From: Azolla caroliniana
Taxonomy: Eukaryota; Plantae; Polypodiophyta
DNA: 64,000 bases
Direction: 5' to 3'
Assembly (NCBI GenBank): GCA_043228905.1
Contig: JBHGNT010000003.1
Span: 10,292,001 to 10,356,000 of the forward strand
In this document: in pieces, positions 1 to 64,000 of the stretch
Numbering within the stretch: position 1 is the first letter of the stretch
How the letters are laid out: each line of letters begins with the position of its first letter
The notes under the pieces: model-generated
Told to the model about the DNA's origin: nothing
What the model saw: only the letters and a program-made list of their open reading frames with translations
Databases searched by the model: none
Position numbers and translations under genes: made by a program

Positions 1-16
1 TAGATCATCCATATAA

Positions 17-42
17 GATATATATATATATATATATATATA
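17..42. repeat. (TA)n microsatellite
   Basis: Direct run of TA dinucleotides. Confidence 0.95.
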
Positions 43-187
43 TGACCCAAAATAAACCTAACTTGGTTTTCGGCCTTACAGCTCTCTTACGGTTGTGTTC
101 GGCCTTGTAGCCCTCTTCTCCCATAAGGAGGGATACAAAACGTAACACTTTATGCTTCCATATAAGGGAGAACATGTACAATTTTTG

Positions 188-620
188 CAATTTAAGTATC
201 TTGGTATCGATGTACCACCCACAAATAAATGGAGTGTATGCTTTGAATCTAGGCTTCAGAGCGGTTAAAAGTTATTATATGTTAAGCAAATGCGACAAAA
301 AATGGATAGGAAATGAAACTAATGTTACTTAATGCCATGGCAACACAAGTTGTGCTTTATGGAGCAGAAGTGTGGAGAGGCATTATCTTTCTTAATGCAT
401 GGAATGAGATTGAGAAGATTCAAAAGATGTTTTTGAGAAAATATTGAGTTAAATCTATCGCCTCCTATCAAGTTATGTTGTTTTAAGTGTTCGAATAGAT
501 GTTGTTATGTTGTTTTTGAGGGAAGATTCAAAAGATATTGGCACTACATTACAAATAGTTCAAAATATACCAAATCATAAATAACCACATCTTGTGTCGA
601 ATATTTCATGCAAACTACAA
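188..620 (+). mobile_element. Decayed non-LTR retrotransposon (LINE) reverse-transcriptase C-terminal fragment
   Basis: Manual translation gives QFKYLGID (RT thumb YLG motif) and then VVLYGAEVW...NEIEKIQKMFLRK, typical of the post-RT region of RTE/L2-like LINEs. Interrupted by stops and frameshifts; end approximate. Confidence 0.65.
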
Positions 621-1209
621 AGAGATTTACAAGAACAACATTTCTTCATCATGTCAAAAAATGGTTAAAAAGATGGATGTGAAAGAATCTCTAGGAGCTT
701 TCAAAGTCATTTTTTCATCATGTTAAAAAATGGTTCAAAAGATGGGATGTGGAAGAATCTCTTAGAGCTTTCAAAGTGATGCTATGAAATGTCATGGTTA
801 TATTGAGTAAAGATATGAAACTTACTAAGGACAAGAGTGGAAAGGTGTTAAAAGGATACTAAAGGATGACACATATTGTGCAATTTGATAATTATATATA
901 AACAAGAGGGAGATGTTCATGTGTATGCCTTACATTCACACAGGGCCGAAACGAATCTCTTTCTTCTTTCTTACATGATCAGTTTCACACAAGTCCAAAT
1001 GCATTACGTTTGAAAGTAGAAATAATCACTTTCAACTTCATGGAAGTAGATGCTTGAAAGTTACAAAATAACTATGGAAGAAACAGATGCTAATGCAATA
1101 GGTTTTGCACAATTATTAAGAAATTATCTACACACTAACCAATTATAACTGAAAATGCTTTACAAAATACCATCATATATTTCTTAAAAACACAAAAAAT
1201 AGACATATA

Positions 1210-1366
1210 GTCAAAAAGCTAGCATGTATTATTATTCATTCTTTGACATTATTTGGCCACAAAATGGGTACCATATTGTCAAAGCTAGCATGTATTTATT
1301 CATTCTTGACATTATTTTGCCTGTCAAAAGCTAGCATGTATTATTCATCCTTTGGGACATTATTTT
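1210..1366. repeat. Three ~45-bp direct repeats downstream of the storage-protein stop (putative 3' UTR)
   Basis: Copies of GTCAAA(A)GCTAGCATGTATT..TTCATTCTTTGACATTATTT start at about 1210, 1278 and 1323. Confidence 0.85.
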
Positions 1367-1409
1367 ACCCATCTATCCTATTTACAACACTACCCTCCAA
1401 CACCCAAAA

Positions 1410-2180
1410 TTAGAAAACAATGCTCTCTCTATGAGAAGAGCATGCGCGAGGCCGGAGGTTGCATTGTTGCAAGAGACGCGAGCTCGCGAGCAACAACTCG
1501 CGTCTCCGAAATCTACCCCCTTTATCATCATCATGACGACGACGTTCTTTCTCCTCCTCTTCTTTTTCGTCTTCCTCTTCCGAATGATGGTGGTGGTGAT
1601 GACGGGGCCTCCTCCTATACTCCTCCTCAGACTCCTCACGAGTCCGAGGAACACGACGTAAGCCCCCATAGACCTCCCTCATGACGCTGCATCGCTCCTC
1701 CACGGGGATGCGCTCCAAGCTCCGGCAACACCTCTCCGAAGGCCTGCTATTTACAAATGAGTCCCCGATTCTACGCTCTCTACGACCACCACCACGGTGC
1801 TCTCGATCGTGTTCATGCTCGCGCTCTTCTTCTTCATATTCACTACCCCGATGGTGCTTCCTTTCGTGCTCCGGCTCGCACCTATGGCCCTCGCGCTCTT
1901 CGATGTTCCCTTCCTCTTCCTTACGGATGTCACGCATTTGTTCACGGATATAGTCCCCGCACGCATCCCGGAGTTGTTCCTCCCGTTGAGGAGAGAGTCG
2001 TGGATCCTCATAACCACCTTCGAAGCGGTGCCGATCTTCAGCATTGAACCCAACAATATCATCATAGCCATCGTCATATCGATCCCGCATTGTAGGTGTT
2101 CTCGCCGCACCCACCATGGTGACCACCAACATGAGGGCCAAAATGGCCATACAAGAGCTTAAGATTATCTTCTTCATCAT
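1410..2180 (-). CDS. 2S albumin / prolamin-superfamily seed/spore storage protein, 256 aa, intronless, secreted
   Basis: ATG at 2180 (ACAATGA context) lies ~65 bp downstream of TATAAATA, so the ORF-track start at 2264 is upstream of the TATA box and unlikely. Signal peptide MMKKIILSSCMAILALMLVVTMVGA. Cys skeleton LRDACGDYI...RPSERCCRSLERIP..ERC...LLQQCNLRPRAC resembles conifer and fern 2S albumins. Glu/Arg/His-rich spacers. Confidence 0.85.
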   Translation of the reverse strand: MMKKIILSSCMAILALMLVVTMVGAARTPTMRDRYDDGYDDIVGFNAEDRHRFEGGYEDPRLSPQREEQLRDACGDYIREQMRDIRKEEEGNIEEREGHRCEPEHERKHHRGSEYEEEEREHEHDREHRGGGRRERRIGDSFVNSRPSERCCRSLERIPVEERCSVMREVYGGLRRVPRTREESEEEYRRRPRHHHHHHSEEEDEKEEEEKERRRHDDDKGGRFRRRELLLASSRLLQQCNLRPRACSSHRESIVF

Positions 2181-2242
2181 TGTTAAACTATATATTTTGC
2201 TTGTTTTTTTTGCCTTCTCTTGCACACTAGAGATGCAGGATC

Positions 2243-2616
2243 TATTTATACACACACCTCGCATTCATGCATATGCAATTGAACCCCCTCGCTCTTTCTC
2301 TCGTTCTTCATGTGTGCCATGTGTCCATGAACAAGCGTGTGCATGGCCACCCCCACACACGTGTAAATAATATTGGCCAATGTATTGCTATTACATGCCC
2401 ATTACGTGTATGTTTGTTTGCGGCTTTCTAAACTCATAGAAAAATATAATGTGTGTGTGTACACATGGTAACCTTCAAAAACTATATACAAAATTTGTGC
2501 ACAAATTAGTCGAACTAATAACCAAATCTAGTCACTGCTCACCTTCGGTTATACATAACCACAATAATGTGAGCCCTAACTAATGTTAATCATTAATCAT
2601 GCATACAAAAAACGTG
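2243..2616 (-). promoter_or_regulatory. Storage-protein promoter: TATA box, RY (CATGCA) elements and G-box/ABRE cores
   Basis: TATAAATA 2243-2250 (minus). CATGCA at 2266-2271, 2340-2345 (minus) and 2598-2603. CACGTG 2358-2363, TACGTG 2403-2408, AACGTG 2611-2616. Confidence 0.75.
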
Positions 2617-3850
2617 CAGGAACAAGAAGCTAGCTTTTGGCGCATTTAAGTCTCATTAAGAAGTCCAAGGTTTATGGGTAAGGGTCCCATGGAACATGGG
2701 GTTTGTCATGGTTTTCCATAACCTCTCACTACCCTTTGTACCTAAGAAGAAACAAAAACCAACATGTTGCTCTCATTTGGCATTGGATTTTGAGAAATTG
2801 GTACAAATGTACATACAAAACGACATTCGCGGATTCTCATGAGTCTTTTGTTCATATCTACGAACTTGTACTATACCCCACAAATTGAGTTGTCTACATT
2901 GACAATCAACACAATCAAGTTTTATGTAAAGCCATATAAGCAATCGTTGAATGGGCATTAAATCGTTTGGGTCAAAAGTAGAAAAGCCCAAGTGCATGAA
3001 ACCTATTTACCTTGGACACTTTCATTTCATCCTACTAACATATTATGTCATAAAATATTTCCTTTTAAAAGGAATGTTTTCATTTTCTCTCCTATTTTCA
3101 AGGGTTGAATGTTGTAATGTCATGTTTAAGGACTAATTAAAACTAGAAGGTCGAAAGAAGGGATTTTATAATGATTGCAATTTCAAAGCCTTTTAAAGGG
3201 GAATTTGATGATCATTTTCACTTCCTATGCTATGACAATGCTAACATTGTTAGGAAGTCGTATCTTAGGAGCAATCCCCATAAGAGCTTTTTATAATGTT
3301 TGCAACATCACACCCACTATGGCATTTGAGCCCACAACGTTAATATTAAAATGCATTAATAGTGTCACCTCTACACTATAACAATTATAAATTTGAGTTC
3401 AAACCTTCATTGATAGTATAAACTTTCATTTATTTGGAATTTATCAATCTCCCATAATTACTCGGTTTACATGGGGGACAAACTACTCTTCCTATCCCTA
3501 CAAAAATTGATGGCACGAGATGTTTCCAATTGCATAGGAAATCCAAAACTTCCACTTAGTCAGAGCATCGATATTTTTATCAATTTCCAAAAATCCTTCA
3601 CCAATGACCGCGATCAAACATGCACCATTCATTCTCTAAACATGAGTGAAGACTCTACTAAAAATGATTGTTTGTATTTTGCCTCATTCAATAAAACCTT
3701 GTACAATCCACAAGCACCAAAATATACTCCATTTGCTACATATATTTTCAATATTGCATTAAACCATTATAGTATTTCTAGAAATAAAAGCATGGCATAT
3801 TCCATATAGTATTTTAATGCACATGAACCATTGAAAGTCTTGGTTGACAA

Positions 3851-4305
3851 TAAAAATCGGCAACGGTTCGGTTCAGTTTAAGATTGTCAAAACGGAACCG
3901 GTTTGAAACCGAACCATTAAAAAATATTCAAATCGTTAAACCATTAAACCGTTAAAACCGCGGTTTCGTGGTTTGGTTTCGAGTTTGGTCAAAATTCAAA
4001 TTTAAAAATTTAAAAATTTAAAAGTATTTCCTTTTTTTAATTTTTAATTTTTCAAAAATTTAAAGATTTTCCTAAAATGTGAGAATAAGGCTTGAAAATG
4101 AAATTAGATTGTTTTTAAATTTATTTTTATTTTATTTTATTCAAATTTTTAAACTTTTAAAAAAATGTAAAAATATAAAAAATAATAAACCATTAAACCC
4201 TTTAAATCGTGGTTTCTAACTATTGAAACTTAAACGAACCGTTAAGCCATTAAGACACGGTTTCGCGGTTTGGTTCGGTTCAAACCGAACCGTTGCCGAC
4301 TGTTA
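3851..4305. mobile_element. Non-autonomous hAT-type element (MITE)
   Basis: TIRs TAAAAATCGGCAACGGTTCGGTT / AACCGAACCGTTGCCGACTGTTA. Perfect 8-bp TSD GTTGACAA at 3843-3850 and 4306-4313. AAACCG-rich subterminal repeats and AT-rich core. Confidence 0.9.
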
Positions 4306-4529
4306 GTTGACAAATCACCATTCCATGAAATTTTGCCATTTGTAAAGTCTTATGGGAGACTTCCTTTGAACATTTTGAATCCTCTTCCTCAAGAATAACA
4401 TCCTTTCTCTATTTCGAATGTAACATATTGTGAAAATTTTGACGAGTTAGCTCGGTGTCATGTGTTTTTCGGTCTTCTCTAATTTAATATAAACTAGAGC
4501 ATGTAAAATTTTATTTTGTACCTAGAGTC

Positions 4530-5181
4530 TGTCAGACCTAATTCAAAGGGTAACAAAAAGTCAAGAACCTATTGTGGCCTAACATCTTAAGTTGTGTTAT
4601 TCACAATAAGGGAAACGATATTGTAAAGAGTCAAGAGATGGATTCTGTGCAGCGGAATAGATATGAGTTGTGTGTGTGTATGAGAGAGTGTGTGTGAGAG
4701 AGACAAGGAGTAAGACATAGATAATACGCAAGGTAAAGTATATTAACAAAGGAGAAAGACTCAACATTATACAAGGTGGGAGGAGGGTGCTTTATATAGT
4801 CACCCTCTCTCTTCATTAACTACAAGACTCATGGAGCATGGGGAATGTGAAAGCTCATAAGTTATCTGTCATAGAATATGATTCTATGCCTCATACTAAA
4901 TGCTAGAATACAAAGTGGTGACATAATGGTGACTCTTGACCGTTGGGAGTGTCTATTCACTCTCAAGGTGAGTTCACACACTAGACCAAGTTGAGCTTGA
5001 TTCTCAACAAATATGCATTGTAGCTTGATTTGGTATAGATTCTTGTATGTAAAAGAGGACACCTAAATTTTTCAATATGCAATTTTAAAAGACAATTTGA
5101 CATTATGAAAATCCACTTCCATGTGATCAAGGAAACATGGAATATGAATCTTTGCATCCACTAAATGCCCCCCCCTAAACA
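4530..5181 (-). mobile_element. Possible old solo-LTR relic
   Basis: TG...CA termini and a minus-strand TATA (CTATATAAAG ~4790-4800) followed by a CT/CA-rich R-like tract. No matching TSD found. Confidence 0.3.
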
Positions 5182-5859
5182 TGCAGCGATAAGGTTAGAC
5201 TAATGATTTGTGGTTCAAGTTACTTCATCATTTGTAGTGTATGGTTGAAAGAACCAAAGAGAGGTAATTGTGCTCTACTCACAAATGTACATTTTGTTTG
5301 GAGGTCAAGGCTTGTCAAACTTGACCACTTAGAATAAAAGTGTTGATGGAATTTGAAACACATTGCTTAGCTTAAAATTCGTTAGTTATAATTCCCAAAG
5401 TGTACATATACCCTTGTTTTGTGTTTGTAAAATCGTTGCCCAAAAAGTGATATTTGTGTAGTTTATGCATAAAGTACCCGTTTCTAAGGTGACAGGGAAA
5501 ATAAGAAATATCGCCATGTAAGGTGAGAAGAAAACAAAGCATTTGTATTGCCTTTCCACTATAAGATTTCAACTCTAGTCCCTTTACCATCAAGTCTACT
5601 GGCATTGTAATTAGGTCAGTGTGTAGTAAATTGAATTCCTTAGTGTGTAAATGCTAACTAATTGAGCCAAAAGTGCAAGTGTGACATGTATCATTGAAAA
5701 ACCATTATGACTTTGAAATCAATTTAGCATCGTAGGATAGAAAAGCAACAAGGCCATTGTGAGGCGAGAACATATGGAGGATTCACTCCTTAGCGAAGAT
5801 ATGTTGTGAGACAAAAGTGGGAGGACTATGTGGTGATAAATTCTCTTTAAATGCTAAAG

Positions 5860-6390
5860 TAGCAATTGGCAACGGTTTGTTCGAGAGTGTCAAACTCAAA
5901 CCATTTAAAAAAATTGAAACTTAAAACCAAACTGAACCAAATTACGAAACCGTTTAAACCAAAAACCATTTACCGAACTGTTACAAAAAAGTCAAGCTCA
6001 AACCCAACGGTTTTAGAGATTGTCAAACCTTTAAACTGTTAAAACCACGGTTTCATGGTTTCGTTTTGGTTTTCAAGTTAGGTCAAATTTCAAATTTTCA
6101 CATTTTAATTTTAAAAATTTTAAAAATTTCGAAATTTAAAGATTTTTTGTAAAATATCAAAATTAGACTTAAAATATTCAAAAAAATATTTGAGAAAAAT
6201 ATCGAATGTCGATCCTAAACCGTCAAACCATTTTAAGTGTTTGAACCGTGGTTTCAAACTGTTTAAACAGAAACCCGTTAAGCCGATAAAGCCTCAAACT
6301 GAACCGAATCGAATTGGTAAACACCCAAACCGAACCTTCTAAACCGTTGAGCCGTGGTTTCGCAGATCGGTTTGAACCTGCGAATTGTTA
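5860..6390. mobile_element. Second, older copy of the same hAT MITE family
   Basis: Ends TAGCAATTGGCAACGG...GCGAATTGTTA. Degenerate 8-bp TSD TGCTAAAG / TGGTGAAG (6/8). Same AAACCG repeats and AT-rich core as 3851-4305. Confidence 0.8.
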
Positions 6391-6516
6391 TGGTGAAGAT
6401 AGAAATTTAGAGGGTTACTGATTTTTACGTATTGAAGTGCAGAGTTGCCAAAGAAACAATAAATAATGTGCAACTCACAATACTGTAAATGCCTTGCCTT
6501 GCCTTGCCTTGTTTAT

Positions 6517-6620
6517 GGGGCCAACAGATTCTTTGGAAGATTCTGCTTTGCTTGGAGGGGCCGACAGATCCTTTGGAAGATTCTGCTTTGCTTGGCAGAT
6601 CCTTTGGAAGATCCTTTGAA
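6517..6620. repeat. ~40-bp tandem repeat (two full copies plus partials)
   Basis: GGGGCC(A/G)ACAGAT(T/C)CTTTGGAAGATTCTGCTTTGCTTGG is repeated. Confidence 0.85.
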
Positions 6621-8112
6621 GTAGAAATCCTCAGAGTGAATGGAAGGGTGGTTGGTTGCCTCCTCAGAATCGAATGTTTTGGCGAGAGCCCGCTCATTTT
6701 GCCGACACATATTTTCTTCTCCGGGATTCGATTAATCAATGGATCAGAAAGAGATTCTAATGAAGGACCACCATGGATCTTATGATCCCCTGAATCATGA
6801 GAGATTCTGAAGAAAGAATCTCCCTCCCTCTGTTTGTGTGCATATGAATTATGGGAATATACTTCAACTCCTTCCAAGGAAGGGTTAACTGTAAAACAAT
6901 GCTTCCTTTGTTTCTCTTCTCCATTCCTCTGCTTAACCCACAAGGCAGAGATCTTGCTCTTCTTCTACAGATTTTGTTCTGGTTTGAAGAAGACAGACAG
7001 AAAACCAGACGCAAAGAAATCAAGACGAAAGGAATACAGAAGAAAACAAAAATACTGCAGACATCAACGATACAGGAAATATCAAGAAGAAAAGAATACA
7101 GAAGAAATCAAGAAGATTAAATAAAGAAAGAAACGAAGAAAAAAAGGATCCAGAAATTTTAGTAAGTGATCTTGATTGATACAGCGTACTACATTCATTT
7201 GTTTGCTAAATTCTTCATGATTTGACTTCTTCTTTTTGAGAAACATCTGTTCTTATTTTCTATTCCTTTTTAGCTGTTTTTTTTTTGTTATGTTGATGAA
7301 ATTTTTTTTTCTTGATGATTTTGAAGGCAACATAGTGGGAACTTCAGGGTTTGAAAATGAGAATTTGTTACTGTTTTTTTCTTGAAATTATTCCTCCTTT
7401 GATAAGTTATTTTGGAAGGCAATATTGCCAAGTTTTCGGGTTTGCAATGCTAATTGATTTTTTCTTTGAAATATTTGCTCTTTCTCTCCTCAGCTAAGAG
7501 GGTTTTTCAATGCTAATTACTGGTTTTCTTAATAATATGTTATTCCATTCTATTCATAGGTTACGCATATTATGTTTCAGGATTGGCAATGCTAGTTACT
7601 GATTTCCATGAAAACCTCTGATATTTTCATTCCTAACTTATGTGGAAGGAAACAAAGGTCAATTTTATGGTTTGCCAATCTGATTCTCTGGTTTGCTTGA
7701 GAATGTGTGAATTTGTAAGATCGTTGTTTTCTTAGAGTTTTTAGGGGTTTTAGGGTTTTGCAACAGTATGGTCATATTTCCTCGAGAATGTGTAAGTTTC
7801 TTGTTGATGTGGAAGAGGACATTATTGATTTTAGAGTTTTGCTGGCTTTTTTGAAGATGTGTATTCCTTAATGATATATGTTATCTTGATGAAAACCTAT
7901 TTCTCTCATGGTAATGCAAAGGTTATATGTATTTCAAGATACCTGTATGTATCATATATGTGGTTTCAAAGGTTCTCATGAAAATGATAATTCGATTTCA
8001 GCATGCCTTATGTTGAACAAAACATATTTCTTGTTTGATTATTCAAAGATTGTATATATTTCAAGGACGTCTATATGATATAATGTATGCGGATATGCTA
8101 TACTATAGATTC

Positions 8113-9540
8113 ATGGGTGATTCAGAGAACCAGTTTTCTGTACCAGATAGGGCTGCTGCCCCAACATATTATGGCTCTGATGGACAGCAGCATTGTCCAT
8201 ATTGTTGGAGCAACAGCCTTATTGACAATACCACAAGGGGAGGACAGTGCCCATGGCACAGTGAAACCAGTCAATCAGCACCGAGTTCAAGCGGATTGCG
8301 TTATCGTCGGAGGCATAGATTCGCATCTGGATCTGATTTCCCCAGGCAAGTATTCTATTTGTCTGTCTTTGTATACACATGAATTTATGTAAGGCAGATA
8401 AGGTATGTATGTATGTATGCATAGAAGGTACCCTTGATCATATGTGTAGGCATTCACATGGTATGGATTCATTCATGACTATTTTGTTCTACTTACATAC
8501 TTTCTTTATATGCATTCATGTCTCTTTTACATAGATGGCTTTCATATATCATTCCCTTTGTTACTGACAGGCTAGATGGAATAATGAATGATGAAGCACA
8601 AGTGTTAGAATCATCCAGTATATTCTCTCGAAACGAGAATCGTGACCGTGCTAGATTCCGTGCACCACATTTATTTCATCCTCGATTTCGCACAGGAAGT
8701 AATGGTAGATATGTTACTGATGGAAGCTCAATTTATCTTTTGTCAATGGAAGATAGTAATGAATTTCGAGGAAGGCCATGGAGGTCTCGCACATTGGCAA
8801 GGGAAGAAAGTGAACCAAGTTGGCAACAATTTATGCAAGATATGGTGCAAAACTTCTTGGGACAAGGGGAAAGAATAGATTCTTCCATTGCAAGTCCAGA
8901 CTATGTATCAGATCCAGGAGACTATTTAGATGATTCTAGAGGTTTTCAACGCTTATTATCAGAATTGGCGGAGAATGATAACACCAACCATGGACCACCT
9001 CCAGCAGCAAAATCGGTTATTGAAGCATTGCCATGGGTCAGCATTAAGCCAATGCATATTAAGGATGATTCAGCAACTTGTCCTGTCTGTAAAGAATTAA
9101 TGGAATTGGATGAGTATGCAAAGGAGCTACCTTGTCAACATCTATACCATGAACCTTGCATTGTACCATGGTTGAAAATAAGAAACACTTGTCCAGTTTG
9201 TCGCTACGAGCTTCCAACAGATGATGCGGATTATGAGGCAAGGAATCAACAAAATGCTAATACAACATACACGAACACTGAAGCCGACAGCATTGAGACA
9301 GGGTCTTCTGATAGTGATACAAGTATGATAATAGAGCTTCGTCCAAACCTTATTGTGAGAGAGATTGAGGATGACGATTACTTTGAAGATATTGATGGTT
9401 ACACTAGTGAGACAAGTGGTAGAGGGTGGTTATGGTTTGCAGCAAGGTTTATGGGGCTTTTCCTTGTTTTGACTCTGGGCAGTCGCCTCATTGGTGGCAC
9501 TCGACGTGTGCAAACTAGACGGAATCTATATGACCATTGA
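8113..9540 (+). CDS. RING-H2 E3 ubiquitin ligase (CIP8/Praja-like) with C-terminal membrane anchor, ~400 aa, two coding exons
   Basis: Exons 8113-8345 and 8571-9540 join in frame (FPR|LDG) across a GC-AG intron at 8346-8570. Motifs: PPPAAKSVIEALP; RING CPVCKE...LPCQHLYHEPCIVPWLKIRNTCPVCRYELPTDD; hydrophobic GWLWFAARFMGLFLVLTLG tail. A probable 5'-UTR intron spans 7162 (GTAAGT) to 8108 (TAG). Confidence 0.9.
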
Positions 9541-9940
9541 CAACTGATGCCATTACCATTGCCATAATCAATTGGCTTGGAAAACCCATAATATTCTCTT
9601 TGAAAATCCACACCATGTCCTTTAATTAAAGCCATTCCTCAATTGTTCATATCTAGCAAGTAAATTTACAAGAAAACAAGCATTATTTATATTGGTCATT
9701 TCCATGAATTAAGATGGAATGTCCAAGCAAACAAGGTCATAGATTGACCCTTTGAATAAATTACAAACATTATGCAAACCCCATCACTATTGATGTCATA
9801 AAGAAAATATCATTGCAAACATCATCATACATTTGATGAACAATAATTTTAGCTTCATTTGAATAAATGAGTCATTATTTTAGCTTTATTTACACATGTT
9901 TTCTTTCAAATGTTTCAGTCTTTACGACATACAGAAGTAT

Positions 9941-10170
9941 TTAGATCCAATTGATGCAGGAGACAAAGCTTGCTTGTAATAGCTATCATAGCAACCATAG
10001 TGGTGGGATTCAAGCTACCACAGTCAGAAACATGAATAAACTTGTTTGTTATAGTGGTGGTCATTATGACATGGAGTTGTATTTAGCTCCAATTGACTGC
10101 AAGAGACAAAGCTTTCCTTGTAATAGCTAACATAGCAACCATAGTGGTGGGATTCAAGCCATCATAATCT
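9941..10170. repeat. ~85-bp imperfect direct repeat between the convergent 3' ends of the RING and DnaJ genes
   Basis: TTAG.TCCAATTGA..GCA.GAGACAAAGCTT..CTTGTAATAGCTA.CATAGCAACCATAGTGGTGGGATTCAAGC occurs at ~9941 and ~10082. Confidence 0.8.
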
Positions 10171-11057
10171 CAACTCTTGTAATGTCATTTTACACGTCTG
10201 TCACCATACCTGCACATTCAAATACAGGTACCATACCACAAATATGATTCCTTGTATTTAGAGAGCCACAATTATCAACACTCTACAAGATGGTCGTGAC
10301 ACTGTTGGCTCCTTAGCCATCACTGCACTAACTGTCTTTGATAATAGTTTGTTACATCTCCAAAGTGATTAGAAATCCCTGATATCCTAGTCCAACATTT
10401 ACAAGAATTTCATAATATTAGAAGATTCTCTAATTTTAGTCGAGTGTTCCATGTTAAATATTGATACCAGATAACCTAAAATATGATCAAGTGAAGCCAT
10501 CAACATCAATGTTTTCTAAAGGAATAACTAGGAACCTTCCACAGTACTCGAATTGCAAATAGAGCCCAAATAAACATGTTGAGAAAATATTAATAATTTG
10601 TTGCAACAAGAATTAAGTATTTGATTATATCAAGATCTTATAACCGTGAGTTTCTTTCTTTTTAATATTACATATACATAGCAAGCAGAAAGGCTTCACC
10701 TACAAATTTAATGTGGTATTTACCTTCTGCTTATATAAGATTTTAGCATATGCTTCCAATAACCCTCACAACTAATGAATCCATGCTGCGCTCAACTTAA
10801 TGAGCTGGAGAAAAATGTGTTTGAGTAAAATATTGTCTGAAAAAGGATAATATGTATATTAGCCCTTAGTAGGCTGAAATTGCTTGATTCATAAGCCAAT
10901 TCATTGGATGCATTATCATCTTTCTATATCATAAAAGATGAATACATAGGGATTAACAACGCATCTTAAGATACACAAACACAAGATGAGAGAGGATGGA
11001 TATAACACTTCAACGTGAACTGAATTTCCATTTCCATACAGATGGCATACCAAACTA

Positions 11058-14000
11058 CTATCTCCTTCGTTTTGCTTCTTTCTTCAGCTCCACATGATAA
11101 AGATCCAAATTCGTGCGAATCCATAGACGTCGGAAGATAAGCTCATCCTTTGCCACCTCATCTTAGAATGCAAGTGTGAACCCACCCATCACCCCGATAT
11201 TTGTCAGTTTTTTAATCAACAGTTCCCTAAGATAATTATATGAAAGAAGGGTAAAACGCCAAAATGCCCCTAACTTGTTGGGTACTAATCACAATACGCT
11301 GAAGTTAATATAAGAAATCACCAAAAATACCCGTGCAGCAAATGTTGTAATACATGGTAAAGAAGGGTATTCTGGTCATTTCCAAAAACTTAGGGGGTAT
11401 TCTAGTGAATATCCAAACTCTTAGGGGCATTTGGTGTTTCAAGGAATTGGCATCAATATTGAGCACTAATATGTCTTACTCAGATTTTTCCAACTGACAT
11501 TCGATATTCCAAGACAACGCCTTGTGAGAAATGCCGCATCCTCCCAGGCATATGGAAGATGTTTGATCCAGTATCTCCATATCCAGCATGTTTGCCAATA
11601 TATCAACTGTCATAAACATCTCTTAATTATGAACTTTGAATGCCCAACATATATAAAAGACATGGTTCCACAACTTTCCAGTAAGTAAAATAGACCAAAC
11701 AAACAAAAACATCACTAGTTTTTGTAGCAATGGACAAATACCATGATGGCATGCTCACTGAACCCTGGATAATGGCTTCAAACATAAAATTCTGTGGACA
11801 CCTCGAACTATATTTTAGTAATTTCAAAATTACTAATCCTTGAAAAATATGTCACTAACTTATAAAAGATAAAATAATGTGGATTTAAAATAAGTTGTAA
11901 ATGCAAGGTGGGTTTTTTGGATGCCTTTATTGTTGAGAATGATTAGAATTATAGCCCAACGGCTAGTTATCCCAACGCCCAGATCTTGGCCTTTAAGAGG
12001 AACCTTCTCCTCATGTATAAAGTGATCTCTGTGTTTCCTCTCTCCTGTTGTGACATATATGTATATTCTTGAGAATAAAGATGTTTTTCTCATTTTTCAA
12101 TATGGTATCAGAGCCTAGATCCGCCCTTATGCAAAACCCTAGATCTTCCCCTCTGCCAAACCCTAGATCCGCCCCTCTGCTGGTGTAGCAGTGAACGGAA
12201 CAGCACTGTCCTAGCATCCAAGAGACGAAAGGGAGGCTTCTCCTTAGGATGACAGTGCTATGTGAATGAGAGGTGACTTCAGCAAAGAAGTCATAAGAGG
12301 AGAGATGAGATAGTCTATGTTAAGAAGATGGATGAGGTGTCGTCAAAATTGAATGAGGATCAGGTGAAAACATTGGTGAAATACATGAAGCAGGCTGAGA
12401 TTGTAGCGTCTGGAGGTGTGACGGGAACACAACCACCACCTCGCCTTCCAGATTATTTGTGAGCATGGATGTGCATTTCCGAGAGTGGGAGCCATATTAT
12501 AAACAAAAGGTAACTTCACCCTTTGATGACTTAATTGAGACTGAAAATATGAGGGAAGGAGATAATGGTGAGAGGTTGCTAAAAACAGGATACACCAGCT
12601 GAGAAACAAGTGAGCATAGGAGATGAGGAAGAAGAAGGAAAAGAAGACGAGGAACCTGTATGTGTTGGGGCTCAACCTGAGGGGGAGCTAAATGTGTATA
12701 CCTAGAGTGAGAGGCAAAAGGAAATATGAACACGTCTGCAGTGCCACTTGTGCCATCAAGTCCCATGTCCCAACTTGCCTCGACTTCTGAAATACCTATA
12801 GAACTCCCAAACCCAGAAATCACAGGTGATATGATTTCCTCTCCTTCTCCTATAGTGGTTAGGAGGACCTCTCGCAGTAATGTAGGAGTCCCTCCTGATC
12901 GTTATGGTTTTCCTCATGATATTGCTCAGTTTATCTCTTATTCCAACATATCAGCTACACATAGAGCATTCATTGCATCATTAGACTCCGTCACTTTACC
13001 CAAGTGTTGGCAGGTTGCTAAAGAAGATCCAAAGTGGAAAGCAGCTACGCAAGAAAAACTCAGAGCTCTTGAGAAGAACAAAACTTGGGAGATTGTATCA
13101 CTACCACCAGGAAAGCAGTCGGTTGGGTGCAAATGGGTATGGGTATTCACAATAAAATAGACCCCAGAGGGTAAAATCAATCGTTACAAGGCTCAATTAG
13201 TGGCTAAGGGATATAGTCAAACATATGGCATTGATTACAATGAGACTTTTGCACCCGTAGCAAAGATGAGCACTATTAGAACGCTTATTTCCTTGGCAAT
13301 GAATAAGGATTGGAAATTACATAAATGAGATGTAAAAAATGCATTCCTTCATGGAGAGTTGATGGAGGAAGTGTACATGAATATCCCCCCAGGTTTTGGT
13401 ACAATTCAAACAATAGGCAAGGTGTGCAAACTAAGGAAGTTGCTTTATGGACTGAATCAATCTTCTCGAGCTTGGTTCGACAGGTTAAGAAGGGCTATGG
13501 TGGGTATGGGATACCAGCAAATCAATGTGGACCATACTATGTTTTTCCGACAACAAAAGGAGCATACTACATTACTTGTTGTGTATGTGGATGATATAAT
13601 CATCACGGGTGACAATGAAGGTGCAACTAGGTAAAGAGTTTGAGGTGAAGGATCTAGGGTTGCTACGATACTTTCTTGGAATTGAGGTAGCTCGTGGGGC
13701 AGACGGAGTTGTTCTATCTCAGCAAAAATATGTATTAGATCTTCTCACAGAAACTGGAATGTTGGGTTGTAGGCCTATAGCTTCTCCAATTGACCCAAAG
13801 ATTAAGATAACTGAACTTGCATGAGAAAAAGTTGATTGTGAAAGTTATCAAAGATTGGTAGGTCGGCTGATTTATTTGACTCACACTCGTCCAAATATTT
13901 CATTTGCAGTAAGTGTGGTAAGTCGCTACATGCATGATCCGAGGAAAGATCATATGGATGCAGTGTAGCAGATTCTGAGATATCTCATAGGTGCCCCAAG

Positions 14001-14694
14001 GAAGGGATTGATCTTTAGAAAACATTGTCACATTGAGGGCTATTATGATTCTGATTGGGCTAGTTATGTTGATGATAGGAAATCCATATCAGGTTACTAC
14101 ATGTATGTTGGGGGCAATCTAGTCTCTTGGAAGAAGCAAAATATAGAGCTATTGCACATTATGTACTATAAAAACCCCTTATGGGGCACATAAGGAATAT
14201 AACCTTTTTTCCCCTCATTTTGGTGTAATTCCTCTCTCCTTCTCTCTCACACGTAACCCCCTTGGGAGGGGGGTGGAGCCATTCTAGGCTTCACCCCCCA
14301 CCCCAACAACACTTTTGGCACGCCCGAACGGACGACCTTCCCTTGAGAAGAAGTCACGTCTCCCTCCCTTGCTCACCCTCTCCAACAATAATCTATCTCT
14401 CTCTCTCTCGTTGCATCTCCGTGTTATGTGTGTCTATGGGATGGAAACCCTAGTCCCTCGAAAGAAGAAGAAGAAAGAAGTAGCAGAAGGGAAGTTGTAC
14501 TCAACCCCAAGTACGCTTACGAGAAAGAAGACGAGCTCGTCACGCAACAAACACCCGATTTCTCTGCTACGTCTGCTCACACTCAAGACTCTCTACTCAT
14601 TAGGGTTAGGGTTAGGGTTTCCCTTTTCGCCTACGTCTCCTCTCCCCTCTCAAGCTTCTCTCTGTCTCTGTTTGTTTTGCTTGCTCACACTCAA

Positions 14695-14752
<58 letters not shown>

Positions 14753-17700
14753 ATCTTCTTCTCTGTCGCTCAGATCTAAGGAGCTCCCGCCCTCGCTTGC
14801 CTTTGATTCCTCCCGTTTTCGCATCTATATTTACATCTTCGCACTCAGTAAGTAAGGTTTCTAGCTATGGCGTCCGAAACTGAAAAGCTGAGATCAACCA
14901 GCTCCTTAGCCTCATCATTAACACCTTCTACAGCAACAAGGAGATCTTGCGAGAGCTCATCAATAACTCCTCAGATGCTTTAGACAAGATTCGCTTAGAA
15001 CATCTCACAGACAAGTCAAAGCTCGATTCTCAGCCTGAACTTTTCATTTACATTGTTCCCGACAAAGCCACAAATACTCTTATCATCGTTGACAGTGCCA
15101 TTGGAATGACTAAAGCAGATCTTGTAAACAATTTGGGTACTATTGCGCGTTCTAGAACCAAGGAGTTCATGGAGGCCCTTGCAGCAGGTGCTGACATGAG
15201 CATGATCGGTCAGTTCGGCGTGGGTTTCTACTTTGCATACTTGGTGGCCAAGAAAGTTGTTACCACGAAACATAATGATGATGAGCAATACATCTGGGAA
15301 TCCCAGGCCGGTGGCTCCTTTACTGTTACTAGAGATGATGGAGAGCCTCTTGGAAGAGGTACCAAGATCACTCTCTACCTGAAGGAAGATCAGCAAGAAT
15401 ACCTTGAAGTTGTTAGAAATATTGAGAATCGATTAGATAGGTATATAGAGTTACAACCACAGAGATGGATATATGAAAACAAAACTTCTTCTATTACATA
15501 TGAGAGTAACTCACAATGGTAGTTCACCAGTGAGCCCACACCTTAGAGCTTAGATGGGAAGTGGACCAGTTCACTACAAAATTAGTGGGGATTGATGATC
15601 AATACACCACTGTGTAAGAGAGTGGATTATATTCATATTCTCTGTTTGGTCTGAGTGTAACATTAAATGTGCATGTCAATTGATAGTAGTGGAGATATTC
15701 CTTTTTTGTCAACTTGTCATTAATATGACCCAACTCCCTAGATACAAGATAGAGCTAGATAGTACTTATCTTGAAGTCAATAGCACATACTTCAAGACTA
15801 AGTACATTGTAACTTGCACACAAAATATTCTAGTTGACTTGATTAGCCAATCCTATTACCTATTTTGCTCTTTCCTAAATCCATTGTGTCCTACACATCT
15901 ATGGTTTCCTAGATTAACACCTTATCGACCCATATGGTCGAGTTGCACACTAGCCGCTCCTCATTTGGGGTGCTATCACAAAATGTGCACTCTAAGAGCA
16001 CATATGGGGATAGATTTACAACCTGGGGCTGATCATTGATTATATCTAACAACATTCACAATTTATCAGCTATCCTATTTCTCTGTGGGTTGAGAAGCCG
16101 ACGACAAAGGAGGTTTCTAATGATGAGGAAGAAGAGGAGAAAGAAACCAAGGAAGAAGAAGAGGGTAAAGTTGAAGCGATGTCATTTGCAAGGCGAAGCT
16201 TGTTGCAAGGTATGAAGGAGGAATGGCCAAAAATAAGAAACTTCAAAAGTTTTGAAGGATTTGTACGTGAAGTCCGACCTACAAATCGAGAACACAACCT
16301 TGTCATTGAGTCATATTCATTGGGGGAATTGAGGAGCACATGAAGAAGATTGAATCAAAGAATTCATTGGAAAACTATGCATACAACATGAGGAATACCA
16401 TCAAGGATGATAAGATTGCCAATAAATTGGATGCCGCCGCCGCAATCACTGCCGCTACCAGAATACCAGTTGAAGAAGACTGAGAGGAGAACAAAGAAAG
16501 AAAAGAAAGCAAGAGAGAAAGAGAGAAAGAGAAAGGGGCAGAGAGGAATATTACAATAACTCAAGGGCACACACTCGAATTTCAAAAGTTCGAGGGTAGA
16601 AGACAAATTTTAAAAGCACAAGGGCATAGTACAGAATTTCAAAAACTTGAGGGCACGCAAACAAATTTCGAAAAGAGAAGGGCAGGACACAAGATTTCTA
16701 AAACCGAAGGATACTTAATAGGACATAGAATTTTGGAAATATAAGGTTACAAAAACTTATCACTATTCACACTAAGAAGGAAAAACATATATATATATAT
16801 ATACACACACCCACAATCATTGATAAACCTAAACGAAGGTACCATAGTGGATAAGACGATTGGTGTGCGATCCAATCGTGCAATTATGCTGACCGAACGA
16901 GAAGGTTCGTGTCAAGCCAACTCCGATCGAAGTTATCAATCGTCGAGCAGTAATCCGGTCAAGGAATTTCCGACCGTGAGAGAAGACCGATAGAGGTCCG
17001 ATCAACAAGAGTTTTTTCGACATGGGCTTATGGGTCCGGCTTATAGGCGTGCCAGGTGTTATCTGTATAGGTGTACGGGATGGATAAAAGATGTAATGTA
17101 TGGTGTGTAAAGCCTAAGGTGTGTAATAGGTAATATGCATAGGAGTGTGTGAGGATGAGTATGTGTGAGCACATACACAATTATGTGTATGTGACAAGAA
17201 TGTAACGGTCGTCTTTTTGTAACGATCATTATTTACCGTTACATTATGTACTATAAAAACCCTTTATGGGGCACATAAGGAATATAGCTTTTTCCCCTCA
17301 TTTTTGTGTCATCCTAGAATGGCTTCACCCATAAAGACAAATACAAAATGACAAATCCAAATCACAAAAATGTGAGACGGGAAAAATGTCTATCCATTAT
17401 GTGCCCCATAAAGGGTTTTTATAATACATAATGTAACGGTAAATAATGAGCGTTACAAAAAGACGACCGTTACATTCTTGTCACATGCACATAATTGTGC
17501 ATGTGCTCACACATACTCATCCTTACACACTCGCATACATATTATATATTACACACCTTAGACTTTACACACCATACACATTACACCTTATCCATCACAT
17601 ACACCTATACGGATAACACCTGACACGCCTGTGGAACAATGCATCGCACATCGAACCCACAAGCCCATGCCGAAAAAAAACTCTTGTTGACCGAAACTCC

Positions 17701-20700
17701 ATCGGTCTTCTCTCACGATCAGAAATTCCTCGACCAGACTACTGCTCGACGATCTATAACTTCGATCAGAGCTAGCTTGACACTTCTCGTTCGATCAACA
17801 TAATCGCACGATTGGATCGCACACAAATCGTCTTATCCATTGCGGTACCGTTATTTAGGTTTATCAATAATTGTGGGTGTATGTGGGTGTGTATATATAG
17901 ATATAGATATGTTTTTTATCTTCCTTAGTATGTGTAGTGATGAGTTGTGTTTCCAAAATTTTATGTCCTACCTCTCAGGTTTTTTTTCTAAATTTATATT
18001 AAGTACTCTCCAGTTTTAGAAATTTCGTGTCTTGCCCTTCTATTTCTGAAATTTGTTTGTGTGGCCTCGAGTTTCTGAAATTTTCTTCTCTGCTCCTTTC
18101 TCTTTTCTCTTTCTTCGATTTTTGAAATTCCCTTGTTCGCCCTTGACTTTTCAAAATTATCCTCTCCGTCCTCAAATTTCTGAAATTTTGCGATCTACCC
18201 TCGAGTTTTCAAATGCCCCTCTCTTCTTGCATCAATTCTTCACTTTGTATTCCAGCCTTTCACTTCTGGCGGATGGCAGCGGCTATTGTTTAGACCATTC
18301 GCATCTCCGCGATGGATATGAGGCCATGTATTTCACTATTGCTTAGGCCTCTTCTAGTTGGGATTGACCTCAAAGATTGACCGGTGATGAGGAAGGGAGG
18401 TGGGAGCTTTAGGCACCAAAGCCATGGGTGCCATTGGCTTTAGGTTTCATTTTTAGTAGCACATACCTACACACATAGGCGTACACGCAACATAGACATA
18501 GGGAGGCAATAGACAAGGAGAGAGGGAGACTTCCTCTCACGGGAGGGTTGGTCGTTCGTGCATGCCAAGAAGCCTAGAATGGCTCCACCCCCCTCCCAAG
18601 GGGAATTACGCGTGAGGAAACGAATGAGAGGGAAAAATGTTATGTTCATTACATACCCTATAAAGGGTTTATATAGAACATAGTCTAACGGCTAATAATA
18701 TGACCGTTACAAAAAGAAGACCATTACATGCTTGTCACATGCACATAATTGTGCATGTGTTTACACAAATATTTAACCTCATTCACACTCTCCTATATTA
18801 CACATACAAAACAACCCCTTTAACGTGTTTTACCCTTATACCGTCCCGTACAACTCCTAGGGTAACACATGGCACACCTGTGGGACAATGCATCACACAA
18901 TGAACCCACTCGCCATGGCAACTATTAACAACCGAAACTCCATCGATCGTCTCAATGGTCAGAAATCCATTGACTTGATCATAGCTCTACGATCGATAAT
19001 TTCGATCGGAGCATTGCTTGACTCAAACCTTCTCGTTCGGTTAACATGTCGCTCAATTGGATCACACTAATTGGCTCATCCATTGCGGCATGGGTCTTTC
19101 ATGATTCTATTACATGTATGTGTATTTTTCGGTTTCGCCATGTGAATTGAGCTTTGTATTTTGTACACTTGGTCTCTAGAATTTTTACCCTCAAGTTTTT
19201 TGAAATTTTATTTTCGGCCCTTTATTTTTCAAAATTTCATCTTTAAAATTTTCTCTTCATACCCCTCTTCTCTTCCTTAGTTTCCTTCTATTCTCCTCTT
19301 TTTTCTTTTCTTCTTGTGCGTTCTTCTCTTCTTCTGCTTCTTCCTCTGCATTTCTTCCTGTTTTCCTTCTCTCTGTGTGTATGTTCTTTCTTTTTCTTTT
19401 TCTGTGGTCACCTATGGCCATTTCCATACGTGACGTCACCATCTGTCGACCGTCAGCTCGGCCGCTACTATTTGGCGGGTTCGTCCATGTCTTTTCGGAC
19501 ACCTGTGAAACTTTGGCCATCTCTTGATGGCCAGCTTTGTTTGGGGCCGTCTTTGTACGGCTTTCGGACTGCTACTGTTTAACGGGTTCAGCCGTGTCTT
19601 TTCGGACACCTGTGAAACTTCGGCCATCTCTCAATGGCCGGCTTTGTTTGGGGCCGTCTTTGTACAACTTCCAGACCATCTTTTGGGCTCTGCTATCATC
19701 GATCTTCGTTCGTCCGCTCCGTCGTATGTCAAACCGCAGTCTTTGGGCTGACGCTTTTGTGTCAACCGATTCTCGGCCCAGCCATCTGGCCGCGTCTGTC
19801 CGGCCGCCGCCGTTTGTCGATTGTCGAACCGGCTTTGTCCTACGGCCGTCACTAACTCGGCCGTCTTTGCCCGGTTGGCCTTCACTCAGTTGTCATCGTC
19901 CATTTGTCGGCCGGCCATATCTGTTCGCGGGCCGGTTGTCGAACATCGTTCGTCGCCGTTCATCGGTTGCCGACTGTCCGTTCGGGCTCTATCGAACCGT
20001 CCGTTGCCGTTTGTCGGCTTTGTCGGACGTCTACCGTCTGTCTGGCTACTTCCACCAGCTGGCCATGTCTCGGTTGGCTGTCCGACAACGGCCCTGTTCG
20101 TTGGCTGTTTGGCCAGCCGCCGATTGGCACTATTCGGCGCCATCTACAATCATGAATCAGGAACGAAATAGCTTCGATTTAGCCCACTTGGGGTTGAGCC
20201 ACCACCATAACTTGGATTCAAATAACCACCATATCCAATATTGGCAACATCAGGGCGAGGAGATGGTGGTGGTGAATTGGGCCTCACTCCACTCTCTGAA
20301 CCATATGTAGAGTTTCCATAAGAGCTCATTGTAGAGGGAGATGCACTTCCATAAGGCACATTACATCTAGAGCCATGTGATCCCTAGTTCACATTGCTAC
20401 TCATTCCACCATAGCTCTAATTTAGATTCGGACTCAGGCTCAGAGTTGCCATAGGAGGGGGGGAGAGCTTGGGTGGAAGCGATGGAGTGGGGAGTGATGA
20501 TCGCTGCCATAGCTGTGAGGAGTAAACAAACACGCAGAGAGGAAGGTGAGATGAGGGGATGATGAATGTAGAGAGGGGCTGATGATGGTAAAGGCATCAC
20601 AAGCATATGCAAGGTCATCATCATGATCCTCCCCCTCCTGTGGATTCTCCATCATCATGTGGGTGTGTCTACGAATCTGTAAAATGCCCACAAGTCACTA

Positions 20701-21524
20701 CCACCACCAAGGAAAAAGGGGACGAGGAAGGCAAGAGAGAGAGGGAGAAGAATATTGTGTGCTTCCAAATCATTTTTCTCTGTACGTGTTTCTAAGAGAG
20801 CTCAACTGATAGCCTTTTCACCGGGATGCAACTGTGGACCAATTCTTCCAAAATCCTTTTCTCCCAAAATCTTATGCATCAATTTTTCTTCTCAGCCATG
20901 GAAACTTCTACTTCCTCTCTTAGTTTAGCTACTTCAGCTGCAAGAAGACCGTTAGTATTCTGCAGGTTCTCCACCATTGAGCTGACGGATTGAAGACGAT
21001 CTTCAGCCATGGCTCTAGATTTCCTTTCAGCTTCTATCCTGTCACTCTTCTCTGATCGGATGGTCTCCATGTCTTCTTCAAGTCTTTGATCTCATCAAAA
21101 ACCTCCTATTGTATCATGTAGAGAGTCTTTCACAAAAAACCTCTAATCAAAATGGCTCACCATATAGTGATTGTATGCACAAAAACACACTCTCTAACAC
21201 ACACAAGTAGAGGCATAGAGAGGGAGGGTGAAAGATTAGTGATGGTGAGGGAGAGTGAAGGAGGGAGAGAGTGACCTTATATTTCCAAAAACTCCTTATT
21301 GGGCACATAATGGACATAGCTTTTTCCCCTCATTTCTGTGTCATTTCGTATTTTTACTTTCCTTCTCTCTCTCTATCGTAATCCCCTTGGGAGGGGGGCT
21401 AAAGCCACCCCACCTCAACAACACTTTTGGCACGCCCGGTGGGACGACCCTCCCTTGAGAAGAAGTCATTCATACTCTCTCTCTCTCTCTCTCTCTCTCC
21501 ACACAAATCGTTCTTACATCTCAG

Positions 21525-21557
<33 letters not shown>

Positions 21558-24500
21558 AGGAAAACGAAGCTTTCCATTACCACAGCTCAGTCACTGGTCG
21601 CAGTTCCAGACCCAGAAGTAGAGTCGCACTCCCTGCCTCAAGTCGAAGTTACCAAGACAGAGTAGAGAGAGAGAGAGAGAGCTCCACCGAGCTCTGCCAT
21701 GGCTAAAGAAGGAGAAACGGATGAAGGTGAAGAAGAAACGGAAGAAAGGAAGGAGAAGAACGCAGGAAGAAGACAGACAGAGAAAGAAAACAGAAAGGAA
21801 GAAAAAGACAAAGAAGTAAAAGAAAAGCTTGAGGGCTGGATAAATTTTACAATAATGCGAGGGCACGCAACCGAATTTCAAGAACCGGAGGGCAGCGGAT
21901 GAGAATTTCACAAGCTCAAGGGTATCCATTAAAATTTTGAAAATTTTGAGGGTAAAAACGAAAATTTTTAAAACCAAAGGGTACAAATCATGAATTTTCG
22001 AAAACACAACTCACATGATGAAAGAAAGAATACACAAAAGCACAACACGATTTCACGACCCATGCCACATTGAACTAGCCGATTGGTGTATGATCTAATC
22101 GCGACTTGTGGTGAGAGTCAAGCAAAGCTATGATCATAGAGCAGTGATCCGGTCGAGAGATTTCCAACTGTTGAGACAACCGATGGAGTTCCGGTCGAGA
22201 AGAGTTGCCATGGCGAGTGGGTTCACCGTGCAATGCACTGTCCCACATGCGTGCCATGTGTTACTCGTAAGAATATACGAGGAGGCATAAGGGTATGTGT
22301 AATGATGTGGTTGATATGTATGTATAATATGAATGAGTGTGTGAGGATGAGTATGTGTGAGGTCAACGGCAGAATATAGAGCTATTGTTGTAGGAGTTGC
22401 GGAGATGTGACTAAGAACTCTCCTAGTAGAACTAAAGATGAATCAAGAAAATCAGATGAAGTTGTGGTGTGACAATAAGTCAGCAATCAGCATTGCCAAC
22501 AATCCAATGCAAGCATCATAGGACCAAGCACATCGAAATCGACAGATTCTTTATCAAGGAGAAGCTTGATAGTGGAATATTAAAATTGAGTCATGTTTCT
22601 ATTGAAGATGAAGTAGCATATTGTCTTACGAAGGGACTTGGGCCAGTAAGTTTTTCTAGATTGTGTGACAAGATGGGCTTAGTGGATATCTTTCGCCCAT
22701 CTTGAGGGGGAGTGTTGAGAATGATTAAAATTATAGCCAAACAGCTAGCCCAACAGCCAGATCTTGGCCTTTAAGAGGAACCTTCTCCTCATGTAAAAAG
22801 TGATCTCTATGTTTCCTCTCTCCTGTTGTGGCATATATGTATATTCTTGAGAATAAAAGTGATCTCTGTGTTTTCTGAATGAAAAATAACAACAATTTAA
22901 TACAATTTAACTTATTTTCTTCACTAATGGTCTTGAGATAGAATATGGCTTTCGCCACGATCTACAAACAAGACGATGATTGATACTAACTGAGTTCGTT
23001 AACAGAGGGATTGAGAGAGTTCTATCATTCCCATTCGCTATCTCAACATCATTCGATTATTGGTGAGAACTCAGAAGATGGCCCAGCAGGTGGAAAATTT
23101 TCTGTATTGCATGCACGTATATGAATTAAGAGTAGTCCCTCTGTTATTGGATGGAATTTTTAAAATGAAGTGTAGTTCTTTAGCTCATATGATGCAAACA
23201 CTCTATAATCCCAACCCTAGCCTCATAAATCCTCTCATCACCTCACTCTCAAGACACAAAACTAGTTCTCTATCAAGTAAGCTTTAGAATAATGATAAGA
23301 AGAGCTTCCACTACTACAAGATAGTTGGATCTTGTTAGGTCGTCAATCCTAAGAATATACGGCATTTCACTTCTACATGGATTACTTCTATTATTCTTTT
23401 CCATGAACCTACATTGTATGGTAAATATGGGAAATCTGGATGAGTAATTCATAATGAGCCCAAAATTACGAGGTGGCTACTTCATGAACTTGGTGCACAT
23501 AGCAAAAAAGTTGTACCAAATGTCATGAATTGAAAATAAAGAATTTCAACCATAACAATTAATTTGTTGACCCTTTCAAAAAGTAGCAAATAAGAAAATG
23601 TGAGAACCTTAGAGAAAATCCTGGTGAGAAGTGTGGTTCAAACCAGTAAACTAGTACATACCTCAGCTGTCTTCTGAATCAATGAGGATAACGTCTAGGC
23701 ATGCTATAGCACCACATGCTAGGCTGATGCACACATTTCACTATTCGCTTGGATATCAGAAGCTATGCCCTCTATGCATCTACGTAAAATGATTCAACCA
23801 TCACGGTGGCTATTGGATACAAAGAATGTAAAATAAAGATTCCCTCTGTCAATCATTTTTCCAATCAAAGAGGAAAAGAGTGATTGGGTAGATATATCAT
23901 TGAGTGGATTGTAAGAGCTTGAATCAGTTCCAATTTCCGGCCAATATTATTTTCTTGTTCTTAATCATCCACACTAGATTGATTGCTACCAATAAACCGA
24001 GTGACATTCGAATATCAAAAACGAGGGATTCTCTTGCATAAATGCAATCTCCCACTTGATTTGGCAACAAATCTTTAGGTTCAGTCCAGAAAATTACTAT
24101 TAAACTCTACAAAACCTACATGCAAGAACTCCCATTTGATTTGAAAGGAATGTGAGAGAGAGAATGATAAATAACTATTAGAGATCAAAATTGTCCAACG
24201 AGACAAACGGGTTAATTCATGTTATCAATACTAAAACAAAAAAAATGCTTTAGGTTTCCTAAACCTCCATGATCATGATCTTAATGCATCTAGTGAAATA
24301 ATTTTTGAGATGGTTTACAAGCATTTAGTTCTAGGTGTCATGTGGATAGAGCATGGCATGCAATGATCTCCATGATCTGGTGCCCATGTACCTTATATCA
24401 TAGTACACATGATTCACATTGTCGTCAGCATTCCTTTGCTCCCTCTATGGTGACTCCTTGGCATGTTTCCAAATGGAGATGTGGAGCTATGAAAATTAGT

Positions 24501-25400
24501 ATGTGTGATTGCCATTGCATTTTACATGCTTACACAAGGGTTGATTCCCTAAGCTTTTGAAGCGCAGGCAAGATTTTGCCAAAGTGTCGTGGGTCAACCT
24601 TCTCCATCATTTGTCAAACTGTGGTGGAGATCACAACGAGGGTGGCATAATTCTCATTGATGTGCTGGTAAGTTGGACACCTACAGAAAATGTTTGTCGC
24701 TTTCAATCTCTCCTTCACATAATTTGCAAAATCTTTCAGCTCTAGATATGTGAAGTGCTTATCTTGCTTCGATCTCTAGTCAGTGGAAGGAAACTCTGCG
24801 TTGGTCTATTGCTTTATGGCACTTGTGCCACTTCATCACCTGTGAGTACCAACCCTGATCCTCTATGTGTTCAGTTGTTGCCATTTTCTTTGATGCTTGA
24901 GATGTTTTGCTAGTAACTCTTTAATGTGGCATAGTTCAAATCACGTTGATGAGATTCACTGTTGGAATAATGATTCTACCATGACTAGGGATGTTGCCAA
25001 TTAAGCACAAATAAGTACAGGACTCTTGGAAATGTTCCTATTGGCATTGTTGATCCAGATTTGCATATCCTCGAGTTAGTCAATCCTTGTTGACCTAGGT
25101 CATAGAGAACCGCCCATTCTTGCTTGTAAATGTGACTCGTAGATATACATAGGAAGAGCTCATACAAGTTTTATACCCAAATCTAGGGCTTTCTGGTTTG
25201 GGGACATCATTTTATTGAAGTGGACATTCTGGCCACTTGGGTCTTAACAGATTAAGAATATCCAAGTGACCCAAAAGCGAAAAGATCAAATTATAATGCT
25301 TGAACAAGTATATATCACTAGAAACCTCCGGGAAGGGCTACTAGGAGGAAAGGTTTATCCCCAAACAAAAACGTGGCTTACCACCTGGGTATATCCCTAA

Positions 25401-25437
<37 letters not shown>

Positions 25438-28400
25438 CTTTCCAATAGTGTAGGGAAGAAGAATAATCCGAATACCAAACAAGTCCCAAATTTCTGGTGG
25501 GTCTGCTCCTTGAATCTTTAAGTTTAGGTCTTTGCTAAGTTCATTGTCAACATTTTCTCTACAATTAAAAAATGAAGAGTATTAGGATTTTAACACAATC
25601 TATACAAGAACAAAGATCAATAAATAGAAGTATTACATAATGCCATGTTAGAATGTTTAACCTAGACAGCATTAAATTGCTCCATCGCCATCTAAAATTA
25701 ATATGAACACAAAAGAGTTCACTAGTAGGCATGGGGCAAAATACTTTTGTCAGCAAGTTTGCATATAAAAAATCCTGAGCTTTTATTTTCGCTTTTTCTA
25801 CAAATATTAAGATTAAATTTTAATGATCCATGTACACTTCCCAGGAGAGTGACTACCTGTTTTTTGTTTTCAGTCCCTTTTTCTTGTTTTTAGCACCAGC
25901 ATTTCGCTCAAGCTCAAGTGCTCTTAATTTATTTTTGTAAGCTGGAGTTTGCTTCACCATATCCATCATCTGCAATGAACATGACATTCAAGCTCTATCA
26001 TGTATGTGTAGCAAAATAAACCAAATTGCAATAAGAAAAAGCATGGAAATATAAGCAATTCTAATACAAACTCAGTAACACTAACATTGCATGTCCACAT
26101 AGAAAATGTACATAATCTAATATGCTATTAAACTGAACTTGTTCATATAAAGTCTTTGGCAAGAGAACACATAATCTGAACCAGTCTAATAACCCCTACC
26201 ATTTTCAAAACACCGAAAATCTATGACTTCAAAGAAATATGTGCACTTTTGTATAATAAATTATAAGATGATGGAAGAACACAAGGATTAACATATTATA
26301 TTAGGTTTTCTGGGCATGAGAAAGTGAGAAAGAGAAACAGCCAAAAGACTAATGACGCCTAATTTTAAGAAAAATCTAAAGTATTAGAAACATTACCTGT
26401 GAATAACGAGTCCATTGATTCAAGTATTGAAAACCAGAGAGAATAATAAGAAGTCCAGCAAAAACGGCCCTTAGATCCTATCAATTAATAATCATTAAAC
26501 ATGTCAGGAAGACAATTTTGTACATTCAGATTCAGAACGAGACACCAACGATATCAAAAAGCAAAAAACAAACCGTTTGTGGTCCATAATATGCTTGGTA
26601 GTACCTTGCAGTGTTGTAGAACACCTGTAAAAACGTCATAGAGAAAAATACTACGTAAAAACAATATTAGCATTGTAACGTATAAAAGCCAAACCAAAGC
26701 AACAAACCTGTTCAGGGTGAGCCAATGCATAATCATACTGTTCTCGTGTTTTTTCATCCTTGAGAATCTGTGTGCATATAAACATGACATTATGATTTCA
26801 AATAAGAAAAAAATAATAATCGGTCTATAAGCAGAGGGTGACAATTGAACATTATAGAGAAAAAACAAGAAAACAACCCATAAATAGCCAATTCAAAGCA
26901 TTGTTATCCAACTCAGTTTTAGATTGTGTCGAATAAATGAATCACAATTATAGAGATTAGTATAATTATTATACGATCCTGATCACATAAAGCAAAACTT
27001 CACCTCTAAGAATTAAAGAAATATAACACATGTATAATAGCCATGTGTATTTATTTCTTATATGTTATAAATATTTATTTAATTAGACTAAGTTTTATTT
27101 TGAAGTTGACAAAGTACCTCATATGCAGTTGCAATCTTCACAAACACTTTCTTAGCCTCTGGATCAGGATTCTTATCTGGATGACTGCATCAAATGTCTT
27201 AGACAGGGCTATGTTTCTATATGGATAACAGTAAAAAGACTAGAATAGAAAGCATACTATTTCAAAGACAATCTGTAATATGCCTTTTTTATATCTGCTC
27301 CTGTTGCAGATTGTGTAACCCTGCATCATAAAATAAAGTATTTTTGCATAAACAAAATGATTAGGTCTCTCTCTAGAGGGTATGTAGCAATAGGACTAGA
27401 GAGAATGTGCTCACAGACTCATTTCATGTACCTAGTTGTGGCCATTTGATACTCTCTTCACCCCAACGATTCTTATCTGGGGGGACCTAGTCCAGACCGT
27501 CATCACAGATCTTGAGGCATCACTGATAGGTGGATATTGATGTGGAAACCTATTCTATCCATTATCTACACATGAGTCGGCCTAAAGTATTGATAACCCA
27601 TGATATTATGAGGTCTAAAAGATGATTACCATCGATGGTCATAGAGGCTCTGATCAGGTCGGTGTCCTTTCTTCATATAGATGGGAGCTACCTCAACATG
27701 AATATGTCAGGTTGCCTATAGAATCTTCAATATAGGTGGCAAGTGAGGGTGACACTTCATATTGATATGTACTTTTAAATAATGTGTCTTTGAAGAAATA
27801 CAGGAAACGTGGTGCCCATATTACATATACAACAATAAATTGTAGACATAATCAAGGTCTTATGCGTTTAAGATGCCAAAATGGCCTTAAGACCAAACAA
27901 GAGATTGCATCTTAAAATGTTTTCTCGTCTTTGAGAACAAAAAACAAAAATAAATATAACTAAACATCGAGTACTAAAGGCTCTAGATAGATATCTATGA
28001 AATTAAGTTTCTGAACTTAGATAGACTGAAACTTCTGCCTTTGAAAAATCTGCAACATGTGCCCCTCCAAGATGGAGAGATATCAGCTGTGAAAGCATCT
28101 TCACTGCCAGGAGATAACAGCCTTTATTTTTCGAGGACAGTGGTGAGTCACTGACAAAGCTGTAATCTAGATGGTTGAGCCCCTACATGTTTGGCACATT
28201 TCTATTGTTTGATCTATCATAACCCCTTTCAATTTTCTTTGTCAAGAATCCACTAGCCTGGTCCTTGATGGACTTGCAGCATGTAAATGAATGATGGAGC
28301 TAAAGAACATCATGATTGTTCTTTGCTGACAAGTTTTGGTTGCATTATTATTCTTCAATAACTTCTCTCTATGTCTCTTGAGTTCTAGCAAGAGCAGTAC

Positions 28401-30537
28401 AAGCACCATCGGTCTTCGTAAAGAAAAAAATGAAAAAAATGAAAGAAAAAGAAATAAAGAAATTGTGTGACTGTTTTGCATGGCATAAAAAGTTGTGATA
28501 AAATAATAAAGAGAAACAAATTATGGTCCTTAGAAGAATTGCAAAACTACATTGGTATGCCCAAATGGAATCATGTTTTGACTTCCCTGGTTTCAGCATA
28601 GATAGACTACCTCCCTTTCAGTACTCCTTGGATATAACACCTCTCATACCAACTCACTTAGTTAGAGATTAGCAAATTCATCAAGCAAGAGACTAGGAGG
28701 ACATGGGTCAAACCTATCCAGGATTTAGGTAGGAAGATAACTTCTATTGATACCATTTGCTTCACATCACTGAAGATGGGAGTTATACTATGCCCTGGAT
28801 ATGGATATCCATCTATGTCATGGATTGACATGTATCATTGAACAGATCCACACCTCATCACACAATTGAAGATAGAGATAGGTAGGTATATGGGTATGCC
28901 AATTGAGCAAAGTATATATGTCCATTGCCATGAGATTCAAGATATCTCCACTGCATCTTTAGGGAGGAATTTGGACCATTATCTCAAGTCATGAACTTCT
29001 ATAATCAGGAGAGTTGGAGTTGGTTTTACTAAAGATTCAAAAATTAAGGATTTCTCTTGAGCAGTAGAGAACCAGCAGAGCCTTTATATCATTTTCATTT
29101 CTTTCTTCGAATATATTGTATTACCTTGCTACAAGTGAGCATGCATCATTTGATTTCAGAGTGAGCTTAAATTCATCATTGAACCATATGGTATGAGATA
29201 GGTCATACTTTCTGTAGCTCTGCACACTGCACTTTGGAAAAATGAGCACATTCTCAATATCACAAGTAATGTGCTGACACAGGAGTGATTCCTCTGATGT
29301 GTGAGCATAAGTAAATTTTTTTCCTTTTCGTCTTCTATTACCATCATGAGGGATGCATGGGTTTCTGCATCTCGTGGAAATTTTGAGGTAAATGTATAGG
29401 TTTGTAATTCAAACTTGGATATCTAACCGAACTTTGAAACTTTGTATTAAATCTATTGCTTCACTTTGACTAGTACATACTCAATGGCATTAGCTCCATA
29501 GCTTGTTGTATGGCATATCCAATTGTGTGAGGTATAGAAACTTTTGGTTCCATTGAGAGCTACAAGATGCATAGAGTTCATCATATTTATCATGGTTTAT
29601 CCATATGCACTTGTATTACAATAACAAAAGTGTCATTTCCATTGGGTTTAATTTCTAAGCAAGGATGTTTATAATATGACTCCAGTGAGAAATTTGTGGT
29701 TTCTTCCTCCAGATGTCCAATCCTTGCAATGATGTCTCCATCGGCTGATGAGACCTAACACGAGATTGCAACTTAAGATGTTCTTTCATCTTGGATAACC
29801 AAAATAGGCATAAATAGCTTAGTAAAACTTCCTGAGGTACCCAATATTCCATTGGCTAAGCATTTAACTTTGTGATCCATGGTCTTACAGTGGGCCATCG
29901 TCCCACCAAGAGGCACCCTGGAGCTGATCCATATTCTTTCATTATCAAATTAAATGCTATCACTTCAGATCCCTCATGTTCCACTTTGATCATGTCCAAG
30001 TGTGGACAATCCAAGGTATATAATGTATTGACATTTTATCCCATGTAATTGGAATAATTATCACAGTTCAGCAATACCAATAATGATTATAACCCTGTTC
30101 TGCCAGCTGTTTTGAAAATGTAAGTGCAAATCTTGGGTACCTTTGGTTTGGAATAAAAGTAACTGATTCATAGTTCTGACTAGATACCTTCCTCATGTAC
30201 TAGACTGTGATTTGTATGTACATTTTACTCATACATTACGTGGAAATGTTTCATTTTGGTCTAATAGAAAATATCGCAAACACGTTTGGTCCAATAGGTA
30301 CCTCCAAGGAAGATAATAAAATCAAAATCTCTCTTATATAACCATCTCTGTGTGTCTGCCTCCTTCACTCTTTCAAACAATATGCAATTTACGATATTAG
30401 TAGTCAAATATTGCATACCCGAGAAGGTCATAGCAGTCTGCATCATCGCAATAGATGGCTTCGGTTCTCTGAGGAAGAAGCGAGAAGAAGACAACGATAG
30501 GGATGAAGATGAGCGTCCAAAGCGATGCAGAACCCAT
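11058..30537 (-). CDS. C50: J-domain co-chaperone, chaperone protein dnaJ 50 / DNAJC25-like (ER membrane), 301 aa, 10 coding exons
   Basis: Exons reconstructed by hand, all GT-AG and phase-consistent: 30537-30419, 27320-27258, 27184-27118, 26767-26708, 26624-26574, 26477-26397, 25969-25857, 25558-25438, 11606-11480, 11161-11058 (906 nt). Protein: signal peptide, [15 protein letters not shown]-domain with [10 protein letters not shown], then [46 protein letters not shown], ending KEAKRRR. Colinear with Arabidopsis dnaJ 50 as I recall it. Confidence 0.93.
11249..11440. mobile_element. Mutator-like MITE in the last DnaJ intron
   Basis: Imperfect inverted ends GGGTAAAACGCCAAAATGCCCCTAA / TTAGGGGCATTTGGTGTTT, plus internal AATACCC/GGGTATT inversions. 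TSD not resolved. Confidence 0.55.
14696..14748. repeat. (CT)n microsatellite
   Basis: Direct run. Confidence 0.95.
14867..16176 (+). pseudogene. HSP90: Processed cytosolic HSP90 5' fragment (ATPase domain plus start of charged linker)
   Basis: MASETE, then a frameshifting deletion, then [35 protein letters not shown]...[17 protein letters not shown]...IGQFGVGFY...[10 protein letters not shown] (to 15409). Resumes at 16052 with [31 protein letters not shown]...EGKVE. No introns; small deletions. Confidence 0.95.
15411..16051. mobile_element. Solo LTR (641 bp) inserted in the HSP90 fragment
   Basis: Inverted termini TGTTAGA...TCTAACA. HSP90 coding sequence stops and resumes exactly at its edges, with ~28 nt missing. 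Confidence 0.8.
16331..16438 (+). pseudogene. HSP70: Cytosolic HSP70 fragment (lid helix region, 36 codons)
   Basis: Translates [36 protein letters not shown], matching the plant HSC70 signature [20 protein letters not shown]. Confidence 0.9.
17330..21275 (-). mobile_element. Tandem pair of non-autonomous LTR units (internal-LTR-PBS-internal-LTR), same family as unit 1
   Basis: On the minus strand: post-PBS leader at 21275, cargo to ~19400, terminal block 19250-18570 (TATA ~18670), degenerate PBS TGGCATGCACGAAC 18567-18550, short cargo, terminal block 18230-17330. Confidence 0.7.
19464..19678. repeat. 107-bp tandem duplication in GC-rich cargo
   Basis: GCTACT..TT..CGGGTTC...TGTCTTTTCGGACACCTGTGAAACTT.GGCCATCTCT..ATGGCC.GCTTTGTTTGGGGCCGTCTTTGTAC occurs at 19464 and 19571. 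Confidence 0.85.
21285..22359 (+). mobile_element. Non-autonomous LTR unit 4 with intact tRNA-Arg(UCU) PBS
   Basis: LTR end CAACAACA at 21423. PBS TGGCACGCCCGGTGGGAC at 21428-21445 is an 18-nt complement of the plant tRNA-Arg(UCU) 3' end as I recall it. Short internal region; terminal block truncated at 22359. Confidence 0.8.
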
Positions 30538-30575
30538 CGCTCCGTCTCTGTCTCTGTCTCTGTCACTGTCTCTGT

Positions 30576-30740
30576 CTTCTTCTTCTTCTTCTTCTTCTTC
30601 TTCTTCTTTTAACTCAAAAAATGTGAAAGCTATTTATTATCATGTCTTTTATCGCCGTCTTCTACTTCATTTTCTTCTTCTTCTTCTTCTTCTTCTTCTT
30701 CTTCTTCTTCTTCTTTTAACTCAAGAAATTCTGAAAGCAT
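30576..30740. repeat. Duplicated (CTT)n microsatellite block upstream of the DnaJ start codon
   Basis: Two (CTT)n runs, each followed by TTAACTCAA.AAAT..TGAAAGC. Confidence 0.85.
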
Positions 30741-32163
30741 ACAATGGACTGCAGGGATCGTCAAGTAGGGAGCTTTAGGCCATTGGAAAACATACAATGG
30801 ACTGTAATATTTTCCATGATCACATGAAGTGTGTCACATCTAGAAAAAACCTACTTGTCACAAAATTGTAAATGTACACCTGAATAAGTCGTCATTTACC
30901 ATGATAGCTTATTCATTTCTTTAAAAGTGTTTTAGTTTGAGGCGTGTTCACATAGATTGTTACCTCTAGGAGTAGTGTTTCTCAAGATTTCATCATGTGT
31001 GATGGCAACATATTCATTTCTTCGAAAGCCAATTGTTGTTACCTATGGGAGTATTTGTCCAAGATTGGAAAATCTTACTTGCCATGCTACATTTGTTACT
31101 GAACCATTCCATCTACATTTTGTTTGGGATCCAACAACTACAACATTTCCTATAACCAATATTTGTTGGTTTCATGGATTTTGCAAGCCCTTTTAGATTT
31201 TTCGTTACATGCACGTGACTCTATGACAAATTGGAACAATTTTCAATTTTGTCGAACACATTGAATGTCTCGTTACCAAGCCAATTTGTTCAATCACCAT
31301 TGATCAATATGTATATCACATATGAAAGTCCTTGTGAAGGACTTGGCATGCTTGTAGCTTCACAAACCACATGGTACGCTTCCACAAAGCATAAAGCATG
31401 TCACTCTTGTTTTACTTTAATTTTTTATTGTTTATTCAATATAGGAGATGACCTCTAGGTGCCTATTTTTATCTATTCACCTCTTCTTGGATGTTAAATA
31501 TTTTGTCAAGTCGCCCAAGCATATGCATCTACGCTTATGAGCATAACATCATATTCTTGATCTAGCTTTTTCCTTGCAATATCATTTCTAGAAATGGTTG
31601 CACGTACTATATCATTCTAATTCTTTGTTGGTGTAGTGCTCATGCATGCCTCTTATTTTCTTGAATATATGAGTCAATTGGAACATTTTAAGTTCAAGTA
31701 ATGGTTCGGGAGCTGACGTATCATGAGCCATTGCTTTGATCTATGTGTTGGAGTTATGAAAACTCAATGTTTGGCCTAATCACTCAAGACCCTATAACAC
31801 GTTCGCGTTCACAAGTGGAAGGATCGCGCATAAATGGAAGGATAAAGAATATTTTGGTTAATTTTAGGGCTTTTTCAATGATTTTACAAAACACATTGAT
31901 ACGAGTATCATACATGTTCAAATATACTATGAAAAAGGTTAAAAATTCACTATTTTCGTGATTTAGAAGTAAATAAAAAAAGAGGAATTTCAAAAAGTTA
32001 CATTCTCAATTTATATCACAAACTTCACAACCAATGTTATTTTATAAGAAACGATTTTTTAGAAATCATAAAAATTCAAAACACATGCTTTTATATTACT
32101 CGATTTGTTACAAGCGGAATGTAGTTACACTTAATAGCCAAAAATACATTCATGATCACTCAT

Positions 32164-33305
32164 TTACAGAGAATCACTACTATAACTAATATACAATGAC
32201 GATTCCTCCTCCTCATCCTCGGATGTACCAATCAGTGCATTATCTTCGCCATAAACCAAATGGTTCAACTCTAGATTATATGTAGCAGATCTCGTTTGCC
32301 TTCGACTCGAGCCACCTTGTAGACTTGGTATTTTTATTATTATTATATCTATTGTTGACTTCCTTAATCGTCTGGCTTTTGTAAGCGTGAAGTAGTACAC
32401 GATGATATCCACATCAGAGATATCAAGGGTCGAGGTGTTATGAATGTTTCGCTTCCTCTTCCTACCTCCCCTTATTGTTGGGCATTCAATCATCTCCAAT
32501 GTATACTTACCTGTAAAAGCCTTTGCACTTCTAGTGTTGTACCAATGAACGTTTGCAGACTTGATCATGTTTTCTATTTCATGCATTAGCACTTCTAGAT
32601 TTTTACCAACCCAAAATTGGTGGCCATGTGAGTTCTCATCAGCCGGCGTTGCAATCAACATCCCCGTCGCGAGCTCTTGCAAATTGCCTTGCCATCCACA
32701 ACAAAGAGACATTTATGTGGGACCAAGGATGACCAAACTGTCATTAATCGCATTTGCTGGTTGCTTTGGAGTTTTATTTACACGATCATGTTGTAGCGAC
32801 CATGTGAATGGCGTTTCCAAATTCCAATTATCACCAAATACACAATTGTCTATAATTCCTTTCTGATCACTAAAAAATACATCCCACCATGACGTGTCTT
32901 GTTGTGCGGCATATTTCTTGGCGGCCCCAATATGCTTCTTTTTTTTCTAAGGCTTGGAGCCGTAACCGTTTTTGTTCCGATACCAAGTCGCCATGCAACT
33001 GTCCTTTCTTCTCAATTGGCATTTGTTTAGCTCCATGGACAATTGTAATTAGAATACAAAGTAATAACTGGCAACCACCTTTAGGTTCCCATGTTGTAGA
33101 AGATGAATATTGTTTAGCATACAAAAGCGTAGAACCACTTATTTCATTTTTCTTTATCATAAAAATGTGATCGAAGCTTATATTGTTTAACTTGGCGAGC
33201 ACTTTAACATTCCCAACACCCCCATCTGATATATATCTCTTAAGGTCATATACCTCCTTCAAGTGTAACACTTTTGGGCATGGTGTATATGACAGGAACA
33301 CACAC
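32164..33305 (-). mobile_element. Truncated, frameshifted DNA-transposon-like ORF (Sola/DUF7869-like, tentative)
   Basis: SYTPCPKVLHLKEVYDLKRYI...LNNISFDHIFMIKK...LLYAKQYSSSTTWEP resembles the post-catalytic segment of that family. It is followed by a beta-rich domain (GMLIATPAD...FWVGK...VHWY) and an acidic tail. The N-terminus is replaced by a Gypsy fragment. Confidence 0.4.
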
Positions 33306-34610
33306 TCCCGATTTTTTACCGGCCGCCCCGTTATCAGCCCATTCTCGCCGTTTGTCGAAACGGCCACAGACTCTCTTTACCGCAGCCCAGTCGGTCGTCA
33401 GCCCGTCTTCGGTTTCCAGCAAGGAGCCGACTTGATCCCGGTCCCGCTCGTCCACCGACTTGACGAACAGTAGGACCCGGCTCGTATCCAGAACGGTTCG
33501 GTCAAGCGCCGAAAGGCGCGCAAAGCGTTCTTCGAACTCCCGGAGGAGTGCCGTTGCATTTCTTCCCTTGCCGGGGGACTCCACCCATTCCATGAAGTCC
33601 CGTTTCGAAAGCCGGAGCGCGTCGTCCAGCCCGTATTTTTCTAGGAGTCGGCCTTCGAACTCCTCCCAGGTACGGCTCTCCGCCCGCACCTCGAGCACCT
33701 CTGCATGGATGCTCGGCATCGCCACTCGAGGAAACCCGGCAAGACGCCTCTCTTCCGGAATGTCCCGCATCAGCATTTTTGCCCCGTAGGACGCCAAATA
33801 CTTCGTGGCATCCTTTCCGCTGAACCGGCCGATCGTACCGACGACCGCCTCAATGGCTCTATCGAGGGTGCCGGAGCCCTCGCGTGCGCTCAATACCCGA
33901 TCCACGGCCGAAGCCATGGCCTCCGCAAGATCCGACCCTTTCATCTTCTGCTCTTCTACCGCCTCCTTCACGTCGGGTTCACCAAAGATGTCGAGGTATT
34001 CCTCGCGGATGCGTGGAATGAGGCAGGACCTCGGGGGTCCTGTACCGAAGAGCAAGAGAGAAGGGAGAAGAGACCCACTACGTGCGAGAGTAGATTCACA
34101 GGGACACGGCCCTTCGACACAAAGAAGCGAGTGGGACAATGACACAGAGAGACACGAATGTATGTATGTATTAACAAAGACAAACAACAAAACACGAAGT
34201 CGGTTACAACCGAACAGGCCGGCGAACAGATGCCGATACCTGTTCGTAAACGCACAGAAATGAAGGAGTAGGTTGGAGGTGCTGCCGGAAGCACTCGGGC
34301 ATTCCTCAGAGCAGCGCGAGCCTCCCGAAACCTGCATAGAAGGAAGCTATGGAGTTTGCGAACCAGAGAGAGAGAGAAGCCTTCGCACCCAAACCGACAG
34401 CACTTCGTCCTCGACTCTCCGCAATCCCCTCGCCCCTCCTCGTCTCCCTCCTTTTATAGGCAAGGAAGGAGCCGTTTCCCCTTTACTTCCTACCTACCGA
34501 ATCTGCCTACCTAGGATCTCCTATGTATAACATAAGGCGCACGTGCATGAAGAGCCGGTTCCTACGCTCCGGTGCACCGATTCCGCTTGTGGACGGTTTT
34601 CTTCACGACA
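33306..34610 (-). mobile_element. Ty3/gypsy 5' fragment: LTR, tRNA-Trp PBS and partial gag
   Basis: LTR 34610-33989 (TGTCGTGAAG...CTCGACA). PBS TGGTGAACCCGACGTGAA at 33984-33967. Gag-like GRFSGKDATKYL...TWEEFEGRLLEKY...LLFVKSVD...LTTDWAAV. Confidence 0.85.
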
Positions 34611-36121
34611 CCGAAAACTCCGGAATTGAACAGGCTGGCTGAACGGATGAATTGGACGATAATGGAGAGAGTCCGAAGTATGCTGGCAAATGCAAAGTTA
34701 CCCAAGATGTTTTGGGCTGAGGTGCTGACAACGTATGTGATAAACAGATCACCCTCAGCACCCTTAGAAGGAGACTCACCACAGAAAGTATGGACCGGTA
34801 AAGACGTATCCTACCGGCATCTAAAGGTGTTCCGATGTCTTGCTTACGTGCATGTGGTGAAGGACAAGAGAGCAAAGCTGGATCCGAAGTCCTGACCATG
34901 CATATTCCTTGGATACGACGACGATGAGTTTGGTTACCGGGTGTGGGATTTGGTCGAAAAGAAGGTGTTTCAGAGTCGGGATATAGACTTCATGGAAGAC
35001 AGGACCTTTGCCGACTGGGAGTCGGAGAAGAAGGTGATGAACTCCAGATCATCCAATGAAAACTGGCTTGAGGACACAAGGACTTACCCGGTTGAAAACC
35101 GGATGTTAGCCGGTAACCGGATGACACTTGGCGAACCGGCCGGATACAGACAAGAAACCGAACCGACTAAAAAAGAAGAAGAAGAAGAAGACACCGGAAC
35201 TGACAAGATCTCGAATCGGATTCGGATTCGGAACAAACGGAGAAACCGGTGGTCAGAAACCAGGAATGGAGATATCCTCTCCGAGAGAGAAGAGCCCCCC
35301 GGAGATTTCCGGATGCAGAGCATGTGTTGCTAACTGATGAGGGGGATCCGGAAAGCTTCAAAGAAGCAAAGAGAGACAACCACAGCCGCAAGTGGTTGAG
35401 TGCCATGCAGGACGAGATGGATTCCCTCCATGAAAACCATATGTATGAATTGACGAAGTTGCCGAAAGGGAAGAGAGCACTCCGGAACAAGTGGGTGTAC
35501 AAGCTAAAACCGGGAGACGCCAGAAATCCACCAAGGTACAAAGCCCGGATCGTGGTGAAGGGCTTCTACCAGAAGAAAGGAGTGGAATTCAATGAGATCT
35601 TTGCACCAGTAGTAAAAATGGCATCCATCCGGACGGTATTGAGCATAGTGGCAAGCATGGACCTGGAGGTAGAGCAACTGGACGTCAAGACGGCATTCCT
35701 ACATGGCGACCTCGAAGAAGAGATCTACATGCATCAACCGGAAGGATTTGAGAAGAAAGGGAATGAGCATCTGGTGTGCCAGCTGCAGAAGAGCTTATAC
35801 GAATTGAAGCAAGCCCCTCGACAATGGTACCGAAAGTTCGACTCATTCATGACCGACCAAGGGTACTAGAAGACGCAGGCCGACCATTGTGTGTTTGTGA
35901 AGAAATTTGATAGAGGAGATTTCCTGATACTTCTTCTATATGTGAATGATATGTTGATCGTCGGACGAGACTAAGGCAAGATTCAGATGCTGAAGAAGGC
36001 TCTTAACCGGACCTTCTCAATGAAAGACTTGGGTCCAACAAGACAAATATTGCCATGCACATCATCCGGAACCGGTCGAAGAAGCTGTTGTGGTTGTCAT
36101 AGGAGAAGTACGTTGTCGAGC
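34611..36121 (+). mobile_element. Ty1/copia (Tnt1/Tork-like) integrase-RT fragment
   Basis: PKTPELNRLAERMN, FWAEVL, AMQDEMDSLHEN, RYKARIVVKG, QLDVKTAFLHGDLEEEIYM. Stops present; both ends cut by Gypsy LTRs. Confidence 0.9.
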
Positions 36122-37050
36122 TGTTACGCTCTTCGCATGGGGAGAGAGGCGGGACCGCGGGGGCCTTGAACCAAGGAGCGTGAGAAAGAAGAGAGAGAGA
36201 CAGCTTGCAGAAACACAGAGGGAGAAAGAGAGGGAGAACAAAGTCTTAATTACAAAATCAGTAACGATTACAACCGGCAAGCCGACAACGAACCCAACTC
36301 AGGCGAATACAAACAAACACGCATGAGGCTCACACACGCACACAGAGCCGACTGCACTATGGAGCCTCTACCAGAAGCACACGAGTTGTCCACGAAGTAG
36401 AGGCAACTAAATCCAAAATCCTGCAGAGAACGACGAATGATGGAGGAGAGAGCTCGGTCCCAGTTCAACAACACTTCGTCCTCGCTCCCCAAAAACGCGA
36501 TCCCTTCATCCGCCAGCTTCCTTCCCTTTTATAGGCCGTCGAGCAGGCCATTGCACCCTCGTTTTCATCGATTCCTTCTCTGTCCTTTCGGACAGAGATA
36601 CTCTTTGATTTCCTAGACATTTGATGCGTCACATCTAGTCTATTTACACCCTCCGTCCTACTCCTAGTTATATACAAGGTATTAATTGGTGTAGAAAAGT
36701 GTAGGGCTGGTTCATGCACCCTACTTCATCGTTTCCGCTTCTGGCCGGTTTTCTTCACAACATCCACCCCCACCAAACCGCGCATGCACCGGTATGCGCC
36801 GGAGAGGGACAGATACCGGAGAAAACCGGCTCGCGCTCACTCATCGCTCTCCGAATTATCGGCGTCCCCGAGCCAATCGTCGTCGTTATCGCTCCCCCGC
36901 TCCGGCTCGTCTTCGTACCGTTTGTTGAACGTTTTAATCCGCTTCCTGGCTACCGACACCACCAATCGTGTCCTGTCGAGCTCCGCAAGATGGTACGTGC
37001 CGTTGTCGTTCGCCTCGTCACCGTGTAGGGCCGAACCATCTACTTGCGAA
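36122..37050 (-). mobile_element. Ty3/gypsy 3' fragment: integrase tail, PPT and 3' LTR (related to the LTR at 33989-34610)
   Basis: DNGTYHLAELD...KRIKTF integrase C-terminus without a chromodomain. PPT GGTGGGGGTGGA 36774-36763. LTR 36762-36122 (TGTTGTGAAGAAAACCG...GTAACA). Confidence 0.85.
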
Positions 37051-37100
37051 TTTGCGGGTCGCCTTGTGTTGGTTGTCGAGGTTGCTGTCGCAAGCAATCA

Positions 37101-37482
37101 TGTAACAAAATAGGTCCATTATAGTGATGATTTAGTAATAAAAATCTTTCCATGTTTCCTCTCTCATGATCTCTTTCTTTAAACTTTTCTTATGTATGAG
37201 TAAAATTAAGTGTTATTCATGCTTGCTTACTCTAAGCCTTCTCACTCATAAGAATAAATAAGTATTATTCAATCTTGCATAATCTCCTACTCGAAGATTT
37301 ACTTATGCATAAATGTAATTAACTATTATTCGATCTCTTATACTATCAATTTACTCTTATTAGAGGGAAATCTCTCGTCTTTAAGCTTAAAGTGCATTAA
37401 GCGTTAAGCCCTAAATCCTTCCGGTTCAGAACCCCGGCGGTTCCACCTCACGATCCACACTTACTGGCAGATTTTCACGACA
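37101..37482 (-). mobile_element. Solo-LTR-like fragment
   Basis: Plus-strand termini TGTAAC...TTCACGACA. The end resembles the LTR starting at 63919. No TSD. Confidence 0.5.
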
Positions 37483-37795
37483 CTAGTCTGGATACAGAGT
37501 GAAGGCACTCCGATCCAACAACGGAGGAAAATATACCTCCAGAGCCTTCAAGCAATACTTGTCCGATAGAGGGATCCGACATCAAAAGACCGTTCCTTAC
37601 ACACCCATGTAGAATGGAGTGGCAAAATGGATCAACCGAACGATCCAGGAGAGGGTGTCCGCAGTGCTTCAACAAGTCAAACAAAAGCTGGAATTTTGGG
37701 ACGAGGCATTGCAGACGACAGTCTACTTGATAAATCTGTCGCAGTCGAAAGCAATCAGGCTCGAAGTGCCACAAGCACTATGGTCAGGCAAACAA
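37483..37795 (+). mobile_element. Copia integrase fragment
   Basis: Frameshifted LRS.NGG..., GIRHQKTVPYTP.., FWDEALQTTVYLIN. Same family as the fragment at 43490. Confidence 0.75.
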
Positions 37796-37799
37796 TAAC

Positions 37800-39071
37800 C
37801 TAACATTGTATAGAGATACTTCTTAATCATCTTGTACATTGAATTTTAGAGAGAGAGAGAGAGAGAGAGAGAACGAACGTAATAACAAAGCTTCCATTAA
37901 AGCTTAAACCGTGTCTGTCTTCTGTTGTATCTTCTTGCCTCCCTTCTGTGTTGTTAGTTGAACACATACGACAGATCCACACACACACACACACACACAT
38001 ACGTTTCCGCGCATAGTCGATCTACATCTTCCTCTCTCTCTTCCTCTCACACACATACACACACAAATCACATAATCTTCTGCTGCTTTATCAATACTCA
38101 CATAGTTAGACCCTAATTAACCCTAGTTAATTACCTAATTATTAACATGGGATCAGAGCGTGTGGTTTAGTACATTTACTAAACCCACCAGACTCCCACC
38201 CAACTCCATGATTGTGTGTTCAAGATGCCGACGACAAATCCGGCTATCTGCTACTATAGTGCTGCTACGTAGCATGTGCACATGACCAAAGGAAGAAGAG
38301 CCAGGATGGAAGATGCTACATCAACATGAAGACACAAATGGGTAGCTCGCTCCCTAGTGAAAAGCTAGACCGAAGCAATTATTCATCTTGGGAGTACAAG
38401 ATGAACCAATACCTACCCGGCCAAGGGTATTGAAGCTACATCAACGACGCACTCGGAACCAAACCCGATATCACAAACACCAACTAACCAACGTGGGAGC
38501 AAGGAGTGAGTTGGGTAATGTATTGCTTGGCAACATGTGTCCACGACCATATGCTTAACCACATTCGAGATGCCAAGACGCGTAGAGAAGCGTGGGTGAA
38601 ATTAAAGAAAATTTTCGTCGCCAACATGACTGGCTGCAAGCGCTGAACAATATTCGGCAAAAATATATGCTCGTGTCGAGCTACACCACCAAGATCAAGA
38701 GCATTTGTGACTCGCTTGGCTCCATCAACATAAATGTCGATGAAGACGAGATGGTTCAAGTATGCTTGGGCGGCCTCACACAACGATTTGACCCGATAAG
38801 GATGACTATCTTAGCAAGAGAAAACCCTCCTTCGTTCTTTGACCTCCAATCAATGTTATTGGTCGAAGTGAACCACATACAAACCAAGACCAAGAAATCG
38901 GAAGGAAAAATGTTCTTCTCGGATTTGGATGGTGGCCGAGGATGAGGTCGAGGTGGTAGAAGATGGCAATTCGACCCATCACACGAAGGGAACTCAAACC
39001 GTCAACAACAAGACAGAAGCCATTGAGGGACCTTCTGAAGAAGGAGGAGGTTCCATGCCGAACAAGGTCGG
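37800..39071 (+). mobile_element. Copia 5' fragment (partial LTR, PBS, decayed gag)
   Basis: LTR end ATTATTAACA, then TGGGATCAGAGC (~38148). Gag MGSSLPSEKLDRSNYSSWEYKM...PPSFFDLQSMLLVE. Paralogous to 61365-63599. Confidence 0.85.
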
Positions 39072-42000
39072 TGAGAGGAATAGTGCTTGGCTGCAACCAA
39101 GTCTTAAACACTCAATGGAAGAAACAAACCAGAAATGAAGATTGATGCACTTACACAAAATGAGCACCGGATGTTAACGTGGAAACCCTAATCGGGAAAA
39201 ACCCACGGAAGCCCACAGATTCCAACAATCACTATAAGAGGAAGGGTACAATACGAGACTTAGAGGCAACGATCTTGAGCTCTATGTCTTCGCCAATCGA
39301 CAGTTACAACAGAGAATACTTTCTGTTTTTCTCTCGTTCTCTCTCCTTGTCTCGCTGTACAACGATAACAACATATGAACATTGTTTCCCTAGTTATATC
39401 TATACTTATATAAATCTAGGGCTATTTACAAATATGACCTCAACGGTCATGTCTGAACATATTTACTAGTATGTTCCTATTTGTTGGTTCATACCGTATC
39501 CGGCTGGACTCCTTTCGGATTCATCCGATCCGGTATCCAGGTACCTTTCGGACCCATTCGGTCCGGTTCCTTCCTTTTTCTTGTCTAGATCCCATCCGAA
39601 GGGACCTATTTCCCAAAAAACTCCCCTTTCACTCCAGTATGGGATGTCTCATCAGTCCGATCTGTCTTCGGCACACATCCAACTTGTCGGTTGACAACAC
39701 CTTGGTCAACATGTCCGACCTGTTCTCCTCCGTATGGATCTTCGTCAACAAAAATTCTTTATCTTCTACCTTCTCCTAGAACCAATGATATCTCCTTTGG
39801 ATGTGCTTGGTCTGGGAGTGGTACACAATGTTCTTCGCAAGGTGAATGGCACTTTGAATGTTGCAATAGAGCCGGAATTCCTCTTGTCGGATCCCTAACT
39901 CCTCGATGAAATCCGTTATCCAGATTATCTCTTTTCTAGCTTCTACAGTTGCCATGTACTTTGCTTCCATTGTCGATAGTGCAACGGACTTCTGTAGCCT
40001 CGACTACCACGATACAACTCCCCTTGCATAAGTCATGACATATTCGGATGTAGACTAGCTGGTATCCGCATCAACCAACATACCTGAGTTTGTGAATCCT
40101 TCAAATTGGGGTTTACTTGAGCCGAATCGGAGGCACATACTCGAGGTGCCTTTCAAGTACCGGAGTATCCACTTGATTGTGGTCCAATGTTCTCTTCCCG
40201 GATTTCTCATGAATCGGCTGAACACTCGGATTGCATATCTGATATCCGATCGTGTGCACACCATTGTGTACATCAAACTTCCGACGGTAGAGGCATAGGG
40301 AATCTTCCTCATTCCCGATTTCTTTACCTTTGTCTTCGGGCTCAATTTTCCGGACAGCTTGTAATTTTCCGGAAGTGTTGACCCGATCAGCTTAGCATCC
40401 GACATGTTGAATCATTGGAGCACCTTCGTCACGTACTTCTCCTGTGATAGCCACAATAGCTTCTTCGTCGAGTCCCAAACTATGTGCATCCCCAATATCT
40501 GTTTCACCGAACCCAAATCTTTCATTGAGAATGACCGGTTGAAGGTCTTTTTTAGCACTCCGATTTTGGTTTGGTCCGGTCCGACTATTAACATGTCGTC
40601 CACGTACAACAAGAGTATTAGAAAATCTCCTCCATCGAACTTCTTCACAAACACGCAATGGTCGGCTTGCATCTTGTGGTATCCCTGGTCGATCATGAAG
40701 GAGTAGAACTTCCGGTACCATTCCTGGGGAACTTGCTTCAGTCGGTATAAAAGATTCAACTGGCGCACCAAGTGCTCCTATCCTTTCTTGACGAATCCTT
40801 CCGGTTGCTGCATGTAGATCTCCTCCGCAAGGTCTCCATGAAGGAACGTCGTTTTCACATCTAGTTGTTCGACCTCGAGGTCCATGCTTGCCACTATGCT
40901 CAACAGAGTTTCGATGGATGTCATCTTTACTACCGGGGTAAAGATCTCGTCGAAATCCACTCCTTTCTTCTACAGGAAACCCTTTAACAGAATGCGGGCT
41001 TTGTACCTTGGTGGATTTCCGGTGTCTCCCGGTTGCAGCTTGTACAACCACTTGTTCTGAAGCACCCTCTTTGCTTTCGGCAGCTCCGTTTGGTCATATG
41101 TGTGGTTCTCATGTAGGGAATCCATCTCATCCTGCATGACACTTAACCACTTCCTGCCGTGGGTGTCTCTCTTTGCTTCTTCGAAGCTTTCCGGCTCCCC
41201 CTCGGTGGTCAGCAGCACATGCTCTGCATCTGGAAATCTCCGATGGGCTCTTCTCTTCCTGTGAGGAAATCTCCTTCCTTCATTCTCGACCACCGATTCC
41301 TCCGTTTGTTCTACATCCGAATCCGATTCGGGGTCTTGTCTGGTTCTAGTGTCCGATTCTTCTTCGGTCGGTTCTGGTTCTTTGTCCGAATCCGGTTGGT
41401 TTATCCTAGTCTTCGGTTGACATCCGAATTTTGACCAGATGTGTCCTTCCATCTTCCAACCGATCTCTGTCGGTCGATCTGGAGTTTGCTATCTTCTTCT
41501 CTGAGTCCTAGTCTGCAATAGTCTTGGCTTCCACGAAGACTATGTCTGGACTCTGGAAGAATTTCTTGTCGACCAAGTCCCACACTCGGTAGCCGAACTC
41601 ATCATCGCCGTATCCAGGGAATATGCATGGCCCTGACTTTGGATCCAACTTTTCTCTCTTGGATCCAACATGCACGTAAGCGAGACAACTAAACACCTTT
41701 AGATGCTGGTAAGACATGACTTTATTGGTCCATAGTCTCTGTGGTGTGTCTCCATCTAAGGGTGTTGAGGGTGATCTATTTATCATGTAAGGCACCGCCA
41801 TGAGTGCCTCAGCCCAAAACATCTTGGACAACTTAGCATGTGCCAGCATGCTCCGGACTCTCTCCATCACAGTCGGGTTCATCCTTTCAACCAATCCATT
41901 GAGCTCCGGTGTCTTCGGCACAAGGAATTTGAGCCGGATTCTCTTTGACCATCAGTACTCTTTGACCTTCCTCGGCAAGTTTATGCATCCCTTTCTGGCT

Positions 42001-43490
42001 CATGTCGCACAACCTCTTGTGGCACAACTCACCGTCATTGTCAGATGCCACGTTCACTTCTTCCTGGCAAATCTGGGCATGCATCAAGTACAATGTGTTG
42101 ATCTTCCGGGCTCGAGACACGATTAGGATTCCTTTGCTAAACTTCATGACTCCGTTCTGGATGCTACCTGCGTAGCCTTCATTATCCAGGTGGTGGATTA
42201 TATCAGGTTCAACCGAACCTCCGGAACGTGTCAGATATCCTTCAATAGCAATCTGCACCCGGTTGACATAGTCAACCACACATCTCCTATGCCAACAATC
42301 TGGCATGCACCATCATTCCCCATCCGGACACAACCGTGATCTCCGGCTCTGTATGATGAGAAGCATTTCCCGTCGTGGGTCAGATGAAACAGCGCTTCGG
42401 AGTCGACCACCCGCCGTTTCTTCGCTGATAAGGTGTAGCTCTCTCTCCTCAATGATAAGCAATAGTTCTTCTTCACTTCTCGTGATTTCCATTGTTCCGT
42501 TCTGATCCAACCTCCTTCGGTCCGAACCCTTCTTCGAGTTGGTATTGTTGGTTCCTTTCTCCTTCCGTAAGTGCCGACAATTCTTCTGGAAGTGCCCCGG
42601 CTTCCCACAATAGAAGCAGGTGGGTCTCCTCCTTGACTTCGACCTCATCCTCTACTTTTCCATGTTCTAGGGACTCTGATTCCGGCCTCTTCCCCAATTA
42701 TGATCGTCTTCCGTAACCAAAGCCTTCAGATCAGTTCCGGACTCCTGGTCCTTCTGGTGAGCTTCTTCATCCAACAAGCTTGATTTTACCCTTGCTAGGG
42801 ATAGGTGTTTTCCTTTCGGCCCGGAGTTGCCCAAAGTGACAACTAGCATCACCCAATTATCTGGGAGGGAACCGAGCAGCAACAACGCGAGTACCTCGTC
42901 GGCTAGAGGTACTTCCAACAAGGTTGTTTGAATTATCAACCCCTGAAAGACATTCATGTGCTCTTGCATACTGGACCTGTCTTGGTATCAAAGTCTCACT
43001 AACTTCCGGAATACTGAGTTGTGATTCACTGCATTTTTTCTTTCCAGCATGGTATCGATTTTCTTCCAGAGCACATGAGCCTTACTTTCTTCGTTAAAGT
43101 TGTTGTACAGGCTCATGTCTATGAAGCATCGAATGTATGCCGTTGTTCTCATGTGCATCGCCTCCTAGTTTGCGGCATCGATTTTATTTGGTATTTTGTC
43201 TCCGAACTATACCGGAAGCCAAAGATCTTTGACCACCAACATGTCCCTCATCTTTGACTTCCACACTAGGTAGGTGGAGCCGGTGAGCTTGAACATGTTG
43301 CCGAATGGATCTTCCATGCTCTAATACCAATTTGAGAAGAATAGTGCTTAGCCGCAACCAAGTCTTAAACACAATGGAAGAAACAAACCAAAAATGAAGA
43401 TTGATGCACTTACACATAATCCGATGACACCAGATGTTAACGTGGAAACCCTCATCAAGAAAAAACCACGGAAGCCCATAGACTCCAACT
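39072..43490 (-). mobile_element. Near-full-length decayed Ty1/copia (Tnt1/Tork-like)
   Basis: Partial 5' LTR ~43333-43490. PBS TGGTATTAGAGC 43330-43319. Gag with CFYCGKPGHFQKNC knuckle, then protease, integrase, RT (YVDDML) and RNase H (TKHIQRRYHW). PPT ~39621-39630; 3' LTR ~39618-39072. Confidence 0.9.
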
Positions 43491-46440
43491 GTGCAGAATG
43501 TCATGGCGGATTCGATCAACCAAATGATCCGGGAGAGGGTGACAACAATGCCCCAACAAACCGGACTAAAGCTGGAATTTTGGCCGAAGCGTTGCAAACG
43601 ATAGTATATTTGATAAATCTGTTGTTGTTGAGAGAAATACGGCTCAAAGTGCCATAGGGACTATGGTCAGGTAAACATGCGACCTACGACAGGCTTCGTA
43701 CTTTAGGATGCGATGCCTACACCTTCACCCCTAGGGACAAAAGGACCAAGTTGGCACCCCATGCACTTAAGTGTATATTTTTCAGTTATGGAACCGATGG
43801 GAACTTCGGCTATTGACTATAGGACCCAAAGAACCAGAAATTGATCTGGAGTAGTTATATAGTCTTTAATGAAGACTCAATTCTTTCTTAATGGAACCAA
43901 CCAAAAATGGTTGGAAAAAAGGTCTCCTTCGACATAGACAGAGATACCATAGAAGAACCGAATCATTGGGCCAAACCAGTGATTCAACAAACAATCAAAA
44001 TCGATTGAGCCAACAACGCCTCTATTGAATCCGAAACGGCAAGATATTCCTAGTCGAAATCGACTTTGATTCAACTGAAAGATTGACAAATGTCGAACCG
44101 GCAAAGTATATCGAAAGGGCCAAAGAAGGAAAACAAGATAAGATGCTGAAAGGCTGAGCTGAGCTGGCCATGGCTTCTACTCCTTCGTTAATCAATCCCA
44201 AAAAAGGGGAGAATGATTTAACATCACCGAAATCCTATTTCAGGGGTGTATCATCCCATAGGACTCTTGGAGATAGTTCAAGAAATATCAATCAGCCGAT
44301 AGAGATGATGGAAGGATCTGAACCAAAGAACTCGGCACCCAAGTGATCCAAACAAGTTAGAAGGCCAACATAGTTTTACCAACCGGGCATCGACTACGTC
44401 AACTACACAGATGTAGGAGAATATGAGGAAGTTGTACCTACACGTGATGCCGAGACATGGCTACAGGACATTGGAGTTGGTTGAATTACCAACTAATCGG
44501 AAGCCACTACCGTGCAAATGGTTCTACAGATACAATTACATATCCAGTTCGGAACAACCCAAGTACAAAGCTCGGCTCATCGCCAAAGGTTTCAAACAGG
44601 AACATGGGGTTCACTACAACGAGATCTTTTCGCCTGTAGTCAAAATGACCACCCCCCAGCTCCTTTTAGGGGTTGTGGTGATAGAAGACCTAGAACTGGA
44701 GCAACTCAACGTAAAGACGATCTTCCTTCACGGATATCTAGATGAAGCCATCTATATGTCTCAACCGGCAAGCTTCACAGCGATAGGGGAGCAAGGTGAC
44801 CTTGTTGGCAAGTTGAAGAAGATCCTATAAAACCTCAAGAAAGTACCAAGAATTTGGTATCAAAAGTTTGATACTTACATCTGGCAGCTCGGGTACAGCC
44901 GGTTGAACTCTGACCCATGCATGTACGTTTGGGAATTGGCCGACGAGTCCAGGATCTACCTGATCCTATACGGCAACGATATGTTGATTGCAAAGAGCAA
45001 TCAAGAAGAAATCGGAAGACTAAAGCGGACCCTTTATAAAAAATTCACGATGAAGGAACTCGGACAAGCCTGACATATCTTTGGCATGAGGATCGAGCAA
45101 ATTCGGATGATGAAGACTCTCCAGGTCTCCCAATCCGACTATATCCCAAAGGTTCTTTGAAGGTTCAACATGGAGAATACTAAGCTGGCACCGACTCCGC
45201 TCCCAATGTCAACATGACTAACAGACATGAACTCTCCTTTGACTGACAAGGAAAACAACTCAATGGAAAGATACCCTATGCATCAACCGTAGGAAGTATC
45301 ATGTATGCAACAGTGGAGACCCGATGTGATCTTGCATATGCCATTGGGGTTGTCAGCTGGTACATGTCGAACATAGGACGGAAGGATTGGGAGGCCATCA
45401 AGCACATCGTCAGGTATTTGAGGGAAACCGAAGATGTACAATTCACTTTTCGATCAGCAAATCTGACACAAGTCAAAGGCTACACCAGGTAATCCAGACA
45501 ATCAGAAGTCGACATCAGGGAGATCGAAATTGCAAGACTGCATGGCCCTATCGACCATAGAGGCCGAGTACATTGCCACGTTGGAAGCAACAAAGGAAGC
45601 AATCTGGATGCACCAACTATCAGCCGATTTTTCAGCCACAAGCCAAATCGATCATCCAATGTCGACCATCTATTGTGACTCAAGAGCGCAATACACCTCA
45701 TTAGCAATCCCATCTACCATGTGAAGACGAAACATATTGAGGTGTGGTTTTATCATACCCGGGAGCTCGTAACAGAGAAGAAGCTCTAAATCCGGAAGAT
45801 CAACACCTAGGTTAACATCGTTGATTGCCTAATGAAGCCACTCCCAAATCAACGCCTCGGAGCATTGAGGACAACGATGGAACTACAACAAGCGACCGAG
45901 CAGAAGAGAACCAAACAAACAATCACAATAGGTAAGTCAATGACCGGCCCGATCGGACGAACCGAAAAAGCAAAGTCCAAAGAATCGGAAAGCCAAAAGG
46001 CTAAGGACGTAGCCGAGTGCGAGGATGTCGACAAGAAAGGAAATGATTGTCTGGCGAGCGAAGCCGAAGACAAATCGAGGATCCAGCAGTGAGCATGGAA
46101 GCTATCGTGAGCAGGAAGCGGACAATTGACTAGAGGCCGAGAGTTGGAATCGGACATGAGCCGACTCGAATGCAAGTTTATCCGAATCAATCGATCCAAC
46201 TAACCTAGTCTAGCTGACCTGGATAACAGACGATCCAGATGACTAGCCGAATCAAGCTAGTTTCCGACTATAACTCTGCTAACTCGGCCTAATGCCAAAA
46301 GACTTGTATGTATACAATTGTAGAGAAAGTTAGAAGTTTCTCTCTTGTTGTAATCTCTAATGTCTCTCTTGTTGTGTTTTCTGCTCGGTGTCTGGAAGTG
46401 TGCATCACAAGTGCGTGGACAAGCACTTGACCTTACCCAA
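43491..46440 (+). mobile_element. Decayed copia integrase-RT-RNase H with probable 3' LTR
   Basis: AEALQTIVYLIN, KYKARLIAKGFKQ, EQLNVKTIFLHG, ALSTIEAEYIA, KTKHIEV. Right boundary approximate. Confidence 0.85.
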
Positions 46441-46949
46441 AAGTGGTGTTTGGAGGAGGCAAAAATATACTATGCAAGGATTTTTTTTGCAAAATTAGGT
46501 TTCAAACACATGAACTTCATGACAAATTAAATCATTTCGACCAATAGACCAAAACATACCTTTAATAAAAGTTTGTTATTTATATATGTTAAACTAATAA
46601 CTTATAATTTTAAATGACTTCGATAAACATATACTCAAATGGAAAGATTTGATTGTATTAATTTATATGAACTTATGTCTTAGATTTTAACCCTACTTTC
46701 AAGAATTTTTGAGCCACATTGCTCTTTTATTCTCCTTGAGACATCAATATTATTTTGTTTTCCCCTCTTCCCTTCTTTCTCCTTCCCCCTTTATATAAGA
46801 TGAGAACACCTATATATAAGGTCTAACATGCATAACGGGGTGAGAGCATATCGCCACTTAGTGTTCATGCTTTAAATGACATCAAATAAATATATTAACT
46901 ACATAATTATATATTTATTTAGCATATGAAATAGTTATCTTAGTGATAG

Positions 46950-48168
46950 TTACATTTCGTTAAAGAGGAGGCATGTTGAGTTTGAAACTCACTCTTCATG
47001 TTTATTTTAAATAGAAAATTTACTCGCTTTAGAGGTGGTTTCCCATCGTGTGCCATTCGCAACACGACACCGGAATGCATTGAGTCTTTGTGCAAGTACT
47101 CCAGACATATTTTCACAATTTCATCATAATGGATTGTAAAGTTAGAGGTTAGTGGGTCACACAAATCTTTCATCTTCAATGTGTAGTCCAAAACAAACAT
47201 ATCTTTTTGTCAAAAATTGTTGACATGTTGCGAAATATATAACCTTCCAACAATCATGTTTGCAATGAAAATGTTCTTGAAGTTTTCCCACACTTCTTAC
47301 ACGATGTAGATGAGCATGTGAGCATGTACACATGCTCATTTGATTCAATGTTGGTAGTTGGTATGGGTAAGGTCGAGCATCATGTTTTTTACTTCTTTAA
47401 TGCAACCACAATAACCTTTTCTCACAACGGATTGGTGCATCGTGCACTCCCAAGATGCAAAATCATTTCAATTTAGATTCCCATTTGTTTCGATCATGCA
47501 CTTTTCATTTGTTTTTATGTTGCAATCTTGTTCTTTTTGTCTCTTCAATTTTCCTTCGATCACATGCTACATAGCAATAATATGTTAATTGTTTTGTCGT
47601 CGATGGCTCAGACATACTTAACACAAATGGTCAGTTGCAGTTAGTGGATATACTAATCCCCAATCCTTGATGCTATGTAAATGGTTACCATGTGATTATG
47701 TAATAGGTAGGTACTGATTATATGTGTAACTAGTACCAATTATTTGAGTGATTCTTATTCAAATCTGATGAAGGAGAGAAAGAAATATGTGTTAATATGC
47801 ATGTGGAGAAGATGGATCAAGTGCGAGAAATGATTAATATTCAGGAATTTATGTAGAAGAGGGAAAATATGTATCAAACATCATCAATTACCAAAGAACT
47901 CCATGATGAGTTTATATACGACCATGTGTGAGTACACATGTAATGATGGAAAAGGGTTTAGGGTTTAGTGAATGAGTGAGTTAGTGTGTTGTCTACAAAA
48001 AATGTACTATGATATGAAGTACAAAATCTCATGCATTAAGCACTTATGAAGTGACTTACAAAAACACCAACTATTAAATAGTTACAAGAACTTTGAACTA
48101 TTAGTTAGGTAAATAGTTAACTCTCAATCAAATGTGTTGAAAACATAGTTGAGGTTGATATCGCAACA
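46950..48168 (-). mobile_element. Highly decayed copia 5' end (LTR start and gag remnant)
   Basis: Minus-strand TGTTGCGATATCAACCTCAAC at 48168 matches the LTR start at 61365. Gag-like DYTLKMKDLCDPL...DEIVKICL. Confidence 0.5.
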
Positions 48169-48374
48169 TTGTCCTTCAAATCCTCCTTTCTTCACCCTCC
48201 CCACCATTGCCTCGTAAATCTAACTTCTACATCAAGTTTCAGTTTTGGTGGGTAGGTAAAGGGGCTACCCTTTTACATATTTTATGTAAAGGAGGTAACC
48301 TAGCATTAAATGTGGTTGGTGTTACCTTTTCTCTATAAAAAGAGGAGAGGAGGGTTCATTGAGGGGTTTGATTT

Positions 48375-51300
48375 TGAAAAAGATTATGTGCAAAAGAAAT
48401 AGAAAACCGAACACAGAAAATACGCAGGTTTAATGGAGAGCTTGAATATACACAGTACACGGGTGAGACGGAGAGAGAACACACAATCTGTACATACACC
48501 GTGCTTAGTGAGCACCTTTTATACAAGCCTTGACAATAGGGCTGACACAAGTATTGACAGTACTTGACTGCTCATAAATGAGCCTACTACATTAACTCCC
48601 AAAATTATTCCTTACGAGGAATATCTTCCCAACGGCCTCGCAGTTTTCACACCGATACGGCCATGTTATGCGTACCGATTTACGCACCCAGTCTACGCAC
48701 TGGGTTACGCATCGTATTACGCACGAATGTTGAGCTTGTCTCTCAACACTCCCCCTCAAGCTCAATTTGAGGTTCCACCTACTCCGCCAGATCTACGCTC
48801 CGGTTCCTTCTGACTTCACGCCTCGCTCATGCTCCTCGACCCGTTCGATTCTGCGCGCCTCGACCCTTCCGGTCGGCCTGTCTGCTTACACGGCCCTTCT
48901 CAGCTTTTTTTGCATTTGCGGTGTTGGCGACTCTTCTGCTGCCTTCTCTTCCGCTTGGCCCTTGGTTGATTCAATGTATCCGAATCAAACATCTGAACCT
49001 ACTCGACTTCCTCTGATCGGTTTTCGCTCTCGTCCGAGTTGGTTGTCTCCAACTCGTTTTCGGTCTTCTCGCCCTTGATGGCTTCATCTCCCCCATGCTT
49101 GGTTGTCTTCGGCTCTTTCTTTTGACTGCTCCCCTTATGTCCGCTTTTTGACTCTTCCGCGGATCCGCCCTCGACTTCTTCAGCCGATCCGAAATCGAAT
49201 TCGTCATCCAACTCGTCGTCACAGTCTTCTCCGCTCCTTTCCTACTCCCTTCCGTGGTCATCATGGACATCTGTCCCACTCAAGTTCGGCACGTCGAGGT
49301 GACGCAACCCAAGCGTACTCGAGAATTGCCGCAACTTGTCTAGACCAAGAGGCTTGGTGAAGATGTCGGCGTTCTGCCGATCCGTCGGAACATACTGAAG
49401 TTCGACTTTACTGGAGAGGACATGCTCACAGACAAAATGGTAGTGCACCTCAATGTGCTTAGTCCGGGCATGGAAGACGGGGTTCTTAGCTAGCTGGATG
49501 CTGCTGAGGTTGTCGCAGTAGATTGTCATTGGATCGAATACCTCCACCTGCAGATCCTTAAGTAGCCGCTTCAACCATATGGCTTCGCATGTCGTGACAA
49601 CCGCTCCTCTATACTCGACTTCGGTGCTCGACAGCGCAACTGTCGGCTACTCCTTGCTACTCCACTCGATCGCAGCACTCCCAAGAGAGAACGCTAAACC
49701 AGACGTGGATCGGCGATCGGCGGCGTTTCCGGCCCAATCAACATCGGTGTAACCGACCAACTGTGTGGTAGTATCGGTCCGATATAGTAGCCCCCAGTCC
49801 TTAGTGCCATTGACGTACCGGATAAGCGTTGTGCGCACTAAAGGTGCTCCTCGGTCGGTCGCGCCATGAACTGACTAATCACCCTGACCGGGTAGCTGAG
49901 ATCTGGTCGGATGATGGTCAAGTATATAAGGCTTCTGACTATCTGTCGGACCCTCGTCGGGTCGCATACCTTTCCGGAATTAGGGCAAAGCTTGACGGTT
50001 CTATCCAGAGGAGTCGAGACGGACTTACAGTCGGCCATCCCGAATTTGAAGAGCATACTCAACACGTAATGTCGTTGGCTGATCAGTATGCCTTCGGGGG
50101 TGCGGATCACTTCGATCCCAAGGAAGTAATGAAGGTCCCCCAGATCCTTCATGTCGAATGATGCCGCAAGCTAGAGCTTCACGCGGTCAATCTCACCTAG
50201 GTCGGTGCCGGTGATGACCAAGTCATCAACATAAAGTAAAATGCTAACCGGCCCGAGTCGACCTTTCCGGATGAATAGTGAGGAGTCCGATTTTGACGTC
50301 GCAAAGCCCAACCGACGCAATCGTTGCGTGATCTTCGCGTTCCAGGCACACGGGGCTTGCTTTAGTCCGTAAAGGGACTTCTTCAATCGGCACACCGCCA
50401 AAGTGTTCGTTCCGGAGTGAAATCTAGGGGGTTGTACCATGTATAGCTATTCCTCAAGCTCACCTTGCAGGAACGCATTCTTTACATCCATCTGATGTAA
50501 GTGTCACCCCTTTGCCGCAGCTACCGCGAGCAAAACACGGACGATCGTCATCTTCGCGACCGGCACAAACGTCTCATCGTAGTTGATGTTGTGGTTCTAC
50601 GCATAGCCTTTCGCTACTAATCGGGCCTTGTATCGGTTGACTACGCCATCGGTGTTGTACTTGACCTTGTACACCCACTTGCATACGATCGGCTTCACAC
50701 CTTTTAGTGCGTCAACCAGGTCCCAGCTTTCATTCTCCGCTAATGCGCGCATCTCTTCCTCCATTGCGGCGCGCCAATTTGCATCCTTCGCCCCTTCTGC
50801 GTAGCTCTCTGGCTCACGCACTTCCACTGCACGGGTCATGTATGCATAGTGATACGCCATGTACTCATTGTATCCGAACCGCACAACAGGGTTCTTCTGG
50901 CGGGTAGATCGGCGCAATTGCTCATTAGCCGATGTTGAGGCTATTTTAGTCGACGCGGACTTCACTCTCGAAGACCCATCATCACTTCCCTCGGAGTCAG
51001 ACTCGGGTCGATTCAACTCGTTCTTATCCGAGCCATAATCTGACACCTTCTTCTTCCCTTTTTCCTTGCGCGTAAGCCGTCTCCTCGGCTTCCTGCGCGG
51101 GGAATGCACGACCGAGTCTCCACTACTCGCCAGCTCTTCATCGGACTGGTCAAACTGACTCAGTCGCCCATCCGGTCCGCTTAACCGAAATGAAATCGGA
51201 CTCTCTTCGCGGGTCCCGATTTCAGGCTCATCCGGAGGCATCTCAACCTTGCTGACCTCATCGTCAGAACTCGGATTAGAGGTGAGGTCTGGAGGCAAGT

Positions 51301-53966
51301 ACCAAGACGCGGACTCGTCAAACACAATGTTGCAGCTCACGCGCGCTTGTTTGGTGCGAGGGTTATAACACTTATAACCCTTCTGCTCGTCCAAATAGCC
51401 AACCAAGATACACTTCTCAGCTTTCACGTCCAACTTCCTCCGTTTCTCCTTCGGCACATGCACATACACAATGCTACCGAAAACTCTCAAGTGTCGCAGA
51501 TTCAGCTTCCTTCTAAAATAAAGCTCATGCGCCGACACTTTTTCTCTGATCCAATTCTGAATGTACACCGTGGTTCGTACCGCCTCGGCCCAATAGAACT
51601 TGGGCAAGCTCTTCTCCTCCAACATTGCTCGTGCCGCTTCTACAATTGACCAATTCTTCCTCTCGGCCATGCCATTTTGCTCCGGTGTGTATCTACAACT
51701 GAATTCGTGCCGAATTCCCATCTGTTGTAGATAGCCGTTGCATTGACCAGAAAAGTACTCTTTTCCGCCATCAGACCGCAAGCGCTTGATCTTTCGTCCT
51801 GTTTCCGTTTCCACGAACCCTTTGAGGTCCCGGAAACAGTCGAAAACTTCACTCTTCTTCTCGATGAGGTAGATCCATGTGTGCCACGTATTGTCGTCGA
51901 TGAAGGAGACAAAATATCGACTCCCGCCAAGACTAACGTTCTATGCCGGCCCCCATACATCGGAATGTATCAAGTCGAGCTTGTTCCGGCTCCGATTACG
52001 CTCGTTAGGGAAAGGAAGTCGGTGTTGCTTCCCTAGCTAGTAGGCTTCACAAATTCATGCCTTTTGGCCACTAAAATTGGGCAATCTGAACACCACCTGT
52101 TTCGACTGCAGGTCCTGAAGCCGTTGATAGTTGAATGTGGCCTATTCTCTTGTGCCATAAGTCAATATCCGACTCGACTTTTTGTCCTTTCGCGAACATT
52201 GCGGTGCCACTGTCACTAGAGTTGAGGATAAACATCCTCCCGTCTCTGTGCCCTTGCGCAATAACTCGGCCTTCTTCCTCGATGAAGCACCCAAGATGCG
52301 TGAACCGGACTTGCATCCCCTAGTCGACGATCTACCCTAGTTGGGATGTGTAACACGTTCATAAGTTTCCCTTTCTGCCCGACATGGCTCAAGGGAACTT
52401 CACCGACATTCACGATCGGATGCGGAGTGTCGTCTCCGGTTGCGACTACTCCCGGTTGAATCGGTTTTTCCGGGTACGAGAACCACTCCTTCTGGCACGT
52501 CATGTGGTTTGACGCGCCGGAGTCGACGTACCACACCTCGTCCGACTTCGGAGTGTTCTTCTTCATCGAGTTTGCTTCGTGTCTCGTCACGAAGACTGAC
52601 CCTTTTCCGGCTTTTTCGGATCCTTCGGCGTAGTGCGATCACTGCCGATTTCCTTTGTCGGTCTATCCGGAACCTGATTCGGATCCGGTCTTATCCAAAT
52701 CGGTGCTCTTCTTCCAGCACTCGCTCTCCTTGTGGCCTTTTTTGCCACAGTACCAGCATTCCACGACAGATTTCCCTTGCTGGTTCTCGTCGACTCGACT
52801 CCCTCTATTCTGGAGGGTCAAGAATTGTTGTCGGCATCACTTCGGTGCCTTCTTCCTCGATCCCGTCGACCGCCTCCATTGCGCACCGACTCGCCTCGTC
52901 TGCCACGACCACGGGGCCTATCTCCCTCCGTGTACAACATCTTGTTGTCGGCATGCGTGCTTGTCGTCACACCCGTGTGGTTCTCCTCTATAAGGAGCAT
53001 CGATTGTAAGTCAAAAAATGACGGCATATTCTCCCGTGTACACACAGCAGTTCGGAACACTCCGAACTTCGACACCAGTCCCCCAAGACAGATTTGCACC
53101 ATCTCGCCTTCGTCAACGTTCACATCGATAGTGCCTAAGGAGTCGCATATCTCTTTGATCTGCGAGGTGTAATCAGCCACCGATAAGTCACGTTGTCGTA
53201 AATTACTCAGCTCCTATCGGAGTTGAAGCTTCCTGGTTGTGGTGCTTGCGGCGAAGATCTTCAGATTTTCCCAAGCATCCTTTGGCATTTTCGCATCCCG
53301 AATATAGCTCGAGCTATTCGCCCACACAAGACGCGAAGCAGTACAATATTCTGTGTGTCGATTCGAGTGTTGTGTCATTTGCTCCGTCGACATAGCTCCA
53401 ATAACCGTGCCCGAGCAGGTACTGGTGCATCTTGTAGGACCAAGACGCGTAGTTGTTTCTGTCGAGCTTCTCGGTAGGAAGCGAGCTAGCCATGCCTCTA
53501 TCCATTTTGTTTTTTCCTATTCTTCTTGGTTAGTTCTCTTTTCAAGTTATGTCGGCTGCAGAGGTTCTCAACCCTCGCGCTCTAATACCATTAAAAAGAT
53601 TATATGCGGAAGCAATACGCAGGTTTAATGGAGAGCTTGAATATACACAGTACGTGGGAGAGACAGAGAGAGAACACAGAAACTCAATTCAAAATAATAC
53701 TTAATCTGTACATACACCGTGCTCAGTGAGCACCTTTTATACAAGCCCTGACAATAGGGTTGACACAAGTATTGACAGTACTTGACTGCTCATAAATAAG
53801 CCTACTACACTAACTCCCAAAATTATTCCTTACGAGGAATATCTTCCCAACGGCCTCGCAGTTTTCACACCGATACGGCCATGTTATGCGTACCGATTTA
53901 CGCACCCAGTCTACACACTGGGTTACGCATCGTATTACGCACGAATGTTGAGCTTGTCTCTCAACA
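48375..53966 (-). mobile_element. Full-length Ty1/copia element with TSD (pol inactivated by stops/frameshifts)
   Basis: TSD GATTT at 48370-48374 and 53967-53971. LTRs 53591-53966 and 48375-48748. PBS TGGTATTAGAGC 53590-53579; PPT 48760-48749. Order gag-PR (WYVDSGASNHM)-INT-RT (YVDDL)-RH. Confidence 0.95.
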
Positions 53967-54444
53967 GATTTTTTGTTGAGCAGTTTTATGTCTCCATTTT
54001 TTGTTTTATCTAGGGTTTTCTTATATTTTCTTCTTCTTCTTTCTTTTTAAATGTTTCTGGGTTTAAGAGAGAGTGAGTGTGATAGTGAATTTGTTAAGCT
54101 TCTTCTTCACTACATCAAAATAAAGGCATTGTTGTCATTTATCGTACTTGAGGCCTCGATGACACCTCTCCGCTTGGATCTTCACTGAAAGCTCAACCAC
54201 TCCTTATTGTTTGTTTTCTTGTTTAAACTTGAATGCCATTTTGTAAAAACCATCATTATCATGGTGCTATTTCGGTTAACTCTAATGGGTATAAAGGGGT
54301 TTGTTGAAAAAATCATGTGTATTAAGGTCTTAATCTTGTAATGTTTTGTTAATCAAGTGCACTTACCCAAATCCCATGTTCAACGGTTTAAACACCATTG
54401 TACCATTAGTGAGAGTGAAAGAGAGAGAGATTGTGTATGAAAGT

Positions 54445-54547
54445 TGTGAAATTTAGCGTGCGGAAGCGTTCGACAAACCGGCTCAACCGGATAGCAACAG
54501 AAAATGAGAAAAGATTTAATGGAGAACTTAACACAAAGAATACGCGT

Positions 54548-54625
<78 letters not shown>

Positions 54626-57600
54626 ATAACATAAAATCAAATCAAAATAATACTCTCAATATTCTGTGTACATACAATGTGCTCAGACAACACTTTTATA
54701 CAAGTCCATAAGGGACTGAGAGAAGTACTAACAGGTACTTCAATGCTCACATGAGCGACTATCACTAACTCCCAAAAATATGCCTGCGTACTAGGCTGGA
54801 TCCGTAGGCCTCTAATGGCCTATTGGTTTCAATCTTATCCGGGTCTCCAATACGGCTCTTGGTTCTGGATATCATCCGGATACCGATCCGGCTCTGGCTT
54901 ATTCAACTGAACCGGATCCGCTTGAGCTTGCTCGCTCAACACTCCCCCTCAAGCTCAACTTGAGGTCGGATCATGGTGTCAGTGTCTGCAATAGTCAGTG
55001 CTTTCCTCTAGCTCCTTCTGACGTCCTCCCGCCTTGCTCGCGCTCCTCGTCTAGTTCGCTTCCGCTTCCCGCGACCTGTCTGGTACTGCGCACCTCGACC
55101 TCCTTGGTCGGCTTGTTTGATCAATAGGCCCATTTCAGCTCCTTCGCTGCTATGACTGCGGCGCTTGTCGATCCATTGGTTCCTCCGTGTCGATGTCGAC
55201 TTCCGTTGCCTCCTCGTCCACTTGGCCTTTACTTGATATGACTTCTGTGAATCTTGAACAGGATCGGCTTCCTCCGATTCGTTCCAACTCTTGTCCGAGT
55301 TGGTAGTCTCCAACTCGGCTTTTGTTTTTAGGCCCTTCACCACATCGGACCACCTCCATTTCTTGGCCTTCTTCCGGTCGGCTCTGTCCTTCTTGACTCT
55401 GCCATCATTGTCGATTGCTCCGACTGGTTTGGATGTGCCGACTCCTTCGGTCGTCTCGACTTCCTTTATCTGCTCGTCTCCCACCTTGGTTCTTTCTTCC
55501 TCTCCAGCTCCTTTTTTGGTGCCATCCATTCTTGTTCCTATTCTCCCCCTCAAGTGCAGCACATCGAGATGTTGAATGCCAAGCATCTCTAAAAAATGTT
55601 GCAACTTGTCCAATCCGAGTGGCTTGGTGAAGACGTCGGCAACCTGTCGATCCGTGTGAACATACCGAAATTCAACTTCACTGCTCATGACCCGCTCGCG
55701 AACAAAGTGATAATGCACTTCTATGTGCTTTGTCCGAGCATGGAATACAGGATTCTTGGCGAGTTGTATGCTGCTTACATTGTCACAGTAGATGAGGATC
55801 GGGTTCGGCACCTCAATCCGGAGGTCTCACAGCAGTCGCCGAAGCCAAATGGCTTCACAGGTGGCAATGGTAGGGCCCTGGTATTCAGCCTCAGTGCTCG
55901 ACAAAGCCATTGTTGGCTTCTTTTTGCTGCTCCACGTGACAACCACGCTACCAGGAGAAAACATGTAACCGGAGGTGGATCGGCGATCCGATGCATCACC
56001 AACCCAGTTGGCATCGGTATCTCCGACTACCATCCCAGCTATATTGTGTCAGTATAACAGTCCTCGGTTCTTCGTGCCGCTAACATACCAGAGTATCCGG
56101 TGTGCGCAGTAAAGGTGCTTGACCGTTTCTCATCGCAGGTCGGGCTGGAGTGAGGACGTAGCTTCAAGTTCCGGTCTAGGGTTGTGGAGATCGGTCAGTA
56201 TTCAGTCATGCGGAACTTGTACAACATATTCAACACATAATGGCGTTGTCAGAGCAATATGCCATCGGGGGTTTAGATCACCTCGATCCCAAGAAAATAA
56301 TGAAGGTTCCCCAAGTCCTTCATTTCAAATGTGTCTGATAGTTGGGACTTCACTCGGTCGGTGATGACTAAATCTTCTACATAAAGCAAAATGCAAACCG
56401 GACCGTCCAGACTGTTCCCCTTTTTCTCATGCGAGTAACCTATTAGGATGCACTTCTCCGACTTCGGATCTAGCTTCTTCCGCTTCCCATCCGGTTCATT
56501 CACATATGCTATGCTACTGAATATCCAAAGGTGCCTCAAATTTGACTTCCGCCCGACGTACAACTCATGTGCTGACACCTTGTCTCCGATCCGGTTTTGG
56601 ATGTAGATGGTCGTTCGAACCACCTCAGCCCAATAGAATTGGGGCATGCTCTTCTCCTCCAACATTGCCCTTGCCACGTCAACAATCAACCGGTTCTTCC
56701 TTTTAGCCACACCGTTTTGCTCTGGTGTGTATCTGCAGCTGAATTCTCTCCGAATTCCGTTCTGCTGCAGATAACTGTTGAATTGGCCGGAAAAGTATTC
56801 TTTTCCACCATTCGACCACAGGCACTTGATCTTCCTCTCTGTTTCCCATTCAACTAAGCTTTGAAGGTTCCAAAAACATTCGAAGACTTCGCTTTTCTTC
56901 TCGATGAGGTAGATCCACATGTGTCGGCTATAGTCATCGATGAAGGACAAGAAATATTGACTCCCGCCAAGACTAAAGTTTTGTGTCGGTCCCCATACAT
57001 ACAAGTCGATTAAGTCGAGCTTGTTACGGCTCTGGTTTCATTCGGTGGGGAATGGAAGCCGGTTTGCTTCCCGAGTTAGCAGGCTTCACAAATTCGGGCC
57101 TTCCGGCCACTGAATTTTGGCAAACCGAACACAACTTGTTTCGATTGCAGGTCCTGAAGCCTCCGATAATTGACGTGACCGATCCGCTTGTGCCAGAGAT
57201 CGATGTATGATTCAATCTTCTGTCCTTTGGCAAACATGGCGGTGTCAACATCATTAGTGTTGAGGATGAACATCCTCCCTTCCCTACGCCCTTGCGCAAT
57301 TATCCAGCCTTCTTCTAAGATCAAGCACCCGAGGCACCTAAACCGCACTTGCATTCCTTGGTCGACGATTTGTCCGACCGATACCAGGTTCTTTGTGATA
57401 TTCGGAACGTGTAATTTACGTTCATCAGCTTCCCCTTTTCTCCGACATGCACAATCGGGTGAGGGGTGTCGTCTCTAGTTTCGACAATCCCCTGTTGTTC
57501 TGGTTTATCCAAAAAAGAGAACCACTCTTCATGGCTCGTCATGTGGTTGGACGCTCCAGAATCAACATACCATAATTCCTCTGATTTGGAAGTAGTCTTC

Positions 57601-59150
57601 TTCATCGAGTTAGCCTTGTGCTTCATCATGAAGGTTGGCCCTTTACCGGTCTTCCCGGTTCTGAATCCTTCCGATCCTTCTGCGTAGTGCGAGCTTTGCC
57701 AGTTTCCCTATCCAATCTTGCCGGATCCGGATTTATCCAAATCGGCGTGCTTCTTCCAGCACTCGCTTTCCCTATGGCCCTTTTTGCCATAGTACCAACA
57801 TTCCATGTCGGCTTTTCCTTGCCAATTTCCAGCTCCGACTTGACTCCCCCTACTTATGGGGGGTCCAGAACTGTTGTCGGCATCGTCTCCGTGCCTTCAG
57901 TTCTGCTCTTGCCGGCCGCTTCCATTGCGTGCCGACCCACCTCGTCCTCCACGCCCACGGCGTCGATTGAGTGTTCTTCAACCCACTCGCGTGGTTTTCT
58001 TTGACCATCAACATTGATTGTAATTCAAAGAAGGACGGTGGTTTCTCCCAGGTGCAAATTGCCATCCGGATTGGCCCGTATTGTTGTGCTAGATCACCGA
58101 GACAGATATGGACCATCTCGTGTTCGTCCACCGTCACGTTGATGGACCCAAACGCGTCACAAATCTCCTTTATCTTGGTGGTGTAGTCCGTAACCGACAT
58201 GTCTCTCTGTTGGATGTTGTTTAGCTCTTGCCAGAGCTGCAACTTACAGGTTGTGGTACTTGCGGCGAAAATCTTCCGTAGATTTTCCTAGGCCTCCTTC
58301 GGCGTCTTTGCATCCTTGATGTAGCTGAGCATCTGATCATACACACAGGAGGTGAGGCAATACAAAACTCGGCTCACTCCTTGCTCCCATACCAAGAAGT
58401 CCTTGTGTGCCGGCTCCGGCACAAGTACTGGTGCATTTTATATGACCAGGACGTGTAGTTGCTCTAGTTGACCTTCTTTGTGGGAAGTGAACTCGCCATA
58501 CCTCAGTCCATATCTTTCTTTGTCTGTCATTACCGGGTACTAGGGTTTGTCTTCGAAAGCGTCTGTCGGCTGTAGAGGTTCTCAACCCTCGCGCTCTGAT
58601 ACCATGTGAAAGTTAGCGTGCAGAAGCATTTGACAAACCGGCTCAGCCATATAGCAATAGAAAATGAGAAAAGGTTTTATTAGAGATATGTACTAATGTA
58701 AGCAAAGGATAAGGATAAACAATAGATCTAGATAGAGAGGAGAGAGAGAAAGAAGAATGTTGATCCACCCGACCACCCTCGAGCGAAGGGATCGAGACGG
58801 ACTCGAGCCTCAATCGGCGTCCCATACCTGGTGTCGGCGCGCTCACTACAAGAGTTGACCCACCACAAGAACATAGTCTTGATGTAATCAACAAGATGAT
58901 GAAATGAGGGTAGCTAGGTCTCTTATTTATAGCGATACCCAAGGCCCCCATGCAAGTTCACACTTGGCCTAATGGGTTGTCTCAATCTCGAGGATTAAAA
59001 GTAATCCTCCCTTTCTTTACACTCTCATTTAACCCTCACACTTATCCACGTGTATAGAATACTACGGTAAATTCTCACCACGGGATATTATATGGTCATG
59101 CTCGTAACAGGTTTAATGGAGAACTTAACACAGAGAATACGCGTGGGAGG

Positions 59151-59198
<48 letters not shown>

Positions 59199-59498
59199 AG
59201 AACATAAACTCAATTCAAAATAATACTCTCAATATTATGTGTACATAGAATGTGATCAGAGAGCACTTTTATACAAGTCCATAAAGGGCTGGCAGAAGTA
59301 CTGACAGGTACATCAATGCTCACATGAGCAACTATCACTGAATCCCAAAAAAATGCCTACGTAGGCCTCTAACAGCCTTCTGGTTTCAATCCGATCTGGG
59401 TCTCTTATCCGGCTCCTAGTTCCGGATATCATCCGTACACCGATCCAGCTCTGGCTTATTCAGCCGATTCGGATCCGGTTGAGCGTGCTCGCTTAATA
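54445..59498 (-). mobile_element. Ty1/copia element of a sister family with TSD and an internal INT-RT deletion
   Basis: TSD AAAGT at 54440-54444 and 59499-59503. 3' LTR 54445-54941 with a long (GA)n. 5' LTR 58605-59498. PBS TGGTATCAGAGC 58604-58593. Integrase jumps directly to RT (KKGNSLDGPVCILLYV) at ~56410. Confidence 0.93.
58678..59109 (-). mobile_element. Solo LTR of a chromovirus-type Gypsy nested in the copia 5' LTR
   Basis: TSD GGTTT at 58673-58677 and 59110-59114. Homologous to the LTR at 60360-60794. Confidence 0.9.
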
Positions 59499-60359
59499 AA
59501 AGTAGTGGTGGCTAGAAAAGGAATCCAAGGAGCACAAGATTCAGAGGATCCCAAAATGATAGGAGCGTACGACCCTAACTTGCCCATGACACAAACAAGG
59601 CCACAAGGCCAATGGGCCCAAGGAGCCCAAAAGCCTAGTAACTCTACGAGCTTGAGGAGCCCATGAGCCTAGCGAGCCCAGGAGATCAGCGAGCATTATT
59701 TACAAAGAAAGGGGAAATTCCTCAAGGAAACCTTCAGAGGGGTTTTAAGGTTCTTCTTGTATGAGATCACATCTTCCTTGGTATAGATTCCATGTAGTTC
59801 CGCTCGAGTAGCTTAGGCACACATGGTTGTGTGATATCATGACTCAAGAGCATGCATTTATTAGATTAGGGGGTTGTTTAGTATTCTCTATACATCTCAC
59901 CTTTGATCCATTGTCCACAGCATCTAGGTGGGGAGGAAGGGCTCTTTTAGTGATAGTTTGCATCCAATGCTTTGGCTTTGGCCTCTTACCTTTGGCCTCA
60001 CTATGCATGTCTCCTATCGTTAACTAGATTCCTATCATAAAAATGAAAACCACATTATGAATGGTAGATTCACAAATGATACTAGCTGAGTGTTGCCTTT
60101 ATAAGTTAGGTCACTTGATAGCAATTACACTACAACATTATATGCAAATGTTCAAGATAAAAAGAGGGAGAAATTATATTACAAACCTTATATTACACAA
60201 AATCGTTCATTGATTGTATATATATCCCCTCCCATCTTCTCGTTCAAATGTGTGCCTTCTAGCGGCAATTATTTAGTAATTTGTGAGCCTCTATAACAAT
60301 TTTCCATTTTAAGGAATTATTCGTTGGTCTTACAATCAATGGTTCACATCCACTGGACT

Positions 60360-61360
60360 TGGTAGAGCTAGATCCTAATGTAAACATGAGATAAGGATAT
60401 AATAGATATAAAATAAGAAAGGAGAGAGAGAAAGAAGGGTTCTGATCCACCCGACCACCCCCGAGCGAAGGAATCGAGACGGACGGGCCTCGATCGGCAT
60501 CCCATACCACCATTGTGGCGTCGAGTCGTACCTGGTGCTGGCGCACTCACTACATGAGTTGACCCACCACAATGACGGAGTCTCGACATAGTCGATAATG
60601 TGTCAAATGAGGGTAACTAGGCCTCATATTTATAGCCAAACCTAAGGTCCCCAAGCAAGTTCACACTTGGCCTAATGGGTTGTCCCAATCCCAAGGACTA
60701 AAAGCAATCCTTTCCTTCTTTACACTCACACTTTATCCATGTGTATAGAATACTATGGTAAAACTCACCACGGGATATGGTCATGCCCGTAACATACTTC
60801 CCCTCTTTAAAACATTGCACTCTTGTAATGGAAAGTTAGGGAAGTTAGTTGTAAGTGTATTTTCGGGTTCCTATGTGGTATCTTTGATAGACTTATCCAT
60901 CCATTTTGTTTTAAATTCTCGGATTATTTTAGAACGCAAATTTTTCATTTTAACCAGAGTTTCAATTGTCACTGTATTGTCGCCATAACCAAGAAGTTCT
61001 TTTAGACGATCTACATAAAAAATTGGATGGATTTCAACGCCATTAGGAACAACAAGACAATTGGCTAATGAACCAATGCTTTTGAGGATTGTAAAAGGTC
61101 CACAAAACCATGGGGCTAACTTAACGCACTTACCTGTAGACAATGTCTTAGAATTGTGAGGTACACGTAAAAGTACTTTCTGTCCAGAGTTGAATACACG
61201 AGGTTGCCTATTATGATTGGCATAAAAATGAGCTCTATCTTGAGTTTTTTTTATATTATCTCGTGCAATATGCAACACATCTTGCATATCCCGAAGAAAG
61301 TTTTGTGTACTTCGCAACTCATCATGATGTATATTAACATCAATCGGGGCTTGTGGTTGA
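60360..61360 (-). mobile_element. Chromovirus-type Ty3/gypsy 3' fragment (integrase GPF/chromo-like tail, PPT, 3' LTR)
   Basis: KLAPWFCGPFTIL...IHPIFYVDRLK...REFKTKW. PPT AAAGAGGGGAAG just inside the LTR at 60794-60360. Confidence 0.85.
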
Positions 61361-61364
61361 AAAT

Positions 61365-63599
61365 TGTTGAGAGATCAACCTCAACTTAGTTTAGTTATTT
61401 AGTCAACCATATAACTTTGTAGTTACCTAGATAGAATCTAGTTAGGAGTGTTGACTATAACGCCTTAAATAGGACCTTGTACTTAGGGGGATATTCTAGA
61501 TCTTACACTCCTAAGTACATTTAATATAGGACTTATACCTTAGTACCTATATTCTACTCACACATGTGCACCTTTGCACATGAGATGTATATATACCTCA
61601 TTGTGGGTATTTTTGTATTTGATGATGATAATGCTAATTTAATATAGAGTTAATCATCCCCCATCTTGTGTTGTTCATAAGTGTACTTCTCTCTCTCTTC
61701 CTCTCACACACATACACACACATATCACGTAATCTTCCGCTTATCAACTAATCACATAATTAGGTACTAATTAACCCATGTTTAATTACCTAATTATTAA
61801 CATGGTATTAGAGCATGTGGTTTAGCATATCCACTAAGCCCATCCGCCTCTTCATAATTGTGTGTTCGAAACACCGATGACAAATTCCAGTTATCCGCTA
61901 CCGTAGTGCCGCTACGTAGCACGAGTACATAATCGAAGGAAGAAAAGCAAAACGGAAGACACTACATCAAAATGAACACACAAATGGGTAGCTCGCCCCC
62001 TAGTGAAAAGCTAGACCAGAGCAATTATTCATCTTGGGACTACAAGATGACCCAATACCTTGTCGGCCAAGGGTATTGGAGTTACATCAACGGCGCTCAA
62101 GAAAATCGATCGGACGCAAAGAACGTCGACTACTCAACATGGGAGCAAGCGGCTAGTCGAGTCATGTATTGCTTGGGAACATGTGTCCACGACCACATGC
62201 TTAGCCACATTCGAGACGCCAAGACGCCGAAAGAGACGTGGGAGAACTTAAAGAAAATGTTCGCCGCCAACACGACCGCCCAAAAGCTTCAACTACGACA
62301 AGAGTTTAACAACATTCAGACTACATTGCCAAGATCAACAACATTTGCGACTCGCTTGGCTCCATCAAAATAAACGTCGACGAAGACGAGATGGTTCAAG
62401 TATGCTTGGGCGGCCTTGCACAACGATTCGACTCGTTGAGGACGGCAATCTTGGCGAGGGAAAATCCTCCTTCGTTCTTCGACCTTCAATTAATGCTAAT
62501 GGTTGAAGAGAACCACGTTCAAGCCAAAACCAAGACATCGGAAGGACAAATGTTCTTCTCGGATTCAGATGGTAGTTGAGGACGAAGTCGAGGTAGTAGA
62601 AGAGGCCAATTCGGCCCATCACATGAAGGGAACTCAAACCTTCACGGAAGCCATCAAAGAACCTTCAGAAGAAGGGGGAGCTTCCATGCCGAACAAGGTC
62701 GCCAAATGAGGCCCATACAATGCAATTATTGCGGCAAAATCGGCCACTACAAAGAGGAGTGTTGGAAAAAGAGAAGTGAGTCGGCTTCGACAAATTGACA
62801 ACTCACAAACTAAGCCAACAACTCCGAATACAACGACTACGGTGGTCTATTCGTAATGAGACATAGAGCGAACTCTATGATGGCCTCCAATCCACAAGCA
62901 CCTCCAACTCAGAATATGTGTGGTGCATCGATTCCGGTGCCTCACATCACATGACATCCCACGAAGAGTGGTTCAATGATTTGCACACACCCAATCGACC
63001 CGACATCATAGAGATGGGTGACGACACCACACATCCCATTCGGCACATTGACAATGTCCCATTCGGGAAAGAAGGCGAGCAAACTTGCATCAAGAATGTC
63101 TTGCACGTGCCCACGATAATGAAGAATTTGGTCTCGGTCGGCCAAATCATGGAGCAAGGCATGCAAGTCCGCTTCAACAACGAAGGTTGTTTCATCGAGA
63201 AAGATGGCCGACTCATAGCTAAGGGGCCGAGAGATGGTCGAATGTTCATCCTCATTCGAACAAGATGAAATCGGCAATGTACGCTAAAGGTCTCAAAACG
63301 GAGACAAGCATCGAGTTGTGGCACAAGAGAATTGGCCACATAAACCTCCAACGGCTCCGAGCTATGCAAATCAAAGGTCGTCGTCATCGGAATTCCAACA
63401 TTCAAGTCAACCGAGTATGTGAAGCGCGTCAACTCGGCAAACAACATCGACTCCCATTCCCGAAGGTGAGCCACGCGAGCAAAGGCCTCCTCGACATCAT
63501 ACACTCGAATGTATGGAGACCAACTCAAACGCCAATGATCGGCGGATGCCGATTCTACGTCACCTTCATCGACGACTACTTGTGCTACGCGTGGATCTT
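61365..63599 (+). mobile_element. Copia 5' part (LTR, PBS, gag, protease, start of integrase)
   Basis: LTR 61365-61802, PBS TGGTATTAGAGC at 61803, KLDQSNYSSW gag, WCIDSGASHHM, LWHKRIGH, YVTFIDDY. Confidence 0.9.
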
Positions 63600-63918
63600 T
63601 GTAAAAGAATACATGTGCGGAAACGTATGCACAACACAGAGTACACAATTCGGAGACCGATAGTTTGGTAAAACACAGAGAACATAGAGATGGAGATGGA
63701 GATGGAGAGACAAAGATTGAGAGGCAACTTAGTTCTATTTCAAAATAATGACACTCTGTACATATTTCGTGCTCAATGAGCACCTTTTATACAAACCCTA
63801 ACTATCGGGCTGACACAAGTACTGACAGTACTTGACTGCTCATAAATGAGCCTACTACACTAACTCCCAAAATTATTCCTTACGAGGAATACCATACTAA
63901 TGGCCTTTCGGTTTACGC
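63600..63918 (-). mobile_element. LTR related to the 48375-53966 family, itself interrupted by another LTR starting at 63919
   Basis: Shares GACAGTACTTGACTGCTCATAAATGAGCCTACTACA...CCTTACGAGGAAT with LTR 48375-48748. A new TGTCGTGAAG terminus begins at 63919. Confidence 0.8.
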
Positions 63919-64000
63919 TGTCGTGAAGATTTTTGGCAATAGTGTGAAAATCCCATAAAACGTACAAAATCGAGTATTAATCATGTAATACAATAATTGT

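Follow-up and report, generated by a model that had tools for sequence, protein, structure and literature searches.

Between positions 14155 and 22361 of the window (the whole stretch of DNA that was analysed, 64,000 nucleotides) lie four non-coding LTR units, in the orientation +, −, −, +, in the part of a Copia element that encodes RNase H. The 5' LTR of this Copia host (11931..12099, +) is 94.5% identical to its 3' LTR over 145 nt and is followed at 12103 by a primer-binding site (PBS) that we take to be of Met type. A 19-nt stretch of RNase H sequence from the Copia element stands on both sides of the array (14136..14154 and 22369..22387, both +; 18/19 positions identical) and, downstream of the right copy, the Copia element runs on to its own polypurine tract (PPT) and 3' LTR (22713).

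Anatomy of the four units

The LTR pieces of the four units share 83–97% identity over their aligned stretches and the 3' blocks 74–84%, and the best of 30 shuffles was exceeded by 13 of the 15 LTR pairs and by all six block pairs; neither of the two LTR pairs below it has overlapping LTR positions. These alignments bear out the number and orientation of the units proposed in a first-pass annotation of this DNA. The terminal block of 700–900 bp described there is indeed repeated, but is made up of ~500 nt of 3' untranslated sequence followed by the LTR, whose start could be fixed at TGTTA (17057, 17618 (−), 18867 (−) and 22259) and whose length is about 340 bp. The plan of a unit is LTR, PBS, CT-rich leader, variable slot, 3' block, T-arm-like stem with hairpin, tRNA-like tail, 2 nt and LTR, with 829–2739 nt between PBS and 3' LTR in the array. 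All units had been thought to be framed by the same modules, which holds for the LTR pieces and 3' blocks, but not for the LTR end and PBS, kept only in units 1 and 4 (PBS-like 18-mers at 14316 and 21428; two matches, chance mean 0.01).

Unit 1 retains only the 3' part of its 5' LTR (14156..14311, +; starting near LTR position 185 and reaching the AACA end), 94.4% identical to its 3' LTR over 72 nt, then a PBS 4 nt past the LTR end (14316..14333, +), a 3' untranslated block composed of 29-bp subrepeats and a conserved stretch (16541..17036, +), and a 3' LTR that breaks off near position 256 (17057..17312, +). Tail-to-tail with it stands the 3' LTR of unit 2 (17314..17618, −; 92% identical to the unit 1 3' LTR), whose end is missing; 1.6 kb around this junction (16541–18166) form an imperfect palindrome with arms only 76% alike. 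Unit 2 has a degenerate PBS (18550..18567, −), and unit 3 has lost both 5' LTR and PBS; one LTR lacking its last ~20 nt (18572..18867, −) serves as 5' LTR of unit 2 and 3' LTR of unit 3, and, by contig depth, no other LTR variant in the array is as highly repeated. Unit 4, head-to-head with unit 3, retains the 3' part of its 5' LTR (21287..21423, +), the PBS (21428..21445, +) and the first 103 nt of its 3' LTR (22259..22361, +).

No intact unit with a 5-bp target site duplication (TSD) was seen, and no locus had both outer ends identified. Since both outer LTRs are cut and the border duplication is of 19 nt, not 5 bp, we infer that the array entered the Copia element without integrase. The cluster of four would have been formed by LTR–LTR recombination or template switching, plus rearrangement.

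Interiors and the HSP90/HSP70 cargo of unit 1

As the first-pass annotation had stated, the four interiors have nothing in common beyond CT-rich leader or microsatellite stretches. They showed no homology to gag/pol or to an eORF either. No host donor was found for unit 2 (18230..18525, −; low-copy), unit 3 or unit 4 (21470..21830, +). The ~1.8 kb interior of unit 3 had been regarded as cargo, but about 0.7 kb of it is a GC-rich degenerate repeat module (19430..20140, −), probably element-derived, because such modules are common in the relatives described below. It also contains a broken Ser/Gly/Tyr/Pro-rich ORF piece (20153..20452, −; homologue P0121, 72%) and a coiled-coil ORF piece (20882..21091, −; homologues P0122 and P0123), the latter matching part of a 2586-nt contig from a run that we guess to be RNA.

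In unit 1, an HSP90 N-terminal sequence (14868..15409, +; Pfam match), frameshifted and devoid of three introns (14976/7, 15118/9 and 15393/4), continues into a charged linker of fern type (16053..16176, +), and an HSP70 C-terminal piece follows (16328..16440, +; PDB match, E 8e-11), with contig loose ends that continue as HSP70. The ~2.2 kb HSP90/HSP70 cargo annotated earlier is therefore correct as to its genes, except that 0.64 kb of it is a nested insert that resembles a solo LTR, is present in high copy and is bounded by the inverted ends TG...CA (15411..16051, no strand assigned; depth 58,000–87,000), which replaces 29 nt of HSP90 (joint 15409–16053).

The intron sites were identified from paralogue DNA contigs, which exit HSP90 at 14977 into GTGAGT... 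and re-enter from ...TTCAG at site 1 (runs X1 and X2), stop at 15118 at site 2 (intron letters are given for sites 1 and 3), and exit at 15393 into GTATGT... at site 3 (X2). Near-identical contigs pass uninterrupted through the sites where the paralogue contigs exit; under a bridging rule of 31 aligned letters, the own-type contig reaches this length at site 1 only; at sites 2 and 3, one flank is aligned over 28 and 16 letters, respectively. Run X5 contains a further, divergent HSP90 copy in which intron 1 is likewise missing. Unit 1 thus holds a partial, intron-free mRNA between LTR parts (fully shown at site 1, more weakly at sites 2 and 3) and unites at least two donor genes, HSP90 and HSP70. 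Spliced host mRNA, previously put forward as a possible cargo, is in fact what the HSP90 copy resembles, and this copy was likely picked up from mRNA during reverse transcription. Host cargo was identified in this unit alone (1/4 units).

Depth, taken as summed contig depth per run and not as a copy count, was in X1 37–54 for own-locus contigs, 87–106 for HSP90, 143–527 for the interiors of units 2 and 3, 780–1,560 for the subrepeat block and 4,100–44,000 for the conserved 3' block and LTR bins, with profiles of the same shape in X2 and X5. The ends of the array are highly repeated, in contrast to the low-copy interiors of units 1–3. The unit 1 cargo (depth 50 in X1) looks single-copy and so appears not to have spread; the unit 3 interior is 3–10 times deeper, in a measure that does not count copies.

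A tRNA-like tail in the position of the polypurine tract

No PPT was found before the array LTRs, where the longest purine run in the 20 nt upstream is 1–3 nt, compared with 9 for the Copia host. Instead, in all four units a sense tRNA-like 3' end (anti-PBS) lies 2 nt before the LTR, and the combination of anti-PBS and TGTTA occurs in 4/4 units (chance mean 0.22). In unit 1 the hairpin insert has been deleted and the anti-PBS remains (17037..17054, +), while units 2 (17621..17660, −), 3 (18870..18910, −) and 4 (22217..22256, +) keep a T-arm-like stem, a small hairpin and the anti-PBS. The five outer pairs of the stem are kept in 19–20 of 20 copies, with little covariation and in loci picked on the 3' strand. 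The PBS isotype is presumably tRNA-Arg, and ARAGORN found no tRNA gene matching the PBS.

Non-autonomous elements retain just the parts needed for copying. That the tail and its hairpin survive in units which encode nothing speaks for an involvement of the tail in replication, as a stand-in for the PPT. We consider the chances about even that the plus strand is primed by tRNA at this tail, a proposal derived from sequence. A possible but somewhat doubtful alternative is that the tail is an RNA structure, serving circularisation with the PBS, packaging, or guidance of an RNase H cleavage that leaves a non-purine primer, and not a second primer site. Intramolecular RNA pairing is conceivable, since tail and PBS are reverse complements of each other (82–88% over 17 nt in units 2–4), and the folds of the tail region are modest (z −0.5 to −2.4), with a T-loop interrupted by the inserted hairpin. 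Nevertheless, the distance of exactly 2 nt from the LTR in 4/4 units, the absence of any visible substitute for a PPT and the LTR-like continuation at 106 of the 120 loci found by tail motif plus TG (a spacing set by the motif) argue against it. Most LTR elements have a PPT (the part of Neumann et al., 2019, PMC6317226, cited here), and the supplement of that work, as far as it was covered, gave no match to the PBS. Units of ~1.5 kb would make the role of the tail in replication easy to probe.

Relatives, origin of the array and known systems

Among the 120 motif loci in metagenome contigs, 28 share at least 80 bp with the array. Nine complete PBS-to-LTR interiors of relatives (758–2171 nt) have a common ~80-nt leader and 3' end around mostly unshared middles, those of L026, L031 and L038 being of one shared type; together with the far more repeated ends, this agrees with the earlier view of a non-autonomous LTR family, present in many copies, whose middle varies. 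Neither a single-copy block, nor one fixed interior, nor Pack-MULE anatomy was found. The first-pass annotation had advised looking for an autonomous partner; there are coding relatives with the same tRNA-like tail, L008 (integrase and a 1170-aa extra ORF) and L051/L036 (gag), while L027 carries an extra ORF of L008 type upstream of an LTR of the array-family type.

We consider it probable that the array consists of four decayed non-coding LTR copies with shared ends and different middles, likely copied in trans, likely able to capture mRNA and with a plus strand that may be primed at the tRNA-like tail. Their source would be a many-copy non-coding LTR retroelement, likely of a fern, with common ends and differing middles, for whose units coding Gypsy relatives likely supply the copying machinery in trans. 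Element RNA would be co-packaged with abundant host mRNAs, reverse transcriptase would jump onto a host mRNA and off again by template switching, and the second DNA strand would likely begin at the tail, where the PPT should be.

It is rather unlikely that the units are ordinary non-coding deletion derivatives with fast-diverging low-complexity middles and no special slot, unit 1 being a one-off Bs1-like chimera. Most interiors are indeed low-complexity sequence, rich in GC or AG, in which Pfam gave no match, and most have no identified host donor. A clear host gene occurs in only 1/9 complete interiors, which, like the 1/4 units of the array, does not support the earlier claim that each unit is loaded with host cargo, and in only 3/23 longer loci (128/389 ORFs scanned); the unit 1 cargo looks single-copy. 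However, L058 carries an HSP70 piece (E 1.9e-13) and L004 a RUP2-like piece (E 2.6e-26), uninformative on splicing because it is antisense; unit 1, L058 and L004 have independent host pieces in the same position. Two or more donors are joined in unit 1, and unit 3 pieces match long unique DNA contigs as well as contigs of the run guessed to be RNA. In L076, the third longer locus with a clear host gene, a DFR/CCR-like piece keeps two introns, which speaks against the capture reading, although it may be a neighbouring gene, since its contig has no PBS.

Capture at the DNA level (Pack-MULE, Helitron or repair fill-in, with inverted blocks acting as terminal inverted repeats) or an assembly artefact is very improbable: the palindrome, the cut outer LTRs, the introns kept in L076 and the inverted junctions, bridged by no contig among those listed, would fit it, but the inverted blocks are internal and diverged, three introns are absent at splice sites, relatives repeat the LTR/PBS anatomy, and similar inverted joins occur in L058, from another data set.

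In L058 the PBS/anti-PBS match is the exact point at which a reversed LTR has been joined to a unit; where short-read metagenome contigs show tandem joins, these may reflect collapse during assembly. A far-reaching version of the retroelement reading, rather unlikely as a whole, is a fern family needing only PBS, leader, 3' block and tRNA-mimic tail, with both strands primed by host tRNA, routine swapping of host mRNAs, and inverted arrays arising by PBS/anti-PBS confusion in strand transfer. If true, it would be a genome-wide generator of exon shuffling and inverted-repeat small RNA, and the smallest natural PPT-free replication template. More generally, chimeric retrocopies could arise through this family in what is likely a fern genome, and inverted arrangements beside HSP90/HSP70 pieces could give small RNAs against the donor genes.

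TRIMs carry a PPT before the 3' LTR, LARDs have LTRs of great length around a single long interior that is conserved and non-coding, and Pack-MULEs have common ends around varied host fragments, terminal inverted repeats and a TSD of ~9 bp. Like TRIMs, the units of the array encode nothing between their direct terminal repeats and, in units 1 and 4, have a PBS after the 5' LTR, but before the 3' LTR there are only purine runs of 1–3 nt. LARDs were rejected on LTR length (about 330–420 nt) and mostly unshared middles. Since the PPT is missing and a tRNA-like tail stands in its place, the earlier reading of the units as ordinary TRIM/LARD or Tat/Ogre derivatives is not supported.

The part of Gao et al. 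(2016; PMC4717578) cited here describes TRIMs, mostly <1 kb, including 30 elements of 7 subfamilies (1172–1449 bp) with exon-only host fragments, some multi-gene, and tandem arrays with shared LTRs, one type being two inverted copies. Small non-coding LTR elements, exon-only cargo and tandem/inverted arrays are thus common to both, whereas our units lack a PPT, have a tRNA-like tail and a ~500-nt 3' block, appear longer (829–2739 nt from PBS to 3' LTR, plus two ~340-nt LTRs), have shown no TSD so far and likely come from a fern. Pack-MULEs also have common ends with varied host fragments inside, but retain introns (same part of PMC4717578), and were rejected given the LTR/PBS anatomy, the lack of terminal inverted repeats and the intron loss in unit 1. 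As in Bs1 and other LTR-mediated retrocopies, for which there is a template-switch model with microsimilarity at the switch points, partial intron-free multi-gene mRNA pieces replace ORFs between LTR parts (Tan et al., 2016, PMC5131818; review PMC13317346; parts cited here). Bs1 copies have one common cargo (same part of PMC5131818), in contrast to our shared ends around different middles; for unit 1 there is no indication that it spread further. That small LTR elements can capture exons is already known (Bs1, soybean TRIMs), and a retro-analogue of Pack-MULEs, as proposed at first, has been described before, in soybean TRIMs, in Bs1 and by Tan et al. (2016); the novelty is the PPT-less non-autonomous carrier. 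The OTA Gypsy groups are told apart by RT/RH/INT phylogeny, with an aRH domain marking Tat, and a PBS complementary to tRNA-Arg is typical of Tat/Ogre-type elements; without a polyprotein, the units cannot be placed in a Gypsy clade. Most OTA Gypsy elements (Athila, Tat, Ogre, Retand) have a PPT, unlike the array family, and the main text of the source mentions ferns 0 times; the PBS a few bases past the LTR, and the integrase and long extra 3' ORF of our coding relatives, are features in common (PMC6317226).

Layout of the array and its tRNA-like tail

Self-comparison found repeated modules only in 14156-22361, and alignments resolved this part of the window into four units, unit 1 (+), unit 2 (-), unit 3 (-) and unit 4 (+), which bears out the arrangement proposed in the first-pass annotation. 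Units 1 and 2 are joined tail to tail at 17312 and units 3 and 4 head to head at about 21280, while one LTR is common to two units, the 3' LTR of unit 3 being the 5' LTR of unit 2. The expectation that the same modules frame every unit holds for the LTR pieces (83-97% identity among units) and for the 3' blocks, the untranslated sequence ahead of the 3' LTR (74-84%), all well above shuffled sequences wherever they overlap, but not for the LTR end followed by 4 nt and the primer-binding site (PBS), which is kept only in units 1 and 4 (two matches; chance mean 0.01). The PBS of unit 2 is degenerate and unit 3 has none. The interiors are unrelated, as had been claimed, with only the leader (the CT-rich stretch after the PBS) or microsatellite stretches in common. 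The PBS isotype in the array is putatively tRNA-Arg; ARAGORN found no tRNA in the window, and an Rfam search of 11500-23500 gave two weak miRNA-family matches only, far below the cut-off.

The array interrupts a Copia element in its RNase H region. The two Copia LTRs share 94.5% identity, and the same 19 nt of the RNase H region are present on each side of the array. Both outer LTRs of the array are cut, and therefore no integrase-type TSD is present.

We noticed, at the PPT position of all four units, a sense tRNA-like 3' end, complementary to the PBS and located two bases before TGTTA (four matches; chance mean 0.22; none of 100 shuffles with four), which sets the LTR at about 340 bp (TGTT...AACA). 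Compared over 17 nt with the reverse-complemented PBS of unit 4, this tail shows 82-88% identity in units 2, 3 and 4; in unit 1 it matches at 9 of 9 positions at its end. In the last 20 nt ahead of the LTR, purine runs reach no more than 1-3 nt in the units versus 9 in the Copia host. Upstream of the tail there is a T-arm-like stem interrupted by a small hairpin, the latter deleted in unit 1; of the stem pairs, the five outer ones persist in 19-20 of 20 copies, with almost no covariation and with loci that had been selected on the 3' strand, and single-sequence folds are modest. The T-arm motif also occurs in two phage loci, which are Y-RNA-like and in which ARAGORN found no matching tRNA. The phage element (L121, L122 124-270) ends in a T-arm plus CCA and is close to the retroelement tail, a likeness that probably reflects generic tRNA mimicry.

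Interiors of the four units

Contigs assembled from four public sequencing runs (X1, X2, X5 and X12, the last guessed to be RNA) were aligned to 14760-21460 at 80% likeness. In X1, near-identical contigs have a depth of 37-54, and the summed contig depth, which does not equal copy number, is 87-106 for HSP90, 143-527 for the interiors of units 2 and 3, 780-1,560 for the subrepeat block and 4,100-44,000 for the bins of conserved 3' block and LTR; the 5' part of the unit 1 cargo is at single-copy depth. The profiles in X2 and X5 have the same shape, and a single-copy block or a simple local duplication is excluded. The most repeated sequence within 14760-21460 is a 641-bp insert in the HSP90 of unit 1 (15411-16051; depth 58,000-87,000), which takes the place of 29 nt of HSP90 and has 8-bp TG...CA inverted ends. 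Judging by these ends it would be a nested solo LTR, not cargo, so that the ~2.2 kb interior of unit 1 is not all HSP90/HSP70 as initially read; nothing useful matched it in the window or among the motif loci.

The HSP90 piece of unit 1 has a Pfam match and is 89% identical to the best full-length plant matches, and its N-terminal and linker residues resemble the Adiantum and Ceratopteris proteins (15 proteins compared), so that a fern is the likely host. It is followed by an HSP70 piece (E 8e-11). Contigs of X12 extend as HSP90 beyond 16176, and around 16370-16434 they continue as HSP70 in both directions. The stretch 16177-16327 gave nothing useful in the window or the motif loci. For the intron test, contigs were aligned to 14760-15409. 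At site 1 (intron at 14976/7), DNA contigs of paralogues in X1 and X2 exit at 14977 into GTGAGT... and return from ...TTCAG; at site 2, longer contigs of two runs, X1 and X2, lose alignment at 15118 (intron letters not displayed); and at site 3, contigs of three runs end their alignment at 15393, the X2 loose end starting with GTATGT. Contigs that show 2-4 differences to the window sequence cross these sites uninterrupted, with bridging under the 31-letter rule at site 1 only. Since the HSP90 of unit 1 lacks introns present in paralogue contigs, this cargo was, from its sequence, very likely copied from spliced mRNA, in agreement with the earlier suggestion that spliced mRNA can be acquired. 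A more divergent HSP90 DNA copy without intron 1 in X5 (organism B; record 25, window 14889-15321) is possibly another retrocopy. Ahead of the HSP90 leader, unit 1 contains three TAGGGT(T) units (14593-14622). The stretch 14563-14669 may weakly resemble the sequence upstream of an HSP70 in a metagenome contig, L058 (score 52; 0 of 500 shuffles, yet the next of 3350 real windows scored 51).

The proposal that every unit is loaded with host cargo found no support in the remaining interiors. Those of units 2 and 4 gave no useful match in a Pfam-type scan, the window or the motif loci. Two ORF pieces lie in the interior of unit 3, one coiled-coil and one S/G/Y/P-rich, with three unnamed homologues in a full HMMER search, no homologue among longer proteins, no named family and only generic coiled-coil matches in Pfam. 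A 2586-nt X12 contig and a 3107-nt X2 DNA contig both match the coiled-coil piece over the same 230 nt, and the GC-rich 0.7 kb of unit 3 resembles, by composition, stretches in most relatives.

Relatives in metagenome contigs

Scanning metagenomes for the tail followed by TG gave at least 120 loci. Among the 120 matches listed, the LTR-like start continues in 106, the other 14 being set aside as chance matches without it, and 28 share at least 80 bp with the array. Nine complete interiors (758-2171 nt) were compared, leaving out L063 (false PBS) and adding L029 by hand, though its best match is below 80 bp. They have the ~80-nt leader and the 3' end in common, and their middles largely differ (three of one type, three partly overlapping, the rest largely unique), in contrast to a single fixed interior. 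For cargo, 128 of 389 ORFs of at least 60 aa in 23 longer loci, chosen by composition and by eye, were scanned; clear host pieces were found in 3 of these 23 loci and in one of the nine complete interiors. These are an HSP70 piece that begins at its start codon and sits between PBS and 3' block (L058), a RUP2-like piece in antisense orientation, flanked by leader and 3' block (L004), and three DFR/CCR-like exons with two GT-AG introns still between them, in a contig without PBS (L076). A weak zinc-finger match in the second unit of L058 (E 0.003) was left out of this count, and L013 gave no match.

Coding relatives with the same tail were also identified: L051 and L036 contain gag, and L008 contains an integrase followed by a conserved 1170-aa extra ORF (1381-4890) with no Pfam match. 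This ORF has homologues in at least 35 loci and is typical of the coding PPT-less relatives. In L027, its homologue ends at an LTR with 92% identity to the LTR of the next unit and 79-91% identity to LTR pieces in the window. Tandems with a shared LTR occur in 7 of the 28 family loci among the matches listed, and may result from collapse during assembly. One contig, L058, has a reversed complete LTR (minus strand, around 2700) whose junction with the HSP70 unit coincides exactly with the PBS/anti-PBS match, possibly by a strand-transfer error specific to the PPT-less lineage; this single contig also has a tail-to-tail join that, like the one in the window, lies close to the LTR end.

Candidate mechanism and known systems

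In this class of elements, minus-strand synthesis is primed by a tRNA at the PBS, and in the present family it would most likely start in the same way, after packaging of the element RNA by a coding relative. The reverse transcriptase would then most likely jump to co-packaged abundant mRNAs and back, a template switch suggested by the HSP90 intron loss and by the model in PMC5131818. Plus-strand priming by a putative second tRNA, which would anneal to the tail as copied in the minus strand, is in our judgement about evenly balanced. The four-unit cluster would likely derive from LTR-LTR recombination or switching, followed by rearrangement, and its entry into the Copia element was likely integrase-independent.

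Small non-coding LTR elements that capture exons only, from more than one gene, as well as tandem or inverted arrays of such elements, are described in PMC4717578, PMC5131818 and PMC13317346, and capture in gymnosperms in PMC13477047. The array family works like the published exon-capturing elements, but differs from TRIM in lacking a PPT and cannot be placed in Tat or Ogre. No description of the family or of a PPT-replacing tRNA tail was found in literature on capture, ferns and PPT-less priming, within titles and abstract openings and with most subscription papers outside.

Elsewhere in the window, we identified an intact-looking 284-aa ORF (1410-2264, minus strand) that is 2S-albumin-type storage protein-like and weakly matches a seed-storage/LTP family (E 0.008), and a RING-H2 finger ORF of 353 aa, stop to stop (8479-9540, plus strand). 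Two inverted Copia-like pol regions (34611-36113 and 40431-41918) are 77% alike, and 48419-64000 contains several nested Copia-like elements and related LTRs with (GA)n runs.
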